Origin: Escherichia coli | GTDB lineage: Bacteria > Pseudomonadota > Gammaproteobacteria > Enterobacterales > Enterobacteriaceae | DNA: 64,000 nt | Reading direction: 5' to 3' (one strand) | Assembly (NCBI RefSeq): GCF_003018255.1 | Contig: NZ_CP027440.1 | Shown here: positions 1-64,000 of the stretch, piece by piece | Layout of the letters: each line of letters opens with the position of its first letter | Position numbering within the stretch: position 1 is the first letter of the stretch | Notes under the pieces: generated by a model | Databases searched by the model: none | What the model was told of the DNA's origin: nothing | Seen by the model: the letters and a program-made list of their open reading frames with translations, nothing else | Position numbers and translations under genes: made by a program

Positions 1-1353
<1,353 letters not shown>

Positions 1354-1374
1354 ATAGCGCAATATTTCATCGTT

Positions 1375-1413
1375 GGTGCAAAAATGTAACGCACTGTGCA
1401 CTGTCATAGTGCG
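1375..1413 (+). promoter_or_regulatory. Putative NtrC enhancer sites upstream of glnK
   Basis: GGTGCAAAAATGTAACGCAC (1375-1394) and TGCACTGTCATAGTGCG (1397-1413) resemble TGCACC-N5-GGTGCA dyads; located about 55-90 bp upstream of a sigma-54 promoter. Confidence 0.5.
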
Positions 1414-1465
1414 TTTTTGTTTTCAATCTTCTTAACTTCCTGCTCTCCTTCTCGTTTTTCATTTC

Positions 1466-1481
1466 TGGCACACCGCTTGCA
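1466..1481 (+). promoter_or_regulatory. Sigma-54 promoter of glnK-amtB
   Basis: TGGCAC-ACCGC-TTGCA matches the -24/-12 consensus TGGCAC-N5-TTGCW; 52 bp upstream of glnK ATG. Confidence 0.8.
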
Positions 1482-1533
1482 ATACCTTCTTCGTGTAGCA
1501 GAACCATTACCGAATTCTGACCGGAGGGGATCT

Positions 1534-1872
1534 ATGAAGCTGGTGACCGTGATAATCAAACCATTCAAGCTGGAAGACGTTCGTGAAGCGTTATCTTCCA
1601 TTGGTATTCAGGGCCTGACCGTCACCGAAGTGAAAGGTTTCGGGCGTCAGAAAGGGCATGCCGAGCTGTACCGGGGAGCGGAATACAGCGTCAACTTTCT
1701 GCCAAAAGTAAAAATTGATGTGGCGATTGCTGATGACCAACTCGATGAAGTGATCGATATCGTCAGTAAGGCGGCTTACACCGGAAAAATTGGCGACGGC
1801 AAAATCTTTGTCGCTGAATTGCAACGCGTCATTCGTATTCGTACCGGCGAAGCCGACGAAGCGGCGCTGTAA
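1534..1872 (+). CDS. glnK: PII nitrogen regulatory protein GlnK
   Basis: 112 aa starting MKLVTVIIKPFKLEDV at internal ATG 1534 of the 1396-1872 ORF; upstream part of that ORF contains the promoter. Confidence 0.95.
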   Translation: MKLVTVIIKPFKLEDVREALSSIGIQGLTVTEVKGFGRQKGHAELYRGAEYSVNFLPKVKIDVAIADDQLDEVIDIVSKAAYTGKIGDGKIFVAELQRVIRIRTGEADEAAL

Positions 1873-1901
1873 TCTCTGGCACACAGCAACAGGAACGAAA
1901 A

Positions 1902-3188
1902 ATGAAGATAGCGACGATAAAAACTGGGCTTGCTTCACTGGCGATGCTGCCGGGACTGGTAATGGCTGCACCTGCGGTGGCCGATAAAGCCGACAATGCG
2001 TTTATGATGATCTGTACTGCGCTGGTGCTGTTTATGACTATTCCGGGGATTGCCCTGTTTTACGGTGGGTTGATTCGCGGCAAAAACGTGCTGTCGATGC
2101 TGACGCAGGTGACGGTGACGTTTGCACTGGTCTGTATTCTCTGGGTGGTTTACGGTTACTCGCTGGCGTTTGGTGAGGGCAACAACTTCTTCGGCAACAT
2201 TAACTGGCTGATGCTGAAAAACATCGAACTGACGGCGGTGATGGGCAGCATTTATCAGTATATCCACGTAGCGTTTCAGGGATCGTTTGCCTGCATTACC
2301 GTAGGCTTGATAGTTGGGGCGCTGGCGGAACGAATCCGCTTCTCAGCTGTGTTGATTTTCGTGGTGGTATGGCTGACGCTCTCCTACATTCCGATTGCGC
2401 ATATGGTGTGGGGCGGTGGTTTGCTGGCTTCTCACGGTGCGCTGGATTTCGCGGGTGGCACGGTGGTGCACATTAACGCCGCAATCGCCGGTCTGGTGGG
2501 CGCATATCTGATAGGCAAACGCGTGGGCTTCGGTAAAGAGGCGTTTAAACCGCACAACCTGCCGATGGTCTTCACCGGGACTGCCATTCTCTATATCGGT
2601 TGGTTTGGCTTTAACGCCGGGTCAGCGGGCACGGCGAATGAAATCGCGGCACTGGCATTTGTGAATACTGTGGTCGCAACGGCGGCGGCAATTCTTGGCT
2701 GGATCTTCGGTGAATGGGCGCTGCGCGGAAAGCCTTCACTGCTGGGAGCGTGTTCTGGTGCGATTGCCGGTCTGGTCGGCGTGACGCCAGCGTGTGGCTA
2801 CATTGGTGTTGGCGGCGCGTTGATTATCGGCGTGGTAGCTGGTCTGGCGGGCTTGTGGGGCGTTACCATGCTCAAACGCTTGCTGCGGGTGGATGATCCC
2901 TGCGATGTCTTCGGTGTGCACGGCGTTTGTGGCATTGTCGGCTGTATCATGACCGGGATTTTTGCCGCCAGCTCGCTGGGCGGCGTGGGCTTCGCTGACG
3001 GTGTGACGATGGGCCATCAGTTGCTGGTACAGCTGGAAAGCATCGCCATTACGATCGTCTGGTCCGGTGTGGTGGCGTTTATTGGCTACAAACTGGCAGA
3101 TCTGACGGTTGGCCTGCGTGTGCCGGAAGAACAGGAGCGAGAAGGGCTGGATGTCAACAGCCATGGCGAGAATGCATATAACGCGTAA
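1902..3188 (+). CDS. amtB: Ammonium channel AmtB
   Basis: 428-aa polytopic membrane ORF, signal peptide, recognised AmtB sequence; 29 bp after glnK. Confidence 0.96.
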   Translation: MKIATIKTGLASLAMLPGLVMAAPAVADKADNAFMMICTALVLFMTIPGIALFYGGLIRGKNVLSMLTQVTVTFALVCILWVVYGYSLAFGEGNNFFGNINWLMLKNIELTAVMGSIYQYIHVAFQGSFACITVGLIVGALAERIRFSAVLIFVVVWLTLSYIPIAHMVWGGGLLASHGALDFAGGTVVHINAAIAGLVGAYLIGKRVGFGKEAFKPHNLPMVFTGTAILYIGWFGFNAGSAGTANEIAALAFVNTVVATAAAILGWIFGEWALRGKPSLLGACSGAIAGLVGVTPACGYIGVGGALIIGVVAGLAGLWGVTMLKRLLRVDDPCDVFGVHGVCGIVGCIMTGIFAASSLGGVGFADGVTMGHQLLVQLESIAITIVWSGVVAFIGYKLADLTVGLRVPEEQEREGLDVNSHGENAYNA

Positions 3189-3206
3189 CAAGCACTGCAA
3201 AAAAAC

Positions 3207-3239
3207 AGCCGGACGGTTTTCACCTCCGGCTATTTTTTT
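3207..3239. terminator. Bidirectional rho-independent terminator between amtB and tesB
   Basis: AGCCGGA...TCCGGCT stem flanked by an A-run (5') and T-run (3'). Confidence 0.75.
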
Positions 3240-4098
3240 AATTATGATTACGCATTACCCCTTCCTGAACGGTCGAGGCAACCAGCACGCCATCCTGGGT
3301 ATAAAACTCACCGCGCACAAAGCCGCGAGCGCTGGACGCCGAGGTGCTCTCCACGCTATACAGCAGCCATTCATTCAAATTAAACGGGCGATGGAACCAC
3401 ATGGAATGGTCAATGGTGGCAATCTGAATCCCCGGTTCGAGAAAACCGATGCCGTGCGGCTGTAAAGCTACCGGCAGGAAATTAAGATCAGAAGCGTAAC
3501 CGAGCAGATACTGATGAACGCGCAGATCATCCGGCACGTTACCATTTGCGCGGATCCACACCTGACGATGCGGTTCTGCGACGTGCCCTTTCAGTGGGTT
3601 ATGAAACTCCACCGGACGGACTTCAAGCGGACGATCGCAGATGAATTTATCTTTCAGCACTGGCGGCAGCAGGTGCGCCAGCGATTGGGCGATTTGCGTT
3701 TCCGAAGGCAGGCCATCAGGCGCTGGCGCGGACGGCATTGTTTTTTGATGTTCGAAACCCGCTTCTGGTGCCTGGAAAGAGGCAGTCATATAAAAAATCG
3801 GTTTGCCGTTTTGAATAGCAGCAACCCGGCGGGCGCTGAAGCTGTTACCGTCACGCAGCGTTTCGACATCATAAATAATCGGCTTCTTACTATCGCCTGG
3901 GCGAAGAAAGTAGCTGTGAAACGAATGTACCAGCCGCTCTTCAGGGACGGTCTCTTTTGCAGCATACAAGGCCTGACCCACGACCTGGCCGCCAAACACC
4001 TGGCGTAAACCTAAATCTTCACTCTGGCCGCGAAAGAGTCCTTCCTCAATTTTTTCCAGATTTAACAATGTCAGTAAATTTTTTAGCGCCTGACTCAT
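3238..4098 (-). CDS. tesB: Acyl-CoA thioesterase II
   Basis: 286 aa from ATG at 4098 ([20 protein letters not shown]); longer track ORF has a spurious 28-aa extension. Confidence 0.94.
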
Positions 4099-4315
4099 AT
4101 AACTCTCCAGTAACAAAGCTGCCGCAGCAAGCCAAAGTGAGTTGAGTATAACGCAAATTTGCCACTGGTCCGATGGGTGCAATGGTCTGAATTACGGGCT
4201 AATTACAGGCAGAAATGCGTGATGTGTGCCACACTTGTTGACGTTACTATTTTGTTAACCACTCTTCCGGCGAGGAAAGTTAGCCCGCTGGTGCATTGAT
4301 AATAAGGAGAAGTGA

Positions 4316-4885
4316 ATGAAACTCGTGCACATGGCCAGTGGTTTAGCGGTTGCGATTGCGTTGGCGGCTTGCGCAGATAAAAGCGCGGATATTCAGACGC
4401 CAGCACCGGCTGCAAATACGTCTATTTCAGCAACACAACCTGCTATCCAGCAACCGAATGTCTCCGGTACCGTCTGGATCCGTCAGAAAGTCGCACTGCC
4501 GCCTGATGCTGTGCTGACCGTGACACTTTCTGACGCGTCGTTAGCCGATGCGCCGTCAAAAGTGCTGGCGCAGAAAGCGGTGCGTACCGAAGGTAAACAG
4601 TCACCATTCAGCTTTGTTCTGCCATTTAACCCGGCAGATGTTCAGCCGAACGCGCGTATTCTATTGAGTGCGGCGATTACCGTGAATGACAAACTGGTAT
4701 TTATTACCGATACCGTTCAGCCGGTGATCAATCAGGGCGGAACTAAAGCCGACCTGACATTGGTGCCGGTGCAGCAAACCGCCGTGCCGGTTCAGGCCAG
4801 CGGTGGCGCAACGGCTACCGTACCTTCGACTTCACCAACTCAGGTGAATCCGTCTTCGGCAGTTCCAGCTCCTACGCAATATTAA
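4316..4885 (+). CDS. ybaY: Lipoprotein YbaY
   Basis: 189-aa ORF with lipobox LAAC after signal peptide; recognised ybaY. Confidence 0.9.
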   Translation: MKLVHMASGLAVAIALAACADKSADIQTPAPAANTSISATQPAIQQPNVSGTVWIRQKVALPPDAVLTVTLSDASLADAPSKVLAQKAVRTEGKQSPFSFVLPFNPADVQPNARILLSAAITVNDKLVFITDTVQPVINQGGTKADLTLVPVQQTAVPVQASGGATATVPSTSPTQVNPSSAVPAPTQY

Positions 4886-4892
4886 GCGCAGT

Positions 4893-4918
4893 TAACCCTC
4901 TCCGCCCGGAGAGGGTTA
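4893..4918. terminator. Hairpin between convergent ybaY and atl
   Basis: Perfect 12-bp stem TAACCCTCTCCG/CGGAGAGGGTTA with 2-nt loop; overlaps atl stop codon. Confidence 0.6.
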
Positions 4919-5305
4919 GTAGTTCCAGCGATAACGCTGCAAGTCGATTTGCCCGCTTCCCGATACCATCACACCTTCTGCCAGTAATGCCTGTCGTTGA
5001 CGCTGTAAATCCGGTCCGGTTAGCGAAATTGTGCCGTGGCGATTAACCACCCGGTGCCAGGGCAAGGTGCTGCCTTCGGGGAGACGCTTTAACACACCGC
5101 CTACCTGGCGCGCGGCGCGCGGCGATCCCGCCAGTTTCGCCACATCACCGTAAGTGGTGACATAGCCTTCGGGAATAGCGGCGACGATTTGCCAGACGCG
5201 TTGGGGAAATGAATCTTCTTTTTCCATCTTTTCTTCCTGAGGTAATTTTTCAGCATAATCTGGAAAAACGCCCGAGTGAAGCCGCATTGCGCAAGAAACC
5301 AGCAT
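4916..5305 (-). CDS. atl: Alkyltransferase-like DNA-binding protein (MGMT-family, no active Cys)
   Basis: 129 aa from ATG 5305 (MLVSCAMRLHSG...); PWHRVV motif of the MGMT fold; recognised ybaZ/atl. Confidence 0.88.
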   Translation of the reverse strand: MLVSCAMRLHSGVFPDYAEKLPQEEKMEKEDSFPQRVWQIVAAIPEGYVTTYGDVAKLAGSPRAARQVGGVLKRLPEGSTLPWHRVVNRHGTISLTGPDLQRQRQALLAEGVMVSGSGQIDLQRYRWNY

Positions 5306-5381
5306 CTGGCACGCAATGGGTTGCAATTAGCCGGGGCAGCAGTGATAATGCGCCTGCGCGTTGGTTCTCAACGCTCTCAAT

Positions 5382-5495
5382 GGGGGCTCTGTTGGTTCTC
5401 CCGCAACGCTACTCTGTTTACCAGGTCAGGTCCGGAAGGAAGCAGCCAAGGCAGATGACGCGTGTGCCGGGATGTAGCTGGCAGGGCCCCCACCC
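5382..5495 (+). ncRNA. ffs: 4.5S RNA (SRP RNA)
   Basis: 114 nt GGGGGCTCTGTTGGTTCTCCCGCAACGC...GGCAGGGCCCCCACCC matches the E. coli 4.5S RNA sequence as I remember it, including GGAA tetraloop region CAGGTCCGGAAGGAAGCAGCC. Confidence 0.95.
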
Positions 5496-5605
5496 ATTTC
5501 TGCCTCCCCCCGTTTCGTCAAAAAATCCCAACATGGCTAAACTTTAACCACAACTGACGTCGCAAGAATTGTCTGGCTGCGCAGTACGCTTCGGAGGTAT
5601 GTCTG

Positions 5606-5959
5606 ATGAAGTATGTTGATGGTTTTGTTGTTGCCGTTCCTGCCGATAAAAAGGATGCCTATCGGGAAATGGCCGCTAAGGCCGCGCCATTATTTAAAGA
5701 GTTCGGTGCGCTTCGTATTGTCGAATGCTGGGCCAGCGATGTACCGGATGGTAAAGTGACCGATTTTCGTATGGCGGTGAAAGCGGAAGAGAATGAAGAG
5801 GTTGTCTTTAGCTGGATTGAATACCCTTCAAAAGAGGTCCGCGACGCTGCTAATCAAAAGATGATGTCGGACCCACGGATGAAAGAGTTCGGCGAGTCCA
5901 TGCCGTTTGACGGCAAGCGAATGATCTATGGTGGATTCGAATCAATCATCGACGAGTAG
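5606..5959 (+). CDS. ybaA: DUF1428-family protein YbaA
   Basis: 117-aa ORF with GGAGG SD 8 bp upstream; recognised ybaA. Confidence 0.9.
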   Translation: MKYVDGFVVAVPADKKDAYREMAAKAAPLFKEFGALRIVECWASDVPDGKVTDFRMAVKAEENEEVVFSWIEYPSKEVRDAANQKMMSDPRMKEFGESMPFDGKRMIYGGFESIIDE

Positions 5960-6000
5960 GTAGCGTGACGGGCTGTGCGGCGTGCCGTCAGCCCTAAAAT

Positions 6001-7557
6001 TCACAAATGTTGCTCGGCCCAGCGTAAGAAATCCTCTTTCGGTAATGCCTTGCTGTAGAGCCAGCCCTGACCGTAGTGCACGCCATGCTGGCGTAACCAC
6101 TCTTCTTGTTTACTGGTTTCGATTCCCTCCGCTACCATTTTCAGTTTCAGTGTTTTTGCCATTTCGATGATATGCGGCGTGACATTTTTATATTCCAGCG
6201 CATCAACGAAAGATTTATCGATCTTCAGAATGTCGACATCCAGATCCTGTAAATAACTTAAACTTGAATACCCCGTACCAAAATCATCGAGATAAATTTC
6301 ATGGCCCGCCTCCCGGTAGCGAGAAATTATCGGGGCGCTGGTTTTCGGATCGGCAAACTCGCGTTCAGTGAGTTCAAGCGCGATCTGTCTGGGATTAACC
6401 TGATAGTGATTGATCATTTCACGCAGCAATTGCGGGATTTTTTCCGAGGTGAGCACGGTGGATTCAAGATTGATCGAAATATGCTGCTGCGGATGCTGAC
6501 GCAGCCAGTCGCCCATATCTTCGAAGACGCTTCTTATGATCAGTAGCGTCAACGGCTCAGAAAGGCCCGTTTGCTGTGCCAGCGGAATAAAACTATCTGG
6601 TGACAACCAACTACCGTCTGTCTGCGGCCAGCGCGCCAGTGCCTCAGCACCGACAATTTTGCCATTGGCTAAGGAGACAATCGGCTGATAGTGCACGCAA
6701 ATATCACGATTTTCGATAGCATCCTGCAGCCGATGATGCGGTGACTGGATACGGCGCAAAATACGCAGCACAAACATCGCTGCCAGCAGGCCAATCACCA
6801 ACCCGAGCGGTAACCAAATAAAGACTTGCCGATGCCAGCCTTTCTGCAACATTTTCGTTGAAGACCAGGTGATGATCGAAATATTCATTTCCGGGAAGGG
6901 CAGGATATCGTAAATGATTCCATTATTTTCGATATGCTCACCGGGTGTTTTTTGTAGTCTGGTAATAATTCCCTGAGCAATTTCATCGCTGCTGGTTATC
7001 ACAACGTTATGGGCATTGCCAATAATGGCGGCATCAATTTGCCATGAGCTATAGGGAATGACATCAATAAAGGAAGCGGGGTCGATCATGACGACATAAT
7101 GTGCCGTTCCCATGGCAACCATGTAACGGATAATGCCTAAATCGTTATGCGATGTTAACCAGACACGATAACCATCTTTCGAAATTTTACCTGGCTCGGG
7201 GAAGGTATCGGGCGGGCTTTCATGCTCCAGAGACGAACACTGGGGAACGTTGTTATCGATATAAACCACTTCCTGAATATAGCGATAACTGTAAGATACC
7301 CGACGCATTTCCATGAGATGGGCTTCGCTACAGGCAGCGCCTTGCCATCTTTCCAGCTCTTGCAGCGCATCTTTCCCTTGTGTCGCCACCTTATTGGCCC
7401 GAATAGCGACGCGGGAGGAATACGTATTCAGCTCTTCAATAAATGATGTTTCTACCTGCTGATGGGCCAGCCAGATGCTTAAGCCGACAGGCAGCAATAC
7501 TGAAAGAATCAGTACTCCCGAAATAAGGCCGACCAGATGTCGTGTTCTCACCAGCAT
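6001..7557 (-). CDS. pdeB: c-di-GMP phosphodiesterase (CSS-motif sensor + EAL domain)
   Basis: N-terminal TM, periplasmic region, second TM, EAL domain (EALARW, DDFGTGYSSL); K-12 start may be the GTG at 7551. Confidence 0.9.
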   Translation of the reverse strand: MLVRTRHLVGLISGVLILSVLLPVGLSIWLAHQQVETSFIEELNTYSSRVAIRANKVATQGKDALQELERWQGAACSEAHLMEMRRVSYSYRYIQEVVYIDNNVPQCSSLEHESPPDTFPEPGKISKDGYRVWLTSHNDLGIIRYMVAMGTAHYVVMIDPASFIDVIPYSSWQIDAAIIGNAHNVVITSSDEIAQGIITRLQKTPGEHIENNGIIYDILPFPEMNISIITWSSTKMLQKGWHRQVFIWLPLGLVIGLLAAMFVLRILRRIQSPHHRLQDAIENRDICVHYQPIVSLANGKIVGAEALARWPQTDGSWLSPDSFIPLAQQTGLSEPLTLLIIRSVFEDMGDWLRQHPQQHISINLESTVLTSEKIPQLLREMINHYQVNPRQIALELTEREFADPKTSAPIISRYREAGHEIYLDDFGTGYSSLSYLQDLDVDILKIDKSFVDALEYKNVTPHIIEMAKTLKLKMVAEGIETSKQEEWLRQHGVHYGQGWLYSKALPKEDFLRWAEQHL

Positions 7558-7714
7558 ATCCTTATTAACACAGTGTAGGGAAAGTATATCTGATTGTGGA
7601 AAAAGGCTGGCAGGAGATAAGGAGGTAGAGCCGGGATTTCATGAAGGGATGGGTGGAAACGAACGTTGTCATTTGACCAGGCGCAGAGCTTTACGCCTGG
7701 TATGTAACCCTAAC

Positions 7715-8185
7715 TTAAGATGTTGATTCGGCGCGAGCGAGGGTAAAAATATCGTAAAAAGATAGTTCACCTTTACGGACGATCATTTTTTGCAGTTGTT
7801 CTTTATGAACATCCGCGACACGCGGAGAGTTCAGGATGGCTTCAACTAGCGCGGCAGGTACAAAGCGCGTGTTGTACCATTCGCCGTTATAGCAAACGCG
7901 GAAATCCAGCACGTCGATATCTTCATAGCGGTAGCGTGGGTAGACATCGAAAAAGAAGAAACCATTAAGCAGGATAAATAATACAACCAGTAGCCAGACA
8001 GAGCCTGAAAGCGTTTCGGACTGCAACATCACTGCCAGGGTGGCAAAAAAAGCAACGTACATACCGATAAACAACCCCGGATGTTTACGGATAAAACTGA
8101 TACTAAAGCGGGGTTTGTTGTCGCGTTTTTCGCGGGTATTTAGAGACTCAATTGTTTCGGTCAGCAGGCGTTGTATTTCGGTCAT
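7715..8185 (-). CDS. ylaC: Inner membrane protein YlaC
   Basis: 156 aa from ATG 8185 ([15 protein letters not shown]), two hydrophobic helices. Confidence 0.88.
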
Positions 8186-8300
8186 CGTTTGCCTTCGTGG
8201 TATCTGCAACTTTCCAGGGAACACCCTATTTTAACGTGGGAATAGTAGAGGGAAAGTAACAGATTTACCACAATTTTGCATAACAGTTGCGAAAAACCGA

Positions 8301-8852
8301 TTACAATTTTTTAATTATTCTGGCTGGATTACCGCCCACGACAACGTTGTCCGGGACATCTTTTGTGACAACTGCACCTGAGGCTACCACGACGTTATCA
8401 CCAATGGTCACACCAGGGTTAATGACCGCACGTCCGCCAATCCAGACGTTATTACCGATGGTGACGGGTTTCCCCAGTTCAGCACCGCTATTACGTGCTA
8501 CAGGGTCGATGGGATGTGTTGCCGTGTAGATATGAACGCCTGGTGCCAACATACAGTTATCACCAATGCGAATAGGGCAGACATCAAGCATCACGCAATC
8601 GAAGTTGGCGAAAAAATTATTGCCGAGAAAAATGTTATAACCATAGTCACAGCGAAACGTTGGCTCAATATAAGCCTCTGTCACCTGACCGAATAAATCA
8701 GCAAGAATTTGCTGGCGTAATGTGTGCTCTTCCGCCAGGGAATGATTGTATCGGTGAATAAGCCGACGAGCGCGCAGGCGATCGCGAGATAACGCCTCAT
8801 CTGCCGAGTGATACAACTCACCAGCAATCATCTTTTCTTTTTCTGTGCTCAT
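8301..8852 (-). CDS. maa: Maltose O-acetyltransferase (hexapeptide-repeat family)
   Basis: 183-aa ORF with left-handed beta-helix hexapeptide repeats ([26 protein letters not shown]). Confidence 0.93.
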
Positions 8853-9024
8853 TACTGACCTCCGGTTGCTGAAAATGCGGCAACACAGTAAGACGAAAAG
8901 TCAGTGAAGAGAACGTTCCCATTACATCTGTGTGATGAAGATCACATAGGGTATGCCTTCATGGCGAAAGAATTATAAAACTCTTAATAAACAGCCGGTT
9001 ATAGCTCCGAAAGCGAGTTATTTA

Positions 9025-9243
9025 TTAGCGAATAAATTTCCATACTGAGGAAGGGATCTTGTCGTACAGTTTATTCATGGTCAATTCGGCGAGGCGGTGA
9101 TCTGCGGCTGAGTAAAATACCGCCAGTTCATTATCTGATAATTCGTATTTATTTTTCTCGATAACACGCTCCAGCGTGTCAATTGTCTGGCAACGACGTA
9201 AACGCATTAAATAATCGGTTTTTGTTAAAGGTTTTTCGGACAT
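9025..9243 (-). CDS. hha: Haemolysin expression modulator Hha
   Basis: 72 aa from ATG 9243 ([27 protein letters not shown]...); rest of the 154-aa track ORF is a spurious extension overlapping tomB. Confidence 0.95.
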
Positions 9244-9268
9244 ACTTCTACCCATGGTTGTAATAATT

Positions 9269-9643
9269 CTAACAAGATAAACTCGCAGGATTCTCTTTCG
9301 TCGCATTGACAAAACAACGGAATAGTCGATTACCTGACTTCCGCCATTTCTGAAGATCCTGCATATTAATACCATAACTACTGAACAACATAAAGGTGTC
9401 ATCCAGATATTCGTCGATCTGCTCAATGAGCTTATTGTCTTCATTATACTTAATTTTGTAATTAAGTGCGAAGGTCGCAATATGCTCAATCAGTTCATTC
9501 AACTGGAGGTTGATCGCCGAGGTTGGGTCGTTAACCCAGCCATGATTGCTTTCTTCAAGGTTTGCAAGACAGTCATGATACAGGGTTTCACAGAGAAACT
9601 TAAGCTGCGCGATATCATGTCTTTTGGGTGAGTATTCATCCAT
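9269..9643 (-). CDS. tomB: Hha toxicity modulator TomB
   Basis: 124-aa ORF immediately upstream of hha, recognised ybaJ/tomB. Confidence 0.92.
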
Positions 9644-10145
9644 AACGCGTCCCCTTCTTAGCGGTTGAACTAACGGACACCTTTCGGGATGGAAAAAACT
9701 TACTGACCTGGACTTGCCCTCTCGTTTGTTAGCTTAACTATAAGCCACTCTTTGCAGGTTTTCATCGCATTATTACGAAAAATTACAATTAGGAAGGAAG
9801 CGGGACAGGACTCACTTTTTCATACTAGCACTAACCCGCAGCAGGTAAAAGCAGTTTGCTCGAACTGTTCATAACATTTCAGGATTATCGCCAGATGAAA
9901 TTGGTAACACTAATACCAGGATTGCTCTGAATATGACGTAATAACCGAGGAATGAATAAAGAATTACCGTAAATAATTAAGAATAGCCTCTAAATGATTA
10001 TGGATTATTAAATCTATTAGCGCTACTTAATATAAATTAACTAACAATCAGTATTTTTTATGAATTTTATACGTGTTTAATACTGGTTTTCGTATGAGAT
10101 CCTGAGTTGGTGGTTCAATGACTCCTTAATGTTCGTCGGTTATGC

Positions 10146-10171
10146 ATAAAAAAGGCCGCTTGCGCGGCCTT
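10146..10171 (-). terminator. acrB rho-independent terminator
   Basis: AAGGCCGC-TTGC-GCGGCCTT stem-loop followed on the minus strand by a T-run (A-run 10147-10153 on plus). Confidence 0.75.
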
Positions 10172-10188
10172 AGTGATTACACGTTGTA

Positions 10189-13341
<3,153 letters not shown>

Positions 13342-13360
13342 TTAACGGCTCCTGTTTAAG

Positions 13361-14554
13361 TTAAGACTTGGACTGTTCAGGCTGAGCACCGCTTGCGGCT
13401 TGCTGGTTATTATCAGCGGTAACTTCTTGTGCTTTTACCTGGACACCAGGACGCACTTTCTGCAGCCCACTTATTACTACGCGATCGCCTGCTTTCAGAC
13501 CTTCTGTCACCAGCCACTTATCGCCGATAGCCTGGCTTGCAACGATCGGACGGGTTTCCACTTTGTCATCCGCGCCAACCACCAGTACGGTGGCATCGCC
13601 ACGCGGCGTACGGGTTACGCCCTGTTGCGGGACTAAAATAGCGTTTGGATTAAGCCCTTCTTCCAGACGTGCACGTACGAACATACCCGGCAGCAGAGTG
13701 TGATCCGGGTTCGGGAAGATAGCGCGTAGGGTGATAGACCCGGTGGTCTGATCAACGGTAACGTCAGAGAATTCCAGCGTACCGTCCTGCGGGAACTTAA
13801 TGCCGTCACTGGTGATCAGCGACACTTTGGCTTTGCCGTTCTCTTGTTTCAGCGTGCCATTTGCCAGTTCCTGTTTCAGGCGCAGGAAGTCGTTGCTGGA
13901 CTGGGTCACATCAACGTAGATCGGATCAAGTTGCTGCACGGTTGCCAGCGCAGTCGCCTGACCGTTCTGTACCAATGCGCCTTCTGTCACGTTCGACTTA
14001 CCAATGCGACCGCTAATCGGAGAGGTAACTTTGGTGTAAGCCAGATTGATTCGCGCAGTTTCAACGGCAGCTTTCGCCGCAGTTACCGCAGCATTCGCCT
14101 GTTGCGCATCAGCCAGAGCCTGATCGTACTCTTGTTTACTGATGTACTGAGTACCGAGCAGTTTCTGATAACGATTCACCGTCAATTGCGCGATATTTGC
14201 TGCAGCCTGGGCTTTCGCCAGATCACCTTTCGCACTGTCGTATGCCGCCTGATAGGTCGCAGGATCAATCTGATAGAGAGAGACACCTGCTTCGATGTCG
14301 CTACCTTCTTTGAAATTACGCTTCAGGATAATCCCGCTAACTTGAGGACGAACTTCTGCGATCCGGTAGGCACTGGTGCGACCCGGAAGCTCGGTTGTGA
14401 TCTGCAGAGGTTCAGTTTTGACTGTTACTACGCCAACGGCGGGCATCTGCTGGCCACCTTGTTGGGCCTGTTTGTCGTCACATCCTGTTAGGGCTAAGCT
14501 GCCTGAGAGCATCAGAACGACCGCCAGAGGCGTAAACCCTCTGTTTTTGTTCAT
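13361..14554 (-). CDS. acrA: Periplasmic adaptor lipoprotein AcrA
   Basis: 397 aa from ATG 14554 (MNKNRGFTPLAVVLMLSGSLALTGC lipobox); 22 bp upstream of acrB. Confidence 0.97.
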   Translation of the reverse strand: MNKNRGFTPLAVVLMLSGSLALTGCDDKQAQQGGQQMPAVGVVTVKTEPLQITTELPGRTSAYRIAEVRPQVSGIILKRNFKEGSDIEAGVSLYQIDPATYQAAYDSAKGDLAKAQAAANIAQLTVNRYQKLLGTQYISKQEYDQALADAQQANAAVTAAKAAVETARINLAYTKVTSPISGRIGKSNVTEGALVQNGQATALATVQQLDPIYVDVTQSSNDFLRLKQELANGTLKQENGKAKVSLITSDGIKFPQDGTLEFSDVTVDQTTGSITLRAIFPNPDHTLLPGMFVRARLEEGLNPNAILVPQQGVTRTPRGDATVLVVGADDKVETRPIVASQAIGDKWLVTEGLKAGDRVVISGLQKVRPGVQVKAQEVTADNNQQAASGAQPEQSKS

Positions 14555-14643
14555 ATGTAAACCTCGAGTGTCCGATTTCAAATTGGTCAATGGTCAAAAG
14601 TTAATAAACCCATTGCTGCGTTTATATTATCGTCGTGCTATGG

Positions 14644-14667
14644 TACATACATTCACAAATGTATGTA
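14644..14667. promoter_or_regulatory. AcrR operator (24-bp inverted repeat) in acrR-acrA divergent region
   Basis: TACATACATTCACAAATGTATGTA, near-perfect palindrome; matches the published AcrR binding site as I recall it. Confidence 0.85.
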
Positions 14668-14695
14668 AATCTAACGCCTGTAAATTCACGAACAT

Positions 14696-15343
14696 ATGGC
14701 ACGAAAAACCAAACAAGAAGCGCAAGAAACGCGCCAACACATCCTCGATGTGGCTCTACGTCTTTTCTCACAGCAGGGGGTATCATCCACCTCGCTGGGC
14801 GAGATTGCAAAAGCAGCTGGCGTTACGCGCGGTGCAATCTACTGGCATTTTAAAGACAAGTCGGATTTGTTCAGTGAGATCTGGGAACTGTCAGAATCCA
14901 ATATTGGTGAACTCGAGCTTGAGTATCAGGCAAAATTCCCTGGCGATCCACTCTCAGTATTAAGAGAGATATTAATTCATGTTCTTGAATCCACGGTGAC
15001 AGAAGAACGGCGTCGATTATTGATGGAGATTATATTCCACAAATGCGAATTTGTCGGAGAAATGGCTGTTGTGCAACAGGCACAACGTAATCTCTGTCTG
15101 GAAAGTTATGACCGTATAGAACAAACGTTAAAACATTGTATTGAAGCGAAAATGTTGCCTGCGGATTTAATGACGCGTCGGGCAGCAATTATTATGCGCG
15201 GCTATATTTCCGGCCTGATGGAAAACTGGCTCTTTGCCCCGCAATCTTTTGATCTTAAAAAAGAAGCCCGCGATTACGTCGCCATCTTACTGGAGATGTA
15301 TCTCCTGTGTCCCACGCTTCGTAACCCTTCCATTACCGAATAA
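14696..15343 (+). CDS. acrR: TetR-family repressor AcrR
   Basis: 215-aa ORF, N-terminal TetR HTH ([21 protein letters not shown]), divergent from acrAB. Confidence 0.96.
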
Positions 15344-15470
15344 CCCTGAATCTGACTCCAGGATTTTTCCTGGACATTTTCGTCGTTGCTATTCTGGTTC
15401 ACTGCGTCGTGATATTCTTGCGGTTTGACTTTTTCAGGTCGTTCTTCAGGTTCAGAAACCTTCATTCATC

Positions 15471-18400
15471 ATGACTATGTTCCAGTATTACAAACGATCA
15501 CGGCATTTTGTTTTTTCAGCATTTATTGCTTTTGTTTTTGTCTTGTTATGCCAGAACACGGCGTTTGCGCGGGCGTCATCGAATGGTGATCTGCCGACAA
15601 AAGCGGACCTGCAGGCACAACTTGACTCACTGAATAAACAAAAAGATCTTTCTGCTCAGGACAAACTGGTGCAGCAGGATCTGACAGATACATTAGCTAC
15701 CCTCGATAAAATCGATCGCGTAAAAGAAGAGACAGTTCAGCTACGGCAAAAGGTTGCTGAAGCGCCGGAAAAAATGCGCCAGGCGACCGCGGCGTTAACT
15801 GCACTTAGCGATGTCGATAATGACGAAGAAACGCGCAAAATTCTGAGTACGCTTTCGTTGCGCCAGCTGGAAACTCGCGTTGCCCAGGCGCTGGACGATT
15901 TGCAAAACGCACAAAACGATCTGGCGTCTTATAACAGCCAGCTGGTTTCGTTACAGACGCAGCCCGAACGCGTGCAAAATGCGATGTATAACGCTTCGCA
16001 GCAGCTGCAACAAATTCGCAGTCGTCTGGATGGGACTGATGTCGGCGAGACTGCCTTACGTCCCAGCCAGAAAGTGTTAATGCAGGCTCAGCAGGCGTTG
16101 CTGAATGCCGAGATTGACCAGCAGCGTAAAAGCCTGGAAGGGAACACAGTCTTACAGGATACCTTGCAAAAGCAACGGGATTACGTGACGGCGAACAGCG
16201 CCCGTCTGGAGCACCAGTTGCAGCTGTTGCAAGAAGCAGTAAACAGCAAGCGTCTGACTTTAACCGAAAAAACGGCGCAGGAAGCCGTCTCCCCGGATGA
16301 AGCCGCGCGTATTCAGGCTAATCCGCTGGTGAAGCAGGAACTGGAAATTAACCAGCAGTTAAGTCAGCGTCTGATTACCGCGACTGAAAACGGTAATCAG
16401 TTGATGCAGCAAAACATTAAAGTCAAAAACTGGCTGGAGCGGGCGCTGCAATCGGAACGCAATATTAAAGAGCAGATTGCCGTCCTGAAGGGCAGCTTGC
16501 TGTTGTCTCGTATCCTTTACCAGCAACAACAAACGCTGCCCTCGGCGGATGAACTGGAAAACATGACCAACCGCATCGCGGATTTGCGTCTCGAACAGTT
16601 TGAAGTTAACCAGCAGCGTGATGCACTCTTCCAGAGCGATGCGTTCGTCAACAAACTGGAAGAAGGTCACACCAACGAAGTCAACAGCGAAGTTCACGAT
16701 GCATTATTGCAAGTGGTTGATATGCGTCGCGAATTGCTGGATCAGCTTAACAAACAGTTGGGTAACCAATTGATGATGGCCATTAACCTGCAAATCAACC
16801 AGCAGCAGTTAATGAGTGTGTCGAAAAACCTGAAATCCATCCTGACTCAGCAAATCTTTTGGGTGAACAGTAACCGTCCAATGGACTGGGACTGGATCAA
16901 AGCGTTCCCGCAAAGCCTGAAAGATGAATTTAAGTCGATGAAAATCACGGTGAACTGGGAAAAAGCCTGGCCTGCCGTTTTTATCGCTTTCCTCGCCGGT
17001 TTGCCGCTGCTGTTGATTGCCGGGCTGATCCACTGGCGTCTGGGCTGGCTGAAAGCGTATCAACAAAAACTGGCTTCCGCTGTGGGTTCCCTGCGTAACG
17101 ACAGCCAGCTCAACACACCAAAAGCGATCCTTATCGACCTGATCCGTGCGCTGCCGGTGTGCCTGATTATTCTCGCGGTTGGCCTGATTCTGTTGACCAT
17201 GCAGCTCAACATCAGCGAACTGCTATGGTCGTTCAGTAAAAAACTGGCGATTTTCTGGCTGGTGTTTGGCCTGTGCTGGAAGGTACTGGAGAAAAACGGC
17301 GTTGCCGTGCGTCACTTTGGTATGCCGGAACAGCAGACCAGCCACTGGCGTCGGCAAATTGTCCGCATCAGTCTCGCGTTGCTGCCTATCCATTTCTGGT
17401 CTGTGGTGGCAGAACTTTCCCCGCTGCATCTGATGGATGATGTGCTGGGGCAGGCGATGATTTTCTTCAACTTGCTGCTGATTGCCTTCCTGGTGTGGCC
17501 GATGTGCCGCGAAAGCTGGCGTGATAAAGAGTCGCACACCATGCGACTGGTCACCATTACCGTACTGTCGATTATCCCGATTGCGTTGATGGTGCTGACT
17601 GCCACGGGTTATTTCTACACCACGCTGCGCCTCTCCGGGCGTTGGATTGAAACCGTTTATTTGGTGATCATCTGGAACCTGCTGTACCAGACGGTATTGC
17701 GCGGCTTAAGCGTAGCGGCGCGGCGTATCGCCTGGCGTCGTGCGCTGGCGCGTCGGCAGAATCTGGTGAAAGAGGGCGCAGAAGGTGCTGAACCGCCGGA
17801 AGAACCCACCATTGCACTGGAGCAGGTTAACCAGCAGACGCTGCGTATTACCATGTTGCTGATGTTTGCGCTGTTCGGTGTCATGTTCTGGGCAATTTGG
17901 TCCGATTTGATCACCGTGTTCAGCTATCTGGACAGCATCACGCTCTGGCATTACAACGGCACTGAAGCTGGCGCTGCGGTGGTGAAAAACGTCACCATGG
18001 GCAGTCTGTTGTTTGCGATTATCGCCTCAATGGTGGCCTGGGCGTTGATTCGCAACCTGCCTGGTTTACTGGAAGTGCTGGTGCTCTCGCGACTGAATAT
18101 GCGCCAGGGCGCGTCGTATGCCATTACTACCATCCTTAACTACATCATTATTGCCGTTGGTGCGATGACGGTGTTCGGATCGCTGGGCGTCTCGTGGGAT
18201 AAACTCCAGTGGCTGGCGGCAGCATTATCCGTAGGTCTTGGTTTTGGTTTACAAGAGATCTTCGGTAACTTCGTTTCCGGTTTGATCATTCTGTTCGAAC
18301 GTCCGGTGCGCATAGGCGACACGGTAACCATTGGTAGCTTCTCGGGTACGGTCAGCAAGATCCGTATTCGTGCGACAACGATTACCGATTTCGATCGCAA

Positions 18401-18833
18401 AGAAGTGATTATCCCGAACAAAGCGTTTGTTACCGAGCGTCTGATCAACTGGTCGTTGACTGACACGACTACGCGTCTGGTGATCCGTCTCGGCGTAGCT
18501 TATGGCTCCGATCTGGAAAAAGTGCGTAAAGTGTTGCTGAAGGCGGCGACTGAGCACCCAAGGGTGATGCACGAACCAATGCCGGAAGTCTTCTTTACGG
18601 CATTTGGTGCCAGCACGTTGGATCATGAGCTGCGTCTGTATGTGCGTGAACTGCGTGACCGTAGCCGTACTGTCGATGAGCTGAACCGTACTATCGATCA
18701 GCTGTGCCGTGAAAACGACATCAACATTGCCTTTAACCAGCTTGAAGTGCATCTGCACAACGAGAAGGGCGATGAGGTGACGGAAGTCAAACGCGACTAC
18801 AAAGGCGACGATCCGACGCCAGCGGTAGGGTAA
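15471..18833 (+). CDS. mscK: Potassium-dependent mechanosensitive channel MscK
   Basis: 1120-aa ORF: signal peptide, long Q-rich coiled-coil periplasmic region, multiple TMs, C-terminal MscS domain. Confidence 0.95.
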   Translation: MTMFQYYKRSRHFVFSAFIAFVFVLLCQNTAFARASSNGDLPTKADLQAQLDSLNKQKDLSAQDKLVQQDLTDTLATLDKIDRVKEETVQLRQKVAEAPEKMRQATAALTALSDVDNDEETRKILSTLSLRQLETRVAQALDDLQNAQNDLASYNSQLVSLQTQPERVQNAMYNASQQLQQIRSRLDGTDVGETALRPSQKVLMQAQQALLNAEIDQQRKSLEGNTVLQDTLQKQRDYVTANSARLEHQLQLLQEAVNSKRLTLTEKTAQEAVSPDEAARIQANPLVKQELEINQQLSQRLITATENGNQLMQQNIKVKNWLERALQSERNIKEQIAVLKGSLLLSRILYQQQQTLPSADELENMTNRIADLRLEQFEVNQQRDALFQSDAFVNKLEEGHTNEVNSEVHDALLQVVDMRRELLDQLNKQLGNQLMMAINLQINQQQLMSVSKNLKSILTQQIFWVNSNRPMDWDWIKAFPQSLKDEFKSMKITVNWEKAWPAVFIAFLAGLPLLLIAGLIHWRLGWLKAYQQKLASAVGSLRNDSQLNTPKAILIDLIRALPVCLIILAVGLILLTMQLNISELLWSFSKKLAIFWLVFGLCWKVLEKNGVAVRHFGMPEQQTSHWRRQIVRISLALLPIHFWSVVAELSPLHLMDDVLGQAMIFFNLLLIAFLVWPMCRESWRDKESHTMRLVTITVLSIIPIALMVLTATGYFYTTLRLSGRWIETVYLVIIWNLLYQTVLRGLSVAARRIAWRRALARRQNLVKEGAEGAEPPEEPTIALEQVNQQTLRITMLLMFALFGVMFWAIWSDLITVFSYLDSITLWHYNGTEAGAAVVKNVTMGSLLFAIIASMVAWALIRNLPGLLEVLVLSRLNMRQGASYAITTILNYIIIAVGAMTVFGSLGVSWDKLQWLAAALSVGLGFGLQEIFGNFVSGLIILFERPVRIGDTVTIGSFSGTVSKIRIRATTITDFDRKEVIIPNKAFVTERLINWSLTDTTTRLVIRLGVAYGSDLEKVRKVLLKAATEHPRVMHEPMPEVFFTAFGASTLDHELRLYVRELRDRSRTVDELNRTIDQLCRENDINIAFNQLEVHLHNEKGDEVTEVKRDYKGDDPTPAVG

Positions 18834-18893
18834 TAACCAAAGGGGGCGACATTTAGTTGCCCCGAGATTACTAACAAAGTGCGCGTTGTTCAT

Positions 18894-18991
18894 GCCGGAT
18901 GCGGCGTGACCGCCTTATCCGGCCTACGAAACCGCAAGAATTCAATATATTGCAGGAGCGGTGTAGGCCTGATAAGCGTAGCGCATCAGGC
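18894..18991. repeat. BIME: two inverted REP units
   Basis: GCCGGATGCGGCGTGACCGCCTTATCCGGCCTAC (18894-18927) and GTAGGCCTGATAAGCGTAGCGCATCAGGC (18963-18991). Confidence 0.9.
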
Positions 18992-19044
18992 AGTTTTGCG
19001 TTTGCCCACAATCTTAGGGGACATTTAGCGACCCCATTTATTTC

Positions 19045-19206
19045 TCACTTTTCCGCCTCATCATCGCGCGTTAATTTCTTTTCATAATCGCGTTTTACAA
19101 TATCCAGCGCGCGCAGTACGGTGCGGGCTGGGATCTGATTTTCTTCCAGCAGCACAATCAAATCGACGGCCAGTTTGACATCGTCAGGGGCATTTTCCAG
19201 TGACAT
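19045..19206 (-). CDS. ybaM: Small protein YbaM (DUF2496)
   Basis: 53-aa ORF below the track cutoff, hand-translated: [53 protein letters not shown]; lies just downstream of priC. Confidence 0.85.
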
Positions 19207-19219
19207 ACTCTCTCCATTG

Positions 19220-19747
19220 CTAGCGGGTTAAACGCGCTAACCTGTTTTCGATTTTTTCCAGCGCATGGCGGCAGCGTGCCAGGCGCGCTTCATAGGCTTC
19301 CACTTCACGATGCAGCGTTTGCTGTTCCACGAGATCGGTCACCCGCGCCAGGCGGGCTCGACGTTCAGCAACCATCTCACTTAGCCGCCGCTCAAAATCC
19401 TGATGCTGAATACGTTTACGCTGCCAGCGGGCAATTTTCGGTGGCGCACTGTCCCACTCGCGTAGCGACCAGGCTGTGGCTTCACGCGCTATAGCCTCCA
19501 GTTGCGCCGCCAGATGTTCCGCCAGCCAGGCGACTTGCGGCAGCTGTTGCTGCTCAACCGCATGACGAAGCGCAGCCAGATTATCGCCCGCCTCATCGAG
19601 ACAAGCCTGCAGTGTTGTCGCACGAGTCTGAAAAAGATGCCTGTCAAAACGGGCGCTTAGCGTGGCAAATTGCGCTACCGGGGCACAACGCTGACGCAGC
19701 GTAGCGAGCTGTCCTTCCAGTTTTTCCAGCAGCAGGGCGGTTTTCAC
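19220..19747 (-). CDS. priC: Primosomal replication protein N'' PriC
   Basis: 175-aa Arg/Gln-rich helical ORF, recognised priC. Confidence 0.92.
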
Positions 19748-19816
19748 GATAAGACCTCAATGAAAATGATAATTGTTATGCTAAAGTAGCAACTCTGTAA
19801 GCTGACAACACTCAAT

Positions 19817-20194
19817 ATGCAACGAATCATTTTAATCATCATTGGCTGGCTGGCGGTAGTGCTGGGTACGCTGGGCGTGGTATTACCGGTATTACCGACG
19901 ACGCCGTTTATCCTGCTGGCGGCCTGGTGCTTTGCCCGTTCTTCCCCGCGCTTTCACGCCTGGTTGCTGTACCGCTCATGGTTTGGCAGCTATCTACGTT
20001 TCTGGCAGAAACATCATGCGATGCCGCGCGGCGTCAAACCGCGGGCGATTTTGCTTATTTTGCTCACGTTTGCCATTTCTCTGTGGTTCGTCCAGATGCC
20101 ATGGGTGCGCATCATGTTGCTGGTAATTCTCGCCTGTTTGCTTTTTTATATGTGGCGAATTCCAGTGATTGATGAAAAGCAAGAAAAGCACTGA
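19817..20194 (+). CDS. ybaN: Inner membrane protein YbaN (DUF454)
   Basis: 125-aa ORF with four hydrophobic segments. Confidence 0.9.
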
Positions 20195-20346
20195 AGCACA
20201 ACAATCGCAGTTGCAATTATTGCGTACAGCCAGTACATTCTGGCGTTTTCGAGCACAGGCGCAGGCGGTCAAAGGTTAAACAACTGTTACTTTTGATACG
20301 TTTAAAACGCGCCGTGAGTACCACCGTAACAAGCAGGCATACACTT

Positions 20347-20898
20347 ATGACCGCGACTGCACAGCAGCTTGAGTATCTCAAAAATAGCATCAAAAGCATT
20401 CAGGACTACCCAAAACCCGGCATTCTTTTCCGCGATGTCACCAGCTTACTGGAAGACCCGAAAGCTTACGCTCTCAGCATCGACTTGCTGGTTGAGCGTT
20501 ACAAAAATGCGGGCATTACCAAAGTGGTCGGCACCGAAGCGCGTGGCTTCTTGTTTGGCGCTCCGGTAGCTCTGGGTCTGGGCGTTGGCTTTGTACCGGT
20601 CCGTAAACCGGGCAAACTGCCGCGTGAAACCATCAGTGAAACTTACGACCTGGAATACGGCACCGATCAGCTGGAAATCCACGTTGATGCCATCAAACCG
20701 GGCGACAAAGTTCTGGTGGTGGACGATTTGCTGGCAACCGGCGGCACTATCGAAGCGACCGTTAAACTGATCCGTCGTCTGGGTGGTGAAGTAGCTGACG
20801 CTGCGTTCATTATCAACCTGTTCGATCTTGGCGGCGAACAGCGTCTCGAAAAACAGGGCATTACCAGCTACAGCCTTGTCCCGTTCCCGGGCCATTAA
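20347..20898 (+). CDS. apt: Adenine phosphoribosyltransferase
   Basis: 183 aa from ATG 20347 ([25 protein letters not shown]); PRPP-binding motif [13 protein letters not shown]. Confidence 0.96.
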
Positions 20899-21026
20899 TT
20901 ATCGTCAGTCTTGCGCTGCTCACGCTACGGGCAGCACAAGATGTGCATTCAGCCTCGCCGTTCTGACGGGGCTGTGTTAGCATTACCCCTTCGTGAATCC
21001 ACCTTCCAGCGTTTCAGAGCCTGCCA

Positions 21027-22958
21027 ATGAGTTATCAGGTCTTAGCCCGAAAATGGCGCCCACAAACCTTTGCTGACGTCGTCGGCCAGGAACATGTGCT
21101 GACCGCACTGGCGAACGGCTTGTCGTTAGGGCGTATTCATCATGCTTATCTTTTTTCCGGCACCCGTGGCGTCGGAAAAACCTCTATCGCCCGACTGCTG
21201 GCGAAGGGGCTAAACTGCGAAACCGGCATTACCGCGACGCCGTGCGGCGTGTGCGATAACTGTCGTGAAATCGAGCAGGGGCGCTTTGTCGATCTGATTG
21301 AAATCGACGCCGCCTCGCGCACTAAAGTTGAAGACACTCGCGACCTGCTGGATAACGTCCAGTACGCTCCGGCGCGTGGTCGTTTCAAAGTTTATCTCAT
21401 CGACGAAGTGCATATGCTGTCGCGTCACAGCTTTAACGCACTGTTAAAAACCCTTGAAGAGCCGCCAGAGCACGTTAAGTTTTTGCTGGCGACGACCGAT
21501 CCGCAGAAATTGCCGGTGACGATTTTGTCACGCTGTCTGCAATTTCATCTCAAGGCGCTGGATGTCGAGCAAATTCGCCATCAGCTTGAGCACATCCTCA
21601 ACGAAGAACATATCGCTCACGAGCCGCGGGCGCTGCAATTGTTGGCACGCGCCGCTGAAGGCAGCCTGCGAGATGCCTTAAGTCTGACCGACCAGGCGAT
21701 TGCCAGCGGTGACGGCCAGGTTTCAACCCAGGCGGTCAGTGCGATGCTGGGTACGCTTGACGACGATCAGGCGTTATCGCTGGTTGAAGCGATGGTCGAG
21801 GCCAACGGCGAGCGCGTAATGGCGCTGATTAATGAAGCTGCTGCCCGTGGTATCGAGTGGGAAGCGTTGCTGGTGGAAATGCTCGGTCTGTTGCATCGTA
21901 TTGCGATGGTACAACTTTCGCCTGCTGCTCTTGGCAACGACATGGCCGCCATTGAGCTGCGGATGCGTGAACTGGCGCGCACCATACCGCCGACGGATAT
22001 TCAGCTTTACTATCAGACGCTGTTGATTGGTCGCAAAGAATTACCGTATGCGCCAGACCGCCGTATGGGTGTTGAGATGACGCTGCTGCGCGCGCTGGCG
22101 TTCCATCCGCGTATGCCGCTGCCTGAGCCAGAAGTGCCACGCCAGTCCTTTGCGCCCGTCGCGCCAACGGCAGTAATGACGCCAACACAGGTGCCGCCGC
22201 AACCGCAATCAGCGCCGCAGCAGGCACCGACTGTACCGCTCCCGGAAACCACCAGCCAGGTGCTGGCGGCGCGCCAGCAGTTGCAGCGCGTGCAGGGAGC
22301 AACCAAAGCAAAAAAGAGTGAACCGGCAGCCGCTACCCGCGCGCGGCCGGTGAATAACGCTGCGCTGGAAAGACTGGCTTCGGTCACCGATCGTGTTCAG
22401 GCGCGCCCGGTGCCATCGGCGCTGGAAAAAGCGCCAGCTAAAAAAGAAGCGTATCGCTGGAAGGCGACCACTCCAGTGATGCAGCAAAAAGAAGTGGTCG
22501 CCACGCCGAAGGCGCTGAAAAAAGCGCTGGAACATGAAAAAACGCCGGAACTGGCGGCGAAGCTGGCGGCAGAAGCCATTGAGCGCGACCCGTGGGCGGC
22601 TCAGGTGAGTCAACTTTCGCTACCAAAACTGGTCGAACAGGTGGCGTTAAATGCCTGGAAAGAGGAGAACGGCAACACGGTGTGTCTGCATTTGCGCTCC
22701 TCTCAGCGTCATCTGAATAACAGTGGCGCACAGCAAAAACTGGCTGAAGCGTTGAGCACGTTAAAAGGTTCAACGGTTGAACTGACTATCGTTGAAGATG
22801 ATAATCCCGCGGTGCGTACGCCGCTGGAATGGCGTCAGGCGATATACGAAGAAAAACTTGCGCAGGCGCGCGAGTCCATTATTGCGGATAATAATATTCA
22901 GACCCTGCGTCGGTTCTTCGATGCGGAGCTGGATGAAGAAAGTATCCGCCCCATTTGA
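21027..22958 (+). CDS. dnaX: DNA polymerase III tau subunit (gamma made by -1 frameshift)
   Basis: 643-aa ORF, AAA+ P-loop GTRGVGKT, Zn module CGVCDNC, recognised dnaX. Confidence 0.97.
   Translation: MSYQVLARKWRPQTFADVVGQEHVLTALANGLSLGRIHHAYLFSGTRGVGKTSIARLLAKGLNCETGITATPCGVCDNCREIEQGRFVDLIEIDAASRTKVEDTRDLLDNVQYAPARGRFKVYLIDEVHMLSRHSFNALLKTLEEPPEHVKFLLATTDPQKLPVTILSRCLQFHLKALDVEQIRHQLEHILNEEHIAHEPRALQLLARAAEGSLRDALSLTDQAIASGDGQVSTQAVSAMLGTLDDDQALSLVEAMVEANGERVMALINEAAARGIEWEALLVEMLGLLHRIAMVQLSPAALGNDMAAIELRMRELARTIPPTDIQLYYQTLLIGRKELPYAPDRRMGVEMTLLRALAFHPRMPLPEPEVPRQSFAPVAPTAVMTPTQVPPQPQSAPQQAPTVPLPETTSQVLAARQQLQRVQGATKAKKSEPAAATRARPVNNAALERLASVTDRVQARPVPSALEKAPAKKEAYRWKATTPVMQQKEVVATPKALKKALEHEKTPELAAKLAAEAIERDPWAAQVSQLSLPKLVEQVALNAWKEENGNTVCLHLRSSQRHLNNSGAQQKLAEALSTLKGSTVELTIVEDDNPAVRTPLEWRQAIYEEKLAQARESIIADNNIQTLRRFFDAELDEESIRPI
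22295..22351 (+). promoter_or_regulatory. dnaX programmed -1 ribosomal frameshift cassette
   Basis: SD-like AGGGAG (22295-22300), slippery A AAA AAG (22311-22317), -1 frame stop TGA at 22320-22322, downstream GC-rich stem CCGGC...GCCGG (22324-22351). Confidence 0.9.
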
Positions 22959-22995
22959 TCGTAAGCACAGCTTACGTTCGTCATCCTTAACGTGA

Positions 22996-23339
<344 letters not shown>

Positions 23340-23340
<1 letters not shown>

Positions 23341-23945
23341 TGCAAACCAGCCCGCTGTTAACACAGCTTATGGAAGCACTGCGCTGTCTGCCGGGCGTTG
23401 GCCCGAAGTCGGCGCAGCGTATGGCGTTCACGCTGCTTCAGCGCGATCGTAGCGGCGGGATGCGTCTGGCGCAGGCGCTCACCCGGGCGATGTCGGAAAT
23501 CGGCCACTGCGCCGATTGCCGCACCTTCACCGAACAGGAAGTCTGTAACATCTGTTCGAATCCGCGTCGTCAGGAAAACGGTCAAATCTGCGTGGTGGAG
23601 AGTCCGGCGGACATCTACGCCATTGAGCAGACGGGGCAGTTTTCAGGCCGTTATTTTGTGTTGATGGGACACCTGTCACCGCTGGACGGCATCGGTCCGG
23701 ATGATATCGGGCTTGATCGTCTGGAACAGCGTCTGGCAGAGGAAAAAATCACTGAAGTGATCCTCGCCACCAACCCCACGGTTGAAGGTGAAGCTACCGC
23801 TAACTACATTGCCGAGCTTTGCGCGCAATATGACGTGGAAGCCAGCCGAATCGCTCATGGCGTACCGGTTGGCGGCGAACTGGAAATGGTCGATGGCACC
23901 ACGCTGTCACACTCCCTTGCCGGGCGTCATAAGATTCGTTTTTAA
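23340..23945 (+). CDS. recR: Recombination protein RecR
   Basis: 201 aa; ATG overlaps ybaB TGA by 1 nt; C4 zinc finger [16 protein letters not shown], Toprim domain. Confidence 0.96.
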
Positions 23946-23974
23946 GCAAACGAGAGCAGGATCACCTGCTCTCG

Positions 23975-24003
23975 CTTGAAATTATTCCCCCTTGTCCCCA
24001 TCT
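23975..24003 (+). promoter_or_regulatory. Sigma-32 heat-shock promoter of htpG
   Basis: CTTGAAA (23975-23981), 14-bp spacer, CCCCATCT (23996-24003). Confidence 0.8.
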
Positions 24004-24054
24004 CTCCCTCATCCTGTTTTTAACCTTAAAATGGCATTATTGAGGTAGACCTAC

Positions 24055-25929
24055 ATGAAAGGACAAGAAACTCGTGGTTTTCAGTCAGAAGTGAAGCAGC
24101 TTCTGCACCTGATGATCCATTCTCTCTATTCCAATAAAGAAATCTTCCTGCGTGAGCTTATCTCTAACGCCTCCGATGCGGCGGACAAGCTGCGTTTCCG
24201 CGCGCTCTCTAACCCGGATCTGTACGAAGGTGATGGCGAACTGCGCGTTCGTGTCTCTTTCGATAAAGACAAGCGCACGCTGACCATCTCCGATAACGGC
24301 GTGGGGATGACCCGCGACGAAGTGATTGACCATCTGGGGACTATCGCTAAATCCGGCACCAAATCATTCCTCGAATCCCTGGGTTCTGACCAGGCGAAAG
24401 ACAGCCAGCTGATCGGTCAGTTTGGTGTTGGTTTCTACTCTGCGTTTATCGTGGCCGACAAAGTGACCGTGCGTACTCGCGCGGCAGGCGAAAAACCAGA
24501 AAACGGTGTTTTCTGGGAATCGGCTGGTGAAGGTGAATACACCGTTGCCGACATCACCAAAGAAGATCGTGGTACTGAAATCACCCTGCATCTGCGTGAA
24601 GGCGAAGACGAGTTCCTCGATGACTGGCGCGTGCGTTCCATCATCAGCAAATACTCCGACCATATCGCGCTGCCGGTAGAGATCGAAAAACGCGAAGAGA
24701 AAGATGGCGAAACCGTTATCTCCTGGGAGAAAATCAACAAAGCGCAGGCGCTGTGGACCCGTAACAAGTCGGAAATCACCGATGAAGAGTACAAAGAGTT
24801 CTACAAACACATCGCCCACGACTTTAACGATCCGCTGACCTGGAGCCACAACCGTGTTGAAGGTAAGCAGGAGTACACCAGCCTGCTGTACATTCCGTCC
24901 CAGGCTCCGTGGGATATGTGGAACCGCGATCATAAACATGGCCTGAAACTGTACGTCCAGCGTGTGTTCATCATGGACGACGCAGAACAGTTCATGCCGA
25001 ACTATCTGCGCTTCGTGCGTGGTCTGATTGACTCCAGCGATCTGCCGCTGAACGTTTCCCGTGAAATCCTCCAGGACAGCACGGTAACGCGTAACCTGCG
25101 CAATGCGCTGACCAAGCGTGTGCTGCAAATGCTGGAAAAACTGGCGAAAGACGACGCGGAAAAATACCAGACCTTCTGGCAACAGTTTGGCCTGGTACTG
25201 AAAGAAGGTCCGGCGGAAGATTTCGCTAACCAGGAAGCGATCGCCAAACTGCTGCGTTTTGCTTCTACCCATACCGATTCTTCTGCGCAGACCGTGTCTC
25301 TGGAAGACTACGTTTCCCGCATGAAAGAAGGGCAGGAGAAAATCTACTATATCACCGCAGACAGTTACGCGGCAGCGAAGAGCAGCCCGCACCTGGAACT
25401 GCTGCGTAAGAAAGGCATCGAAGTTCTGCTGCTTTCCGACCGCATCGATGAGTGGATGATGAACTATCTGACTGAGTTCGACGGTAAACCGTTCCAGTCT
25501 GTGTCTAAAGTTGACGAGTCGCTGGAAAAACTGGCTGACGAAGTTGATGAGAGCGCGAAAGAAGCGGAGAAAGCACTGACTCCGTTCATCGACCGTGTGA
25601 AAGCCCTGCTCGGCGAGCGCGTGAAAGATGTCCGTCTGACTCACCGTCTGACCGATACGCCAGCGATCGTTTCGACCGACGCGGACGAAATGAGCACTCA
25701 GATGGCGAAACTGTTCGCTGCGGCGGGCCAGAAAGTGCCAGAAGTGAAATACATCTTCGAACTGAACCCGGATCACGTACTGGTGAAACGTGCGGCGGAT
25801 ACTGAAGATGAAGCGAAGTTCAGCGAGTGGGTAGAACTGCTGCTGGATCAGGCGCTGCTGGCAGAACGCGGTACGCTGGAAGATCCGAACCTGTTTATTC
25901 GTCGTATGAACCAGCTGCTGGTTTCCTGA
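24055..25929 (+). CDS. htpG: Hsp90-family chaperone HtpG
   Basis: 624-aa ORF, GHKL ATPase motifs ([15 protein letters not shown]). Confidence 0.98.
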
Positions 25930-25933
25930 TGTC

Positions 25934-25970
25934 ATGCCGGATGACCTTCGTGTCATCCGGCATTTTTCTT
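25934..25970 (+). terminator. htpG rho-independent terminator
   Basis: 12-bp stem ATGCCGGATGAC/GTCATCCGGCAT, 6-nt loop, T-run. Confidence 0.85.
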
Positions 25971-26037
25971 TTCTTCATCTGCACTTTCCGCAAATTATCT
26001 TGCCATTAACCGTTTCAGCCTCAGGTGCCTTTCTTGA

Positions 26038-26754
<717 letters not shown>

Positions 26755-26885
26755 TCAAGCCGCAGCAGATCTGCTTTCGGGCAGGTCTGCTCATCCTCCT
26801 CAGGCAATACCTCTCACAGCAATTAGTTCTTCTTCTTCACTTTTCCGCTACAATTATCAACAAGTTGAATCGATAAGAGGCGGTA

Positions 26886-27848
26886 ATGCGTCAGACTAAA
26901 ACCGGTATCCTGCTGGCAAACCTGGGGACGCCCGATGCCCCCACACCTGAAGCGGTAAAACGCTATCTGAAACAATTTTTAAGCGACAGACGTGTGGTTG
27001 ATACCTCACGGTTGTTATGGTGGCCATTGCTACGCGGCGTGATTTTGCCGCTGCGCTCGCCGCGTGTGGCGAAGCTGTATGCCTCTGTCTGGATGGAAGG
27101 TGGCTCGCCGCTGATGGTTTACAGCCGCCAGCAACAGCAGGCGCTGGCACAACGTTTACCGGAGACGCCCGTAGCGCTGGGAATGAGCTACGGCTCGCCA
27201 TCACTGGAAAGCGCCGTAGATGAACTACTGGCAGAGCATGTAGATCATATTGTGGTGCTGCCGCTTTATCCGCAATTCTCCTGTTCAACGGTCGGTGCGG
27301 TATGGGATGAACTGGCACGCATTCTGGCGCGCAAACGTAGCATTCCGGGGATATCGTTTATACGTGATTACGCCGATAACCACGATTACATTAATGCACT
27401 GGCGAACAGCGTACGCGCTTCTTTTGCCAAACATGGCGAACCGGATCTGCTGCTGCTCTCTTATCATGGCATTCCCCAGCGTTATGCAGATGAAGGCGAT
27501 GATTACCCGCAACGTTGTCGCACAACGACTCGCGAACTGGCTTCCGCACTGGGGATGGCACCGGAAAAAGTGATGATGACCTTTCAGTCGCGCTTTGGGC
27601 GGGAACCCTGGCTGATGCCTTATACCGACGAAACGCTGAAAATGCTCGGAGAAAAAGGTGTAGGTCATATTCAGGTGATGTGCCCGGGCTTTGCTGCGGA
27701 TTGTCTGGAGACGCTGGAAGAGATTGCCGAGCAAAACCGTGAGGTCTTCCTCGGTGCGGGCGGGAAAAAATACGAATATATTCCGGCGCTTAATGCCACG
27801 CCGGAACATATTGAAATGATGGCTAATCTTGTTGCCGCGTATCGCTAA
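26886..27848 (+). CDS. hemH: Ferrochelatase
   Basis: 320-aa ORF recognised as HemH. Confidence 0.96.
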
Positions 27849-28804
27849 AGCTGAGCGGTAAAGAATTGAGCGCCGTCGCGAAGAGCCTCGTCGGCGGTTT
27901 TCATCATCCGTGAATAATGCAAAAAGGCGTGCAGCGTGCCTGGGTAGAGTTTGAACTCACAGGGCTGCTGATGCGCCGCTAACGTCTGGTAAAGCAGACG
28001 GCTGTCATCCAGCAGCGGATCGAACTCCGCCCCGGCAATAAAACAGGGCGGAACTTCGCGAGTGAGATCATTATTAAACAGGCAGTAATACGGCGACTCG
28101 CGGTCCGCGTCGTTACTTAAATACGCCTCTTCATACATCTGTAAATCCTGTTGCGTTAAGCCATCCCAGACACCGCCCAACAGACGACGAGTCACGGAAT
28201 CCCGTAATCCGTAAAGCCCATACCACAGCAAAACGCCCGCAACTTTACCGCAATCGATCTGTTTATCACGCAACCACAACGCACTGGCGAGCGCCAGCAT
28301 GGCACCTGCGGAATCACCGGCAAAGCCAATGCGGGACATATTGATTTGATAATCTTCCGCCTGCTGGTGGAAATAACAACAGGCAGCCACAATTTCCTCT
28401 ATCGCTTGCGGAAAACACGCTTCAGGTGAAAGGGTGTAATCAATGCCAATCACCGTACATTGGCTGTAGCTTGCCAGCAGGCGCATGATGCGATCGTGGG
28501 TATCAAGATTGCCGAGAATAAAACCGCCGCCATGCAAATAAAATAGCGTCGCCGGGCTATCTGGCTGCGGACAAAAGAGACGTGTTTCCACCTGCCCATA
28601 TTTTGTTGGAACCATGTAAGCTCTGGTTGCCATTTCTGGAGCGCCCGCATTCCAGAATCGGCGCTCAAGCGTGTAATGCTGTCGTTGCTCAGCAATCGTT
28701 CCCGTTGCGGGCCAGGGCGGTAAATCCGGCTGAAGAGTATTCACAACGGTCTTCATTTCAGCAGAAATAAGGTCCAGAACGGGTAATTTGTTTTCCGGCT
28801 TCAT
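27845..28804 (-). CDS. aes: Acetyl esterase (HSL-family alpha/beta hydrolase)
   Basis: 319-aa ORF with HGGG oxyanion motif and GDSAG nucleophile elbow; 3' end overlaps hemH by 4 nt. Confidence 0.95.
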
Positions 28805-28955
28805 GCAAAAACTCCTTTCAAATTACGTCATTGTAAGGAACCACTGCCATGAAAATGCGATCCCGCCTGCTGATATTGAAACTGGCTGCGTCTCGCGCGC
28901 TCCCGTCAGATTGTGTTAACATTCGCCGCTCAGTTAACCACCCGTAAAAACAACC

Positions 28956-30260
28956 ATGAAATTTCCCGGTAAACGTAAATCCAAACATTACTTCCCCGTA
29001 AATGCACGCGATCCGCTGCTTCAGCAATTCCAGCCAGAAAACGAAACCAGCGCTGCCTGGGTAGTGGGTATCGATCAAACGCTGGTCGATATTGAAGCGA
29101 AAGTGGATGATGAATTCATTGAGCGTTATGGATTAAGCGCCGGGCATTCACTGGTGATTGAGGATGACGTTGCCGAAGCGCTTTATCAGGAACTAAAACA
29201 GAAAAACCTGATTACCCATCAGTTTGCGGGTGGCACCATTGGTAACACCATGCACAACTACTCGGTGCTCGCGGACGACCGTTCGGTGCTGCTGGGCGTC
29301 ATGTGCAGCAATATTGAAATTGGCAGCTATGCCTATCGTTACCTGTGTAACACCTCCAGCCGTACCGATCTTAACTATCTACAAGGCGTGGATGGCCCGA
29401 TTGGTCGTTGCTTTACGCTGATTGGCGAGTCCGGGGAACGTACCTTTGCTATCAGCCCTGGCCACATGAACCAGCTGCGGGCTGAAAGTATTCCGGAAGA
29501 TGTGATTGCCGGAGCCTCGGCACTGGTTCTCACCTCTTATCTGGTGCGTTGCAAGCCGGGTGAACCCATGCCGGAAGCAACCATGAAAGCTATTGAGTAC
29601 GCGAAGAAATATAACGTACCGGTGGTGCTGACGCTGGGCACCAAGTTTGTCATTGCCGAGAATCCGCAGTGGTGGCAGCAATTCCTCAAAGACCACGTCT
29701 CTATCCTTGCGATGAACGAAGATGAAGCCGAAGCGTTGACCGGAGAAAGCGATCCGTTGTTGGCATCTGACAAGGCGCTGGACTGGGTTGATCTGGTGCT
29801 GTGTACCGCAGGGCCAATCGGCTTGTATATGGCGGGCTTTACCGAAGACGAAGCGAAACGTAAAACCCAGCATCCGCTGCTGCCGGGTGCTATAGCGGAA
29901 TTTAACCAGTATGAGTTTAGCCGCGCCATGCGCCACAAGGATTGCCAGAATCCGCTGCGTGTCTATTCGCACATTGCGCCGTACATGGGCGGGCCGGAAA
30001 AAATCATGAACACTAATGGAGCAGGGGATGGCGCACTGGCAGCGTTGCTGCATGACATTACCGCCAACAGCTACCACCGTAGCAACGTACCAAACTCCAG
30101 CAAACATAAATTCACCTGGTTAACTTATTCATCGTTAGCGCAGGTGTGTAAATATGCTAACCGTGTGAGCTATCAGGTACTGAACCAGCATTCACCTCGT
30201 TTAACGCGCGGCTTGCCGGAGCGTGAAGACAGCCTGGAAGAGTCTTACTGGGATCGTTAA
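28956..30260 (+). CDS. gsk: Inosine-guanosine kinase
   Basis: 434-aa PfkB-family ORF (TNGAGDGALAALLHD). Confidence 0.95.
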   Translation: MKFPGKRKSKHYFPVNARDPLLQQFQPENETSAAWVVGIDQTLVDIEAKVDDEFIERYGLSAGHSLVIEDDVAEALYQELKQKNLITHQFAGGTIGNTMHNYSVLADDRSVLLGVMCSNIEIGSYAYRYLCNTSSRTDLNYLQGVDGPIGRCFTLIGESGERTFAISPGHMNQLRAESIPEDVIAGASALVLTSYLVRCKPGEPMPEATMKAIEYAKKYNVPVVLTLGTKFVIAENPQWWQQFLKDHVSILAMNEDEAEALTGESDPLLASDKALDWVDLVLCTAGPIGLYMAGFTEDEAKRKTQHPLLPGAIAEFNQYEFSRAMRHKDCQNPLRVYSHIAPYMGGPEKIMNTNGAGDGALAALLHDITANSYHRSNVPNSSKHKFTWLTYSSLAQVCKYANRVSYQVLNQHSPRLTRGLPEREDSLEESYWDR

Positions 30261-30292
30261 GTTATCGACCAGACCGGACGACGATGGCATCC

Positions 30293-30329
30293 GTAGGCCG
30301 GATAAGATGCGTCAGCATCGCATCCGGCA
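30293..30329. repeat. REP element
   Basis: GTAGGCCGGATAAGATGCGTCAGCATCGCATCCGGCA between convergent gsk and ybaL. Confidence 0.85.
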
Positions 30330-30343
30330 ATGGAATCAATGTT

Positions 30344-32020
30344 TTACCCCGTCACCACCTCACCCGCCGGTGGCGTTTCCAGCAGTTCCAGCATAGTACG
30401 AGCAATTTCACGCTCACCCATCACTACCTGATTCGCACCACGTTCGGTGATATACGCCACTTCATCGTCATAATGGGCGCGGGCAATAATCTCAATATCC
30501 GGATTTTTCGCGCGGGCAGATGCCACAATCTCGCCCGCTTCATAACCGTTGGGAATCGTCAGGATCAGCCATTTTGCACATTCCAGATGCGCCAGTTGCA
30601 TAATTTCTTCGTTCGCCGCATTGCCCAATACTGCGCGGACCCCGCGCTCTCGCAGTTCATCAACACGGGTTCGTGACGTCTCAATCACCACCAGCGGAAT
30701 ATCAGAGGCGAGCAATTTCTCCCCCAGCAGGCTGCCTACACGACCGTAACCTACCAGTAGCGCATGGTTGCAAATATCCACTGGGATCTGCTTCTCTTCT
30801 TCGATAGCCTCTTCCAGCGTCTGCTCTTCCAGCGTTTCGGTCTTCGCCAGATATTTCTCCAGCAGCGCAAACAGGACCGGGTTGAGCATAATCGACAAAA
30901 TCGCCCCTGCCAGTACCAGGTTCTGCCCGGCTTGCGGCAATAGATCCAGCGCCATGCCCAGTCCCGCCAGGATAAACGCGAACTCACCAATTTGCGCCAG
31001 GCTGGCGGCGATAGTTAATGCCGTACGTTGGGAGTGACCAAACAGTCGCACCAGGAAAAACGCGGCTAACGACTTACCAAACAGAATAATCGCCAGCGTC
31101 GCCAGCACTGCCAGCGGTTGCTGAATCAGAATTAACGGATCAAACAACATCCCGACGGAGACAAAAAACAGCACCGCAAACGCGTCGCGCAATGGCAGCG
31201 TATCGTGGGCGGCACGGTGACTCAGTTCAGACTCGTTCAGTACCATCCCGGCAAAGAACGCACCGAGTGCAAAGGAGACATCAAACAGCTCCACCGCACC
31301 AAAGGCAATCCCTAACGCCAGTGCCAGCACCGACAGGGTAAACAGCTCACGGGAACCGGTTGCTGCGCTACGTGCCATAATCCACGGCACCAGACGGCGA
31401 CCTACCAGCATCATAATGGCGATAAATGCGATCACCTTGCCGATGGTGATCCCCATATCGACAGCAAGAGTGGCAAAGCCCACATCGCCTTGTTCCATCA
31501 TTCCTGCCACTGCGGGCAGCAACACCAGCGTCAGAACCATGACCAGGTCTTCCACAATCAACCAACCGATGGCGATTTGCCCACGCTGACTGTCAATTAA
31601 TTGCCGTTCTTCAAGTGCGCGCAGTAACACCACGGTACTGGCGGTGGAAAGACATAAACCGAACACGATACCGGTCATTAACGACCAACCCAGCACGGCG
31701 GAGAGCGCCATACCCAGCAGCGTAGCCACGGCTATCTGGGCGATCGCGCCGGGAATGGCGATGGCCTTTACCGCCATCAAATCCTTGAGCGAAAAGTGCA
31801 AACCGACGCCAAACATCAACAGAATGACGCCCAGTTCAGCCAGTTCCGGCGCAAGCTTGGTATCGGCAACAAAGCCCGGAGTGAATGGTCCTGCCAGCAC
31901 ACCCGCTAACAGATATCCCACCAGAGGAGAAATACGTAGTTTATTGGCCAGCATGCCGAGGATAAAGGCGAGCACAAGGCCGCCAACAATGGTGGTGATA
32001 AGCGGGGTGGCGTGATGCAT
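30344..32020 (-). CDS. ybaL: CPA2-family cation/proton antiporter with C-terminal KTN/TrkA-N domain
   Basis: 558-aa ORF, about 12 TMs then Rossmann motif LLVGYGRVG. Confidence 0.93.
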   Translation of the reverse strand: MHHATPLITTIVGGLVLAFILGMLANKLRISPLVGYLLAGVLAGPFTPGFVADTKLAPELAELGVILLMFGVGLHFSLKDLMAVKAIAIPGAIAQIAVATLLGMALSAVLGWSLMTGIVFGLCLSTASTVVLLRALEERQLIDSQRGQIAIGWLIVEDLVMVLTLVLLPAVAGMMEQGDVGFATLAVDMGITIGKVIAFIAIMMLVGRRLVPWIMARSAATGSRELFTLSVLALALGIAFGAVELFDVSFALGAFFAGMVLNESELSHRAAHDTLPLRDAFAVLFFVSVGMLFDPLILIQQPLAVLATLAIILFGKSLAAFFLVRLFGHSQRTALTIAASLAQIGEFAFILAGLGMALDLLPQAGQNLVLAGAILSIMLNPVLFALLEKYLAKTETLEEQTLEEAIEEEKQIPVDICNHALLVGYGRVGSLLGEKLLASDIPLVVIETSRTRVDELRERGVRAVLGNAANEEIMQLAHLECAKWLILTIPNGYEAGEIVASARAKNPDIEIIARAHYDDEVAYITERGANQVVMGEREIARTMLELLETPPAGEVVTG

Positions 32021-32257
32021 TCCGTCTCCTTTTCCTGGTGGTTATTGTCCATTTTTGGCCGGGAAAACCAAAATTACAGGTAATAGTTTATGACAATTTC
32101 ATTGATGATGTTTATGAATAATTGTTGAATTTTGCAGAAAAATGGAATTAGCTGCAAAAAAAGCACGGATCGGAAAACTGAAGGCGGTTTAACAGAGGAA
32201 AGGCTTATAGCGACTGTAAAACGATGCAGCCAAAGTTTGCCTTTGGCTGCAATGAAA

Positions 32258-33478
32258 TCAGTCTTTATGCCGGTTATCAGGCAGGAATATGGTCAACATC
32301 CCCAATAGTGGCAGGAAAGCACAGATTTTATAGACTAACTCTATGCTGGTGTGGTCGGCGATAAGCCCCAGAACTGCCGCCCCCAGACCTCCCATGCCAA
32401 AAGCAAAACCGAAAAAGAGTCCAGAAACCATACCGATACGTCCCGGAAGTAGCTCCTGAGCGTAGACCAGAATGGCAGAGAATGCCGAAGCGAGGATAAA
32501 TCCAATAATCACCGTTAAAACCCCCGTCCAGTGCAGGCTGGCGTAGGGTAAAATCAGCGTAAACGGCGCAACGCCGAGGATAGAGCCCCAAATCACATAT
32601 TTTCGCCCAATTTTATCCCCTACAGGCCCGCCGATCACCGTACCTGCCGCAACGGCAAACAGGAAGGCAAACAGATGAAGCTGGGCATTCTGGATAGATA
32701 ATCCGAATTTTTGCATCAGATAAAAGGTGTAATAGCTGCTGATGCTCGCCATATAGAAATATTTCGAGAAAATGAGGATTAACAGAATGCTGACCGCCAG
32801 TACCACTTTGTTGCGCGGCAGTGGATTGATAATCGTCGCTTTGGGTTTTCCTTTATTCATTCGGTGCTGTGCCGAGTACCAACGGCTAATTTGCGCCAGC
32901 ACCACGATCGCCAGCAGTGCCGCAAGCACAAACCAGGCAACGTTGCCTTTGCCATAAGGCGCGATAATCACCGCCGCCAGCAAGGGGCCCAGGGAACTGC
33001 CAAAGTTGCCGCCGACCTGAAAGATAGATTGTGCCAGGCCATGCCGCCCGCCGGACGCCATACGGGCCACGCGAGAAGATTCCGGATGAAAGACCGATGA
33101 ACCGGTACCGACCAGCGCCGCCGCCAGCAGAACTGCGCCAAAACTGCCCGCCAGCGCAAGCAGCACCAGACCACTTAAGGTAAAGCACATGCCAATTGGC
33201 AACGACCACGGCATCGGATATTTATCGGTCCAGTAACCGACCACCGGTTGCAGTAGCGAAGAGGCGAGCTGGAAGGTGAGGGTTATCATGCCAATCTGCA
33301 TAAATGTCAGAGAAAACTCTGACTGAAGCAGCGGATAAATCGCCAGAATCAGCGATTGGATCATGTCGTTCAGCAGATGTGAGAGGCTGATAGCACCTAA
33401 AATACCAAACGATGTTCGGGCCTTGGTCGTTGACGCAGCCGCGCCCGCCACAGGCTGGGTTTGTTCACTCATTGCCAT
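32258..33478 (-). CDS. fsr: MFS fosmidomycin resistance transporter
   Basis: 406-aa 12-TM ORF recognised as Fsr. Confidence 0.93.
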   Translation of the reverse strand: MAMSEQTQPVAGAAASTTKARTSFGILGAISLSHLLNDMIQSLILAIYPLLQSEFSLTFMQIGMITLTFQLASSLLQPVVGYWTDKYPMPWSLPIGMCFTLSGLVLLALAGSFGAVLLAAALVGTGSSVFHPESSRVARMASGGRHGLAQSIFQVGGNFGSSLGPLLAAVIIAPYGKGNVAWFVLAALLAIVVLAQISRWYSAQHRMNKGKPKATIINPLPRNKVVLAVSILLILIFSKYFYMASISSYYTFYLMQKFGLSIQNAQLHLFAFLFAVAAGTVIGGPVGDKIGRKYVIWGSILGVAPFTLILPYASLHWTGVLTVIIGFILASAFSAILVYAQELLPGRIGMVSGLFFGFAFGMGGLGAAVLGLIADHTSIELVYKICAFLPLLGMLTIFLPDNRHKD

Positions 33479-33695
33479 AGGAAAGTCACTTTTTCAGGGT
33501 TGCGATGTAAAGAATGATCTTATTTGTGATTATTACCCGACTAACATACCTGTATGCGTCGCCTGAAGGAAGTCTCAACGCTGAATACAGAATTTCTAAT
33601 CTGGATGCAGATTTATCTTCACCGGACGCAGACTTGTCTATGATGTCGCGTCATACTATTTTTCAACACGTTGAAATCAGGTCAGGGAGAGAAGT

Positions 33696-35348
33696 ATGAA
33701 ATTATTGCAGCGGGGCGTGGCGTTAGCACTGTTAACCACATTTACACTGGCGAGTGAAGCTGCTCTGGCGTATGAGCAGGATAAAACCTACAAAATTACA
33801 GTTCTGCATACCAATGATCATCATGGGCATTTTTGGCGCAATGAATATGGCGAATATGGTCTGGCGGCGCAAAAAACGCTGGTGGATGGTATCCGCAAAG
33901 AGGTTGCGGCTGAAGGCGGTAGCGTGCTGCTACTTTCCGGTGGCGACATTAACACTGGCGTGCCCGAGTCTGACTTACAGGATGCCGAACCTGATTTTCG
34001 CGGCATGAATCTGGTGGGCTACGATGCGATGGCAATCGGTAATCATGAATTTGATAACCCGCTCACCGTATTACGCCAGCAGGAAAAGTGGGCAAAGTTC
34101 CCGTTACTTTCTGCCAATATCTACCAGAAAAGTACCGGCGAGCGCCTGTTTAAACCATGGGCGCTGTTTAAGCGTCAGGATCTGAAAATTGCCGTTATTG
34201 GCCTGACGACGGATGACACAGCGAAGTTAGGCAACCCAGAAAACTTCACCGATATTGAGTTCCGTAAGCCCGCCGATGAAGCGAAGCTGGTGATTCAGGA
34301 GCTGCAACAGACAGAAAAGCCAGACATTATTATCGCGGCGACCCATATGGGGCATTACGACAATGGTGAGCACGGCTCTAATGCACCGGGCGATGTGGAG
34401 ATGGCACGCGCGCTGCCTGCCGGATCGCTGGCGATGATCGTCGGTGGTCACTCGCAAGATCCGGTCTGCATGGCGGCAGAAAACAAAAAACAGGTCGATT
34501 ACGTGCCGGGTACGCCATGTAAACCGGATCAACAAAACGGCATCTGGATTGTGCAGGCGCATGAGTGGGGCAAATACGTGGGGCGGGCCGACTTTGAGTT
34601 TCGTAATGGCGAAATGAAAATGGTTAACTACCAGCTGATTCCGGTGAACCTGAAGAAGAAAGTGACCTGGGAAGACGGGAAAAGCGAGCGTGTGCTTTAT
34701 ACCCCTGAAATCGCTGAAAACCAGCAAATGATCTCGCTGTTATCGCCGTTCCAGAACAAAGGCAAAGCGCAGCTGGAAGTGAAAATAGGCGAAACCAATG
34801 GTCGTCTGGAAGGCGATCGTGACAAAGTACGTTTTGTACAGACCAATATGGGGCGGTTGATTCTGGCAGCACAAATGGATCGCACTGGTGCCGACTTTGC
34901 GGTGATGAGCGGAGGCGGAATTCGTGATTCTATCGAAGCAGGTGATATCAGCTATAAAAACGTACTGAAAGTGCAGCCATTCGGCAATGTGGTGGTGTAT
35001 GCCGACATGACCGGTAAAGAGGTGATTGATTACCTGACCGCCGTCGCACAAATGAAGCCAGATTCAGGTGCCTACCCGCAATTTGCCAACGTTAGCTTTG
35101 TGGCGAAAGACGGCAAACTCAACGACCTGAAAATCAAAGGCGAACCGGTCGATCCGGCGAAAACTTACCGCATGGCGACATTAAACTTCAATGCCACCGG
35201 CGGGGATGGCTATCCGCGCCTTGATAACAAACCGGGCTATGTGAATACCGGCTTTATTGATGCCGAAGTGCTGAAAGCGTATATCCAGAAAAGCTCGCCG
35301 CTGGATGTGAGTGTTTATGAACCGAAAGGTGAGGTGAGCTGGCAGTAA
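33696..35348 (+). CDS. ushA: Periplasmic UDP-sugar hydrolase / 5'-nucleotidase
   Basis: 550-aa ORF, signal peptide, metallophosphatase motifs (HTNDHHGH, GNHEFD). Confidence 0.97.
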   Translation: MKLLQRGVALALLTTFTLASEAALAYEQDKTYKITVLHTNDHHGHFWRNEYGEYGLAAQKTLVDGIRKEVAAEGGSVLLLSGGDINTGVPESDLQDAEPDFRGMNLVGYDAMAIGNHEFDNPLTVLRQQEKWAKFPLLSANIYQKSTGERLFKPWALFKRQDLKIAVIGLTTDDTAKLGNPENFTDIEFRKPADEAKLVIQELQQTEKPDIIIAATHMGHYDNGEHGSNAPGDVEMARALPAGSLAMIVGGHSQDPVCMAAENKKQVDYVPGTPCKPDQQNGIWIVQAHEWGKYVGRADFEFRNGEMKMVNYQLIPVNLKKKVTWEDGKSERVLYTPEIAENQQMISLLSPFQNKGKAQLEVKIGETNGRLEGDRDKVRFVQTNMGRLILAAQMDRTGADFAVMSGGGIRDSIEAGDISYKNVLKVQPFGNVVVYADMTGKEVIDYLTAVAQMKPDSGAYPQFANVSFVAKDGKLNDLKIKGEPVDPAKTYRMATLNFNATGGDGYPRLDNKPGYVNTGFIDAEVLKAYIQKSSPLDVSVYEPKGEVSWQ

Positions 35349-35355
35349 TCCGAAA

Positions 35356-35379
35356 GTGCCGGATGTTCGCATCCGGCAC
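35356..35379. terminator. Hairpin shared by convergent ushA and ybaK
   Basis: GTGCCGGATG-TTCG-CATCCGGCAC perfect 10-bp stem. Confidence 0.7.
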
Positions 35380-35384
35380 AATGC

Positions 35385-35879
<495 letters not shown>

Positions 35880-35985
35880 TTAAACAAAAAAACGAAGCAA
35901 GCATACGCCTGATGGCGGTCCAAAAAAAAGAGTCATCTTGCCTAAGAGTATTGGCAGGATGGTGAGATTGAGCGACAATCGAGTT

Positions 35986-36069
35986 ACACCGTCGCTTAAA
36001 GTGACGGCATAATAATAAAAATATGAAATTCCTCTTTGACGGGCCAATAGCGATATTGGCCATTTTTTT
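35986..36069 (+). ncRNA. chiX: ChiX (MicM/SroB) Hfq-dependent sRNA
   Basis: ACACCGTCGCTTAAAGTGACGGCATAATAATAAAAATATGAAATTCCTCTTTGACGGGCCAATAGCGATATTGGCCATTTTTTT matches ChiX as I recall it; 5' hairpin, AU-rich linker, terminator hairpin plus U-run; in ybaK-ybaP gap as in K-12. Confidence 0.88.
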
Positions 36070-36862
36070 AGCGCAACATCTGCGGCAAATTCCCTTCTCC
36101 ATACAGGTGTAGTGCACCGACCGCGACCACATATCGCCCCGGCGGCATGGCGCGTAATTTGTCCCGCCAGGCGAGATTTCGCTGATGCATCAGCACATCG
36201 TACAGCGACTGACTGAACGTATTAGGCAGCGTTATTTCATTATTTTGTGGCGGTGTATTCAGCCACCAGCTCATCATTTGTTGCAGCAACCGTGCGTTGG
36301 TGTGCCAGTGGGTCAGCGTATCGTCCAGCAGCGCCAGTCCGTTGTCAGGGAGCTGGAGCAACATGGCAATCTGGTTTTCTGCCCCTTCCAGTTCAATCAC
36401 GGGTTTATGTTGTTGCTTCGCCGCCTGCAATAGCTGGTAATCGATACCGTATTCTGCCCGCAGCCCCAGTTTTTGTGCCTGCGTCGCCTGAAGAACCATC
36501 GCGATTTGCCACAGCGGTTGAGTAGAAAAGAGCGACGGAGAAATGCCCATCTCCTGGCTAATATGCTGCAGATTTTGGAGTTGCTCCTCGCTAATGCGCT
36601 CTTCCAGCGTCTCGCAGGCAGGCAAATTAGCAAAAGGCGTATCGCTGGTGGAAACATCCGCCTCGACGATCAGCGCATCGGCGTTTTTGAGCTTTTTGAG
36701 CAAACGGGTGGGCAGGGGAGCCATATCGTGGCTACCCATATGAATACTGCCAATCAGATGAAAATGGCGATTGCCGGGAAGAGAGATATCGATAGCAGGC
36801 CAGGTGTAATGATTACCGCGCAGCGCGGCCCAAAGCGTTTTTACCCGGTACAACAGATCCAT
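36068..36862 (-). CDS. ybaP: TraB/GumN-family protein YbaP
   Basis: 264-aa ORF recognised as ybaP; stop codon overlaps the chiX terminator. Confidence 0.9.
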   Translation of the reverse strand: MDLLYRVKTLWAALRGNHYTWPAIDISLPGNRHFHLIGSIHMGSHDMAPLPTRLLKKLKNADALIVEADVSTSDTPFANLPACETLEERISEEQLQNLQHISQEMGISPSLFSTQPLWQIAMVLQATQAQKLGLRAEYGIDYQLLQAAKQQHKPVIELEGAENQIAMLLQLPDNGLALLDDTLTHWHTNARLLQQMMSWWLNTPPQNNEITLPNTFSQSLYDVLMHQRNLAWRDKLRAMPPGRYVVAVGALHLYGEGNLPQMLR

Positions 36863-36928
36863 ACGACCTCCCTTTGTGAAATATCATGCTAGCGCGCGGG
36901 GAGGGATGGCGCAAATGGAGTTGATTGT

Positions 36929-36962
36929 TGCACTTGCGCACAGTGCTTGTGTGCATTACAAT
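36929..36962 (+). promoter_or_regulatory. Predicted sigma-70 promoter with overlapping inverted repeats upstream of higB-like gene
   Basis: -35 TTGCGC (36934-36939), 17-bp spacer, -10 TACAAT (36957-36962); IRs GCACT-N7-AGTGC (36930-36946) and TGCAC-N17-GTGCA (36929-36955). Confidence 0.45.
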
Positions 36963-36994
36963 GATTAAATAATGGACAAGGAGATGAGAGAGGA

Positions 36995-37297
36995 ATGGCT
37001 CAAAAGAAAAATATAAGGAGTTTTCGTGATGCCTGGTTGGCTGATTTTTTTGTCCATTCAACGCCACATCGAAAGATCCCTGCTGAAATCCATACCACGT
37101 TATCACGAAAGTTGGACATCATTAATGCTGCCACTTCTCATCGGGATTTACGCTCCCCTCCGGGGAACCGATACGAAGAGTTATCCGGGAAATTACAGGA
37201 ATACTCCTCCATTAGAGTGAATAAACAGTACCGACTGATTTTTAAATGGGTTAATGGCAAGGCCGAAGAATTGTTTTTAGACCCACACAACTACTAA
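36995..37297 (+). CDS. HigB-like (RelE/ParE superfamily, 'plasmid maintenance system killer') toxin
   Basis: 100-aa ORF, GAGAGG SD; by-eye fit to the HigB/COG3549 pattern: N-terminal F..AWLADFF, PPGNRYEELSG, SIRVNKQYRLIF, C-terminal DPHNY; toxin-first order, 35 bp before a HigA-like HTH gene. Confidence 0.75.
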   Translation: MAQKKNIRSFRDAWLADFFVHSTPHRKIPAEIHTTLSRKLDIINAATSHRDLRSPPGNRYEELSGKLQEYSSIRVNKQYRLIFKWVNGKAEELFLDPHNY

Positions 37298-37332
37298 AAC
37301 ATAGCTGTCGTATTGACGAGAAAGGTAAAACT

Positions 37333-37674
37333 ATGAAACAGGCAACAAGAAAACCGACGACACCCGGAGATATTCTTCTCTATGAATATCTGGAACCGCT
37401 CGATTTGAAAATCAATGAGTTAGCAGAGTTGCTGCATGTTCATCGTAATAGCGTCAGTGCACTGATCAATAACAATCGTAAACTCACCACTGAGATGGCA
37501 TTCCGTCTGGCGAAAGTTTTTGATACCACAGTCGATTTTTGGCTAAACCTCCAGGCGGCAGTTGATCTTTGGGAAGTTGAAAACAACATGCGTACCCAGG
37601 AAGAATTGGGACGGATTGAAACAGTGGCTGAATATTTGGCACGCCGTGAAGAGCGTGCAAAAAAGGTCGCGTAG
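37333..37674 (+). CDS. ybaQ: HigA-family XRE HTH antitoxin-like regulator YbaQ
   Basis: 113-aa ORF recognised as ybaQ; HTH ELAELLHVHRNSVSALINNNRKLT. Confidence 0.9.
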   Translation: MKQATRKPTTPGDILLYEYLEPLDLKINELAELLHVHRNSVSALINNNRKLTTEMAFRLAKVFDTTVDFWLNLQAAVDLWEVENNMRTQEELGRIETVAEYLARREERAKKVA

Positions 37675-37731
37675 AATAATTTCCCTATAACGGATGCGCC
37701 ACCCTAAAGCAGTGCATCCGCAATGATGTAC

Positions 37732-40236
37732 TTATTCCTTCGGTTTAAACCGCAGCAACCGGTTGGCGTTACTCACTACGGTAATCGACGAGAGCGCCAT
37801 TGCCGCTCCGGCGACCACCGGGTTAAGCAGCGTACCGGTGAACGGCCACAAAATACCGGCGGCGACCGGAATACCAATGCTGTTGTAGATAAACGCACCG
37901 AGCAGGTTCTGCTTCATGTTGCGCAGCGTTGCGCGGGAAATTGCGAGCGCATCCGCAACACCCATCAGGCTATGGCGCATCAGGGTAATCGCCGCGGTTT
38001 CAATGGCAACATCACTGCCGCCACCCATCGCAATACCGACATCCGCCTGAGCCAGCGCTGGCGCATCGTTAATGCCGTCGCCCACCATTGCTACCTGACG
38101 TCCTTCACTTTGCAGACGTTTGATCGCTTCGGCTTTACCGTCTGGCAGCACGCCGGCTATCACCTCATCAATCCCTGCTTCTTTAGCGATCGCATTGGCG
38201 GTGGTCGGGTTATCCCCGGTTAGCATCACCAGGCGATATCCCGCTTTATGCAGGCGTTGCAGCGCCGCCACGCTATCACTACGCAACGGATCGCGTACAG
38301 CCAGCAGGGCTACCGCTTTCCCGTCAACCGCCAGCAGCACAGGCGTTGCCCCTTGCGATGCCTGAGCTGAAATATCTGCTTCAATTGCTTTGGTATCGAC
38401 CTGTTGGTCATTTAACAGCGCCTGATTACCCAGCAATACCGCATGACCTTCAGCTTCACCGCTCACACCCAGCCCGCGCAATGTGCGGAAACCGTTGACC
38501 TGCGGCAGCTGCATATCACCTGCTTTATCGAGGATCGCCCGTGCCAGCGGGTGGCTGGAACCTTGCTCCAGCGCCGCCGCCAGACGCAGCGCCTGCGCTT
38601 CATCAACATCAGCAAATGTTTTTACTGCGACAACCTGCGGCTTCCCTTCGGTCAGCGTCCCGGTTTTATCGAACACCACGGTGTCGAGCGTACTGGCGCG
38701 TTGCAGCGCGTCGGCGTCCCGCACCAGCACGCCAAACTCAGCCGCCCGCCCGACGCCCGAAATAATCGACATCGGCGTCGCCAGTCCCAGCGCACACGGA
38801 CAGGCGATAATCAGCACCGTGGTGGCAATCACCAGGGTATAAACAATTTGCGGTGCCGGGCCAAAGAAATACCAGATTGCCGCACTGACCAGCGCAATGA
38901 CTACCACCACCGGCACAAACACAGCGGAGATTTTATCCGCCAGTTGACCGATTTCTGGCTTGCTGCTCTGGGCCTGTCGCACCATGCGAATGATCCGTGA
39001 CAGCGTAGTATGGCTGCCGACCGCACTGGCGCGAAACAGCACACTGCCGTCCTGTACCACTGTCCCGGCATGGACGCTATCGCCTTCGCCTTTTTGCTGC
39101 GGGATTGGTTCGCCCGTCAGCATCGCTTCATCCAGCCACGCTTCGCCCTGGGTAATTTCACCATCTACCGGCACCCGATCACCCGTCGTCAGGCGCAGCA
39201 ACATACCTGGCTGAACATCTGCCAGCGGCACGTTTTTTTCACCTTCGTTGGTGACCAGGCGCGCCGTCGGTGGGGTTAAATCGAGTAATTTCTCCAGCGC
39301 CTTAGAAGAACGCTGACGTGCGCGCGCTTCCAGCATATGACCGAGATTAATCAGACCGATAATCATCGCACTGGCTTCATAGTAAAGATGTCGCGCTTCC
39401 ATCGGGAACCACTGCGGCCACAGGTTGACGCTCATTGAATAGAGCCACGCCACGCCCGTACCCAGCGCCACCAGCGTATCCATCGTCGCTGCACCGTTCA
39501 GCAGGCTTTTCCATGCGCTGCGGTAAAAATGGCCGCCGGCGAAAACCATTACCGCCAGGGTTATCAGGCCGATAACCAACCACAGGCTGCGGTTGTCGGC
39601 GGTGACCATCATGTTATCGCCGATCATCCCCCAGACCATCACCGGGATACCCACCGCCAGTGCGACAATCGCCTGCCAGCGGAAGCGCTTCATCGTAGCG
39701 ACGGCGGTTTCTTGCTGGCGCTCGCGGCGTTTAGCGTCATCTTCAATCGCTTCCGCGCCGTAGCCCGCTTTTTCCACCGCCTGCACTAAATCTTGTGGGG
39801 AGGCACTGCCCATCACCAGCGCAGTACGCTCCGCCAGGTTTACCCGTGCCTGAGTGACGCCCGGTACGCTTTGCAACGCATTTTGTACGCGGGTGACACA
39901 GCTGGCGCAGCTCATGCCGCTCAGCAGCAACTGCTGGCTGTCATCGTCATCGGCGGTCGCTGCCGGAAGCGCCTCAGAAACCGCTGTCAGTGCTTCCGAC
40001 GGGATTGATGACTCCGCCAGCGGTTTAGCCTTTGGGTGGCTTACAGATGCGTCATAACCCGCTTGTTTGATGGTTTCGATCAGCTGTTCTGCACTGGCAG
40101 TCCCGGTAACGTGCGCTTCAGTGACAGACACATCCGCCTGCTCAACATCCGGGCGCTGTTCGAGACTTTCTTTCACGCGTTTAACGCAGTGACCGCAGGA
40201 CAGGCCGTCCAGGGTCAGGTCGATAGTTTGTGACAT
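37732..40236 (-). CDS. copA: Cu(I)-exporting P1B-type ATPase CopA
   Basis: 834-aa ORF; two N-terminal CxxC metal-binding domains (GLSCGHC, GMSCASC), CPC motif, DKTGT phosphorylation site. Confidence 0.98.
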
Positions 40237-40276
40237 AAAACACTCCTTTTAAGACAGTTTTGACTGGCTGTGATAA

Positions 40277-40307
40277 AGGTTAAACCTTCCAGCAAGGGGA
40301 AGGTCAA
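40277..40307 (-). promoter_or_regulatory. copA promoter with CueR (MerR-type) operator
   Basis: On minus strand: -35 TTGACC, 19-bp spacer containing dyad ACCTTCC-N7-GGAAGGT (40284-40304), -10 TAACCT (40277-40282). Confidence 0.85.
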
Positions 40308-40498
40308 GAAATTAATAAACCAGGCGGGTAAAAGTCCGTAAAGATTAAAAAATCGGCTCGATTTGCATCAGGATTAGACATTTATCTCTTTGTTTTCCTG
40401 TAGTTAAGTTGCGGGTGCTAAGTTAAATCAGGATGCCTGAAAATTGGCACCGGGGTGAGGAATTACCTCCCGCATCTATAAAAAGGAGTTAACAAAAG

Positions 40499-41431
40499 AT
40501 GTTAGATGCAAACAAATTACAGCAGGCAGTGGATCAGGCTTACACCCAATTTCACTCACTTAACGGCGGACAAAATGCCGACTACATTCCCTTTCTGGCG
40601 AATGTACCTGGTCAACTGGCAGCAGTGGCTATTGTGACCTGCGATGGCAACATCTATCGCGCGGGTGATAGTGATTACCGCTTTGCGCTAGAATCCATCT
40701 CGAAAGTCTGTACGTTAGCCCTTGCGTTAGAAGATGTCGGCCCGCAGGCGGTACAGGACAAAGTTGGCGCTGACCCGACCGGATTGCCCTTTAACTCAGT
40801 TATCGCCTTAGAGTTGCATGGCGGCAAACCGCTGTCGCCACTGGTAAATGCTGGCGCTATTGCCACCACCAGCCTGATTAACGCTGAAAATGCCGAACAA
40901 CGCTGGCAGCGAATTTTACATATCCAACAACAACTGGCTGGTGAGCAGGTAGCGCTCTCTGATGAAGTCAACCAGTCGGAACAAACAACCAACTTCCATA
41001 ACCGGGCCATTGCCTGGCTGCTGTACTCCGCCGGATATCTCTATTGTGATGCAATGGAAGCCTGTGACGTGTACACCCGTCAGTGCTCCACGCTCATCAA
41101 TACTGTTGAACTGGCAACGCTTGGCGCGACGCTGGCGGCGGGTGGTGTGAATCCGCTGACGCATAAACGCGTTCTTCAGGCCGACAACGTGCCGTACATT
41201 CTGGCTGAAATGATGATGGAAGGGCTGTATGGTCGCTCCGGTGACTGGGCGTATCGCGTTGGTTTACCGGGCAAAAGCGGTGTAGGTGGCGGTATTCTGG
41301 CGGTCGTCCCTGGCGTGATGGGAATTGCCGCGTTCTCACCACCGCTGGACGAAGAAGGCAACAGTGTTCGCGGTCAAAAAATGGTGGCATCGGTCGCTAA
41401 GCAACTCGGCTATAACGTGTTTAAGGGCTGA
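40499..41431 (+). CDS. glsA: Glutaminase 1
   Basis: 310-aa ORF recognised as YbaS/GlsA (serine-dependent beta-lactamase-like fold). Confidence 0.95.
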   Translation: MLDANKLQQAVDQAYTQFHSLNGGQNADYIPFLANVPGQLAAVAIVTCDGNIYRAGDSDYRFALESISKVCTLALALEDVGPQAVQDKVGADPTGLPFNSVIALELHGGKPLSPLVNAGAIATTSLINAENAEQRWQRILHIQQQLAGEQVALSDEVNQSEQTTNFHNRAIAWLLYSAGYLYCDAMEACDVYTRQCSTLINTVELATLGATLAAGGVNPLTHKRVLQADNVPYILAEMMMEGLYGRSGDWAYRVGLPGKSGVGGGILAVVPGVMGIAAFSPPLDEEGNSVRGQKMVASVAKQLGYNVFKG

Positions 41432-41433
41432 TC

Positions 41434-42726
41434 ATGATGAACACGGAAGGTAATAACGATAACAAACCCCTCGGTCTATGGAACGTCGTTTCCATCGGTA
41501 TTGGGGCAATGGTGGGGGCGGGGATCTTCGCGCTGCTGGGGCAGGCTGCGTTGCTAATGGAAGCCTCGACCTGGGTCGCCTTTGCTTTTGGCGGTATTGT
41601 GGCGATGTTTTCCGGTTATGCCTATGCGCGCCTAGGGGCGAGCTATCCCAGCAATGGCGGTATTATCGACTTCTTTCGTCGCGGATTAGGCAACGGCGTC
41701 TTTTCGCTGGCACTCTCGTTATTGTACCTGTTGACGCTGGCGGTGAGCATCGCCATGGTCGCCCGTGCTTTTGGCGCTTATGCCGTGCAGTTTTTGCATG
41801 AAGGCAGTCAGGAGGAGCACCTTATATTGCTCTACGCGTTGGGGATCATTGCGGTGATGACGCTTTTCAACTCCTTAAGCAACCATGCGGTAGGGCGGCT
41901 GGAAGTGATCCTCGTCGGCATTAAAATGATGATCCTGTTATTGCTGATCATTGCCGGTGTCTGGTCGCTGCAACCGGCGCATATTTCCGTCTCTGCGCCC
42001 CCCAGCTCCGGTGCGTTCTTCTCCTGTATCGGGATAACCTTCCTTGCCTATGCGGGCTTTGGCATGATGGCGAACGCGGCGGATAAAGTGAAAGATCCGC
42101 AGGTCATTATGCCACGGGCGTTTCTGGTGGCGATTGGCGTTACCACGTTGCTTTATATCTCGCTGGCGCTGGTTTTGCTTAGCGATGTATCGGCATTAGA
42201 GTTAGAAAAATATGCCGATACCGCCGTAGCGCAGGCTGCTTCTCCGCTGCTCGGGCATGTGGGTTATGTGATCGTCGTCATCGGCGCTTTACTGGCGACG
42301 GCTTCAGCCATAAACGCGAACCTGTTCGCCGTGTTTAACATCATGGACAACATGGGCAGCGAACGCGAACTGCCGAAGCTAATGAATAAATCCCTGTGGC
42401 GGCAGAGTACCTGGGGCAACATCATTGTCGTGGTGCTGATTATGCTGATGACGGCGGCGCTGAATTTAGGCTCACTCGCCAGCGTTGCCAGCGCCACCTT
42501 TTTGATCTGCTATCTGGCGGTGTTTGTGGTGGCGATCCGCCTGCGTCATGATATTCACGCCTCGTTGCCGATTCTTATCGTTGGTACGTTGGTTATGTTG
42601 TTGGTGATCGTTGGCTTTATCTACAGTCTCTGGTCCCAGGGCAGCCGTGCGCTGATATGGATTATTGGCGCACTCTTACTCAGCCTTATTGTGGCAATGG
42701 TCATGAAGCGCAATAAAACTGTATAA
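41434..42726 (+). CDS. ybaT: APC-family amino-acid transporter YbaT
   Basis: 430-aa 12-TM ORF 2 bp after glsA. Confidence 0.92.
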   Translation: MMNTEGNNDNKPLGLWNVVSIGIGAMVGAGIFALLGQAALLMEASTWVAFAFGGIVAMFSGYAYARLGASYPSNGGIIDFFRRGLGNGVFSLALSLLYLLTLAVSIAMVARAFGAYAVQFLHEGSQEEHLILLYALGIIAVMTLFNSLSNHAVGRLEVILVGIKMMILLLLIIAGVWSLQPAHISVSAPPSSGAFFSCIGITFLAYAGFGMMANAADKVKDPQVIMPRAFLVAIGVTTLLYISLALVLLSDVSALELEKYADTAVAQAASPLLGHVGYVIVVIGALLATASAINANLFAVFNIMDNMGSERELPKLMNKSLWRQSTWGNIIVVVLIMLMTAALNLGSLASVASATFLICYLAVFVVAIRLRHDIHASLPILIVGTLVMLLVIVGFIYSLWSQGSRALIWIIGALLLSLIVAMVMKRNKTV

Positions 42727-42850
42727 CATCTCTCTGTGCGCAGTACCTCCTGTATTATTGTGGTGGCGGTCGATATTCGCACTGGCAAAAAAACGTGCTT
42801 GAATATCTGTTGAAACCCTTTAACAAAGCACAGGAGGCGTTGCGCGAACG

Positions 42851-43258
42851 ATGAACATTAGCGATGTAGCAAAAATTACCGGCCTGACCAGCAAAGCCAT
42901 TCGCTTCTATGAAGAGAAGGGGCTGGTGACGCCGCCGATGCGCAGCGAAAACGGTTATCGCACCTACACGCAGCAGCATCTCAACGAACTGACCTTACTG
43001 CGCCAGGCACGCCAGGTGGGCTTTAACCTGGAGGAGAGCGGCGAACTGGTGAATCTGTTTAACGATCCGCAGCGTCACAGCGCCGACGTCAAACGTCGTA
43101 CGCTGGAGAAAGTGGCGGAGATCGAACAGCATATCGAAGAACTGCAATCCATGCGTAACCAGCTGCTGGCGCTGGCGAATGCCTGCCCCGGTGATGACAG
43201 CGCCGACTGCCCGATTATCGAAAATCTCTCCGGCTGCTGTCATCATCGGGCGGGGTGA
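42851..43258 (+). CDS. cueR: MerR-family Cu(I)-responsive regulator CueR
   Basis: 135-aa ORF; [29 protein letters not shown]-terminal metal-binding Cys pair (CPGDDSADC). Confidence 0.97.
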
Positions 43259-44013
43259 TTAAGGCTTGCGAAAATAGTCGTCCATTATTTTCGTCAGCTC
43301 CGGACGTTCCCCGTCATCATTGATGGCAAAATCCAGAAAAAAAGCATCTGCTTGCGGCGTTCGGTTTTGCGCCATCAACCGGAAGGTGAGGGGGCCTGAC
43401 CAGGTTTCGGATGGGCTGATGTGCTTATCAGGGCCGAAACTCTCCCATGCGTTGGGCGGTAATGTTTTGCACGCGGTGAGTTTTGGTATGTGGTATTGCA
43501 GCTCTGTTTTGTGCAGACATTCCCCGCCAGGAAATACCAGGGTTTGTTGCTCATCATTAAAATGGGTTGCCGTGCTGAGCACCAGTGTTTTGAGCGGTCG
43601 CCCTTCCAGCGCGGCGGCAGTAGCCTTATGGTGTCCGTCGAGCAGAACGCAGAGATAGGAATCAGGGAGATACCAGGCCAGAGCGCGGGCGATTCCAGTT
43701 TTCGAGAGCAGACAAAAACCGGGCGGCTCCCTGTTCACCCTCCGCAAAACCGCTGTAGACAAATTCCGCACAGGTAGGGCAACCAGCCTCGGACCAGAAA
43801 CGTATTAACGGGACATCCTTGCCAGCAGAGCGAATGGATAAGACCGTGCGAGTGCGGATCGTAAATCACACATTGACGCAGAAATCCTTTCCCGGACTTC
43901 ACCGAAAAAATGACGCCCGCAGCGGTATTTTTCAGCAGACGTACTTCAGGTTTTCGAAAGGGGAAAAAGCATGGCCACTCCTTAGCCAAAATTTCAGTTC
44001 CCTGAACTGTGCC
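43259..44013 (-). pseudogene. Decayed gene of unknown function (ParB/Srx-like DGHHK motif); longest piece is a 170-aa GTG-initiated ORF 43259-43771
   Basis: Three overlapping minus-strand frames are open in turn (44013-43735, about 43872-43669, 43771-43259), none with a convincing ATG/SD; last frame contains YLCVLLDGHHKATAAALEG. Confidence 0.45.
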
Positions 44014-44060
44014 AGAAAATTACGCTGGTGACTATTGCTCTGGAAATGGAAACAGTGTCC

Positions 44061-44267
44061 TTACCCATTAATCCCCGTTTGTACCGAAAGAATATGTTGC
44101 AAACTTTCTACCATAATGCGCCCCGACTGAAATAAGCCTTCCTGGATTTCATTGTTAACATTCACAGCGTGAACCAGGGAGGCTAATAACACCACTTGCA
44201 AGAAGGCAAAAATAAACGCACCGATAATCATAATATGCGTCAGGGGGATTTTCCTTTGCTCCTTCAT
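44061..44267 (-). CDS. Small single-pass membrane protein, unknown function
   Basis: 68-aa ORF; start ATG overlaps upstream lipoprotein stop (ATGA, 44264-44267); one hydrophobic helix IMIIGAFIFAFLQVVLLASLVHAV. Confidence 0.6.
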   Translation of the reverse strand: MKEQRKIPLTHIMIIGAFIFAFLQVVLLASLVHAVNVNNEIQEGLFQSGRIMVESLQHILSVQTGING

Positions 44268-44686
44268 TTTAAATAACCCACAAACTGGCCTTCTTTCATT
44301 AAGGCGACTTTTCCTGTGTGATGATAAACAATGACATTATACAGACCCGACTGATAAACCGTGGCATCGGCATTATCTTCATCTATGGCACATAATGAAT
44401 CATTGAGATAAGCAAAATTCTTACTACTCATTCTAAAGGTCATGCCAAATCCTTTATAAATGGCTTTTTTTGCCGCCTGGGCATGTTGTGCGGCTTCTGC
44501 ATTTTTAAATGCCTGCGCTTCAGAAGCACTTAAAATAGCCGTCTGGCGCTGCTGTTCTGCGAGATAACAGGTGTCATGGCTGACGCCCTGCGCCTGACAA
44601 TCTGCGATGCGGGAAGCGGGTGAGCTACAGCCAGCCAGTAATATAACCGCCAGCAGGGAAAAGGATTTAATGGAGCTATTCATCAT
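44264..44686 (-). CDS. Lipoprotein, unknown function
   Basis: 140-aa ORF; signal peptide plus lipobox LLAGC|SS; AAGG SD; Ala/Gln-rich helix then beta-rich C-terminus. Confidence 0.75.
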   Translation of the reverse strand: MMNSSIKSFSLLAVILLAGCSSPASRIADCQAQGVSHDTCYLAEQQRQTAILSASEAQAFKNAEAAQHAQAAKKAIYKGFGMTFRMSSKNFAYLNDSLCAIDEDNADATVYQSGLYNVIVYHHTGKVALMKEGQFVGYLK

Positions 44687-44771
44687 TGTTAACCTTAAAT
44701 AATGTGCGAATTAATGAAGAGGTGAAACCCGGCAAGCTTCCTTGCTCTTATTTATATTGAGGATTGAAATA

Positions 44772-45788
44772 TTAGAACGAATATCCTACGCCGACACCTG
44801 CGCCGAAATCAGATTGCGTATCCGCAGAAATACCGGCTTTAAGTACCGTATGCGTTCCGGCATTAAAAGATGTTCCGACAGACACCGCAGATTCACCGTT
44901 GAAGGTTCCCGCTCCCGCTGACACCATCATCACGTCACCGGTTTTAACCTGTGGTTGTGAGGCGATAGCGATGGCAGATGCAGTTCCCGCATTGGCTTCT
45001 TTACGGTTGTCCTCAACTTCGTTTTTCAGCGAACTGTAATGGTTATTGAGCGTGTTAATTTGTTGGCTGTTATCTGCGACCCGTTTTTGCGTGTTGCTTA
45101 ACTGTTGCTGCGTTTGTGCGGAATCTTGTCTCAGACTTTCAATTTGCTCATGTGCCTGGACAGACTTCTGCGCCAGACTTTGCATTTGTTTATCGTATTG
45201 AGCCCTTTCTTTTTGCTGTTGTGCTGCCACATCGGTTGTCAGTGCATTCATTTTCTGCCCTTGTTCCGTGGTAGTGCGCTGATTAGCCTCATTTTGAGCC
45301 GCCAGTCTGGCATTAATCATCTCCTGATAATGCGCAGTATTTTGCGTATCTCCAGTCGCGGCGAGCGTTTTTTGTGTGGCTACGATCTGCGCCTGTTGCT
45401 CTGTAATTTGCGTTTGCTGGGCATCAGTTACCGCAGACTGTCGGGCGTTGATCATGCTCTGATAACGGGCAGGTGTCTGTGTATCACCTGTAGCGGCAAC
45501 GGTTTTTTGTCCTGCGTCAGGATCTGTCTGGACAGTGGGAGTCTGAGTGGTATCAGGTGTTTCAGAAGGGATGTAGTGATGTTCAGTCAAATAGGTATAC
45601 GCAGCGGGGCTGTTGTCTGTGCGTTCTAAAAAGCGGGTAATCTTCTGCTCAATCTCCGATTGCGACATGCCAGAGTTAATGGCTGAAAGCTCTGTTGCCG
45701 CCGCTTCAATGGTATCACCAGCTAAAACAACAGGGCTGGATGTTGCTGAAATTATGAGTGCCAGTAAAGCTACGTTTACAGTTTTCAT
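44772..45788 (-). CDS. Short 'headless' trimeric autotransporter adhesin-like protein (coiled-coil stalk + YadA-type anchor)
   Basis: 338-aa ORF; signal peptide MKTVNVALLALIISATSSPVVLA; Gln-rich heptad stalk; C-terminus ...VMMVSAGAGTFNGESAVSVGTSFNAGTHTVLKAGISADTQSDFGAGVGVGYSF = four beta-strands ending aromatic, typical YadA anchor. Confidence 0.8.
   Translation of the reverse strand: MKTVNVALLALIISATSSPVVLAGDTIEAAATELSAINSGMSQSEIEQKITRFLERTDNSPAAYTYLTEHHYIPSETPDTTQTPTVQTDPDAGQKTVAATGDTQTPARYQSMINARQSAVTDAQQTQITEQQAQIVATQKTLAATGDTQNTAHYQEMINARLAAQNEANQRTTTEQGQKMNALTTDVAAQQQKERAQYDKQMQSLAQKSVQAHEQIESLRQDSAQTQQQLSNTQKRVADNSQQINTLNNHYSSLKNEVEDNRKEANAGTASAIAIASQPQVKTGDVMMVSAGAGTFNGESAVSVGTSFNAGTHTVLKAGISADTQSDFGAGVGVGYSF
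45240..45509 (-). repeat. Diverged 135-bp (45-aa) tandem duplication inside the adhesin stalk
   Basis: QKTVAATGDTQTPARYQSMINARQSA... vs QKTLAATGDTQNTAHYQEMINARLAA...; DNA landmark GTATC at 45346 and 45481 (135 bp apart). Confidence 0.8.
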
Positions 45789-45821
45789 TCATTTTCTCTT
45801 GTTCAAAATAAGTCGCATTAA

Positions 45822-45838
45822 TGTTTCTATAAGAAACA
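45822..45838. promoter_or_regulatory. Inverted repeat TGTTTCT-ATA-AGAAACA (candidate operator)
   Basis: 7-bp arms; lies just downstream of predicted minus-strand promoter (-35 TTGCAA 45868-45873, -10 AATAAT 45845-45850) of the adhesin operon. Confidence 0.45.
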
Positions 45839-45947
45839 AATAATATTATTTTAAGAAATAAACTGCGTTGCAATTTAATCGAAATCTACGCCGCCATTTG
45901 TGTGATGTAAAGCGCATTTTTGTCTGGTGTAAGCGTAAACACCACCA

Positions 45948-45972
45948 ATAAGAAACAAAAAATGTTTCTTAT
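45948..45972. promoter_or_regulatory. Perfect inverted repeat ATAAGAAACA-AAAAA-TGTTTCTTAT (candidate operator)
   Basis: 10-bp perfect arms, same core heptamer as 45822-45838 but with opposite arm order. Confidence 0.5.
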
Positions 45973-46154
45973 ATAAATAAAATCGAAAATCATTTTGTGC
46001 TCTTTCAATGTAAAAAAGAGTAAAGACTTGTTTTGATAAGCGAAATAAATTCTGTTTCTGGACTAAACGTGAAGCGGTTCCTGATGTGTGCTAAAATGCG
46101 TTTCTTTGATAAATCTCAATTTTTAAGAGGTTTACGCCAGGCAGGAAAATTTAA

Positions 46155-46517
46155 ATGAATGAATTTGAGAAGATTTTTAATGAAATGAATCTGGACCGGG
46201 CATTGTTACCGATCCTTTTTCGTTCGAACCGGTCGACAGTGTGGAAGTATTTAAGCGGCGATAGTACGGCTCCTGCCTCTGCCATGTCGCTGATCATGCT
46301 GTTGCAGTTGATCCAGAAACGAAACCCCGATCTGTTAGCCGAATGGTTAACGCTTTCTGATTTCACCATTCCGCCAGAAGTTTACCTGGACCAACCTGAT
46401 TACTGGAAAGGGTGGGTGTATACCCAACACAAGGTCAATAAAAACGTCCTGGAATATCTAAAAAAACACTATCCGGATGAAGACCAAAAAAGTATGGGTA
46501 AAGGCCGGGAAGAGTAA
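46155..46517 (+). CDS. Small HTH protein (MqsA/XRE-like N-terminal domain + unknown C-terminal domain), candidate local regulator
   Basis: 120-aa ORF, AGGAAA SD; RSNRSTVWKYLSGDSTAPASAMSLIMLLQLIQKRNPDLLAEWL parallels the ...RYEKG...P....KLL..LDKHPELL pattern of MqsA-type HTH domains; extended -10 TGCTAAAAT at 46089-46097. Confidence 0.65.
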   Translation: MNEFEKIFNEMNLDRALLPILFRSNRSTVWKYLSGDSTAPASAMSLIMLLQLIQKRNPDLLAEWLTLSDFTIPPEVYLDQPDYWKGWVYTQHKVNKNVLEYLKKHYPDEDQKSMGKGREE

Positions 46518-46539
46518 TTTTGCCTCTACTCGGCTATAT

Positions 46540-46625
46540 GCCGGATGCGGCGCAAGCGCCTTATCTGGCCTACGATTCGGGCATATTTTGTAGGCATGAT
46601 AAGACGCGCCAGCGTCGCATCAGGC
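46540..46625. repeat. BIME: two inverted REP units
   Basis: GCCGGATGCGGCGCAAGCGCCTTATCTGGCCTAC (46540-46573) and GTAGGCATGATAAGACGCGCCAGCGTCGCATCAGGC (46590-46625); second unit overlaps the ybbJ stop. Confidence 0.88.
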
Positions 46626-47078
46626 GATGACCGCACGGATAATCAGCGTTATCCCTTCTATCGCAATCACCTCAACATGCGTACCTGCACTGAGATCCTC
46701 GCTGGCGCTGACAGGCCATGAACTGTCACCGACGCGCATATGACCACGCCCGTTGACCAGCGGAGATTCCAGAACAAAACGTCGGCCAATCAACTGCTGC
46801 CCGCGCTGGTTTAAATGACTGTCGCTGTGCTTTTGTTCGCGCACCCGCCGCGACAACCATTTCCACCACAGCCAGGCGGCGAGCAGCGTCAGGACGGCAA
46901 ACATTACCCCTTGCCACTCCCAACCCAGCGGCAGCAACCAGACCACCAGACCGGTAATCACCGCTGCCACGCCGCTCCACAACAGATAACCATTGCCGCC
47001 CAACATCTCGGCTGCCAGCAGCAAACCGCCGAGACTTAGCCAGAAAATATGTGGATGAACGACCATTAACTCCATCAT
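46620..47078 (-). CDS. ybbJ: NfeD-family membrane protein YbbJ
   Basis: 152-aa ORF, three TMs plus C-terminal OB-like domain; overlaps qmcA by 4 nt. Confidence 0.92.
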
Positions 47079-47992
47079 GGCTGAGTCCGTTTGTTGGCGC
47101 TGTCTTTCACCAGCTCAGCAATCCCGGCAATCGACCCCATCAGGCTGCTGGCCTCTAATGGCATCATCACCACTTTGCTGTTACTGGACGAACCGATCTG
47201 CTGTAACGCTTCGGTGTATTTCTGTGCGACGAAGTAGTTCACCGCCTGAATATCACCGGAGGCAATGGCTTCAGACACCATTTTAGTGGCGCGGGCTTCT
47301 GCTTCAGCGGAACGTTCACGCGCTTCAGCCTGTAAAAACGCCGACTGACGTTCGCCTTCCGCTTTCAGGATTTGCGACTGTTTTTCACCTTCGGCTTTGA
47401 GGATTTCCGCCTGACGGATCCCTTCCGCTTCAAGGATGTAAGCGCGTTTGGTACGTTCCGCTTTCATCTGCGCGTTCATTGAAGAGATAAGCTCTGCCGG
47501 TGGGCGCACGTCGCGAATTTCAATACGGGTGACTTTAATCCCCCACGGGTTGGTGGCCTCATCGACAATACGCAGCAGGCGTGAGTTGATGCTGTCGCGC
47601 TGAGAGAGCATTTCGTCAAGTTCCATTGAACCCAGCACGGTACGGATGTTAGTCATGGTCAGGTTGATGATCGCCAGCTCCAGATTGCTGACTTCATAAG
47701 CCGCGCGCGGCGCGTCAATCACCTGAATAAAGCACACGGCGTCGATGGTAACGTTGGCGTTATCTTTCGAGATAACTTCCTGGGAAGGGATATCGAGCAC
47801 TTGCTCCATCATATTGATCTTGCGACCAATGCGATCCATAAACGGCACCACCAGACTGAGCCCCGGCTGTAACGTTTTGGTATAGCGACCAAAACGTTCT
47901 ACTGTCCACTGATAGCCCTGCGGCACGATTTTGACGCCCGCGCCGACAATGACCAGCGCGACAAAAATGAGAATCGGGATAAAGATAAGCAT
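47075..47992 (-). CDS. qmcA: SPFH/stomatin-like membrane protein QmcA
   Basis: 305-aa ORF, N-terminal TM, SPFH domain, Ala/Glu-rich coiled coil. Confidence 0.94.
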
Positions 47993-48137
47993 CGGAAAAA
48001 CCTCCTGTTGTACCGTCCATAATCAGCAAAATTGCTGCTTGATTAAACAAATTATACCTGATTACTGAAAGAGAGTTCCCCCTTATTCCTGCGAAGGATA
48101 AACTGTTTTTAGTAAAAATCAGAAAAAGGGAACAGTG

Positions 48138-48815
48138 ATGCAGGAAAATAGTCCTTTGCTTCAGCTACAAAACGTAGGATATCTGGCGGGTGATGCGAAG
48201 ATTCTTAATAACATCAATTTTTCGCTGCGTGCTGGCGAATTTAAGTTAATTACCGGTCCTTCTGGTTGTGGCAAAAGTACGCTGCTAAAAATAGTTGCTT
48301 CATTGATCAGCCCAACCAGCGGAACGTTACTGTTTGAAGGTGAGGATGTCAGCACACTAAAGCCAGAAATCTACCGCCAGCAAGTCTCTTATTGCGCCCA
48401 GACGCCGACGCTGTTTGGCGACACGGTATACGATAATCTGATCTTTCCCTGGCAGATCCGTAACCAGCAGCCTGACCCAGCCATTTTTCTCGATTTTCTC
48501 GAACGCTTCGCCTTACCGGACACCATTTTGACGAAGAATATCGCCGAGCTATCTGGTGGTGAAAAACAACGCATCTCATTGATTCGTAACCTGCAATTTA
48601 TGCCGAAGGTTTTATTGCTGGATGAAATAACCAGTGCGCTGGACGAAAGTAATAAACATAACGTTAATGAGATGATCCACCGTTATGTGCGCGAGCAAAA
48701 TATTGCCGTGCTGTGGGTGACACACGATAAAGACGAAATTAATCATGCGGATAAAGTGATTACACTGCAACCGCATGCCGGAGAAATGCAGGAAGCACGC
48801 TATGAACTCGCATAA
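48138..48815 (+). CDS. fetA: ABC ATPase FetA (iron export)
   Basis: 225 aa from ATG 48138; Walker A GPSGCGKST, signature LSGGEKQ, Walker B LLLDEITSALD. Confidence 0.93.
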   Translation: MQENSPLLQLQNVGYLAGDAKILNNINFSLRAGEFKLITGPSGCGKSTLLKIVASLISPTSGTLLFEGEDVSTLKPEIYRQQVSYCAQTPTLFGDTVYDNLIFPWQIRNQQPDPAIFLDFLERFALPDTILTKNIAELSGGEKQRISLIRNLQFMPKVLLLDEITSALDESNKHNVNEMIHRYVREQNIAVLWVTHDKDEINHADKVITLQPHAGEMQEARYELA

Positions 48816-49581
48816 TATTACTAACGAATCATTAGCACTGGCATTGATGCTGGTGGTGGTGGCAATCTTAATTAGCCATAAAGAAAAACTGGCGCTGGAG
48901 AAAGATATTCTCTGGAGCGTCGGGCGCGCGATAATCCAGCTGATTATTGTCGGCTATGTGCTGAAGTATATTTTCAGCGTGGATGATGCCAGCCTGACAT
49001 TATTGATGGTGTTATTTATCTGCTTTAATGCGGCGTGGAACGCGCAAAAACGCAGTAAATATATTGCTAAAGCTTTTATCTCATCGTTTATTGCCATTAC
49101 GGTCGGGGCGGGAATTACCCTGGCGGTGCTGATTCTCTCAGGGTCGATTGAATTTATCCCGATGCAGGTGATCCCTATCGCCGGGATGATAGCCGGCAAC
49201 GCCATGGTAGCGGTGGGGTTGTGTTACAACAATTTAGGGCAACGGGTCATTAGCGAACAGCAACAGATTCAGGAGAAACTGAGTCTTGGCGCGACGCCGA
49301 AACAGGCTTCAGCGATATTGATTCGCGACAGTATTCGCGCGGCTTTAATTCCGACGGTCGATTCAGCAAAAACGGTAGGCTTAGTGAGTTTACCAGGAAT
49401 GATGTCCGGGCTGATATTTGCCGGGATTGATCCGGTGAAGGCGATTAAATATCAGATTATGGTGACCTTTATGCTGCTCTCAACCGCCAGCTTGTCGACC
49501 ATTATTGCCTGCTATTTAACCTATCGTAAGTTTTACAATTCGCGCCACCAATTGGTGGTGACGCAATTGAAGAAGAAATGA
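48802..49581 (+). CDS. fetB: ABC permease FetB
   Basis: 259 aa from ATG 48802 (MNSHNITNESLALALML), overlaps fetA by 14 nt. Confidence 0.92.
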   Translation: MNSHNITNESLALALMLVVVAILISHKEKLALEKDILWSVGRAIIQLIIVGYVLKYIFSVDDASLTLLMVLFICFNAAWNAQKRSKYIAKAFISSFIAITVGAGITLAVLILSGSIEFIPMQVIPIAGMIAGNAMVAVGLCYNNLGQRVISEQQQIQEKLSLGATPKQASAILIRDSIRAALIPTVDSAKTVGLVSLPGMMSGLIFAGIDPVKAIKYQIMVTFMLLSTASLSTIIACYLTYRKFYNSRHQLVVTQLKKK

Positions 49582-49582
49582 T

Positions 49583-49613
49583 GCGATGCCGGACGCGCAG
49601 CATCGCATCCGGC
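49583..49613. repeat. REP-like hairpin between fetB and cnoX
   Basis: GATGCGATGCCGGACGCGCAGCATCGCATCCGGC imperfect palindrome. Confidence 0.7.
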
Positions 49614-49643
49614 GTTGTGGTTCATGTGCCGATCAACGGAAAC

Positions 49644-50540
<897 letters not shown>

Positions 50541-50558
50541 TTAAGCGCGCGCTTCAAC

Positions 50559-51368
50559 TCACCCCTGCAATATTTTGTCCATCACGCGCCCCGGCAGCAG
50601 GCGCTTAAGCACCATTACCGCCCAGGTCACCAGCGTTACCGGATAGCGCATCTTCGGCTTCTCGCTAATAAAAGCATGGCGTACTTTGTCCACCACCGCT
50701 TCCGGTCCCAACGTAAAGCGGGCGGCGATGCCGGGATTTTCGACTGGTTTATCACTTTGCGTCTGGTTGACGTTGTCGGTGAAGCGAGTACGAATGGGAC
50801 CGGGTTCGATCAGGCTGACTTTAATTCCACAGTGGCGTAGCTCCATGCGCAGCGCGTCTGACCACGCCTCCAGCGCATATTTACTGGCCGCGTAAGCACC
50901 ACGACCCGGCGTGGAGATTAATCCCATCACCGATGAGGTCATCACAATACGCCCTTCACCGTGCGGTAACATCGCGGGTAACAGGCGCATGGTGAGCTGG
51001 TGTGCGCCGAAAAAGTTGGCGGAAAACTGCTGTTCCATCTGCGCACGGCTGATGGTGGAAAGGGGGCCATACATGCCGAATCCGGCATTGTTAAAGATCC
51101 CATACAGACAATTATCGGTCAGGGCGATCACCTCGTTGGCTGCGCGATCAACACTTTCTGGTGAATCCAGATCGATCAACACGCCGGTAAATCCCATGCT
51201 GTTCATGCGCTCAACATCATCCGGTTTCCGGCAACCTGCCAGCACATGAAAACCCTGGCGTTTTAATTCGAGCGCGCTTTCCAGGCCAATTCCACTGGAA
51301 CATCCGGTAATTAAGACCGATTTTTGCATAACTTTACCTGTCAGGATCTCCGTTGCTTTATGAGTCAT
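50559..51368 (-). CDS. ybbO: Short-chain dehydrogenase/reductase YbbO
   Basis: 269-aa ORF; TGCSSGIG cofactor motif, YAASK catalytic motif. Confidence 0.93.
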   Translation of the reverse strand: MTHKATEILTGKVMQKSVLITGCSSGIGLESALELKRQGFHVLAGCRKPDDVERMNSMGFTGVLIDLDSPESVDRAANEVIALTDNCLYGIFNNAGFGMYGPLSTISRAQMEQQFSANFFGAHQLTMRLLPAMLPHGEGRIVMTSSVMGLISTPGRGAYAASKYALEAWSDALRMELRHCGIKVSLIEPGPIRTRFTDNVNQTQSDKPVENPGIAARFTLGPEAVVDKVRHAFISEKPKMRYPVTLVTWAVMVLKRLLPGRVMDKILQG

Positions 51369-51984
51369 GATTTACTAAAGGCTGCAACTGCTTCGCCATC
51401 CAGTCGGCAATAAACGGCTGGGCGTCGCGGTTGGGATGAATACCGTCATCCTGCATCCATTGTGGTTTGAGGTAGACCTCTTCCATAAAAAAGGGCAGCA
51501 GCGGAACATCAAACTCTTTGGCGAGTTTGGGGTAAATGGCGCTAAAGGCTTCATTATAACGGCGACCATAGTTTGCAGGCAGACGTATTTGCATTAACAA
51601 TGGTTCAGCGTTGGCGGCTTTGACATCCTGCAATATCTGGCGCAGCGTTTGCTCGGTTTGTTGTGGCTGAAAACCACGCAAACCGTCATTGCCGCCCAGT
51701 TCTACCAGCACCCAGCGCGGCTGATGCTGTTTCAGCAGAGCCGGAAGGCGCGCCAGCCCTTGTTGCGAGGTGTCGCCGCTGATGCTGGCATTGACTACCG
51801 ACGTTTTACTCTGCCACTTATCGTTCAACAAGGCAGGCCAGGCCGCGCTGGCAGACATTCGATACCCGGCGCTCAGGCTATCACCCAGAATCAATAACGT
51901 GTCCGCTGCGGCGGCACGGAAGGTTAACAGGACCAGGAACAGGAAGGGCAAATGCCAGCGGAAAACATTGTTGAAGTTCATCAT
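51358..51984 (-). CDS. tesA: Periplasmic SGNH multifunctional thioesterase I/protease I/lysophospholipase L1
   Basis: 208 aa from ATG 51984 (MMNFNNVFRWHLPFL...), GDSLSAG block I. Confidence 0.95.
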   Translation of the reverse strand: MMNFNNVFRWHLPFLFLVLLTFRAAAADTLLILGDSLSAGYRMSASAAWPALLNDKWQSKTSVVNASISGDTSQQGLARLPALLKQHQPRWVLVELGGNDGLRGFQPQQTEQTLRQILQDVKAANAEPLLMQIRLPANYGRRYNEAFSAIYPKLAKEFDVPLLPFFMEEVYLKPQWMQDDGIHPNRDAQPFIADWMAKQLQPLVNHDS

Positions 51985-52638
51985 CTTAAGAAGTCCGTCG
52001 GTCAGGGGGAGCATGAACTCTCCATCCTCACCGGAGTTGAGCTGGTTGTCAAACGTGGCGAGACCATCGCACTGGTGGGCGAGTCGGGATCGGGTAAGTC
52101 AACTTTGCTGGCGATCCTCGCCGGGCTGGATGACGGCAGCAGTGGCGAAGTGAGTCTGGTGGGACAACCGCTACATAATATGGACGAAGAAGCGCGGGCA
52201 AAGTTGCGCGCGAAGCACGTCGGCTTTGTTTTTCAGTCATTTATGTTAATTCCTACCCTTAACGCGCTGGAAAACGTCGAGCTTCCGGCGCTGCTGCGCG
52301 GTGAGAGTAGCGCGGAAAGTCGTAACGGGGCGAAAGCGTTGCTCGAACAGTTAGGGCTGGGTAAACGTCTGGATCATCTTCCGGCACAGCTTTCCGGCGG
52401 TGAACAGCAACGAGTGGCGCTGGCACGAGCCTTTAACGGTCGACCTGATGTGCTGTTTGCCGACGAACCCACCGGCAATCTTGACCGACAGACGGGCGAT
52501 AAAATTGCCGACCTGCTATTTTCCCTCAACCGTGAGCATGGCACCACGTTGATTATGGTGACCCACGACCTGCAACTGGCGGCACGCTGCGACCGCTGCT
52601 TACGGCTGGTGAACGGGCAATTGCAGGAGGAAGCATGA
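51952..52638 (+). CDS. ybbA: ABC ATPase YbbA (LolD/MacB-like)
   Basis: 228-aa ORF; GESGSGKST, LSGGEQQR, LFADEPTGNLD; 5' end overlaps divergent tesA by 33 bp. Confidence 0.94.
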   Translation: MPAENIVEVHHLKKSVGQGEHELSILTGVELVVKRGETIALVGESGSGKSTLLAILAGLDDGSSGEVSLVGQPLHNMDEEARAKLRAKHVGFVFQSFMLIPTLNALENVELPALLRGESSAESRNGAKALLEQLGLGKRLDHLPAQLSGGEQQRVALARAFNGRPDVLFADEPTGNLDRQTGDKIADLLFSLNREHGTTLIMVTHDLQLAARCDRCLRLVNGQLQEEA

Positions 52639-55049
52639 TTGCACGTTGGTTCTGGCGCGAATGGCGCTCGCCGTCGCTATTAATTGTCTGGCTGGCGCTA
52701 AGCCTGGCGGTGGCCTGCGTGCTGGCGCTGGGCAATATCAGCGATCGCATGGAGAAGGGCTTAAGCCAGCAAAGCCGGGAGTTTATGGCGGGCGATCGGG
52801 CGTTGCGCAGTTCACGCGAAGTGCCACAAGCGTGGCTGGAGGAAGCGCAAAAGCGCGGCCTGAAAGTCGGCAAGCAGCTGACTTTCGCCACAATGACCTT
52901 TGCAGGCGACACACCGCAGCTGGCGAACGTCAAAGCGGTGGATGATATCTACCCGATGTATGGCGATCTGCAAACTAATCCCCCTGGCCTGAAACCGCAG
53001 GCGGGCAGCGTATTGCTGGCCCCACGCCTGATGGCACTGCTTAACCTGAAAACAGGCGACACCATCGACGTGGGTGATGCCACCTTGCGGATTGCCGGAG
53101 AAGTGATTCAGGAACCGGATTCCGGTTTTAACCCCTTCCAGATGGCTCCGCGTCTGATGATGAATCTGGCGGATGTCGATAAAACCGGAGCCGTGCAGCC
53201 GGGGAGTCGGGTCACCTGGCGCTATAAATTCGGCGGCAGCGAGAACCAGCTCGACGGCTATGAGAAATGGTTGTTACCCCAGCTTAAACCTGAACAACGC
53301 TGGTACGGTCTGGAACAGGACGAAGGCGCGCTGGGGCGATCGATAGAACGTTCGCAACAGTTCCTGCTGCTTTCGGCGCTTCTGACCTTGCTGCTGGCGG
53401 TGGCGGCGGTTGCGGTGGCGATGAATCATTACTGTCGCAGTCGCTACGACTTGGTGGCGATCCTCAAGACGCTGGGGGCAGGGCGAGCGCAACTGCGTAA
53501 GTTAATCGTCGGTCAGTGGTTGATGGTGCTGGCGCTTTCAGCCGTTACCGGTGGTGCGATAGGCCTGTTGTTCGAAAACGTGTTGATGGTGCTGCTCAAG
53601 CCCGTTTTGCCTGCTGCACTACCGCCAGCCAGCCTCTGGCCGTGGTTGTGGGCGCTGGGCACCATGACGGTCATCTCGCTGCTGGTGGGGCTACGACCGT
53701 ACCGCTTGTTGCTGGCAACGCAGCCTTTACGCGTATTACGTAATGATGTGGTCGCGAACGTCTGGCCGCTGAAGTTTTATCTGCCGATTGTCAGTGTGGT
53801 GGTTGTGCTGCTGCTCGCCGGATTAATGGGTGGCAGCATGCTGCTTTGGGCGGTGCTGGCGGGCGCGGTAGTACTGGCTTTGCTGTGCGGTGTGCTGGGC
53901 TGGATGCTGCTGAATGTACTTCGCCGCATGACGCTGAAATCGCTACCTCTGCGCCTGGCGGTTAGCCGCCTGTTACGTCAGCCGTGGTCAACGTTAAGCC
54001 AGCTTTCGGCATTTTCGCTCTCCTTTATGCTGCTGGCGCTGTTGCTGGTATTGCGTGGCGATCTGCTCGACCGCTGGCAGCAGCAGCTACCTCCAGAAAG
54101 CCCGAACTACTTTTTAATTAACATCGCCACAGAACAGGTAGCACCGCTAAAAGCGTTCCTCGCGGAACATCAGATAGTCCCGGAATCGTTTTATCCGGTG
54201 GTGCGGGCGCGGCTGACGGCGATTAACGATAAGCCGACAGAAGGCAATGAAGATGAGGCGCTCAATCGCGAACTCAATCTTACCTGGCAAAATACGCGGC
54301 CCGATCATAATCCGATTGTCGCCGGTAACTGGCCGCCAAAAGCCGATGAAGTGTCGATGGAAGAGGGGCTGGCGAAACGCTTAAACGTTGCCCTCGGTGA
54401 TACCGTGACTTTTATGGGCGATACCCAGGAGTTCCGCGCTAAAGTGACCAGCCTGCGCAAAGTGGACTGGGAAAGTCTGCGGCCTAATTTCTATTTTATT
54501 TTCCCTGAAGGGGCATTAGACGGGCAACCGCAGAGCTGGCTTACCAGTTTCCGCTGGGAGAATGGCAACGGCATGTTGACGCAACTCAACCGCCAGTTCC
54601 CTACTATTAGCCTGTTAGACATTGGCGCGATTTTAAAACAGGTCGGTCAGGTGCTGGAGCAGGTAAGTCGGGCGCTGGAGGTGATGGTGGTGCTGGTCAC
54701 CGCCTGCGGTATGTTGCTGTTGCTGGCACAGGTGCAGGTGGGAATGCGTCAGCGTCATCAGGAGCTGGTGGTGTGGCGCACACTCGGTGCGGGGAAAAAA
54801 CTGCTGCGTACCACGTTGTGGTGTGAGTTCGCCATGCTTGGGTTTGTTTCTGGCCTGGTAGCCGCAATTGGTGCGGAAACGGCGCTGGCAGTGTTGCAGG
54901 CGAAAGTGTTTGATTTTCCGTGGGAGCCAGACTGGCGATTGTGGATTGTGCTGCCGTGCAGCGGTGCACTGCTGCTGTCGCTTTTCGGCGGCTGGCTGGG
55001 TGCGCGACTGGTTAAGGGTAAGGCGCTGTTCAGGCAGTTTGCGGGATGA
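52635..55049 (+). CDS. ybbP: FtsX/MacB-like ABC permease YbbP
   Basis: 804-aa ORF overlapping ybbA by 4 nt; duplicated FtsX-type TM bundles. Confidence 0.93.
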   Translation: MIARWFWREWRSPSLLIVWLALSLAVACVLALGNISDRMEKGLSQQSREFMAGDRALRSSREVPQAWLEEAQKRGLKVGKQLTFATMTFAGDTPQLANVKAVDDIYPMYGDLQTNPPGLKPQAGSVLLAPRLMALLNLKTGDTIDVGDATLRIAGEVIQEPDSGFNPFQMAPRLMMNLADVDKTGAVQPGSRVTWRYKFGGSENQLDGYEKWLLPQLKPEQRWYGLEQDEGALGRSIERSQQFLLLSALLTLLLAVAAVAVAMNHYCRSRYDLVAILKTLGAGRAQLRKLIVGQWLMVLALSAVTGGAIGLLFENVLMVLLKPVLPAALPPASLWPWLWALGTMTVISLLVGLRPYRLLLATQPLRVLRNDVVANVWPLKFYLPIVSVVVVLLLAGLMGGSMLLWAVLAGAVVLALLCGVLGWMLLNVLRRMTLKSLPLRLAVSRLLRQPWSTLSQLSAFSLSFMLLALLLVLRGDLLDRWQQQLPPESPNYFLINIATEQVAPLKAFLAEHQIVPESFYPVVRARLTAINDKPTEGNEDEALNRELNLTWQNTRPDHNPIVAGNWPPKADEVSMEEGLAKRLNVALGDTVTFMGDTQEFRAKVTSLRKVDWESLRPNFYFIFPEGALDGQPQSWLTSFRWENGNGMLTQLNRQFPTISLLDIGAILKQVGQVLEQVSRALEVMVVLVTACGMLLLLAQVQVGMRQRHQELVVWRTLGAGKKLLRTTLWCEFAMLGFVSGLVAAIGAETALAVLQAKVFDFPWEPDWRLWIVLPCSGALLLSLFGGWLGARLVKGKALFRQFAG

Positions 55050-55477
55050 TGAGAGTAAATAAGGGGCGTTCTGGTTGAATGGAACGCCTTGTTTAAATTA
55101 ATTCTACAATATGTTTCATTGATGATGTTATTGAATTGGTGATTTCCTATCTTTCTATTGCTGATATTAATCTGAATCGGTGGAGTTTAATGATTTTAAA
55201 TATAGCCCTACAAAAATAACTCAGACTAATAAAATCATAAATCATATGCGTTGAATGGATATTATCCATATAGTGAATTTGTTGATAATGAATTCATCTG
55301 TGCTAAAAATGTTAGTTTAATAAAATATTGAAAGTGACCTGTAATAACAGTTGTTGTTGATTGAGAACAAATAAGTTTATGTGAAAAATATATAAATACA
55401 TTAGCTGGTCTTGTGTGTCATTTTATTTTTTTGTTGCTAACACAGGGATATGAACAATAACTAAAAGGGCACTTTAT

Positions 55478-56933
55478 ATGAGCGGAAAACCAGCGGCGCG
55501 TCAGGGAGATATGACTCAGTATGGCGGTCCCATTGTCCAGGGTTCGGCAGGTGTAAGAATTGGCGCGCCCACCGGCGTGGCGTGCTCGGTGTGTCCGGGC
55601 GGGATGACCTCGGGCAACCCGGTAAATCCGCTGCTGGGGGCGAAGGTGCTGCCCGGCGAGACGGACCTTGCGCTGCCCGGCCCGCTGCCGTTCATTCTCT
55701 CCCGCACCTACAGCAGCTACCGGACGAAGACGCCTGCGCCGGTGGGGATTTTTGGCCCCGGCTGGAAAGCGCCTTCTGATATCCGCTTACAGATACGCGA
55801 TGATGTACTGGTACTCAACGACAACGGCGGACGGAGCATTCACTTTGAGCCGCTGCTGCCGGGTGAGGCGGTGTACAGCCGCAGCGAGTCCCTGTGGCTG
55901 GTGCGTGGCGGTAAGGCAACGCAGCCGGACGGCCACACGCTGGCACGGCTGTGGGCGTCGCTGCCGCCGGATATCCGGTTAAGCCCGCATCTTTACCTGG
56001 CGACCAGCAGCGCACAGGGGCCGTGGTGGATACTGGGGTGGTCTGAGCGGGTGCCGGGTGCTGAGGACGTACTGCCAGCGCCGCTGCCGCCGTACCGGAT
56101 GCTTACCGGGCTGGCGGACCGCTTCGGGCAGACGCTGACGTACCGGCGTGAGGCCGCCGGTGACCTGGCCGGGGAAATCACCGGCGTGACGGACGGTGCC
56201 GGGCGGGAGTTCCGTCTGGTGCTGACCACGCAGGCGCAGCGGGCGGAAGAGGCCCGTAAACAGCACACCGCTTCCTTATTTTCCCCTGACACCCCCCGCC
56301 CTCTTTCAGACTCTGCGTTCCCCGACACACTGCCCGGTACGGAATACGGCCCCGACAGGGGCATCCGTCTTTCGGCGGTGTGGCTGATGCACGACCCGGC
56401 ATACCCGGAAAGCCTGCCCGGTGCGCCACTGGCGCGGTACACGTATACGGAAGCCGGTGAACTGCTGGCGGTATATGACCGCAGCAATACGCAGGTGCGC
56501 GCTTTCACGTATGACGCGCAGCACCCGGGCCGGATGGTGGGGCACCGTTATGCGGGAAGGCCGGAGATGCGCTACCGCTACGACGATGCGGGGCGGGTGG
56601 TGGAGCAGCTGAACCCGACAGGCCTGAGTTACCGCTACCAGTATGAGCAGGACCGCATCACCATCACGGACAGCCTGAACCGGCGAGAGGTGCTGCATAC
56701 AGAAGGCGGGGCCGGGCTGAAGCGGGTGGTGAAAAAAGAACTGGCGGACGGCAGCGTCACGCACAGCGGGTATGACGCGGCAGGAAGGCTCACGGCACAG
56801 ACGGACGCGGCGGGACGGCGGACAGAGTACGGCCTGAATGTGGTGTCCGGCGATATCACGGATATCACCACGCCGGACGGGCGGGAGACGAAATTTTACT
56901 ATAACGACGGGAACCAGTTAACGGCGGTGGTGT
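55478..56933 (+). pseudogene. rhsD: Rhs polymorphic toxin gene, 5' fragment (PAAR-like N-terminus + start of YD-repeat core), cut by IS
   Basis: MSGKPAARQGDMTQYGGPIVQGSAGVRIGAPTGVACSVCPGG...; YD repeats; frame runs 12 codons into the IS and stops at 56969-56971; locus between ybbP and selU = K-12 rhsD position. Confidence 0.9.
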
Positions 56934-56967
56934 CCTTGACCCACGATATTCAGACAGTCGTTGTATC

Positions 56968-57849
56968 TTAAGTTGACGTTACCCGCTGACGTCGATATTC
57001 CCTTGGTGAGAGATAACCTAACGCACTATGCGGATGGGTTTCATTGTAATGCTCGATCGCCACTGCAAGGTTATGCAATGCCGTTCTTACATTCGGTTTC
57101 GGCATGAACGCGATGTAGTCTTCTTTCATCGTTTTCACGAACCTTTCTGCCATTCCATTGCTCTGAGGGCTACTGACTGCCGTTGTGCAGGGCTCCAGAT
57201 TCAACTCTCTGGCGAACTGCCGTGTTTCATGAGCTGTATAAGCCGAACCGTTATCAGTCAGCCACTGGATTGGCCGTTCCGCTCCTTTATCGCCAAAGCG
57301 TTTTTCTATTGCTCCTAACATGACATCCTGCACCGTTGCTTTGTCATAACCTCCCGTGCTTGCGGCCCAGTCTATGGCTTCACGATCGCAACAGTCCAGT
57401 GCGAACGTGACACGCAGTTTTGCGCCATCATCACAACCGAACTCAAAGCCATCGGAACACCAGCGCTGGTCGCTTTCCTTCACCGATATTCGGCCTTTAT
57501 GTTCCCGCTGCGGCCGTGAAGGTTTGTCATGTAACAACAACAGGTTATTTTCGCTCATTATCCGATAAACGCGCTTTGCATTCACGAACGGCACTCCTTT
57601 GTTACGGGACTGTCGTCTGAGAATGGCCCAGACACGACGATAGCCATATGTCGGCATATCGCTGATGATATCAAGGATACGTGCTAACACTTCCGCATCC
57701 GCAGCCTCATCACATCTGCGACGACGTTTATTCGGCTTATTACCAGATGTTTTCATCCGTTGTGCCAGTTGCGCACGCGACACGCCCAGAATACGGCTTA
57801 CCAGGGTTATTCCTTGTCCGTTGGCAACAAGGGCGCATGCGCTATCCAT
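56968..57849 (-). CDS. IS2-group transposase OrfB (DDE integrase core)
   Basis: 293-aa ORF; [25 protein letters not shown] (D,D,E); strong by-eye similarity to IS2 InsD. Confidence 0.9.
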
Positions 57850-58199
57850 TTTCGCGACTGACCATACTCCACCGCTTCTTTGAGGATCTCAACTTCCATG
57901 GTTTTCTTACCCAGCAAGCGCTGTAACTCTTTTATTTGTTTTATAGCGGCAGCCAGTTCTGAGGCAGGAACGACATCCTCTCCGGCAGCAACAGCAGTGA
58001 GACTTCCTTCCAGATATTGTTTTTTCCACTTAAACAACAGGCTGGGCTGAATACCATGCAAACGCGCCACATGGGACACCGTCATACCGGGTTCCATTGT
58101 CTGCTGAATAATGGCGATTTTTTCCTGAGGAGTTTTACGTTTACGAAGCTCCTGCCCCAGCAAAATTCCAGTCATCTCAAAATTAGCACTAGTAGACAT
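57807..58199 (-). CDS. IS2-group transposase OrfA (HTH)
   Basis: [38 protein letters not shown]...[19 protein letters not shown] resembles IS2 InsC; start uncertain (ATG 58199, 58175 or 58232); overlaps orfB by 43 nt in the -1 frame. Confidence 0.85.
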
Positions 58200-58263
58200 A
58201 TATCCAAGCCTATCTCTTATTTTAAGATACATCCACTGTCTGGCGTTTCAAGGGGCCGGTTCA

Positions 58264-61038
58264 CAGTTAACGGCGGTGGTGTACCCGGACGGGCTGGAGA
58301 GCAGCCGGGCATATGATGAGCTGGACAGACTGGTATCGGAGACATCGCGCAGCGGGGAGACAGTACGCTACCGCTACGATGACGTGCACAGTGAGTTACC
58401 GGCGACGACAACGGATGCGACGGGCAGCACCCGGCAGATGACCTGGAGCCGCTACGGGCAGTTGCTGGCCTTCACCGACTGCTCGGGCTACCAGACCCGC
58501 TATGAATACGACCACTTTGGTCAGATGACGGCGGTCCATCGTGAGGAAGGCATCAGCACGTACAATACCTATAACCCGCGCGGCCAGCTGGTCAGCCGGA
58601 AAGACGCACAGGGCCGTGAAACGCGGTATGAATACAACGCCGCAGGCGACCTGACTGCCGTTATCACCCCGGACGGCAACCGGAGCGAGACACAGTACGA
58701 TGCGTGGGGAAAGGCGGTCAGCACCACGCAGGGCGGGCTGACGCGCAGTATGGAGTACGATGCTGCCGGACGTGTCATCAGCCTGACCAACGAGAACGGC
58801 AGTCACAGCGACTTCAGCTACGATACGCTTGACCGGCTGGTACAGCAGCGCGGCTTTGACGGGCGGACGCAACGTTATCATTATGACCTGACCGGAAAAC
58901 TCACGCAGAGTGAAGATGAGGGGCTTGTCATCCTCTGGTACTACGATGAATCGGACCGTATCACTCACCGCACGGTGAACGGCGAACCGGCAGAGCAGTG
59001 GCAGTATGATGGCCACGGCTGGCTGAGAGAAATCAGCCACCTGAGCGAAGGCCACCGTGTTGCCGTCCACTATGGCTACGACGATAAGGGCCGTCTGACC
59101 GGGGAGCGCCAGACGGTGGAGAACCCGGAGACGGGGGAACTGCTGTGGCAGCATGAGACGAAACAGGCATACAACGAACAGGGGCTGGCAAACCGCGTCA
59201 CGCCGGACAGCCTGCCGCCGGTGGAGTGGCTGGCCTATGGCAGCGGTTATCTGGCGGGCATGAAGCTGGGCGGGACGCCGCTGCTGGAGTACACGCGCGA
59301 CCGCCTGCACCGGGAGACGGTGCGCAGCTTCGGCAGCATGGCAGGCAATACAGCCGCATATGAACTGACCAGCACTTACACCCCCGCAGGCCAGTTACAG
59401 AGCCGGCACCTGAACAGCCTGGTGTTTGATTGTGACTATAACTGGAATGACAACGGCGACCTGATGCGCATCAGCGGCCCGCGACAGACGCGGGAATACG
59501 GCTACAGCGCCACGGGCAGGCTGGAGAGCGTGCGCACCCTCGCACCGGACCTGGACATCCGCATCCCGTATGCCACCGACCCGGCGGGCAACCGGCTGCC
59601 GGACCCGGAGCTGCACCCGGACAGTACACTCACAGTGTGGCCGGATAACCGAATCACCGAAGACGCGCACTACCTGTACCGTTACGATGAATACGGCAGG
59701 CTGGCGGAGAAGACGGACCGCATCCCGGCGGGTGTGATACGGACGGACGACGAGCGGACCCACCACTACCACTACGACAGCCAGCACCGCCTGGTGTTCT
59801 ATACGCGGATACAGCATGGCGAGCCACTGGTCGAGAGCCGCTACCTTTACGACCCGCTGGGCCGCCGGACGGGTAAACGGGTGTGGCGTCGCGGGCGTGA
59901 CCTGACAGGATGGATGTCGCTGTCGCGTAAACCGGAGGAGACGTGGTACGGGTGGGACGGCGACAGGCTGACGACGGTGCAGACTGACAGCACGCGTATC
60001 CAGACGGTGTACCAGCCGGGAAGCTTCACACCGCTCATCCGCATCGAAACAGACGTGACCGAACTGGAGAAAGCGCAGCGGCGGAGCCTGGCGGAGAAGC
60101 TCCAGCAGGAAGGGAGCGAGGACGGACACGGCGTGGTGTTCCCGGCTGAACTGGTGCGGCTGCTGGACAGGCTGGAGGAAGAAATCCGGACAGACCGCGT
60201 GAGCAGTGAAAGCCGGGCGTGGCTTGCGCAGTGCGGGCTGACGGTGGAGCAACTGGAAAAACAGGTGGAGCCGGAATATACACCGGCGCGAAAAGTTCAT
60301 CTTTACCACTGCGACCACCGGGGCCTGCCGCTGGCGCTTATCAGCGAAGACGGCAATACGGTGTGGAGCGCGGAGTATGATGAATGGGGAAACCTGCTTA
60401 ATGAGGAGAACCCGCATCATGTGTATCAGTCATACCGTCTGCCGGGGCAGCAGCATGATGAGGAGTCGGGGCTGTACTACAACCGGAACCGGTACTACAA
60501 TCCGTTGCTGGGACGATATATTACTCAGGACCCGATTGGGCTGGCGGGGGGATGGAGTCTGTATGCGTATCCGCTGAATCCGGTGAATGGTATTGATCCA
60601 TTAGGATTAAGTCCTGCAGATGTAGCGTTAATGCGAAAAAAAGAACAATTAAACCATCAAAGAGCATGGGATATATTATCTGATACTTATGATGATATGA
60701 AGAGATTAAATTTAGGTGGGACTGATCAATTTTTCCATTGTATGGCATTTTGTCGAGTGTCTAAATTAAATGACGCTGGTGTTAGCCGATCAGCGAAAGG
60801 GCTGGGTTATGAAAAAGAGATTAGAGATTACGGGTTAAATATGTTCGGTATGTACGGCAGAAAAGTAAAGTTATCCCATTCTGAGATGATTGAAGATAAT
60901 AAAAAAGACTTGGCTGTAAATGAACATGGGTTGACATGTCCATTAACACAAGATTGCTCAAATAGATGTATTGATTATATTAATCCAGAGCATAAAAAAA
61001 CGATAAAGGCTTTACAAGATGCTGGCTATCTCAAGTAA
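58264..61038 (+). pseudogene. rhsD: Rhs polymorphic toxin gene, 3' fragment (YD-repeat core + C-terminal toxin tip)
   Basis: Frame [23 protein letters not shown]... continues the 5' fragment exactly; YD repeats throughout; core ends [27 protein letters not shown] (to 60609). Confidence 0.9.
60610..61035 (+). other. Rhs C-terminal variable toxin domain (142 aa), AT-rich
   Basis: Begins right after the PxxxxDPxGL core-terminating motif; composition switches abruptly from GC-rich core to AT-rich tip; five Cys; by-eye serum-amyloid-A-like motifs (see findings). Confidence 0.7.
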
Positions 61039-61510
61039 CATCTCAAAGATGGTAATATTTATTTTTGCTATTATAATCGTTGTTTTTTTATGCGTGACTA
61101 CTTATCTTTATTTACACAAAGATGAATCTCTTGTAAGTAAGCATTACATAAACTATATGGCAATACCAGAAAGTGATGGGGTTTTTACATGGCTCCCAGA
61201 TTTTTTTCCGCACGTAGCGGTGGATATATCAATATCCACAAATGTAGAAGATGATTATTTTTTTTCTTATTTTTCCCTAACAATCGATGATGGGGGGAGG
61301 TTTAAGAAAACATTGACTGTGAGGGCCAGGGAACAAGTGGCGAAAATCGTATCAGAGAATGATCCAGATACAAAAAAAGTGTGGTGTAAATATGGTAAAA
61401 TACCAGGGCAAGGGGATAGCGTAAACCTTTTTTTTGTTGGTGAAATTAATGTTACGCATTATTTTATAACAAATATTGGAGCTGGGTTACCTGATGCTTG
61501 TGCAGAGTAA
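61019..61510 (+). CDS. Candidate Rhs immunity protein with N-terminal TM anchor
   Basis: 163-aa AT-rich ORF overlapping the toxin 3' end by 20 nt; hydrophobic helix [22 protein letters not shown]; position typical of rhsI genes. Confidence 0.65.
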
Positions 61511-61876
61511 TTGCTTGAATTAAGAGTCTATCCCATATCGAAGTCGTCAACTTCGTAGTGAGGAAAAGTATAATCCCTGACTGAGAAAAGACATGTCGGC
61601 TATTGTGTAAAGCCATATAGCTCAGACGATGAATATCTACTCGTATTCAGTTGTTTATTGAGGGTGAGTTCCGACCCTGAAACAACAAATAAAATGAACA
61701 GCCAGAGAGTTTACATAGAATTGCACTGGTCTTTTACGATATCTGACATTGTGTAATACATATTCAGCCATGCATTAATTAAAATGTTACGTGTTTAATG
61801 TGAGTCCCTATCTGAAAATAAATAATCCTTCCGGATTAAAATAAATTCTCGCCGGGAAAGAAAGAGGAAATAAACC

Positions 61877-61972
61877 ATTAGCGGAAAACCAGCGGCACGC
61901 CAGGGTGACATGCCCCAGTACGGCGGCCCGATAGTCCAGGGTTCAGCGGGGGTACTGATAGTCGCGCCGACT
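61877..61972 (+). pseudogene. Orphan Rhs N-terminal (PAAR-like) fragment, start codon ATG->ATT
   Basis: ATTAGCGGAAAACCAGCGGCACGCCAGGGTGACATGCCCCAGTACGGCGGCCCGATAGTCCAGGGTTCAGCG... aligns to 55478-55573 of the main rhs (ISGKPAARQGDMPQYGGPIVQGSAG); similarity ends about 61972. Confidence 0.8.
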
Positions 61973-62024
61973 GCATCGAGAACTCCATACAACTTTTTAC
62001 GGAACGTCACCTGATAAAATTTGT

Positions 62025-62432
62025 TCAGTATCGTCTTTTGAGATTCTCAAGGTTATGGAGTAACCAGACAGAACGGACACCACTGTCGGAGATAAAAACC
62101 CCCTGTTTACGCAGCTCGTTGCTGGCCCGGTGCTGACCATGTGTCGGGAAAGCGACGGCGTAATCAACAACAGCCTGTTCAATTGCCTCATCGGTACGGT
62201 TCTTAAGGTTAGGAGCGCGGCGACTACGATTAATCTGCGCATCCACACCGCCTTCAGCGGCCAGTTCGCGGTAACGATAAAACGTATCACGCGAAACGCC
62301 CATGATTTTACAGGCTTTTGATACGTTGCTGAGTTCTTCAGCCAGATTGAGCAAACCGGCTTTGTGTTTGATGACGGGATTGGCAGTATGAAGCATGAGA
62401 GTTACCTCTTGTTTTGGATAAGGATTCGACAC
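62025..62432 (-). mobile_element. Truncated transposase N-terminal fragment (HTH only; ylbG-like, probably IS481-type)
   Basis: 135-aa ORF: ...LSNVSKACKIMGVSRDTFYRYRELAAEGGVDA...; no DDE core follows; no terminal IRs identified. Confidence 0.6.
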
Positions 62433-62511
62433 TCATATCAAAACCGGTAACTCTCAACCTTTCAAGGCCATGTGTCAGATCAAGTCGCGACTAATACAAA
62501 TACGTCCCTCA

Positions 62512-63621
<1,110 letters not shown>

Positions 63622-63674
63622 TCAAATCAGCTTGCGCGCTATTTTACGCGCCAACGCGCAAGGAAACTTGATTT

Positions 63675-64000
63675 TTAACTGCGTGGGTTGCCGAAAATTT
63701 CTAAAAATCCGCTGATTTCCGGCCTGCGCTGGGTAAACAAGGTCACAATATCTTCTATCGCTTTGCCGCTGCCAAATTTGCGCCATGCCAGACTCAATGG
63801 TGAAGGAGGGCGCATCGTTGGGATTACCCGGCTGACCAGTTGTTGATTATCGATCATTGACTGGCAAAGTGATTTTGGCAAAAAACCAATGCCAACGCCC
63901 GCCAGATGGGCGGCGATTTTCGTTTCCATATCGGGAACAATAATCTCTTTTTGCCCCGGCAATCGCCAGGCGACGCGTTTGGTTAGTGTGCGGGCGCTGT
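63675..64000 (-). CDS. allS: LysR-family regulator AllS, C-terminal part (5' end beyond window)
   Basis: Minus-strand frame open from the window edge to stop at 63675; LysR effector-domain-like sequence; K-12 neighbour of selU. Confidence 0.8.

Follow-up and report, generated by a model that had tools for sequence, protein, structure and literature searches.

The window, a stretch of 64,000 nucleotides of Escherichia coli DNA, very probably carries a chromosomal type II toxin-antitoxin (TA) operon in the toxin-first order of higBA, placed between ybaP and copA, in which YbaQ would act both as the repressor of the operon and as the antitoxin of a HigB/GraT-type toxin. This reading draws on the family membership of the two proteins, the pairing of their genes, the layout of operator and promoter, the near-identity of the locus to that of strain S88 and the distribution of its alleles, all of which were observed here. 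The pair is real but ordinary, a known feature and not a new one, since RefSeq already annotates it and a description appeared in 2020-21, in which it accounts for the essentiality of ybaQ in some E. coli lineages. The RefSeq names are 'type II toxin-antitoxin system RelE/ParE family toxin' for the toxin and 'HigA family addiction module antitoxin' for ybaQ. The work of Rousset and co-workers describing the pair was reportedly published in Nature Microbiology in 2021.

In the preprint of that work the toxin was named higB-1, and ybaQ was found to be essential in five of 18 strains, these being the B2/F strains that carry higB-1, and dispensable in CFT073, in which higB-1 is truncated (Rousset et al., bioRxiv 10.1101/2020.05.25.114553). 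Knockdown of ybaQ in S88 led to strong overexpression of higB-1, and YbaQ was framed as a transcriptional regulator of toxin expression; most phylogroups, that of K-12 included, lack higB-1, and phylogroup D has lost both genes (Rousset et al., bioRxiv 2020.05.25.114553). The K-12 YbaQ had been called a solitary antitoxin by RASTA-Bacteria in 2007, and the first-pass annotation, which knew of no annotated toxin partner in K-12, was correct in this respect.

The gene order at the locus is ybaK - sroB/ChiX - ybaP - toxin - ybaQ - copA. The toxin ORF, of the higB-1 type, occupies 36995-37297 on the plus strand and is intact; it encodes 100 aa and begins at the earliest in-frame start codon past a stop at 36962. 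A spacer of 35 nt separates it from ybaQ (37333-37674, 113 aa), which lies downstream on the same strand. The length of the toxin and the gap between the genes had been given in the first-pass annotation; these values, and every coordinate quoted there, were confirmed from the sequence. The upstream neighbour, ybaP (36068-36862), is encoded on the strand opposite to the toxin, and the downstream neighbour, copA (37732-40236), converges on ybaQ. Between the convergent ybaQ and copA lies a hairpin with a 9-bp stem (37691-37719, no strand assigned). Folding of the RNA of 37670-37745, which covers this hairpin, gave -17.3 kcal/mol (z = -2.3), and a pattern scan placed a weak terminator-like site at 37711-37732 in the same gap; a strong T tract is absent at the hairpin. 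With low confidence, the hairpin may be a terminator common to both genes.

The toxin was matched to the Pfam family PF05015 (HigB-like toxin) with 111.6 bits (cut-off 27) and an E value of 2.7e-32, residues 9-98 being aligned to positions 2-91 of the 91 in the profile, which bears out the earlier assignment to the HigB family. The four peptide motifs cited for that assignment (FRDAWLADFF, PPGNRYEELSG, SIRVNKQYRLIF and DPHNY) are all present in the translation. A search of the PDB with the toxin returned a sole strong match, chain B of 6f8s ('Putative Killer protein', E 2.8e-15), which was crystallised with an XRE-family partner, chain A, that in turn matches YbaQ; we take this entry to be the GraT-GraA complex of Pseudomonas putida. 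With a profile built from 26 homologues of the toxin, the match to 6f8s_B improved to 6e-18, and Proteus vulgaris HigB was also matched over the full length at about 2e-4, both free and ribosome-bound (4mct, 4px8, 4ypb), followed by YoeB; ParE was never matched by this profile in the PDB. Among the profile matches at E ≤ 1 in the searched copy of the PDB, which may not include that chain, none carried the label of K-12 HigB (YgjN), and the toxin thus seems distinct from that of K-12 higBA. On the evidence of these profiles the toxin is a member of the RelE/ParE superfamily and, within it, of the HigB/GraT subfamily. A single-sequence AlphaFold model reached a pLDDT of 52.9, too poor to serve as an independent check of the fold. 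Membership of a known anti-phage defence system was considered and rejected, as the PADLOC-DB defence-system models gave no match to the toxin and only marginal HTH matches to YbaQ (E ~3e-3), and hence no support for either protein.

The proposal that ybaQ is HigA-like was upheld by the HigA equivalog model TIGR02607, which YbaQ passes with 105.3 bits (cut-off 47.7) and an E value of 1.1e-30; the HTH_3 family PF01381 was matched at 3e-11. The protein (RefSeq WP_000806442.1) is identical to PDB entry 2eby and matches seven other solved antitoxins of the HigA/GraA type (HigA, GraA and VapI structures), 3trb, 3cec, 6jpi, 6f8s_A, 2icp and 4mcx being among these relatives. YbaQ is read here as a HigA-family HTH antitoxin and repressor. 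Its C-terminus reads RAKKVA, which is listed as a ClpXP C-motif 2 degron (PMC9775585 Table 2), and the RAKKVA terminus of YbaQ has been used as a ClpXP degradation tag (PMC2907309). As a separate observation, 61 of 78 YbaQ-type antitoxins end in Ala, and in 56 of these 61 the final two residues are [AVLIT]A, with the preceding residues varying. Such termini are consistent with a conserved C-terminal degron; a nominal binomial p-value for the Ala ending would be overstated, since the 78 antitoxin sequences are mutually related.

Upstream of the toxin, the operator and probable YbaQ binding site (36929-36955, plus strand) is made up of two overlapping palindromes, GCACT-N7-AGTGC at 36930-36946 and GCACA-N7-TGTGC at 36938-36954, with a further repeat TGCAC-N17-GTGCA at 36929-36955 and a palindrome TGCGCA at 36935-36940. 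It contains four GCAC/GTGC half-sites spaced about 8 bp apart. The nested inverted repeats that had been reported to overlap the promoter are therefore real. The first of the two palindromes, GCACT-N7-AGTGC, occurs once in the 64-kb window against 0.06 occurrences expected by chance. A putative sigma-70 promoter (36934-36962, plus strand) is set within the operator, with a -35 hexamer TTGCGC at 36934-36939, a 17-nt spacer and a -10 hexamer TACAAT at 36957-36962. This promoter reads as the first-pass annotation gave it, but it goes uncalled in a generic sigma-70 scan, since its -35 hexamer agrees at only three of six positions. Support for the putative promoter comes instead from the loci of other species, where the loop of the first palindrome contains a -35-like TTGnGC and the last half-site is directly followed by TAnnAT. 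The Enterobacterales operator block reads roughly (A)TGCACTTGnGCACnGTGCAnnnGTGCnTTAnnAT, and in more distant lineages just one GCACAA-N7-TTGTGC is flanked by TTGAC and a -10-like hexamer. The ChIP-exo motif of YbaQ is said to originate from Gao et al. in 2018. According to Rousset et al. (bioRxiv 2020.05.25.114553), this motif is present in the higB-1 promoter.

Between the promoter and the toxin start lies a purine-rich ribosome-binding region (36978-36993, plus strand), with AAGGAG at 36978-36983 and GAGG at 36990-36993. The Shine-Dalgarno sequence had been described as good, and a canonical AAGGAG is indeed present, but its distance of 11 nt from the toxin ATG is longer than optimal; GAGG is separated from the ATG by 1 nt. 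The 11-nt distance recurs in a Citrobacter locus (L006), the same register is found in a further locus with AAGGTG (L007), and the distance is 10 nt in Kosakonia (L010).

The spread of the pair was surveyed in one genome per species, which yielded 229 relatives of the toxin, and the best 80 of the 229 loci were examined. In 79 of these 80 loci the gene for a YbaQ homologue lies no more than a few tens of bases downstream of the toxin and in the same orientation, and the two proteins lose identity in parallel from locus to locus. In 58 of the same best 80 loci the 150 nt preceding the toxin start contain the motif GCAC-N9-GTGC, despite flanks that are otherwise unrelated, compared with a background of 19 occurrences in 462 kb of surrounding sequence, or 0.006 per 150 nt. 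Among these best 80 loci, the ybaP-copA site is occupied by the pair only in E. coli and E. ruysiae; the flanks are unrelated in E. albertii, Citrobacter, Kosakonia, Pectobacterium, Pantoea and others. Relatives of the toxin were also found in 2133 plasmid records, mostly of conjugative plasmids, with at least 92 at 80-81% identity. Judging from this distribution, the pair behaves as a mobile two-gene module. The toxin-first order, the adjacency, the conserved pairing and the palindromes over the promoter, which together make up the architecture of a type II higBA system, are all present.

This conserved pairing bears on the alternative that fares best, namely that the toxin is merely controlled by a repressor, so that YbaQ would protect the cell solely by shutting off toxin transcription, with no binding to the toxin itself. 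What has been published is essentiality and derepression, and repression alone could explain the essentiality; furthermore, an orphan YbaQ persists as a stand-alone regulator in 66% of genomes. Nevertheless, GraT and GraA, the nearest homologues of known structure, crystallised together (chains B and A of 6f8s), YbaQ passes an equivalog model for HigA 'addiction module antitoxin', and adjacency in 79 of the best 80 of 229 loci together with parallel divergence is typical of interacting pairs. In view of the GraTA complex and of how strictly the two genes are inherited together, protection by repression alone is unlikely.

The toxin residues and the alleles of the locus bear on a second alternative, which we regard as more improbable still, that the toxin in the window is a decayed or attenuated allele, tolerated in the absence of its antitoxin as in CFT073. 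Inactivated forms do circulate. In CFT073 the toxin is frameshifted because one T is missing from a T7 homopolymer run (37039-37045, plus strand) within the toxin gene, and RefSeq flags it as a pseudogene; the same lesion is present in assembly L097, and variants of 83 aa and of 97-99 aa occur within the same 90% cluster as the toxin. The window allele also differs from the tested allele of S88 by one substitution in the toxin, with R50 in the window and W50 in S88. Against decay, the ORF is full length and keeps all 29 of the residues that are invariant across the 26 homologues, including R38, K39, the PPGN loop, S72-I73-R74, N76, Q78-Y79-R80, H98 and Y100, and position 50 is variable in the family, where R, K, W, C, S, L and other residues occupy it. 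The protein of the window itself (RefSeq WP_000057523.1) is 100% identical to the annotated toxin of ST131 strain 4433, is carried by strain 104 as well, and is the commonest form; at least 1000 public contigs carry it, labelled for instance 'Killer protein'. The intact state of both operator palindromes indicates that repression has been maintained. Across the 869 nt of 36863-37731, the window and S88 differ at 3 positions; one of the differences is at 36967, just downstream of the -10 hexamer, and none is in the operator or the promoter hexamers. Both palindromes are present in all the toxin-bearing E. coli alleles examined.

The HigB literature assigns active-site roles to basic and to His/Tyr residues, and the candidates for such roles in the window toxin include R38, K39, R74, R80, H98 and Y100. 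In the profile alignment, D96, H98 and R80 of the toxin fall on D90, H92 and R73 of P. vulgaris HigB, and D96 is conserved in at least 90% of the family sequences. H54 of P. vulgaris HigB is aligned with Glu61 (E61) in the subfamily of the window toxin, and on this account the catalytic details may differ between the two. That the toxin might be a ParE-type gyrase poison instead of an mRNA interferase is hardly credible: the RefSeq name 'RelE/ParE family toxin' allows either activity and a weak, sub-threshold match to ParE_like was obtained (E 0.024, 15 bits, cut-off 24.4), but the HigB-like match of 111.6 bits far exceeds it, the profile matches ribosome-bound HigB (4ypb, 4w4g) and YoeB and no ParE, and conservation extends to the C-terminal D-x-H and to the Arg residues of the RNase site.

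The favoured reading, an autoregulated type II TA operon, implies the following mechanism. A single promoter embedded in the operator would transcribe the HigB/GraT-type toxin and then YbaQ, and YbaQ dimers would occupy the palindromes that span the -35 to -10 interval and so repress the operon. By analogy with GraA and GraT, YbaQ would also bind and neutralise the toxin. The turnover of YbaQ is expected to be faster than that of the toxin on account of its C-terminal ClpXP degron. If YbaQ synthesis stops, the operon would be derepressed and free toxin would accumulate; by homology, the free toxin, with its RelE fold, would cleave mRNA on the ribosome and cause growth arrest. Published work by others has established that ybaQ is essential only with an intact toxin, that its knockdown derepresses the toxin and that YbaQ belongs to a class of ClpXP substrates. 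The binding of toxin to antitoxin, the RNase activity and the exact operator contacts are what we infer from the sequences and their homologues. Taken together, the family matches, the conserved pairing and the published essentiality of ybaQ support the original proposal of an intact toxin in a complete chromosomal TA module.

The state of the locus varies widely within E. coli. The full toxin-ybaQ interval was found, whatever the state of its toxin ORF, in 1,265 of 5,426 complete genomes (23%), and the K-12-type junction with ybaQ alone in 3,563 (66%); the remaining ~11% appear to be without ybaQ as well. Two kinds of deletion were seen among the losses of both genes, one (PK8275) derived from the K-12-type allele and the other (E600003) leaving the last ~60 nt of ybaQ. 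Ten genomic contexts of the exact YbaQ protein comprised six with an intact toxin, one with a frameshifted toxin and three of the K-12 type. The locus offers a clean natural series of TA decay, from the intact pair through the frameshifted toxin and the operator-less orphan antitoxin to double loss, which also makes it suited to asking why orphan antitoxins are retained. In strains with the toxin-bearing allele (B2, F, ST131 and relatives) ybaQ should not be regarded as dispensable, which affects knock-out and CRISPRi work as well as essential-gene lists carried over from K-12.

Alignment of the ybaP-ybaQ interval with K-12, which had been suggested as a check, revealed that the toxin ORF and the promoter are absent there. 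In the K-12-type allele the promoter, the toxin and the spacer give way to about 80 nt that lie between a shared GGAGTTG and the start of ybaQ. Both operator palindromes are absent from K-12-type alleles, and the ~80-nt segment contains no GCAC half-sites. A global alignment of a 77-nt K-12 slice with the window promoter was not significant (z = 1.1, with 292 of 2000 shuffles scoring equally). A clean loss of higB was rejected as an account of the K-12 allele, as MAFFT and pairwise alignments only scatter the K-12 segment. Weak collinear blocks in this segment (ACTTG...ATT; CACAAGGA) are suggestive of a remnant without being proof of one. Because the K-12-type segment has no GCAC half-sites and shows no significant alignment, autoregulation of the orphan YbaQ through the operator has probably been lost.

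Several observations were made on the diversity of the cassette. The three differences between the window and S88 in the 869-nt cassette compare with 99 in 3300 nt of ybaP and copA (Fisher p = 2e-7), and the synonymous divergence between the two is 0 in both TA genes versus 0.09-0.11 in the flanks. In a set of 18 E. coli sequences, the TA genes have a pi of 0.005-0.007 and the flanking genes one of 0.018-0.041, and the coding sequence of the orphan ybaQ is likewise nearly invariant (pi 0.005). In comparison with E. ruysiae, pS is 0.04 for ybaQ and 0.24-0.39 for higB, ybaP, copA and ybaK, and the tract of low divergence coincides with the ybaQ gene. The low diversity of the cassette would be explained either by recent recombinational exchange or by constraint at silent sites.

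These side observations are modest leads on why the orphan antitoxin persists, a question raised by Rousset et al. We offer, as a speculation with only a small chance of being right, that the orphan ybaQ is an anti-addiction gene or a cross-regulator against incoming plasmid higBA, rather than a leftover; the suggestion comes from the loss of the operator half-sites, the near-invariant coding sequence and the presence of toxins of 80-81% identity on at least 92 plasmids. In the pair of plasmid pF8704-2_2 the toxin is 80% and the antitoxin 78% identical to those of the window, and the operator core TGCACTTGCGCACAGTGC is identical, which makes cross-talk with the chromosomal YbaQ conceivable.

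Among known systems, higB-1/ybaQ of the E. coli B2/F strains occupies the same locus (ybaP-copA) and has the same YbaQ protein (WP_000806442.1), and no substantial difference separates the S88 pair from that of the window apart from W50 in place of R50 and the base at 36967. GraTA of P. putida (6f8s; GraA also in 6f8h and 6fix) contains the closest solved toxin, GraT (E 2.8e-15), which shares DLRSPPGNR-E-LSG and SIRVN-Q-RL-F-W with the window toxin, and GraA matches YbaQ at about 3e-10. The graTA genes are presumably also arranged toxin first, as in the window. The alignment to GraT covers only residues 6-87 of the toxin, leaving the N-terminus and the C-terminal LDPHNY tail unaligned, and GraTA differs from the window pair in host and chromosomal site. 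HigBA of the P. vulgaris plasmid Rts1 (4mct, 4mcx, 4px8, 4ypb, 4w4g) shares the PF05015 family, the toxin-first order and an HTH antitoxin of the HigA type, but its HigB belongs to a distant subfamily that lacks the PPGNR loop of the window toxin. With HigBA of E. coli K-12 (YgjN/YgjM) the window pair has the name and the toxin-first order in common; that no chain of this name was among the profile matches suggests that YgjN falls in another family of RelE-like toxins by sequence and is not the partner of YbaQ. The plasmid-borne higBA relatives (E. coli pF8704-2_2 and Salmonella plasmids of 74-95 kb) differ in being extrachromosomal, in having diverged by about 20% in both proteins and in a spacer of 70 nt, compared with 35 nt in the window.

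The toxin-antitoxin cassette (36863-37731) was found to be three- to eightfold less diverse than the genes flanking it, with pi values of 0.005-0.007 as against 0.018-0.041. Between the window and strain S88, pS was 0 in the cassette and 0.09-0.11 in the flanking genes. The lowest divergence of the cassette region falls on ybaQ (tract 37283-37677), and in the comparison with E. ruysiae only ybaQ was near-invariant (pS 0.04), the values for higB, ybaP, copA and ybaK lying between 0.24 and 0.39. The low diversity of the cassette and of ybaQ would be explained either by recent recombinational exchange or by constraint at silent sites.

The ybaK-ybaP intergenic region, which carries the sroB/ChiX sRNA (35986-36069, plus strand; Rfam RF00368, 81 bits), is also near-invariant: across its 203 nt, the set of E. 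coli sequences used for comparison has a single segregating site. The ybaQ-copA intergenic region measures 57 nt in the window (37675-37731) versus 315 nt in K-12 (L001:1980-2294), and both share the hairpin located at 37691-37719; at the position matching the longer K-12 region, E600003 carries additional sequence that is REP-like in appearance. Further along the window, an IS3-family transposase gene on the minus strand (56968-57849; rve integrase) appears to interrupt an Rhs element (55478-61510) made up of DUF6531, RHS repeats and an RHS core, and this 7.4-kb segment is missing at the corresponding site in CFT073, S88 and strain 104. The segment 43994-46615 is absent from CFT073 and present in S88 and strain 104; its contents include a minus-strand gene (44772-45788) for a short autotransporter adhesin of the YadA family, together with small hypothetical ORFs between cueR and ybbJ.

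In the orphan ybaQ allele of the K-12 type, approximately 80 nt (L001:1554-1637, compared with 36916-36994 of the window) stand in place of the promoter, toxin gene and spacer. This stretch upstream of K-12 ybaQ contains none of the GCAC/GTGC operator half-sites and gave no significant alignment to the window promoter (z = 1.1). Judging from these sequences, the orphan antitoxin has probably lost the autoregulation typical of the family.

Within the toxin gene, a T7 homopolymer run (37039-37045) may act as a recurrent or inherited off-switch; it is the site of the 1-nt deletion by which both CFT073 and assembly GCA_030872895.1 have an inactivated toxin. In E. albertii NBRC 107761, the toxin homologue has the heptamer AATGACC repeated four times in tandem at its 5' end (L009:2970-3000). 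The repeats give rise to several alternative ATGs and could constitute a slippage-prone switch for toxin translation.

A C-terminal Ala is present in 61 of 78 phylogenetically non-independent YbaQ-type antitoxins (37657-37674 of the window and homologues in the loci L005-L084), with [AVLIT]A as the last two residues in 56 of these 61 and differing residues before them, a pattern that fits a conserved C-terminal degron of the ClpXP type across the family. Relatives of the window toxin with 80-81% identity are encoded on the E. coli plasmid pF8704-2_2 (L098:2420-3212) and on 91 other plasmids. Since pF8704-2_2 encodes an antitoxin with 78% identity to YbaQ and has exactly the operator core of the window, TGCACTTGCGCACAGTGC, it is possible, on sequence grounds, that chromosomal YbaQ exerts cross-repression or an anti-addiction effect against such plasmid-borne relatives.

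Follow-up and report, generated by a model that had tools for sequence, protein, structure and literature searches.

O-island 29 (OI-29) of EHEC O157:H7 EDL933, with the genes z0638, z0639 (gmrA) and z0640, reportedly dates from the work of Perna et al. in 2001. Trimeric autotransporters (TAAs, type Vc) include YadA, Hia and AtaA as well as UpaG/EhaG/SadA. According to a 2026 survey, SadB and TpgA are the sole TAA helpers described so far. For OI-29 itself, motility, flagella and fliC/motA expression were reduced in OI-29 and gmrA deletion mutants and the defects were complemented; GmrA was found at the fliA promoter by EMSA and ChIP-qPCR, the motility phenotype was the same in eight strains, and adherence of the OI-29 deletion mutant to HeLa and Caco-2 cells was unimpaired (Yang et al. 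2018, PMC5826968). The locus described below contains this island. The island itself is already known; the notable point is that the published 'transcription factor' GmrA is, as judged from its sequence, an outer-membrane adhesin.

The cueR-ybbJ gap and its contents

In K-12-type genomes the stop codon of cueR directly abuts that of ybbJ, and the initial annotation was right that the two genes adjoin in K-12 and are separated here by extra ORFs. Relative to the K-12 type, the window (the whole 64,000-nucleotide stretch of E. coli DNA that was analysed) has 3,365 additional bases at 43264-46628, with homology breaking at 43263 on one side and 46629 on the other. The features of the locus, with the evidence for each, are as follows.

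42851..43258, plus strand: cueR, core gene, left flank (ORF; annotated cueR in a 100%-identical genome; junction sequence)
43259..43973, minus strand: module 1, remnant of a conserved hypothetical gene of 407 aa (alignment to the intact 1,224-nt gene)
44061..44267, minus strand: 68-aa ORF, last gene of the operon (ORF; one hydrophobic helix)
44264..44686, minus strand: z0638, 140-aa lipoprotein (lipobox LLAGC, Ser at +2)
44772..45788, minus strand: z0639 ('gmrA'), putative 338-aa headless TAA (YadA-type anchor, signal peptide, stalk)
45789..46154, no strand: divergent control region, 366 bp, 30.6% GC (sequence)
46155..46517, plus strand: z0640, 120-aa protein predicted to be all-helical (ORF; z0640 deletion arm at 46117-46154)
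46533..46630, no strand: two inverted REP units forming a BIME, at 46533-46570 and 46593-46630 (sequence)
46620..47078, minus strand: ybbJ, core gene, right flank (ORF list, annotation, junction sequence)

The junction sequence runs from the cueR stop (TGA, 43256-58) directly into TTA at 43259-61 with zero spacer, and the decayed minus-strand gene proposed to abut cueR in this way is present at 43259-43973. Compared with the intact form of this gene (WP_000492611, from Nissle 1917), module 1 has two internal deletions, one of approximately 264 bp bounded by imperfect direct repeats and one of 225 bp between 43395 and 43396, as well as two 1-nt insertions, both near the 5' end of the gene; PGAP labels it 'frameshifted'. 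In E. albertii (90% amino acid identity) and Superficieibacter (48%) the intact gene occupies the space between ybbJ and cueR, and it has stood stop-to-stop with cueR since before the E. coli and E. albertii split. No Pfam, PADLOC or PDB sequence match was obtained for the 407-aa protein. Its family has an invariant D-G-H-H-K, which presumably recalls the DGHHR-type motif of the ParB/Srx fold, and one source calls a homolog a 'ParB-like nuclease domain protein'.

Module 2 (about 44000-46531) is identified by nucleotide identity and primer mapping as the already-named OI-29 of EHEC O157:H7. It is 96.3% identical to O157 over 2,451 bp, and the annotated O157 locus consists of cueR, four ORFs and ybbJ, the same genes that flank the module in the window. 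The primer arms of Yang et al. 2018 for z0638, gmrA and z0640 map exactly onto three window ORFs: 44264-44686 and 44772-45788 are each bracketed precisely by the published deletion arms, and a further arm ends right at the 46155-46517 start codon. The three-gene minus-strand adhesin-like operon of the initial annotation was found as described (44061-44267, 44264-44686 and 44772-45788). Its lipoprotein gene product, z0638, has a conserved Cys pair within an N-terminal helical hairpin, followed by a C-terminal part with a predicted 8-stranded beta domain, a candidate small beta-barrel of the MliC/PliC lipoprotein type. The start of the 68-aa ORF overlaps the z0638 stop at ATGA, and an ORF of this kind also follows the lipoprotein gene in Pseudocitrobacter, Rahnella and Serratia silvae; we read its product as a predicted small single-pass inner-membrane protein. 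At the far end of the module, the proposed overlap of a BIME with the end of ybbJ is seen in the second REP unit, which spans the ybbJ stop codon at 46620-22. The REP region gave sub-threshold matches to the REP-derived Rfam family naRNA4, the REP query found a median of 8 matching places per genome, and REP copy number differs among haplotypes.

The flanking genes cueR, ybbJ, qmcA and ybaT have 53-57% GC and a GC3 of 0.62-0.68, compared with 42-49% GC and a GC3 of 0.41-0.53 for the four OI-29 genes. The AT-richness noted for 44061-46517 is borne out by these values. The module 1 pseudogene, at 52.9% GC, resembles core DNA. The reported lack of an integrase, a tRNA and flanking direct repeats was reproduced: a tRNA search of 38-52 kb of the window found none, no flanking direct repeats were found around the extra DNA, and the ORFs of the extra DNA are all accounted for, none of them integrase-sized or integrase-like.

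Distribution and history of the two modules

Among 5,426 complete E. coli genomes, approximately 59% lack any of the extra DNA, in line with the initial placement of the stretch outside the core genome, while 23% have OI-29 only, 15% module 1 only and 3% both. In counts, module 1 was found in 965 genomes, OI-29 in 1,416, either in 2,217, and both contiguously in 163. Strain S5 matches the window at 42700-43999 and again from 46532 on (module 1 only), Nissle likewise has module 1 only, and O157 matches up to 43258 and then at 44070-46520 (module 2 only). The claim of a single insert of about 3.3 kb fails on this point, as the two modules occur apart.

Outside E. coli, the site holds the full OI-29 gene set in three cases, E. 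ruysiae, E. whittamii and Escherichia sp. E1V33. Relics persist in two further lineages: Escherichia sp. MOD1-EC7003 retains the 68-aa ORF and the z0638 tail, and a divergent Escherichia lineage retains the final 56 nt of z0640. Since OI-29 or its relics occupy the same site in several Escherichia lineages, the segment is old and has been repeatedly lost or exchanged. The further claim that the DNA was wedged into a K-12-like site in this lineage is contradicted by these same-site occurrences and by the intact 407-aa gene at the same site; the extra DNA is inherited rather than recently inserted.

A single 3.3-kb block, horizontally acquired and inserted into a K-12-like cueR-ybbJ junction in the recent ancestry of the strain, is accordingly very improbable, and the separate module distribution and the synteny in other species largely refute it. 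The composition of the OI-29 genes would fit such an event, as would the absence of the stretch from most E. coli and the empty junction in most other genera. Related cassettes at other sites also speak for it: Pseudocitrobacter carries the same gene set in the qmcA-fetA gap and Rahnella has it at an unrelated site, which means that the cassette changed its location at some point. However, the modules are found separately in many genomes, the pseudogene has core-like GC with an intact form that is syntenic in E. albertii and Superficieibacter, and three other Escherichia species have OI-29 at this very site, with relics in two more lineages. The divergence of the island from O157 (96.3% identity) equals that of the matching flanks (94.6-95.4%). 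Furthermore, integrase, tRNA, direct repeat and plasmid copy were all absent in our searches, with none of the OI-29 copies being plasmid-borne.

The state of the K-12-type junction bears on a different alternative, namely that it retains the ancestral enterobacterial arrangement with the filled haplotypes as old alternative alleles maintained or introgressed among Escherichia species, and with no loss in K-12. Outside Escherichia, cueR and ybbJ usually abut as in K-12 (Salmonella, Enterobacter, Klebsiella and others), and the Salmonella diarizonae junction, TGATTAA, is the same as that of K-12. The last 28 nt of ybbJ are identical to the K-12 allele at 16 positions (57%, manual count), and the K-12 end of the gene is not derivable from the window haplotype by deletion alone; therefore, the K-12 junction may be an old alternative allele rather than the product of a loss. 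Divergence from the K-12 type also increases toward the junction: cueR is 91.5% identical over its last 200 bp and ybbJ 85% over its last 100 bp, compared with 94-100% farther out. Identical deletion junctions are common to different species, such as the junction left by deletion of the 407-aa gene in O157 and E. ruysiae. On the other side, all non-coli Escherichia lineages sampled have at least a relic of one module, and the OI-29-bearing E. coli phylogroups in the strain list of Yang et al. are ones that we take to be early-branching; parsimony therefore favours loss. On balance we consider a retained empty junction unlikely.

The explanation that best fits the whole, and which we regard as probable, is that the locus holds two old, independently variable residents, neither of them a recent insertion, one of which is the OI-29 envelope cassette. 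The locus exists in four states (both modules, either one, or neither). Under this explanation deletions produce these states, and homologous recombination in the conserved flanks would move them between lineages. Integrase, tRNA and direct repeats would be missing because of old residence together with repeated deletion and exchange through those flanks.

z0639 and the published role of GmrA

The 338-aa z0639 protein begins with a signal peptide (MKTVNVALLALIISATSSPVVLA/GD); its N-terminus (MKTVNVALLALIISATSSPVVLAGD) reads as a basic residue, a hydrophobic core and VLA/GD, as in Sec signal peptides. It ends in ...GVGYSF. Residues 279-338 match PF03895 (YadA_anchor) at E 1.1e-11, with 45 bits where the gathering score is 22.7, and residues 243-336 align with the solved anchors of AtaA, Hia and YadA (phmmer, E 1.5e-6 to 0.05). 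No YadA head or stalk Pfam domains were found in the passenger at E <= 1. We call the protein headless because the passenger comprises only a short N-terminal domain and a Q/A/T-rich repetitive stalk, which has a 135-nt internal repeat. Different alleles share approximately 50% identity in the passenger; for the neighbouring genes the same comparisons give 87-100% (98-100% versus O145). Such passenger hypervariability would be expected for a surface protein. We infer that z0639 is displayed at the cell surface: it would leave the cytoplasm through Sec and be held in the outer membrane by its YadA-type barrel, with the variable coiled-coil stalk exposed.

The published work instead makes z0639 a cytoplasmic transcription activator, GmrA, that binds the fliA promoter, and gives the island a role in flagellar and motility control (PMC5826968). 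The reduced motility, flagella and fliC and motA expression of the mutants, with their complementation, the EMSA and ChIP-qPCR results at fliA, and the recurrence of the phenotype across eight strains with adherence not impaired all favour this assignment. However, primer mapping indicates that the ORF that was deleted, cloned and tagged is the one with the signal peptide and YadA outer-membrane anchor: the gmrA deletion arms map to 44734-44771 and 45789-45827, and the cloning primers encode MKTVNVAL... and ...GVGYSF. The only reproducible DNA-binding match, PF12329 (TMF_DNA_bd, E 0.17), scores 12 bits against a cut-off of 35 and falls in the coiled-coil stalk amid coiled-coil noise (SMC, ATG16). 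Passenger identity of approximately 50% between alleles is common among exposed antigens and would be unusual in a regulator that recognises specific sites, and the complementing fragment also includes most of the control region with its GTTTCT motifs. We therefore consider it unlikely that z0639 is a cytoplasmic activator. A genuine effect on motility may nevertheless exist and be indirect, for instance via an envelope stress response.

The control region, z0640 and comparison with known systems

The control region contains six copies of GTTTCT/AGAAAC (45823-28, 45832-37, 45951-56, 45964-69, 46054-59 and 46100-05) where 0.24 would be expected, with none of 5,000 shuffles reaching six, and a conserved block, TACGCC...TGTGATGTAAAGC, at 45887-45915. 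Eight homologous loci have control regions of 365-370 bp and a ninth (Symbiopectobacterium) one of 379 bp, and the motif positions are kept across genera. Conservation across Enterobacterales extends to both the cassette and the 366-bp region with its six GTTTCT motifs. Candidate promoters in the control region were no better than chance.

The small divergent HTH gene of the initial annotation stands as a divergent plus-strand ORF (46155-46517), and its HTH label finds weak support in matches that remain below threshold. These cover residues about 6-63 of z0640, with the HTH part of MqsA at E 0.08, and distant relatives match HTH_3, HTH_26, HTH_23 and Xre-like-HTH in the same region at E 0.02-0.09. 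The AF2 model is of low confidence (pLDDT 60), and a Foldseek search with it returned nothing below E = 4. The family has only 23 representatives among 1.84 billion proteins, and z0640 homologs in other genera are always divergent from the TAA or lipoprotein operon. We regard z0640 as a candidate small HTH regulator of the cassette, one that would presumably bind GTTTCT and regulate the operon from the array in the AT-rich intergenic region.

The window and O157 have OI-29 at the same cueR-ybbJ site, and the four ORFs agree in order and orientation. Yang et al. 2018 name three of these genes, and the 68-aa ORF is not one of them. O157 has lost the 407-aa gene, so that AAA stands between the cueR stop and that of the 68-aa ORF, and it has extra REP units before ybbJ. 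Unlike O157, the window retains this gene in decayed form, which is the case in only approximately 3% of complete genomes. Like small Xre/Cro regulators, z0640 is small, predicted to be all-helical and divergent, with a shared region containing repeated or palindromic motifs; it differs in reaching no HTH family threshold and in the tiny size of its family.

Like the TAAs, z0639 has a signal peptide at its N-terminus, a YadA-type anchor and an aromatic residue at its C-terminus, as well as a stalk that is repetitive, coiled-coil-like and variable in length. It differs in being very short, in having no detected YadA head or stalk Pfam domains, and in that the published data give it a regulatory role with no HeLa or Caco-2 adherence defect (PMC5826968). 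The mechanism that we envisage has the z0638 lipoprotein and the 68-aa single-pass membrane protein made from the same operon as z0639, and helper roles for both would fit this arrangement. As in sadB-sadA, where SadB is an inner-membrane lipoprotein of Salmonella, this is a lipoprotein gene co-transcribed with a TAA gene in Enterobacterales; the other described helper, TpgA, is a BamE/OmpA-like protein of Acinetobacter. No similarity of z0638 to SadB, in sequence or fold, was found. In Serratia silvae, and apparently in Symbiopectobacterium too, the lipoprotein, the small protein and the regulator are retained in the absence of a full-length TAA; therefore, the lipoprotein may not be a TAA helper.

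We tentatively propose that GmrA is a surface-anchored headless TAA in a conserved four-gene cassette, that z0640 is the true regulator, and that the motility effect is indirect and envelope-mediated, a combined reading that we hold to be possible rather than probable. If it is correct, z0640 would act on GTTTCT operators and z0638 would be a partner lipoprotein of a new kind, containing a small beta-barrel. The lipoprotein and the small protein would then add a third type to the TAA-associated factors, next to SadB and TpgA.

Composition of the extra DNA between cueR and ybbJ

The ORF list and composition profile bore out the initial annotation, which had described five extra ORFs between cueR and ybbJ with zero spacer after cueR. 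The annotation of strain JNE23-011 (complete genome, 100% identical) agrees and flags the first gene after cueR as frameshifted. The features are as follows.

Features at the cueR-ybbJ junction (ORF list, except the REP units, which were read from the sequence)
42851-43258, +, cueR
TTA stop at 43259-61, -, ORF whose stop touches the cueR TGA
44061-44267, -, ORF (68 aa)
44264-44686, -, ORF (z0638)
44772-45788, -, ORF (z0639, gmrA)
46155-46517, +, ORF (z0640)
46533-46630, two inverted REP units (BIME) covering the ybbJ stop; Rfam matches sub-threshold
46620-47078, -, ybbJ

In K-12-type genomes the ybbJ stop comes directly after the cueR stop. Alignment of the window to this type ends at 43263 and restarts at 46629, so that 3,365 bp of the window are missing there, with the two stops adjacent, as the initial annotation had it for K-12. 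Other elements of the initial description also held. The four right-hand genes are AT-rich (GC3 of 0.41-0.53 versus 0.62-0.68 in cueR, ybbJ, qmcA and ybaT), the BIME overlaps the ybbJ stop, and a search around the insert for a tRNA, an integrase or flanking direct repeats found none. Rfam gave only naRNA4 (REP-derived) matches at the BIME, below threshold, and a promoter and terminator scan gave matches no more than at chance level. A plasmid origin was rejected, as no close plasmid copy of the segment was found and the two E. coli 'plasmid' matches are 4.9-Mb records.

Judged by pairwise comparison, the extra DNA combines two modules and is no single insert. Strain S5 and Nissle 1917 match the window over 42700-43999 and then from 46532 on (left module only), while O157 matches through 43258 and then over 44070-46520 (right module only). 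Searches across 5,426 complete E. coli genomes placed the left module in 965, the right in 1,416, either in 2,217 and both contiguously in 163. Approximately 59% of the genomes carry neither module, approximately 23% the right only, approximately 15% the left only and approximately 3% both, the window's own state being the rarest of the four. The same five ORFs are therefore not the common condition of K-12 and most E. coli, and the initial reading of accessory DNA stands, but that of a single new insertion does not, since the segment has two parts, is old and already has a name.

The right module is O-island 29 (OI-29). The finding is not new; the island reportedly entered the record when the O157:H7 genome was first compared, and there is experimental work on one of its genes. 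Yang et al. 2018 (PMC5826968) describe OI-29 as a 2,643-bp island holding z0638, z0639 (gmrA) and z0640. Their lambda-Red homology arms lie in the window at 44226-44263 and 44687-44725 for z0638, at 44734-44771 and 45789-45827 for gmrA and, for one z0640 arm, at 46117-46154. By these positions, z0638 encodes the 140-aa lipoprotein, gmrA is the 338-aa ORF and z0640 is the 120-aa ORF. IS elements within OI-29 of some genomes (IS1203 in an O157-like strain; IS1 in strain PKF4, with 9% of the island left) are further evidence for its ongoing decay.

History of the two modules

At the position of the window's left module (43259-43973), Nissle 1917 and O145 RM8995 carry an intact 1,224-nt gene encoding 407 aa. 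Relative to it, the window relic lacks two stretches, one of approximately 264 bp bounded by imperfect direct repeats and another of 225 bp, and has two single-base insertions near the start. An intact copy occupies 4490-5713 of comparator locus L005. E. albertii and Superficieibacter electus have this gene intact in the ybbJ-cueR gap, in stop-to-stop arrangement with cueR, and the GC content of the left module is core-like. This synteny and composition argue that the left module is a decaying resident gene of long standing, not imported DNA.

Homologs of the 407-aa protein occur in Superficieibacter (48% identity), in Salmonella at another locus (55%) and in Clostridium botulinum and C. sporogenes (approximately 33%). 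The Salmonella homolog (L009, 7001-8239) adjoins an Hsp70-like gene and DjlB/DUF1266 genes, not cueR. A DGHHK motif is invariant in the family and CPTC is conserved; the former presumably recalls ParB/Srx proteins, as a likeness of motif only. None of the 29 family members run had a Pfam match, and a profile search of PDB sequences was without match. The idea of a defense system was dropped, PADLOC being negative for the 407-aa gene, z0640, z0638 and the 68-aa ORF.

A CueR scan of species-representative genomes yielded 80 loci, each of which was searched with all locus proteins. Complete or partial modules were found in other Escherichia.

Module content at the cueR-ybbJ site in other lineages
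E. ruysiae: OI-29 gene set
E. whittamii and Escherichia sp. E1V33: OI-29 gene set and intact 407-aa gene
Escherichia sp. MOD1-EC7003: 407-aa gene, decayed 68-aa ORF, last ~30 nt of z0638, then REPs
L017 (divergent lineage labeled E. coli): last 56 nt of z0640 only, adjoining cueR
E. albertii: 407-aa gene and nothing else

Where the 407-aa gene was lost, O157 and E. ruysiae have the junction TGA-AAA-TCAGTnAATCCCC in common with one more E. coli genome. The window and O157 are 96.3% identical in the island and 94.6-95.4% identical in the flanks, which was taken to mean an island divergence no lower than that of the flanks. Taken together, these observations indicate that both modules pre-date E. 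coli and were lost repeatedly through different deletions. Deletions of differing extent would have produced the four locus states, and haplotypes may have been exchanged between lineages via the conserved flanks.

The K-12 junction itself may be an old alternative allele, not a deletion product of the window haplotype. As in K-12, cueR and ybbJ abut in most other genera, and the last 28 nt of ybbJ are identical between the K-12 and window alleles at only 16 of 28 positions (57%, manual count); the junction is therefore no simple deletion of the window haplotype. For the modules themselves, old residence with repeated loss is at odds with the four independent OI-29 gains inferred by Yang et al. 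2018 (PMC5826968). An 'island' called against K-12 can thus mislead, since this one has long resided in the genus and is decaying there.

In many Citrobacter and Kosakonia the cueR|ybbJ gap holds an unrelated two-gene filler encoding a 720-aa protein, which has no Pfam match, and a DUF3142 protein. The convergent junction is therefore an accessory-gene hot spot across Enterobacteriaceae. The filler spans approximately 2.9 kb (8408-11256 of L024, Citrobacter sp.) and was seen in approximately 25 further Citrobacter, Kosakonia, Leclercia and Enterobacter loci.

Several further observations concern the surroundings. The number of REP/BIME units that separate ybbJ from z0640, or from what is left of it, differs between loci: the window and O145 have a single pair, others up to four or more, with variable stretches at L011 12866-13280, L016 9950-10110 and, in the O157 locus L002, 4458-4641; in L016 a deletion scar is directly abutted by REPs. 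Upstream, window 42757-42854, overlapping the cueR start, is a relic of the last ~100 bp of an HlyD-family type I secretion adaptor gene (PGAP label 'frameshifted; incomplete'). Between ybaT and cueR, O157 and O145 have this adaptor gene in intact form, together with genes for a T1SS ATPase and a giant BapA/SiiE-like adhesin. Adhesin loci that are decayed or variable therefore lie to either side of cueR.

An apparent 75-80% divergence of the window from 'K-12' in copA and fetB-cnoX-ybbO was traced to the comparator L014 (E. coli ECDA1023, GTDB representative), which is about 61-85%, mostly 70-80%, identical to window 37694-40258 and 49220-51019. In copA, nearly all E. coli are 95-99% identical to the window, so the oddity sits in L014, where these stretches are possibly imported segments. 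Another record, L015, is titled Enterobacter hormaechei B17-3; its cueR-ybbJ junction is of K-12 type at every base over 130 nt, with CueR 98% identical to that of the window and QmcA 100% identical to that of E. coli. The record is probably mislabeled or chimeric.

The published regulator GmrA and the z0639 product

In Yang et al. 2018 (PMC5826968), gmrA deletion lowered motility and flagellar gene expression, purified GmrA shifted the fliA promoter in EMSA, and a DNA-binding domain was predicted using CDD. A 2024 review repeats the regulator account. Among the papers searched, just two, both reviews, mention GmrA, 'autotransporter' and O157 together, and one of these still gives GmrA as a DNA-binding regulator.

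The z0639 product (338 aa) matches the YadA membrane-anchor family at 45 bits versus a curated cut-off of 22.7. Residues 243-336 align with the anchor structures solved for AtaA, Hia and YadA; the N-terminus is a typical signal peptide and the C-terminus reads GVGYSF. A search for head and stalk domain families detected none; the passenger consists of a repetitive stalk rich in Q, A and T, whose coding sequence contains a 135-nt internal repeat. Alleles encode 338, 349 or 436 aa, and passengers are approximately 50% identical between alleles in comparisons where neighboring genes are 87-100% identical (98-100% versus O145), a pattern typical of exposed surface proteins.

The published primers give a gmrA product that begins MKTVNVAL and ends GVGYSF, and so show that the GmrA studied is this predicted YadA-anchor protein with a signal peptide. 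The only reproducible DNA-binding match in z0639 is TMF_DNA_bd (E 0.17), in a coiled-coil region amid coiled-coil noise, and we infer that it is the domain behind the CDD prediction. The literature, in which reviews list a regulator, thus conflicts with a signal peptide and outer-membrane anchor, and a direct cytoplasmic mechanism is hard to reconcile with the encoded protein. The motility phenotype may well be real. The complementing gmrA clone also includes most of the GTTTCT control region described below.

A conserved cassette and its control region

In other genera, too, genes for a YadA-anchor protein and a lipoprotein, with a small ORF, are found in divergent orientation to a z0640 homolog. 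The Pseudocitrobacter cassette occupies the qmcA|fetA gap, one intergenic gap away from cueR-ybbJ, that of Rahnella an unrelated site, and a metagenomic contig carries another. In Serratia silvae the genes for the putative regulator (the z0640 homolog) and the lipoprotein, and the small ORF, lie upstream of qmcA-ybbJ-cueR without the trimeric autotransporter (TAA). Among nine homologous loci, the interval between the TAA gene and z0640 measures 365-370 bp in eight and 379 bp in the ninth, that of Symbiopectobacterium. In the window (45789-46154) it holds six copies of GTTTCT/AGAAAC versus 0.24 expected, and none of 5,000 shuffles gave six. Several copies keep their positions between genera, including the palindrome AAGAAAC-N7-GTTTCTT, and the region contains an invariant block, TACGCC...TGTGATGTAAAGC. 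These copies form a candidate operator array, most economically for z0640.

The z0640 family is very small (23 representatives in 1.84 billion proteins). Of the divergent small HTH gene first proposed, the divergent 120-aa ORF is present, while the HTH label corresponds to family matches that are all below threshold, yet recur at one N-terminal region across family members. The protein is predicted to be all-helical, and its low-confidence AF2 model (pLDDT 60) had no Foldseek match in the PDB better than E = 4. The z0638 stop overlaps the start of the 68-aa ORF, whose product has a single hydrophobic helix.

According to a 2026 preprint, no TAA helpers besides SadB and TpgA are known; the survey in it was restricted to proteins with a YadA head and would exclude the headless z0639. 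A role for z0638 as a SadB-like helper was not supported on comparison; its fold may be PliC/MliC-like. As a genome feature the cueR-ybbJ segment is ordinary; what merits following is how GmrA is assigned, together with the conserved cassette and its motif array. The cassette is a defined, testable unit, kept across genera, with a striking repeated motif and a partner lipoprotein that resembles neither SadB nor TpgA.

Follow-up and report, generated by a model that had tools for sequence, protein, structure and literature searches.

An IS2-subgroup insertion in the Rhs polymorphic-toxin gene at the rhsD locus of Escherichia coli

Main finding

The Rhs polymorphic-toxin gene at the rhsD locus of this Escherichia coli strain has very probably been inactivated by one recent transposition event, which would leave the strain with no deliverable effector but with its immunity gene retained. 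We put the probability of this reading at about 0.88. The DNA analysed, here called the window, is the whole stretch of 64 kb. Positions 55478-61038 are taken up by a single Rhs toxin gene, now split. It sits at the ybbP-mnmH (rhsD) site of E. coli, with ybbP and mnmH in their usual positions on either side. From end to end the window runs collinear with E. coli JNE112863 across its annotated mdlB...allS region. The features on which the argument rests are these, in window positions unless residues are given.

55478..56932, + strand: rhs 5' fragment, native codons 1-485, from the list of open reading frames
55478-55618, + strand: PAAR-like N-terminal piece, 47 aa
Residues 46-123, + strand: DUF6531 plug (Pfam E=7e-19)
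Within the 5' fragment, + strand: YD/RHS repeats (Pfam RHS_repeat E=1e-25)
56915..56930: left 16-bp target-site duplication, CAGTTAACGGCGGTGG
56931..58263, - strand: IS of 1333 bp, IS2 subgroup of the IS3 family; ends TG...CA, inverted repeats imperfect and IS2-like
56968..57849, - strand: IS orfB, DDE/rve transposase domain (Pfam rve E=1.3e-19; NCBIfam IS2 TnpB 411.6 bits)
57807..58232, - strand: IS orfA, HTH protein (Pfam HTH_Tnp_1 E=1.7e-18; NCBIfam IS2 TnpA 201.6 bits)
58264..58279: right 16-bp target-site duplication, second copy of CAGTTAACGGCGGTGG
58264..61038, + strand: rhs 3' fragment, which completes the YD-repeat shell and adds the C-terminal plug (with its aspartyl protease) and the toxin tip
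Within the 3' fragment, + strand: YD/RHS repeats (Pfam RHS_repeat E=1e-50)
60529..60609, + strand: DPIG-X18-DPLGL aspartyl-protease / PxxxxDPxGL motif, at which the conserved core ends
60610..61038, + strand: variable C-terminal toxin domain, 142 aa, low in G+C, helical
61019..61510, + strand: candidate immunity gene of the YbbD family, 163 aa, full length, with a hydrophobic N-terminal segment

Reading frame and reconstruction

What does the insertion do to the reading frame? The 5' open reading frame (55478..56971, + strand, 497 aa) begins MSGKPAARQGD and runs on after codon 485 through 12 IS-encoded codons to a stop at 56969-56971. The 3' frame (58276..61038, + strand, 920 aa) opens with a GTG, its first in-frame start, at which no Shine-Dalgarno sequence is recognisable. 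As a preliminary description of this DNA had stated, the GTG at 58276 lies 13 nt past the end of the IS at 58263. In place of a single uninterrupted reading frame there is one broken by the IS at codon 485, and the split rhs is a pseudogene of the Rhs family, not a working member of it.

That description had also proposed that the two fragments form a single frame of about 1403 aa, and deletion in silico restores such a frame uninterrupted: excising 1349 nt, the IS together with one copy of the flanking repeat, leaves a 4212-nt open reading frame of 1403 aa with one terminal stop. Since the restored frame, when compared with other E. coli alleles as had been recommended, is collinear with and 98% identical to the intact ones, both fragments derive from one gene. 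At the protein level 1371 of the 1403 residues are identical to those of WP_456287203.1, and the junction, ...YYNDGNQLTAVV followed by YPDGLESS..., is identical in the intact allele. Against the NCBIfam RHS_core profile the 5' fragment covers positions 1-487 and the 3' fragment 486-1261, with a summed score of 2686 bits (cut-off 2000). Apart from the IS, neither rhs fragment carries a second lesion.

Layout of the reconstructed protein

The reconstructed 1403-aa protein is predicted to have a Tse5-like layout. Its best solved relative is Pseudomonas aeruginosa Tse5 (RhsP1; PDB 8cp6), at E=3e-118, and its residue 48 (PVNPLLGAKVLP) aligns with P48 of Tse5, which is the N-terminal cleavage point and the first residue of the shell chain 8cp6_B. 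In Tse5 the stretch called Tse5-NT (residues 1-47) carries a PAAR-like domain that secretion requires, and the N-terminal plug is formed by DUF6531 (PMC10684867); up to residue 47 the E. coli N-terminus matches Tse5-NT in position. The PAAR-like N-terminus of the preliminary description stands for the first ~20-47 residues only and does not reach the Pfam PAAR threshold, residues 2-20 scoring 16.6 bits (cut-off 27) on positions 51-69 of the 70 in the PAAR_motif profile. The YD-repeat shell, the DPxGL motif and the variable tip that it listed are all present in the reconstructed frame. The 3' fragment also matches Pfam RHS (PF03527, E=1.2e-17), Rhs_assc_core of NCBIfam was matched as well, and the TIGR03696 match stops exactly at DPLGL. 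A DPXGX18DPXG motif has been described for enterobacterial Rhs proteins (PMC10684867).

At the toxin tip the G+C composition falls. Neither Pfam nor NCBIfam assigns the tip to a family above threshold or gives the immunity protein a functional name; the match of the tip to Pfam SAA (E=1.6e-4) is below threshold. The AF2 model of the tip has a moderate pLDDT of 67, and when it was compared with the PDB by Foldseek the top 7 matches were all SAA1/SAA3, with probabilities of at most 0.90 and weak E values of ~0.8. As modelled, the tip resembles serum amyloid A, a resemblance and not family membership. The EDL933 rhsD tip has the same resemblance (PMC7216683). The tip domain occurs in 93 cluster representatives, mostly at or near their own C-terminus.

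The first 20 nt of the open reading frame that follows lie within the end of rhs. This frame matches NCBIfam NF011298 over positions 1-163 of 163 (373 bits, cut-off 326), and its relatives are annotated 'YbbD family protein'. Its position fits that of an immunity gene, for which we regard it as the candidate.

The insertion sequence and its target-site duplication

What is the inserted element, and how does it cut its target? Its ends, and the duplication, were set by alignment with ten other copies of the IS (nine distinct sites). It has the two overlapping open reading frames (HTH, and DDE of the rve type) and the TG...CA imperfect inverted repeats of the IS2 subgroup. The product of orfB, which overlaps orfA, also matches NCBIfam transpos_IS3 (211 bits), and orfA has an in-frame one-codon deletion near its start relative to most other copies. 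Unnamed elements annotated 'IS3 family transposase', carried by chromosomes as well as plasmids of E. coli, match it at 99.6-99.7% identity, and copies at 99.6% are annotated with a 'programmed frameshift' (orfA/orfB). The nearest named relative of the element is ISEc48 (~88% nucleotide identity); identity to IS2 is ~70%. Nothing connected the element with ISEc27, a multi-copy element of K-12 J53 (PMC8417528).

An exact 19-nt direct repeat, CAGTTAACGGCGGTGGTGT, is found at 56915-56933 and at 58264-58282, 1349 nt apart. Only 16 nt of it are duplicated target; by chance the 3 target bases that follow are the same as those at the IS terminus, so the repeat reads as 19 nt. For the IS2 subgroup a 5-bp target duplication is expected (3-5 bp for the family; PMC10045372), and 5 bp is what our IS2 controls have. 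The IS of the window departs from this, with 16 bp in rhs and 15-16 bp at 9/9 independent sites. ISEc48 has 15-17 bp at four of five sites, one copy having 5 bp, and a Klebsiella/Enterobacter relative of 78% identity has 15 bp at its 2 informative sites. In the literature, ISfinder being outside the scope of the search, we found no description of a long (15/16-bp) duplication for ISEc27, ISEc17, ISEc36 or ISEc48.

Within the IS3 family the length of the duplication is thought to be fixed for each subgroup. A discrete split between short (~4-6 bp) and long (~15-16 bp) duplications is known from IS481, IS1202 and IS481EU. We suggest, tentatively and as somewhat less than an even chance, that the IS is one of a so far unrecognised branch within the IS2 subgroup, in which the transposase staggers its target cuts by 15-16 bp rather than 5 bp. 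If so, the split between short and long duplications would extend into the IS3 family, and genes hit by such elements, rhs here among them, would lie between repeats whose length favours exact reversion. Related pairs (IS2 and the ISEc48-like elements, at ~70% DNA identity) would then differ in cut spacing, and would make a handy system for studying how DDE transposase/integrase assemblies set the distance between two strand-transfer sites. The length of the duplication could be of more interest than the disruption of rhs itself.

Proposed course and consequence of the insertion

We propose the following course of events. In its intact state the gene would have encoded an effector of 1403 aa on the plan of P. 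aeruginosa Tse5, with a 47-aa PAAR-like piece to dock on a VgrG spike, a DUF6531 plug, a YD-repeat cage and a C-terminal aspartyl protease (DPIG-X18-DPLGL) to free the 142-aa SAA-like toxin; a membrane-anchored immunity protein of the YbbD family would be encoded directly downstream. A 1333-bp ISEc48-related element then entered the gene behind codon 485, oriented against it, with duplication of 16 bp of its target. Translation of rhs from its own start now stops 12 codons into the IS, and the other two-thirds of the cage, together with the toxin, are stranded with neither a convincing promoter nor a recognisable ribosome-binding site of their own. Because docking on the spike needs the N-terminus and export needs the complete cage, no deliverable effector should remain; that T6SS export needs the cage is stated in the title of a 2020 paper by Donato et al., cited as reference 22 in PMC8636562. 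The intact immunity gene would still protect against kin with the same toxin. From what is known of T6SS Rhs biology, loss of delivery with retention of immunity is reasonable to infer.

Expression and delivery of the intact gene in this strain are presumed, and any T6SS of the genome would lie beyond the 64-kb view. That the window has no VgrG, Hcp or other T6SS genes had been pointed out before, and it agrees with the JNE112863 annotation: T6SS genes (VgrG, Hcp, Tss) are absent from the 64 kb, and none is annotated in the collinear region of that strain. The rhsA-D genes of EDL933 are orphans, lying outside the vgrG islands (PMC7216683). Since the E. coli locus is normally without secretion genes, their absence is nothing special to the split rhs.

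How old is the insertion? None of 5,426 complete E. coli genomes has its junction; the best coverage among them, 82%, corresponds to the query minus the IS. The exact junction had no match in the GTDB representative genomes or JGI metagenome contigs scanned, and an exact look-up of the truncated 497-aa product found no record. The event appears young, because rhs has no second lesion, the reading frames of the IS are open and the junction is missing from all the collections searched; we infer that the insertion is recent and strain-specific. IS-disrupted rhs genes are common, and this disruption is routine pseudogenisation, of very little consequence in itself. For E. coli, this allele and its toxin type are already documented, as are the immunity gene and the absence of T6SS genes linked to the locus. 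At most, the strain has recently lost one interbacterial weapon and kept the matching shield, the pattern expected when immunity is still useful.

Alternative readings

If the effector can no longer be delivered, might its toxin still be made? Promoter scans, which register consensus matches only, gave no sigma-70-like site on the + strand at the scan threshold between 57551 and 58856, and no convincing promoter directed from the IS toward the rhs 3' fragment or placed upstream of the tip and immunity genes. They gave one 9/12 match inside the IS (57524-57551, + strand) and weak 8/12 matches near the toxin tip. Since read-through from the rhs promoter, from the match in the IS or from those at the tip is possible, some expression of toxin and immunity protein may persist.

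This bears on an alternative that we consider unlikely, perhaps one chance in five, in which delivery is dead but a promoter internal to the rhs 3' region still drives the tip and immunity genes, as a module like a type II toxin-antitoxin; the IS would then have removed the export function only. Such transcripts exist in Salmonella Typhimurium: tip and immunity genes are transcribed there from internal promoters that lie 89 nt before the sequence coding for PxxxxDPxGL, with a toxic product and an effect on growth in macrophages (PMC7043789). Both genes are intact in the window, and ~80 nt ahead of the corresponding motif there is a weak -10-like TACAAT (60496-60501), which scores 8/12 together with its -35. 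However, the candidate promoters are sub-threshold, with none of at least 9/12 on the + strand across 58884-61019, neither a start codon nor a ribosome-binding site was found for a tip-only product, and the toxin type differs from that of Salmonella. Moreover, a role as a cytoplasmic toxin-antitoxin is made less obvious by the membrane-anchored immunity protein, which hints at an envelope target.

Could the knockout instead be a reversible switch, with precise excision by replication slippage restoring the wild-type rhs frame in a subpopulation? The 19-nt exact repeats (the 16-bp duplication and 3 matching bases) abut an IS with inverted ends, and deletion of the IS with one repeat restores exactly the intact frame. 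Precise excision independent of RecA increases with repeat length. But its expected frequencies are very low, no selection for switching is known, and the switch is read out of a single assembled sequence; we hold it to be highly improbable.

A last reading, in which the fragments come from different rhs paralogues, joined either through recombination mediated by the IS or because repeated cores were misassembled, has in its favour that E. coli genomes hold several near-identical rhs cores (a median of 5 matching places per genome) and that ISs often mediate rearrangements, but it is rejected on the perfect 16-bp duplication around the IS and on collinearity with an intact allele at the same chromosomal site, to which both flanks align gap-free and with similar identity, with ybbP and mnmH in their normal places beside rhs. 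On that allele (L001), window positions 53550-56933 correspond to 1-3375 (98.8% identity) and 58264-64000 to 3357-9093 (99.1%); the two flanks overlap only by the 19-nt repeat, and the check for a discontinuity at the junction, suggested in the preliminary description, revealed none. A knockout by a single transposition is the reading that we prefer.

Comparison with known systems

[quoted passage not shown] 2020, PMC7043789) show that a tip/immunity pair is able to act without the delivery part, which bears on what the E. coli 3' fragment might still do. The Salmonella toxin belongs to another family, and an internal promoter and start site in the E. coli 3' fragment are putative. Tse5, like the E. 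coli protein, has a PAAR-like piece of ~47 aa, proline 48, a DUF6531 plug, a YD cage and a DPxG...DPxG protease, with X19 between the protease motifs where the E. coli protein has X18. Tse5 is a T6SS-delivered Rhs pore-forming toxin, while the E. coli tip is SAA-like and not the Tse5 pore-former; autocleavage of the Tse5 type at the N-terminus, a VgrG partner and dependence on a T6SS are predictions for the E. coli protein, by analogy. IS2 and ISEc48 share with the IS of the window a frameshifted orfA/orfB, an rve DDE domain, TG...CA ends and IS2-like inverted repeats.

The closest counterparts of the interrupted gene are the 'RHS element core protein' WP_456287203.1 of JNE112863 and rhsD (z0651) of EHEC EDL933, both of which have the same site, core, SAA-like tip and downstream YbbD-family gene; the gene in the window differs from them in being split by the IS. 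K-12-like strains (for example SA31-1) have a different main tip together with ybbC, and in them the SAA-like tip is confined to an orphan fragment further downstream, which is accompanied by YbbD. In the lineage of the window, unlike these strains, the orphan-type tip is carried by the main core.

The split rhs gene

What does the insertion sequence (IS) at the rhsD site interrupt? The two rhs ORFs lie on the same strand between ybbP and mnmH, and the IS runs opposite to them with both of its own ORFs open.

Features of the split rhs locus (window positions)
52635-55049: ybbP, left neighbour of the split rhs
55478-56971, same strand as the 3' ORF: rhs 5' ORF, 497 aa, start MSGKPAARQGD
56968-57849, minus: IS orfB, rve domain
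57807-58232, minus: IS orfA, HTH
58276-61038, same strand as the 5' ORF: rhs 3' ORF, 920 aa, GTG start
61019-61510: YbbD-family ORF, 163 aa, full length (NF011298, 373 bits)
62512-63606, minus: mnmH/selU, right neighbour of the split rhs

Removal of the IS and one copy of the duplication (1349 nt) leaves a 4212-nt ORF of 1403 aa whose only stop is the terminal one, so the single frame of about 1403 aa put forward in the preliminary description holds. The rebuilt protein is identical at 1371 of 1403 positions to the 1400-aa ‘RHS element core protein’ of the intact allele in E. coli JNE112863 (locus L001), and the junction, after ...YYNDGNQLTAVV, is the same in both. At the DNA level, window 53550-56933 corresponds to positions 1-3375 of L001 (98.8%) and window 58264-64000 to positions 3357-9093 (99.1%); these alignments overlap only by the 19-nt repeat. 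With both flanks collinear, the junction identical and the frame intact, we reject an origin from different paralogues or from misassembly. The two fragments come from one gene, as had been proposed, with no discontinuity at the junction.

The domain content agrees. By Pfam, the 5' ORF carries DUF6531 and RHS repeats, and the 3' ORF RHS repeats and the RHS core-end domain. The RHS_core model of NCBIfam (1261 positions) is matched over 1-487 by the 5' ORF and over 486-1261 by the 3' ORF; together the two therefore make up one complete core.

Anatomy of the insertion

A 19-nt exact direct repeat, CAGTTAACGGCGGTGGTGT, lies at 56915-56933 and 58264-58282. We set the ends of the IS by alignment to ten other copies from E. 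coli chromosomes and plasmids, 99.5-99.7% identical, in one of which the left end could not be recognised. By this comparison the element is 1333 bp long, from TGTCCTTGACCC... at 56931 to ...GGCCGGTTCA at 58263. This leaves 16 bp as the true target duplication (56915-56930 and 58264-58279), and the remaining three bases of the repeat, TGT, are a chance match between target and IS terminus.

The orfA and orfB products are typical of the IS3 family, with IS2 proteins as the best sub-family match (Pfam, NCBIfam). The sole length difference from most copies is a 3-nt in-frame deletion of one Asn codon within 58190-58200, near the start of orfA. The same deletion occurs in a plasmid copy (L004).

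Predicted architecture of the intact effector

Among solved structures, the nearest are without exception T6SS Rhs effectors: Tse5 of P. aeruginosa ranks first (8cp6_B, E=3e-118), ahead of RhsA, Tse15, the Salmonella bongori Rhs and Tre23/Rhs1. Tse5 is cut between residues 47 and 48; the 5-kDa fragment of residues 1-47 contains a PAAR-like domain on which secretion depends (PMC10684867). The Tse5 shell chain begins at P48 (PVNPMLGSKLLP), which aligns with residue 48 of the rebuilt protein (PVNPLLGAKVLP). The N-terminus had been called PAAR-like. The label is fair, but the Pfam match to PAAR itself falls below threshold: residues 2-20 align with the final third of the profile and score 16.6 bits, where 27 would be required. 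In Tse5, DUF6531 forms the plug at the N-terminal end; the C-terminal plug carries the protease motif DPXGX19DPXG, of which the Enterobacteriaceae form is DPXGX18DPXG (PMC10684867). The rebuilt protein has DPIG-X18-DPLGL at 60529-60609, followed by a 142-aa tip, and thus both the cleavage motif and the variable tip described earlier.

Consequences of the insertion

As it stands, the frame from 55478 encodes 485 native residues and a further 12 from the IS before it stops. The 3' part starts at a GTG inside the duplicated target, at 58276, in frame and 13 nt past the IS end just as first described; it has no recognisable Shine-Dalgarno sequence. T6SS export reportedly depends on the Rhs cage (Donato et al. 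2020, as cited in PMC8636562). With secretion needing the N-terminal piece and export the cage, the split gene would be unable to yield a deliverable effector. The predicted immunity gene is untouched.

Might the tip and the immunity protein still be expressed internally, as a toxin-antitoxin-like pair? This minor alternative has a precedent in Salmonella (PMC7043789), but in the window it draws on promoter matches of 8/12. A consensus scan found no sigma-70-like site on the plus strand of 57551-58856; within the IS, the sole promoter candidate reading rightwards is a 9/12 match at 57524-57551, and the element's own promoter-like site points the other way (58251-58224, minus). Loss of delivery with immunity kept is the reading we prefer.

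The toxin tip and its predicted immunity protein

G+C content is 60-68% across both rhs ORFs and falls to 34-38% from about 60600. The tip (60610-61035, plus) matches serum amyloid A in Pfam below the threshold (E=1.6e-4). It is helical in an AlphaFold model with a pLDDT of 67 built on a shallow alignment, and the seven best PDB matches of this model in Foldseek are all SAA1 or SAA3, with target-normalised TM-scores of 0.51-0.64 and probabilities of up to 0.90, but E of about 0.8. The tip thus appears to resemble vertebrate serum amyloid A in sequence and predicted fold, weakly but consistently; the likeness is on record for O157 Rhs proteins, rhsD of EDL933 (z0651) among them (PMC7216683). 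By exhaustive HMMER search, 93 cluster representatives carry the domain, a few of the matches being short fragments. In most it lies at or near the C-terminus, the pattern expected for a polymorphic-toxin tip. The sequence of the YbbD-family protein shows a hydrophobic segment at the N-terminus, and a membrane-anchored immunity protein of this predicted kind hints at an envelope target for the tip.

In K-12-like strains such as SA31-1 (locus L018, 730-6609, set against window 55478-61510) the main tip of rhsD is a different one, accompanied by ybbC, and the tip of the window survives only as a downstream orphan fragment beside the YbbD gene. In the window lineage, by contrast, the orphan-type tip is joined to the main core. 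The arrangement exemplifies the displacement or deletion of a tip via recombination between core repeats, a form of rhs tip exchange that is already known.

Genomic context and age

A single collinear alignment (99.0%) joins window 1-48694 to the annotated mdlB-fetA region of JNE112863, 30100-55050 is matched in a single piece (99.4%), and the rest matches L001. These matches make the window, IS aside, an ordinary piece of the E. coli core chromosome. In the collinear stretch of JNE112863 that covers it, annotation shows no VgrG, Hcp or Tss gene, in keeping with the T6SS genes reported missing from these 64 kb. Such absence is normal for the rhsD locus: rhsA-D of EDL933 have been classed as orphans, lying outside the vgrG islands (PMC7216683).

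After the immunity gene lies the remnant of a second rhs N-terminus (61877-61975, plus; ISGKPAARQGDMPQYGGPIVQGSAGV...), in which ATT replaces ATG. It adjoins a ylbG transposase fragment (62025-62432, minus) and is identical in intact-allele strains, where it is annotated as an incomplete hypothetical protein (L001). The remnant suggests an older rhs gene at the site, truncated by another IS. The rhs locus of E. coli TUM1886 (H3) holds IS110-family and IS1397-family elements; IS hits in the region thus recur.

How old is the present insertion? It is absent from 5,426 complete E. coli genomes, where the best-matching places account for 82% of the query, the share that remains once the IS is taken out. 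The junction 37-mer was not found in GTDB representative genomes or JGI metagenome contigs, and look-up of the truncated protein returned no record. Neither rhs fragment has a second lesion. Absence of the junction elsewhere and the lack of further decay point to a recent, strain-specific event. In sum, a known Rhs effector gene of E. coli has recently been knocked out by an IS, a routine kind of event, and its predicted immunity gene has been kept.

Length of the target duplication

The length of the duplication deserves a separate look. The IS of the window made duplications of 15-16 bp at 9/9 independent sites. ISEc48 (88% identity) made 15-17 bp at four of five, the fifth being 5 bp, and a 78%-identity relative on Klebsiella and Enterobacter plasmids made 15 bp at both informative sites. 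In the set compared (the window site and loci L002-L004, L006-L009, L011-L017, L019-L020, L023-L024), 15 of 16 informative sites show a long (15-17 bp) duplication, whereas true IS2 controls handled in the same way gave 5 bp. On K. pneumoniae plasmid pZ0117KP0004-1 (L021, left flank), a copy of the 78% relative lies immediately within an IS2 end and lacks a duplication; it is a nested or rearranged IS. At the split rhs gene, with its 19-nt repeats, exact reversion by slippage would be likelier than after an ordinary IS3-family insertion.

A search confined to published papers turned up no description of long duplications in the IS2 subgroup. The lengths conflict with the fixed rule of 5 bp for this subgroup, IS3-family lengths being conserved per subgroup (PMC10045372). 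IS481, IS1202 and IS481EU have discrete lengths of about 4-6, 15-16 and 25 bp (PMC10045372), and the division between the window IS with ISEc48 and IS2 resembles that split. With 15-17 bp in the window IS and its relatives and 5 bp in IS2, the same short-versus-long split seems to exist within the IS2 subgroup.

Follow-up and report, generated by a model that had tools for sequence, protein, structure and literature searches.

The long target duplication around an insertion sequence in an Escherichia coli rhs gene is very probably the habitual footprint of its lineage

An Rhs gene in the 64,000-nucleotide stretch of E. coli DNA analysed here (the window) is interrupted by an insertion sequence (IS) that resembles IS2, and the element is flanked by a direct repeat of up to 19 bp. 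IS2 itself duplicates 5 bp of its target (PMC3299598), and the IS3 family has been presented as conserved in this respect, with duplications of 3, 4 or 5 bp, and of 5 bp in the IS2 subgroup (PMC10045372). A first-pass annotation had considered the long repeat atypical and had offered special causes for it: an unusually staggered cut, resolution by repair synthesis, or the recombination of two insertions. We asked how much of the repeat is a genuine target duplication, and whether it is peculiar to this insertion or usual for the element that made it. The features of the locus are as follows.

55478..56930, + strand: 5' portion of the disrupted Rhs core gene, which lies downstream of ybbP at the rhsD locus; it carries DUF6531 and RHS repeats
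56915..56930, + strand: left copy of the 16-bp target-site duplication (TSD), CAGTTAACGGCGGTGG, with which the upstream rhs fragment ends
56931..58263, - strand: insertion sequence of 1333 bp, IS3 family, IS2 subgroup, with 5'-TG...CA-3' ends
56931..56971, - strand: right inverted repeat (IRR), 41 nt, TGTCCTTGACCCACGATATTCAGACAGTCGTTGTATCTTAA read inward; its CAGACA is placed like that of the IS2 IRR, 20 nt from the tip
56968..57849, - strand: orfB, 293 aa, DDE catalytic domain, overlapping orfA
57807..58232, - strand: orfA, 141 aa as the longest ORF (with a PGAP-style start, from about 58172), an IS2 TnpA-like regulator with helix-turn-helix and leucine zipper
58222..58263, - strand: left inverted repeat (IRL), 42 nt, TGAACCGGCCCCTTGAAACGCCAGACAGTGGATGTATCTTAA read inward; its CAGACA is placed like that of the IS2 IRL, 21 nt from the tip
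58264..58279, + strand: right copy of the 16-bp TSD
58280..58282, + strand: TGT of the target (rhs codons), a chance match to the first three IS bases that lengthens the apparent repeat to 19 bp
58280..61038, + strand: 3' part of the interrupted Rhs gene, with RHS repeats, RHS core and C-terminal tip

The 5' Rhs ORF reads on into the IS and meets a stop at 56971. When the IS and one copy of the repeat are removed in silico, a single Rhs ORF of 1403 codons results. The host gene has the DUF6531, RHS_repeat and RHS domains of Pfam and shows what is expected of an Rhs core protein, namely RHS/YD repeats, an RHS core domain and, once restored, one long ORF; its orthologues are annotated as 'RHS element core protein' or rhsD.

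The 19-mer CAGTTAACGGCGGTGGTGT occurs exactly at 56915-56933 and 58264-58282, and both copies adjoin the IS, as the first-pass annotation had it. No third match is found at up to two mismatches, and none is expected from 100 shuffles. Both copies encode QLTAVV in the rhs frame, as had also been proposed, which agrees with the frame arithmetic and with the continuous ORF left after excision of the IS. The duplicated target is 16 bp long (56915-56930 and 58264-58279), because every copy of this IS starts TGTCCTTGACC... and the sequence in rhs alleles without the IS is ...CAGTTAACGGCGGTGG-TGT-ACCCGG. In the left copy, bases 17-19 (TGT) are thus the IS terminus, which happens to be identical to the next three bases of the target, and the apparent 19 bp consist of a 16-bp duplication and a 3-bp coincidence of target and IS tip. 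This supports the earlier suggestion that the TGT doubles as the end of the IS and leaves at least 16 bp of true duplication. Coincidences of the same kind are seen at 2 of 26 other insertion sites (L098 and L015).

The repeat is made by the IS, because uninterrupted alleles, which had been named beforehand as a point to check, hold no natural tandem of the 19-mer. They carry it once, and this includes a near-identical strain, which has a 100% identical flank at the orthologous locus. The empty site, once reconstructed, aligns unbroken and in full (100% of its length) to 3641 genomes. Since Rhs genes contain internal repeats, and weaker imperfect ones are present here (D3, third copy 86%), one might think that the repeat pre-existed in rhs, as a natural tandem or through the periodicity of YD repeats, and that the IS landed between its copies; given the single 19-mer and the one-piece alignment, we give this scenario practically no weight.

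The repeat could also have arisen by homologous recombination between two IS copies lying 16 bp apart in rhs paralogues, which would leave a hybrid IS with an apparent long repeat. E. coli does have several rhs paralogues (the reconstructed site matches a median of 3 places per genome), IS-IS recombination is common, and many copies of related elements in Sodalis lack repeats. However, the orthologous locus offers a single uninterrupted allele with which both flanks of the IS are collinear, excision restores the ORF exactly, the repeat has the standard length for the lineage of this IS (see below), and no other genome, out of 5426 E. coli genomes, has the IS at or near this rhs site. These observations make recombination of two copies a highly improbable origin. 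A look-up of sister genomes with the same insertion, by exact match to the chimeric truncated Rhs ORF, also returned no record. The IS knockout of this Rhs toxin gene is an ordinary event, probably recent and private to the strain.

The element belongs with the IS3 family by its transposase: OrfB scores 211 bits against the NCBIfam model transpos_IS3 (NF033516, cut-off 160) and is of the IS3 DDE type, with an rve-like catalytic core. The best NCBIfam matches are IS2 TnpB (411 bits) and IS2 TnpA (201 bits), neither of which reaches its IS2-specific cut-off (597 and 229, respectively), and OrfB is 62-63% identical to that of IS2. The ends of the IS, TGTCC... and ...GGTTCA, match the 5'-TG...CA-3' of the family. 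When set against IS2 copies (L082-L089), its inverted repeats of about 41/42 nt are in register with those of IS2, with GGCCCC and CCAGACA boxes in the same core and an IRL longer than the IRR by the same 1 nt. The placement in the IS2 group made from the window alone was therefore right. The two elements are further alike in length (1331 bp in IS2, 1333/1336 bp here) and in their overlapping orfA and orfB with a frameshift; the ORFs of the window's IS, 58232..57807 and 57849..56968, overlap, and PGAP annotates a programmed -1 frameshift in near-identical copies. In contrast to IS2, the window's IS lacks a 9-residue C-terminal tail, has small indels in the linker ahead of the catalytic core, and begins with 5'-TG at both ends, whereas the IS2 IRL starts with TA.

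Among named elements, the nearest relative is ISEc48, a 1336-bp IS labelled 'IS3-like element ISEc48 family transposase' by NCBI PGAP, which has the same end architecture. Its inverted repeats differ over their outer 20 nt (TGAGCTGG... against TGAACCGG...). By the ISfinder convention, an isoform shares more than 95% of its nucleotides. The identity to ISEc48 is 88.4% over 98% of the length (88% for OrfB), and by this measure of sequence the window's IS is a distinct IS. A further group, found on plasmids and chromosomes of Enterobacterales, has 77% OrfB identity, about 78% nucleotide identity and TGATGTAGCCCC...GATCA ends; we refer to it as ISEcl1-like, after an IS3-family element of 1336 bp (PMC5001619), an assignment made by length and host and not by comparison with the ISfinder sequence. 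The common form of the window's IS is 1336 bp long; compared with it, the copy here has lost 3 bp in frame, at IS positions 71-73, and carries one substitution. Its exact OrfB protein is present in 882 contigs of public data, and its copies are called merely 'IS3 family transposase' in NCBIfam, in cluster member names and in plasmid annotations.

We then compared the duplications made by these elements. Eight other copies of the window's IS, 99.5-99.7% identical and no two in the same target, all have perfect 15-16 bp repeats abutting identical termini. ISEc48 shows duplications of 15-16 bp at 6 of 6 sites, again in different targets; three plasmid copies (L090-L092; ISEc48, Klebsiella and Enterobacter) give no TSD information, as an IS2 abuts the right end of L090 and L091, and L092 has no flanking repeat. 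The ISEcl1-like and Sodalis relatives, sampled from Yersinia, Atlantibacter, Citrobacter, Scandinavium, Klebsiella, Pantoea and Sodalis, have 14-16 bp in 13 copies, all in different targets, and 4-6 bp in none. The remainder, about half of these copies, have no flanking repeat, which may be due to IS-IS recombination in degenerate genomes. Overall, of the 27 intact sites of the lineage, 18 show a duplication of 15 bp and 9 one of 16 bp. The length is thus not strictly fixed, with coincidences of flanking bases blurring the exact cut positions by about 1 bp, and neither a class of about 25 bp nor mixed classes within one element occur among the 27. The lineage consequently falls outside both the 3-5 bp that characterize the IS3 family and the 5 bp that characterize the IS2 subgroup.

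The same script applied to IS2 and its near relatives (62-65% OrfB identity) returned exactly 5 bp in 13 of 17 copies, in line with the length of about 5 bp that the first-pass annotation had given for IS2 and its relatives, and an IS2 nested within a copy of the window's IS has a short duplication. The two groups are also separated by OrfB identity, which is 77-99% inside the long-duplication group and 62-68% between it and the 5-bp group. This nested arrangement, H59/H60, had looked like a head-to-tail tandem of the window's IS (2673 bp, two transposases) but is not one.

These counts bear directly on the idea of a one-off aberrant insertion, by which an IS that normally duplicates about 5 bp left a longer repeat at this site because the cut was unusually staggered or repair synthesis ran on. 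The reported 5 bp of IS2 and the same figure given in reviews for its subgroup speak for it, but 15-16 bp in every other copy of the window's IS and of ISEc48, and 4-6 bp in no copy of the lineage, leave it hardly any likelihood. Inspection of other copies had been set beforehand as the test on which the special-cause reading would fall, and long duplications proved to be routine for the IS, for ISEc48 and for the ISEcl1-like relatives. We conclude with high confidence that the repeat results from a routine insertion, into an intact Rhs gene at the rhsD locus, by an IS2-subgroup relative of ISEc48 whose lineage habitually uses a stagger of 15-16 bp.

An IS2-subgroup element related to ISEc48 would have transposed into the intact Rhs gene, both of its 3'-OH ends would have been joined to target phosphates 16 bp apart, and gap repair would have copied the 16 bp between the staggered joins. 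Judging from the footprints, a stagger of 15-16 bp would be a fixed property of the whole lineage, that is the window's IS, ISEc48, the ISEcl1-like elements and the Sodalis elements. It would exceed the 5 bp of IS2 and its nearer relatives by about one turn of B-DNA, which would imply a transpososome whose two active sites contact the target helix on the same face but with an extra turn between them.

By homology with IS2 and IS911, the element presumably moves by the copy-out/paste-in pathway through a minicircle. Elements of the IS2 subgroup have asymmetric ends, with an IRL tip of TA that is inactive as donor, and a spacer of 1-2 bp at the minicircle junction; the IRL tip of the window's IS is TG. 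In IS911, IS3 and IS150 the spacer is as long as the TSD, and in IS2 the two lengths are uncoupled. A synthetic query for its IRR-IRL junction found none in 5426 E. coli genomes, the sole match being a hybrid IS2/ISEc48 junction. A pattern scan of metagenomes returned one ISEcl1-like IRR-G-IRL junction with a 1-bp spacer, on a contig that is probably chimeric (L104), and nine further matches that are due to chance.

A parallel is offered by the IS481 family, the IS1202 group and the eukaryotic IS481EU, in which TSDs fall into classes of about 5, 15 and 25 bp and the spacing of about 10 bp has been attributed to helical periodicity (Kojima 2023, PMC10045372). These belong to IS families other than IS3, with which the same paper contrasts them, but they have related DDE transposases of the retroviral-integrase-like kind, and sub-lineages differ by steps of about 10 bp, as IS2 and the window's lineage do. 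Our full-text search of published papers found no report of long duplications in the IS2 subgroup, and matches for '15/16-bp direct repeat' concerned only integrative and conjugative elements (ICEs), islands or IS1. We tentatively propose that a sub-lineage of the IS2 subgroup, comprising the window's IS, ISEc48, the ISEcl1-like and the Sodalis elements, shifted its stagger from 5 to 15-16 bp; if so, these would be the first 'quantised' TSD classes in the IS3 family, such classes having been described so far only for IS481, IS1202 and IS481EU.

A wider spacing of active sites is one way to obtain such a stagger. The long repeat of the lineage might instead arise if strand transfer were carried out by separate subunits within a higher-order multimer, or if the target were looped. 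These options have been listed for the homologous class of about 15 bp and speculated upon for IS481EU (PMC10045372). The alternation between 15 and 16 bp suggests a geometry less rigid than the strict 5 bp of IS2, and the transposases of the two groups are not told apart by any extra domain: their OrfB alignment shows only small linker indels and points to no structural cause. We consider a multimer or a looped target possible but rather unlikely; it would refine the preferred explanation of a lineage-wide stagger rather than contradict it, and the present data fit the simple model equally well.

Since 5 bp is the figure in published summaries of the IS2 subgroup, tools and curators that allow IS3-family elements at most 5 bp will place boundaries wrongly or overlook footprints in the case of ISEc48, the ISEcl1-like elements and the window's IS, which are common on virulence and resistance plasmids of Enterobacterales. 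Related transposase groups whose footprints lie one helical turn apart would also provide a tractable system for how DDE transpososomes measure target DNA, a question termed unresolved for the homologous IS481/IS1202 classes (Kojima 2023, PMC10045372). With 62-68% OrfB identity between them, and no more than small linker indels to set them apart, the long-duplication and 5-bp groups could, if the proposal is true, form a natural minimal pair for what sets the spacing of target cuts in retroviral-integrase-like transposases. For the rhs locus itself the consequences are small. As the first-pass annotation had suggested, a long repeat may plausibly favour precise excision; a 16-bp repeat should make it likelier than a 5-bp one does, and knockouts made by this lineage may be more reversible.

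The first-pass annotation had described an IS2-group element flanked by a direct repeat of 16-19 bp, and had judged this length atypical against the approximately 5 bp expected for relatives of IS2. The repeat itself is real: the 19-mer CAGTTAACGGCGGTGGTGT is present at 56915-56933 and at 58264-58282, with no third site in the window even when two mismatches are allowed, and no repeat of this length is expected there by chance. The element associated with it has the following features.

56931-58263, minus strand: IS of 1333 bp between the 19-mer copies, with 5'-TG...CA-3' ends and imperfect inverted repeats of 41/42 nt
Within the IS, minus strand: two ORFs, of 141 and 293 aa, which overlap

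NCBIfam matches the two ORFs best to the IS2 repressor TnpA and to the IS2 transposase TnpB, in both cases under the IS2-specific cut-offs, and the IS passes the cut-off of the general IS3-family model. The assignment to the IS2 group is therefore correct. Both orfA and orfB are open in this copy. Relative to the common 1336-bp form, its only changes are an in-frame 3-bp deletion close to the left end and one substitution, and 882 public contigs carry the identical OrfB. Comparison with the copies at loci L001 and L007 indicates that 1333-bp variants of the 1336-bp IS arise from two distinct in-frame 3-bp deletions, one at IS positions 71-73 in the leader or N-terminal extension of orfA (window copy), the other at positions 725-727 in orfB (L007 and L008).

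Eight other copies of the IS, drawn from unrelated E. coli chromosomes and plasmids (99.5-99.7% identity), all start with TGTCCTTGACC and finish with GGCCGGTTCA. The ends of the window's IS line up with those of IS2, down to the one-nucleotide shift of the CAGACA box from one end to the other. The TGT at 56931-56933 is thus part of the IS. Since unoccupied rhs alleles read ...GGAAC-CAGTTAACGGCGGTGG-TGT-ACCCGG, the TGT at 58280-58282 is instead target sequence. The true duplication measures 16 bp and is extended to an apparent 19 bp by a 3-bp coincidence. Of the 27 sites that we analyzed, two others show a similar 3-bp coincidence.

The flanking ybbA-ybbP region identifies the window as E. coli and places the interrupted gene at the rhsD locus. 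When both flanks were joined via a single copy of the 16-mer, the reconstructed empty site matched RHS core genes in 3641 E. coli genomes, in one piece and over 100% of its length. Strain JNE23-011 shares a 100% identical flank and carries an uninterrupted orthologue of the Rhs gene, on which the window flanks overlap by exactly the 19-mer. Removal of the IS and of one repeat returns a single ORF of 1403 codons with DUF6531, RHS-repeat and RHS-core domains. The repeat represents a genuine duplication of target sequence in a gene that was intact beforehand. The occupied site was found in 0 of 5426 complete E. coli genomes and the chimeric truncated Rhs ORF had no record elsewhere; the insertion appears to be private and recent. 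Across 55478-61510, the rhs gene is 98.1-98.8% identical to its orthologue in near-identical strains (loci L100, NZ_AP045067, and L009, NZ_CP116067), whereas the adjacent ybbP flank is 100% identical, and its top match in DETEC-S792 and JNE23-011 sits at another rhs locus. Because of this divergence and of this match, the sequences suggest recombination among rhs paralogues. Downstream of rhs, a 163-aa ORF at 61019-61510 belongs to the YbbD family, with zero Pfam matches.

Perfect direct repeats of 15 or 16 bp directly abut the same termini at 8/8 other copies of the IS, each copy being flanked by its own target, unrelated in sequence to the others. The duplication is therefore not atypical for this element, which is the outcome that the first-pass annotation had named as refuting its reading. 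Among named elements, ISEc48 (PGAP name) is the closest to this IS, at 88% identity, and it is flanked by 15-16 bp at 6/6 independent sites. Relatives of 1336 bp with 72-80% OrfB identity occur in Yersinia, Atlantibacter, Citrobacter, Scandinavium, Klebsiella, Pantoea stewartii and Candidatus Sodalis endolongispinus, and the repeats around them, where present, are of 14-16 bp and never of 4-6 bp; ISEcl1 has been entered as a 1336-bp IS3-family element (PMC5001619). Overall, the 27 intact sites (the window at 56914/58280 and loci L001-L008, L093-L098 and L011-L048) comprise 18 duplications of 15 bp and 9 of 16 bp.

In Candidatus Sodalis endolongispinus (NZ_JAFJYC01; L027-L062, L067, L076, L080) an ISEcl1-like element underwent a massive expansion, accounting for > 40 of the best 80 loci. 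These copies are mostly slightly short (1317-1330 bp) and devoid of flanking repeats, which is consistent with decay and IS-IS recombination; the few repeats present are of 14-16 bp. Many draft assemblies hold a contig of 1331-1337 bp that corresponds to the IS alone, as a collapsed repeat (L010, L012, L013, L018, L019, L063, L068, L081). Such contigs give no flank information and would hide the footprints of these elements in surveys of draft genomes.

As a control, we applied the same scoring script to IS2 and its nearer relatives from Klebsiella, Aeromonas, Lonsdalea, Superficieibacter, Scandinavium and Enterobacter, which share 62-65% OrfB identity with the window's IS. Exactly 5 bp were duplicated in 13/17 copies, while 4/17 had no repeat. 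With OrfB identity of 77-99% inside the long-duplication group and of 62-68% between groups, the two groups are distinct at the sequence level. The only differences between their transposases are a two-residue insertion, a +1/-2 linker indel before the catalytic core and, in the long-duplication group, the lack of the short C-terminal tail of IS2, a tail that is missing also in 5-bp Aeromonas elements; the OrfB comparison of the two groups returned no evident domain-level cause of the longer duplication. IS2 has a left end beginning with TA, unlike the window's IS, where both ends begin with TG, so that the strong asymmetry between the ends of IS2 may not hold here. An IS2 with a short duplication is nested in a copy of the window's IS, near the left end at IS position about 1271 in window orientation (L099, NZ_CP027586, E. 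coli 2012EL-2448; also H60, NZ_CP027340), and no flanking repeat surrounds the composite.

According to a summary of ISfinder, duplications are of 4 bp in the IS407 subgroup, 5 bp in the IS2 subgroup and 3 bp in other IS3 members (Kojima 2023, PMC10045372). The IS3 family is considered "relatively conserved" in this respect, as opposed to IS481, IS1202 and IS481EU, whose members form discrete classes of about 5, 15 and 25 bp, approximately one helical turn apart, through an unknown mechanism (PMC10045372). The long-duplication lineage behaves like the 15-bp class of these families, although it lies inside the IS2 subgroup by every test other than duplication length. Our search, which covered full-text literature, returned no statement on the repeats that flank ISEc48, ISEcl1 or ISEc36, and no report of 15-16 bp duplications in IS3-family elements; it is about an even call whether the habit is already catalogued, for example in individual ISfinder entries. 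For this IS the insertion described here is routine, and the finding as first posed is therefore of low interest. What remains of interest is the lineage-wide shift of target spacing by one turn within the IS2 subgroup, which conflicts with the textbook 5 bp and is experimentally easy to test.

The sequences show the footprint itself. By homology with IS2 and IS911, the lineage would be expected to transpose by copy-out/paste-in, in which the minicircle junction would be cut and both 3'-OH ends would then attack the target symmetrically. The difference between 5 and 15-16 bp corresponds to about one turn of B-DNA. Most simply, the active sites of the transpososome would face the same side of the target helix at a spacing longer by one turn, and the variation of plus or minus 1 bp fits a longer, less rigid span. 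The flanks show a weak two-fold symmetric preference, A-N15/16-T, with A as the 5' base at 13/27 sites and T as the 3' base at 14/27 (approximately 25% expected), which fits symmetric contacts. The favoured bases are the tip bases of the IS itself, 5' A being its last base and 3' T its first. This bias could be a target preference or reflect a true stagger of up to 17 bp, and renders the exact cut positions ambiguous by one base. An aberrant staggered cut, repair synthesis or recombination between two insertions, all proposed initially to account for the long repeat, are unnecessary and are contradicted by the uniform footprint of 15-16 bp at every intact copy. Precise excision is accepted to proceed by slippage between flanking repeats, and longer repeats should make it more efficient; the suggestion that the long repeat here may favour such excision is reasonable.

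No same-element IRR-IRL junction of the window's IS was found in the E. coli genomes searched, and a lone ISEcl1-like IRR-G-IRL junction, with a 1-bp spacer, lies on a metagenome contig that looks chimeric. Three independent head-to-tail hybrid junctions join IS2 with long-duplication relatives, with 1-2 bp between the abutted ends.

Junctions: ISEc48 IRR-AT-IS2 IRL; ISEcl1-like IRR-C-IS2 IRL; IS2 IRR-C-ISEc48 IRL
Loci: L090 (NZ_CP122860, E. coli plasmid); L091 (CP041936, K. pneumoniae plasmid); L101:1690-1730 (NZ_CP042878, E. coli chromosome)

These hybrids look like IS2 minicircle junctions, which have a spacer of 1-2 bp, and their arrangement suggests that IS2 and its long-duplication relatives insert precisely beside each other's inverted repeats. 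Many IncFIB plasmids carry the Klebsiella arrangement at an identical coordinate.

Follow-up and report, generated by a model that had tools for sequence, protein, structure and literature searches.

The Rhs reading frame in this stretch of Escherichia coli DNA closes with a short, AT-rich tip, and a small ORF overlaps the end of that tip. The arrangement raised a question: what kind of protein is the tip, and where in a target cell, and on what, would it act? The initial annotation had aligned the tip by eye to serum amyloid A (SAA) and had favored action at the envelope over nuclease activity. We examined the layout of the locus, the ancestry of the tip, and the residues that its family has conserved.

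An rhs locus split by an insertion sequence

The window (the whole stretch of DNA that was analyzed, 64,000 nt) carries rhs in two parts, both on the plus strand. The 5' part (55478..56933) comprises a sub-threshold PAAR-like motif at the N-terminus (E 0.006; 17.2 bits vs. a cut-off of 27), a DUF6531 header and RHS repeats; the ORF at 55478-56971 matched RHS_repeat with E 1.1e-25 and DUF6531 with E 7.1e-19. The match to the intact 4203-nt rhs of strain JNE112863 is colinear up to position 56933, where the gene is severed by a 1330-bp IS3-family insertion on the minus strand (56934..58263). Its two minus-strand ORFs, orfA (57807-58232) and orfB (56968-57849), match HTH_Tnp_1 and rve / rve_3 / HTH_21. 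A 19-bp direct repeat, CAGTTAACGGCGGTGGTGT, stands on both sides of the element (56915-56933 and 58264-58282), and the segment is missing from JNE112863, DETEC-S792 and K-12. In JNE112863 and DETEC-S792, rhs is uninterrupted (4203 nt), the tip is fused to it, and ybbD, the gene that follows, is intact.

The C-terminal part of the Rhs shell/core, as read from the sequence, resumes behind the element (58264..60609, plus strand) and ends in the boundary motif DPLGL (60595-60609, plus strand). Its 920-aa ORF matched RHS_repeat with E 9.9e-51, and residues 674-710 (60295-60405, plus strand) matched the RHS core domain, PF03527, with E 1.2e-17. Past DPLGL lies the tip (60610..61038, plus strand), a domain of 142 aa plus the stop (coding 60610-61035, stop 61036-61038). 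As had been described from inspection of the letters, the DNA turns AT-rich at this point, its GC content falling from 62% to 35% (0.617 in the Rhs core at 58276-60609 against 0.347 in the tip and 0.350 in the ORF that follows). The features of an Rhs polymorphic toxin found here are thus RHS/YD repeats, the core domain, a DPxGL motif, the fall in GC and the small downstream ORF; what is missing is an uninterrupted gene, as the IS lies within rhs. Because the IS splits rhs, the toxin of the present genome is probably not deliverable, with its immunity gene left intact.

The gene immediately 5' of rhs is ybbP, not vgrG, and no T6SS genes adjoin rhs in the window. For reference, VgrG lay upstream of 46 of the 133 DUF6531 loci in published context data (PMC12419801). 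[quoted passage not shown] Downstream of the immunity gene there is a remnant of an Rhs N-terminus (SGKPAARQGDMPQYGGPIVQGSAGV...; 61874..61969, plus strand), recognized by comparing its translation with the Rhs N-terminus at 55478; it is ylbI-like, and K-12 annotates the pseudogene ylbI at the equivalent place.

The candidate immunity gene (61019..61510, plus strand) overlaps the tip ORF by 20 nt and encodes a 163-aa protein of the ybbD family. It matched the NCBIfam equivalog PRK14710 (E 1.5e-112), bears the RefSeq name "YbbD family protein", and has relatives with a precomputed assignment to the Pfam family PF26610 (YbbD_head). Hydropathy analysis displayed one strong hydrophobic segment at the N-terminus (19-residue Kyte-Doolittle maximum of 3.03, centered on residue 17), in keeping with a membrane anchor followed by a domain of ~130 aa that is predicted to be periplasmic. 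The protein has cysteines at positions 25, 123 and 161, only two of which (C123 and C161) lie outside the anchor. A relative of the tip at 55% identity also precedes a YbbD-like anchored ORF, and a divergent homologue has four cysteines. The published Imm-SAA family is described as an alpha-helix and four beta-strands with four conserved cysteines (PMC12419801); the string YbbD was not found in the examined supplements of that paper. Of 5426 complete E. coli genomes, 2861 have the tip and its immunity gene; in at most 962, O157:H7 and O55:H7 among them, the tip forms the end of a full-length Rhs.

Homology of the tip to serum amyloid A

SAA (PF00277) was the best Pfam match of the tip, aligning residues 17-107 with profile positions 9-84 of 102. 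A scan with this profile had been proposed at the outset as a check on the SAA relation; it bore the relation out in rank and E-value (1.6e-4), yet the score of 22.5 bits fell below the gathering score of 30.8 bits. A word-indexed protein search gave close relatives only, but an exhaustive HMMER search reached further and collected 106. PF00277 was matched by 59 of the 86 relatives that were scanned (E <=1e-3; best 2e-25), and 12 of the 86 carried RHS repeats. When a profile of 27 close relatives was compared with the PDB, SAA was the sole family at E <0.1 (best 8.8e-5), and hhalign paired the tip family with human SAA1 at a probability of 95.8% (E 7.8e-9).

The predicted fold told the same story. 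Because AlphaFold reached a pLDDT of just 72 from 6 sequences, a run with 27 sequences was used; it yielded a model with a pLDDT of 95.5 and a pTM of 0.88. The best seven Foldseek matches of this model in the PDB were all SAA1 or SAA3 (probability 1.00, target TM-scores of 0.68-0.74), and the matches ranked below SAA had probabilities <=0.13. The model had no match in the viral library (BFVD), and NCBIfam and PADLOC scans of the tip yielded nothing meaningful. On sequence profiles and modeled structure together, then, the likeness of the tip to SAA is one of homology, not chance, and the relation first put forward by eye holds.

The details of that alignment fared unevenly. It had comprised three blocks, of which the second (a tip segment opposite SAA1 NYIGSDKYFH) and the third (DLAVNEHG opposite DQAANEWG) were reproduced by independent HMMER and hhalign alignments. 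The register of the first block, W-x3-SD, was wrong: in the alignments, TYDDM of the tip stands opposite AYSDM of SAA, without a gap to the second block, and therefore W20-x3-SD of the tip is not paired with W18-x3-SD of SAA1. The reportedly conserved spacing of 28 residues from FH to I is numerically true, but hhalign introduces a one-residue indel that pairs E70 with E63 of SAA1.

Within SAA-like proteins, the tip belongs to the prok-SAA family, in the SAA-Wnt clade of the Lipocone superfamily. Burroughs, Nicastro & Aravind (eLife 2025, PMC12419801) described the members of this family as the tips of polymorphic toxins of the T6SS and MuF kinds, accompanied by TM-anchored immunity proteins; the Prok-SAA data file of that study includes HAU8267270.1, a 59%-identical relative of the tip. 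Like those proteins, the tip has a four-helix cone with a short fifth helix between H2 and H4; a pocket with the H2 His, the H3 Glu and the H4 Asp in the context D-x3-N-x2-G, conforming to the sNxxGR motif except for the final R; low hydrophobicity, as expected of a soluble domain; and a position C-terminal to an RHS module, with an anchored YbbD-family ORF overlapping its stop.

This family was published on computational grounds in 2025, along with its role in toxins and its membrane-anchored immunity proteins, and tips of RHS/T6SS toxins with immunity proteins of this sort are listed in that paper (PMC12419801). The E. coli find consequently enlarges a known kind of toxin by one member and provides a test bed for it. 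The ylbH/ybbD locus of E. coli is unnamed in the main text and the examined supplements of PMC12419801, and the conserved cysteines are not discussed in its main text. Literature searches turned up no prok-SAA toxin that had been tested biochemically or genetically; searches on ylbH/ybbD and on PAAR-Rhs periplasmic tips found no experiment on the present tip, in agreement with the initial annotation, which knew of none.

A second family had also been brought into the comparison. The initial annotation had cited the "K-12 RhsD tip" as a more distant relative. The name was wrong: RhsD of K-12 has a DUF4329 domain as its tip (E 4.7e-38), and the sequence quoted is the RhsE-type tip that precedes ydcD. 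That tip matches Pfam DUF6973 (E 2e-12) and is present in the Min-Wnt sequence file of PMC12419801; since Min-Wnt is a sister family, the idea of kinship was right in substance. The present tip had no DUF6973 match at E up to 10, and when the tip family was compared with a sample of Min-Wnt sequences by hhalign, E was 0.0035 and the probability 9%, with the motifs in register. By sequence comparison, the tip is related to Min-Wnt / DUF6973, a family marked by RH...HE...DxxxNN motifs, and is not a member of it. No sequence similarity links YbbD to YdcD, which is the immunity protein of the RhsE-type tip; therefore, the kinship of the two tips is unmatched by their immunity proteins.

Conserved residues and the probable site of action

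The pocket of the tip is lined by D39, H43, K69-E70, D73, D96, D100, N104 and G107 (plus-strand codons: H43, 60736-60738; K69-E70, 60814-60819; D100, 60907-60909; N104, 60919-60921). Among 76 domain sequences, D39, H43, E70, N104 and G107 are invariant, as are three cysteines, C44, C116 and C120. Position 69 is K or R in all 76; C48 and D100 are kept in 75, and D73 and D96 in 73. The residue preceding N104 is small (A or V in 74/76), and the final R of sNxxGR is not kept, being L108 in the tip and variable among its relatives. The tip has five cysteines in all (C44, C48, C110, C116, C120), a count that had been given correctly before, together with the anchoring of the immunity candidate; the sequence and hydropathy confirm both. 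The full set of five is found in 62 of the 76 sequences, and C110 alone is missing in 13.

These features bear on the compartment in which the tip would act. One alternative is that it is a cytoplasmic nuclease, NADase, ADP-ribosyltransferase or similar toxin, its SAA likeness being uninformative on function. Many characterized Rhs tips do act in the cytoplasm, which counts for this alternative, and the topology of YbbD is a prediction. On the other hand, nuclease, NADase and ART families went unmatched in Pfam, NCBIfam, PADLOC and the PDB, where SAA was the only match; four cysteines are invariant or nearly so family-wide; the immunity protein is anchored, and that of a relative has a signal-peptide-like N-terminus. 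Moreover, the relatives BteO and TelC are toxic outside the cytoplasm only. We consider cytoplasmic action highly improbable. The nuclease/NADase reading was dropped on the matches, the cysteines and the anchored immunity protein, and the best inference is the one originally favored, action in the envelope or periplasm, on the strength of the cysteines, anchored YbbD and the extracytoplasmic toxicity of BteO and TelC.

A further alternative keeps the tip in the envelope as a non-enzymatic, lipid-binding, apolipoprotein-type amphipathic bundle that permeabilizes the inner or outer membrane. SAA is indeed an HDL-associated, retinol-binding helical bundle (retinol-bound SAA3, structure 6py0), in the Lipocone model the cone encloses a lipid tail (PMC12419801), and the immunity protein is membrane-anchored. 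The tip itself, however, lacks any hydrophobic segment: its 19-residue Kyte-Doolittle maximum is 0.55, no window exceeds 1.6, and hydropathy revealed neither a hydrophobic helical hairpin nor another hydrophobic window of the kind that marks a pore-former. Its charges are balanced (22 K+R vs. 20 D+E), and its invariant residues are those of a polar pocket and cysteines, not of an amphipathic face. The characterized relatives either cleave enzymatically (TelC and YfiM) or bind protein (BteO); none forms pores. The argument that SAA binds lipid and that the tip would therefore disrupt membranes is accordingly weaker than the match to a pyrophosphatase pocket or to the groove of BteO. We regard membrane disruption as improbable; the pore-former reading was dropped for want of a hydrophobic window.

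The tip is a soluble helical prok-SAA domain that keeps the polar pocket of its family. The reading that we prefer, to which sequence and analogy lend about an even chance, is that it acts in the periplasm as a toxin that cleaves lipid-linked cell-wall precursors. In strains with an intact gene, the Rhs shell would free the tip after DPLGL, and the type VI secretion system would carry it into the periplasm of a neighboring cell, where its cysteines would form disulfides. The pocket, probably with Ca2+, would then cut the pyrophosphate link of undecaprenyl-linked envelope precursors; candidate substrates are lipid II and possibly O-antigen or ECA intermediates. Starved wall synthesis would end in lysis, as for TelC and for overexpressed YfiM. 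Held by its inner-membrane anchor, YbbD would bind and block the tip in sibling cells with its periplasmic domain. Among the points against this model, the link to the T6SS is indirect, rhs is IS-disrupted in the present genome, and the nearest experimentally studied relative, BteO, is reported to be a non-enzymatic binder of OmpA.

Comparison with known systems

The characterized Lipocone enzymes are YfiM, VanZ and Llp1, which are lipid-linked-oligosaccharide pyrophosphatases, and the toxin TelC, a lipid II phosphatase. TelC is an interbacterial toxin that cleaves lipid II and is active outside the cytoplasm only, as summarized in PMC12419801. Purified YfiM, from E. coli, is a Ca2+-dependent lipid-linked-oligosaccharide pyrophosphatase, the activity of which was abolished by each of the changes K28A, H31A, E72A and D91A. 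Its motifs (GQD27-K28-AQH31, K71-E72-LWD75 and D87-LAW-D91-VAG94) are in register with those of the tip, such that the ordered series G-x-D-x3-H, K-E-x2-D and D-x3-[D/N]-x2-G is common to both. YfiM/DUF2279 comes within reach of PSI-BLAST when the query is a bacterial SAA-like protein (PMC12419801); direct sequence comparison of the tip with YfiM-type enzymes gave no significant score. The two proteins differ at two essential positions: D91 of YfiM is Asn in the tip (N104) and in all 76 relatives, and K28 is Gln (Q40). Therefore, the chemistry of the tip may differ from that of YfiM or be lost. The tip is also soluble, in contrast to YfiM and VanZ, which lie in the membrane as integral proteins and serve housekeeping or resistance.

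BteO, of the BteO-BtiO pair of Bacteroides fragilis (PNAS 2025, PMC12541434; PDB 9UU0), suggests a different outcome. By analogy with it, the tip would be a stoichiometric toxin with a non-catalytic groove that binds OmpA-C-like domains (OmpA, Pal, MotB-type) in the target periplasm and uncouples the outer membrane from the wall, and YbbD would neutralize it by filling the groove. BteO binds OmpA-C-like domains; overexpression of OmpA proteins rescues, and a triple ompA deletion gives a like phenotype (PMC12541434). Mutation of R143, H144, H167, E168, D187 or D191 cost BteO both toxicity and OmpA binding (PMC12541434), and by motif register these residues correspond to F42, H43, K69, E70, D96 and D100 of the tip, such that residues needed for toxicity sit at invariant motif positions of the tip. 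Human SAA has likewise been reported to bind E. coli OmpA (as cited in PMC12419801), and the SAA-Wnt clade has Asn at the position of YfiM's essential Asp. BteO is toxic in the periplasm only and has a periplasmic immunity protein (PMC12541434), as we infer for the tip.

Several observations temper this analogy. BteO is a member not of prok-SAA but of its sister family, DUF6973 / Min-Wnt (E 3.3e-14 to DUF6973, which the tip does not match). It has RH / HE / D-x3-D-x3-N motifs without the cysteines of the tip, and instead of forming the end of an Rhs protein it is a stand-alone effector that has an N-terminal TM helix of its own. BtiO structurally mimics OmpA (PMC12541434), whereas YbbD has no OmpA-like sequence match. 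The "non-enzymatic" label of BteO rests on absent sacculus hydrolysis and amidase activity only, and muropeptide profiles did change with BteO (PMC12541434); the word "lipid" is absent from the text of that paper, so lipid-linked substrates apparently were not tried. Finally, near-absolute conservation of D/H/E/D/N among sequences at 25-30% identity is seen more typically at catalytic or metal sites. We therefore hold a BteO-like mechanism for the tip, with OmpA binding as reported for BteO, to be possible but on the unlikely side.

A broader and slightly more doubtful idea is that the ancestral Lipocone catalytic pocket, with Asn for Asp throughout the SAA-Wnt clade, has been turned into a clamp for OmpA-type peptidoglycan-binding domains. 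If true, the Rhs tips of E. coli, BteO of Bacteroides and the SAA of animals would share an ancient toxin-target relationship, of which the reported binding of E. coli OmpA by human SAA would be a relic. The converse is equally open: the "binding" residues of BteO may be a catalytic set, and BteO may really be a pyrophosphatase of lipid-linked precursors. Neither link is stated in PMC12419801 or PMC12541434. The tip offers an SAA homologue with easy genetics in the best-studied bacterium, and would be a convenient system for deciding whether SAA-type Lipocone domains are enzymes on lipid-linked precursors (predicted in 2025) or protein binders like BteO; the answer bears on the action of animal SAA against bacteria.

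A counterpart of the locus is that of rhsD in K-12, which likewise sits between ybbP and selU in the chromosome. There, ylbH is the same tip (93% identical, on a related cluster representative) and ybbD the same immunity gene; both are pseudogenes. The K-12 tip differs in being a promoter-less orphan fragment behind rhsD and ybbC, and its ybbD is frameshifted.

Animal SAA, known from structures of human SAA1 (4ip8/4ip9) and mouse SAA3 (4q5g/6pxz; PF00277), has a homologous helical cone. Residues D39, H43 and K69-E70 of the tip correspond to D33, H37 and R62-E63 of mature human SAA1, and D96, D100, N104 and G107 to D75, D79, N83 and G86. The differences are in the H3-H4 region, where 30 residues separate E70 from D100 in the tip vs. 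16 in SAA1; in the extra C-terminal helices of the tip (116-123 and 129-137 in the AlphaFold model); and in the four invariant or nearly invariant cysteines (C44, C48, C116, C120), which SAA lacks. Their settings differ as well: SAA is a secreted acute-phase apolipoprotein, whereas the tip is an Rhs-fused toxin module with an immunity partner.

Organization and distribution of the locus

Along the window, a segment of an E. coli chromosome, the gene order ybbP–rhs–ybbD–(ylbI-like remnant)–ylbG–selU is colinear with the K-12 rhsD locus. Near the end of the rhs reading frame lies DPLGL, the motif at the boundary between Rhs core and toxin tip (60595–60609, + strand); directly after it, the same strand encodes a tip of 142 aa (60610–61035, stop codon 61036–61038). 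The candidate immunity gene ybbD (61019–61510, + strand; 163 aa) starts 20 nt ahead of that stop codon. The GC content is 0.617 in the core, 0.347 in the tip and 0.350 in ybbD. The tip has five cysteines and, by hydropathy, no hydrophobic segment; the ybbD product has a single strongly hydrophobic segment, at its N-terminus. Boundary, GC drop, cysteines and membrane-anchored downstream product are all as the initial annotation described them. Downstream of ybbD, 32 codons of an Rhs N-terminus remain (SGKPAARQGDMPQYGGPIVQGSAGV...; 61874–61969, + strand); this remnant is the equivalent of the K-12 pseudogene ylbI, and a truncated, ylbG-like IS-type HTH gene follows it (62025–62432, − strand).

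In the window, rhs is split by a 1330-bp IS3-family element (56934–58263), so that the toxin is probably not deliverable in this genome; ybbD is intact. The target sequence CAGTTAACGGCGGTGGTGT (19 bp) stands on both sides of the element as a direct repeat (56915–56933 and 58264–58282). Target duplications of the IS3 family are usually much shorter (3–5 bp). The terminal inverted repeats, TGACCCACG...CAGACAGT and TGAAACGC...CAGACAGT, seem to be set in by a few bases from the ends of the inserted segment, leaving CCT as extra bases to the left and AGGGGCCGGTTCAC to the right.

The gene is uninterrupted (4203 nt) in E. coli strains JNE112863 and DETEC-S792. In K-12, the tip is an orphan pseudogene, ylbH, behind rhsD (with its DUF4329 tip) and ybbC, and ybbD is frameshifted. 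Of 5426 complete E. coli genomes, 2861 carry both tip and ybbD. With a query that bridges the core-tip junction, coverage reached at least 80% in one place in 962 genomes, O157:H7 and O55:H7 strains among them; this count is an upper bound for the fused form, and each of the best 40 matches is one continuous piece with a full-Rhs-protein annotation. The tip fused to Rhs, a potentially active form, is therefore common. It appears to have arisen when the rhsD core recombined with the orphan's core fragment, the DUF4329 tip and ybbC being lost in the process. Hafnia alvei carries a C-terminally truncated orphan tip (L006:3974–4818; 86% identical) behind another Rhs and that protein's own immunity gene; an 86-aa fragment of YbbD_head (PF26610, the precomputed Pfam annotation of YbbD relatives) comes after the tip. 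Orphan decay of the cassette is thus also seen elsewhere in the Enterobacterales. A divergent YbbD homologue (L004:394–844) beside a 55%-identical tip is split by a frameshift and has two N-terminal cysteines more than E. coli YbbD.

Likeness of the tip to serum amyloid A

The initial annotation had aligned the tip by eye with human serum amyloid A (SAA) 1, and the likeness is real. The SAA profile, PF00277, is the tip's sole meaningful Pfam match (E = 1.6e-4 over 76 of 102 profile positions), though its 22.5 bits fall below the gathering score of 30.8 bits. Searched alone against PDB sequences, the tip returned SAA chains only, with weak E-values. When 1.84 billion representative proteins were searched exhaustively with HMMER, 106 relatives emerged; among the 86 that were scanned, 59 matched PF00277 at E ≤ 1e-3 (best, 2e-25) and 12 had RHS repeats. 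The PDB profile search, hhalign and AlphaFold all used an alignment (A3) of 27 close relatives only. With this profile, SAA was the sole PDB family at E < 0.1 (7zh7, 8.8e-5; human SAA1 and mouse SAA3, ~0.002), and hhalign against human SAA1 gave a probability of 95.8% (E = 7.8e-9); the SAA1 sequence used agrees with the stretches shown in the PDB alignments.

The AlphaFold model of the tip is confident (pLDDT 95.5, pTM 0.88), with helices at residues 2–33, 39–51, 56–78, 90–108, 116–123 and 129–137. Foldseek ranked SAA3 and SAA1 as the top seven PDB matches (probability 1.00, target TM-score 0.68–0.74); those ranked after them had probabilities of at most 0.13. At the residue level, the alignments reproduced the second and third blocks paired by eye (the third being DLAVNEHG with DQAANEWG). 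The first, AWDILSD with MWRAYSD, is misplaced by four residues, with TYDDM lying opposite AYSDM.

The prok-SAA family and its Min-Wnt sister

Burroughs, Nicastro and Aravind defined the Lipocone superfamily (eLife 2025, PMC12419801), the SAA-Wnt clade of which includes the bacterial prok-SAA and Min-Wnt families, the source of animal SAA and Wnt; according to that paper, prok-SAA domains are polymorphic toxin tips. An entry in that paper's Prok-SAA sequence file, HAU8267270.1, is 59% identical to our tip, which is a new member of this published family. The idea of an SAA-type toxin is thus not new: family and toxin role were published in 2025, with this relative in the data set. A literature search turned up no experiments on any prok-SAA toxin.

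The published hallmarks (His in helix 2, Glu in helix 3, Asp in helix 4, s-N-x-x-G-R, a short fifth helix and low hydrophobicity; PMC12419801) are all kept in the tip but for the final Arg of s-N-x-x-G-R. Among 76 full-length domain sequences (25–93% identity), D39, H43, E70, N104 and G107 are invariant, D100 occurs in 75, D73 and D96 occur in 73 each, and position 69 is always K or R. C44, C116 and C120 are likewise present in all 76, C48 in 75 and C110 in 63. These conserved cysteines are wholly absent from animal SAA. They receive no discussion in the main text of the eLife paper, and the E. coli ylbH/ybbD locus is unnamed there and in the supplements searched (PMC12419801). Added here are the placing in prok-SAA of a widespread E. 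coli Rhs tip, as well as of the ylbH/ybbD pseudogenes of K-12, and the near-invariant four-cysteine signature.

A further sequence, AADAMRHCYLMCR...DLKNNTVG, had been called the K-12 RhsD tip and a more distant member of the same family. The gene name was wrong: RhsD of K-12 in fact ends in a DUF4329 tip, and the quoted one is the RhsE-type tip ahead of ydcD, seen in the DETEC-S792 flank. The kinship was right in substance, because Min-Wnt is the sister family; the RhsE-type tip matches Pfam DUF6973 (E = 2e-12), and the eLife file that we took, from its place in the order of files, to be Min-Wnt.tsv contains it 39 times. Sequence comparison detected no similarity between YbbD and YdcD, the immunity proteins of the respective tips. 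In DETEC-S792 (L002:1–1252), a second full-length Rhs with the RhsE-type DUF6973/Min-Wnt tip and ydcD directly precedes the SAA-tipped Rhs, so toxins of sister Lipocone families stand in tandem; an ISAs1 transposase lies between the two Rhs genes.

Proposed action and characterized relatives

The tip combines Rhs anatomy with an intact prok-SAA conserved pocket and four cysteines invariant or nearly so. An anchored YbbD-family gene adjoins it, a linkage kept in the 55%-identical relative, where the YbbD homologue has a signal-peptide-like N-terminus. We give roughly even chances to the following scheme: the tip would be released after DPLGL and delivered by a T6SS, would form disulfides inside the target periplasm and cleave undecaprenyl-pyrophosphate-linked precursors in a Ca2+-dependent manner, and would be neutralized by YbbD on the periplasmic side of the inner membrane. 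The tie to a T6SS is an indirect one: this Rhs has a PAAR motif that scored below threshold and a DUF6531 header, and loci with such headers often have VgrG upstream in the eLife context data (PMC12419801). That the tip acts in the periplasm or on the envelope is considerably more probable than any particular chemistry. The early description of an envelope-acting SAA homologue was largely right, and the homology now has sequence profiles and a predicted fold behind it.

BteO (PDB 9UU0) matches DUF6973 and is itself an entry (DAL68673.1) in the eLife Min-Wnt file. The paper describing it presents a "unique non-enzymatic" effector that lacks known homologues, and mentions neither SAA nor Lipocones (PMC12541434). 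BteO is toxic solely when directed to the periplasm, E. coli included (PMC12541434), and TelC, a lipid II-cleaving member of a more remote Lipocone clade, is active solely outside the cytoplasm (PMC12419801); that our tip has a cytoplasmic target seems highly improbable. BteO causes elongation, blebbing, lysis and altered muropeptide profiles (PMC12541434), and overexpression of the E. coli Lipocone YfiM leads to osmotic lysis (2026 preprint, 10.64898/2026.09.16.752124). Permeabilization of membranes by the tip itself is improbable. BteO also binds OmpA-C-like domains (PMC12541434), and a tip that acts as a BteO-like binder of OmpA-type domains is a less probable, though serious, alternative to precursor cleavage. 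The "non-enzymatic" label rests on a failure to digest sacculi or muropeptides; lipid-linked substrates were apparently not tried, as the word "lipid" is absent from the paper (PMC12541434). Mutation of R143, H144, H167, E168, D187 or D191 abolishes BteO toxicity (PMC12541434); these six are predicted Lipocone pocket residues. They lie in FRH, AHE and D-x3-D-x3-N-x2-G, motifs that are in register with F42-H43, K69-E70 and D96-x3-D100-x3-N104-x2-G107 of the tip, and hhalign of the tip family against Min-Wnt/DUF6973 samples gives this register, weakly (E = 0.0035, probability 9%).

Cleavage of lipid-linked precursors has its counterpart in YfiM, a Ca2+-dependent lipid-linked-oligosaccharide pyrophosphatase whose activity is abolished by each of K28A, H31A, E72A and D91A; VanZ H87, E128, D143 and D147 align with its essential residues (10.64898/2026.09.16.752124). 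Starting PSI-BLAST from an SAA-like protein of bacteria is reported to lead to YfiM/DUF2279 (PMC12419801); our direct hhalign of YfiM with the tip gave a score that was not significant. Judged by motifs, YfiM GQD27-K28-AQH31, K71-E72-LWD75 and D87-LAW-D91-VAG94 would correspond to tip GTD39-Q40-FFH43, K69-E70-IRD73 and D100-LAV-N104-EHG107. Motif order and local spacing agree, whereas the tip has Asn at the position of the essential D91 and Gln at that of K28. The present analysis also adds that the toxicity residues of BteO and the catalytic residues of YfiM fall on the tip's conserved positions, a correspondence that sets up a clear experiment to distinguish an enzyme from a binder.
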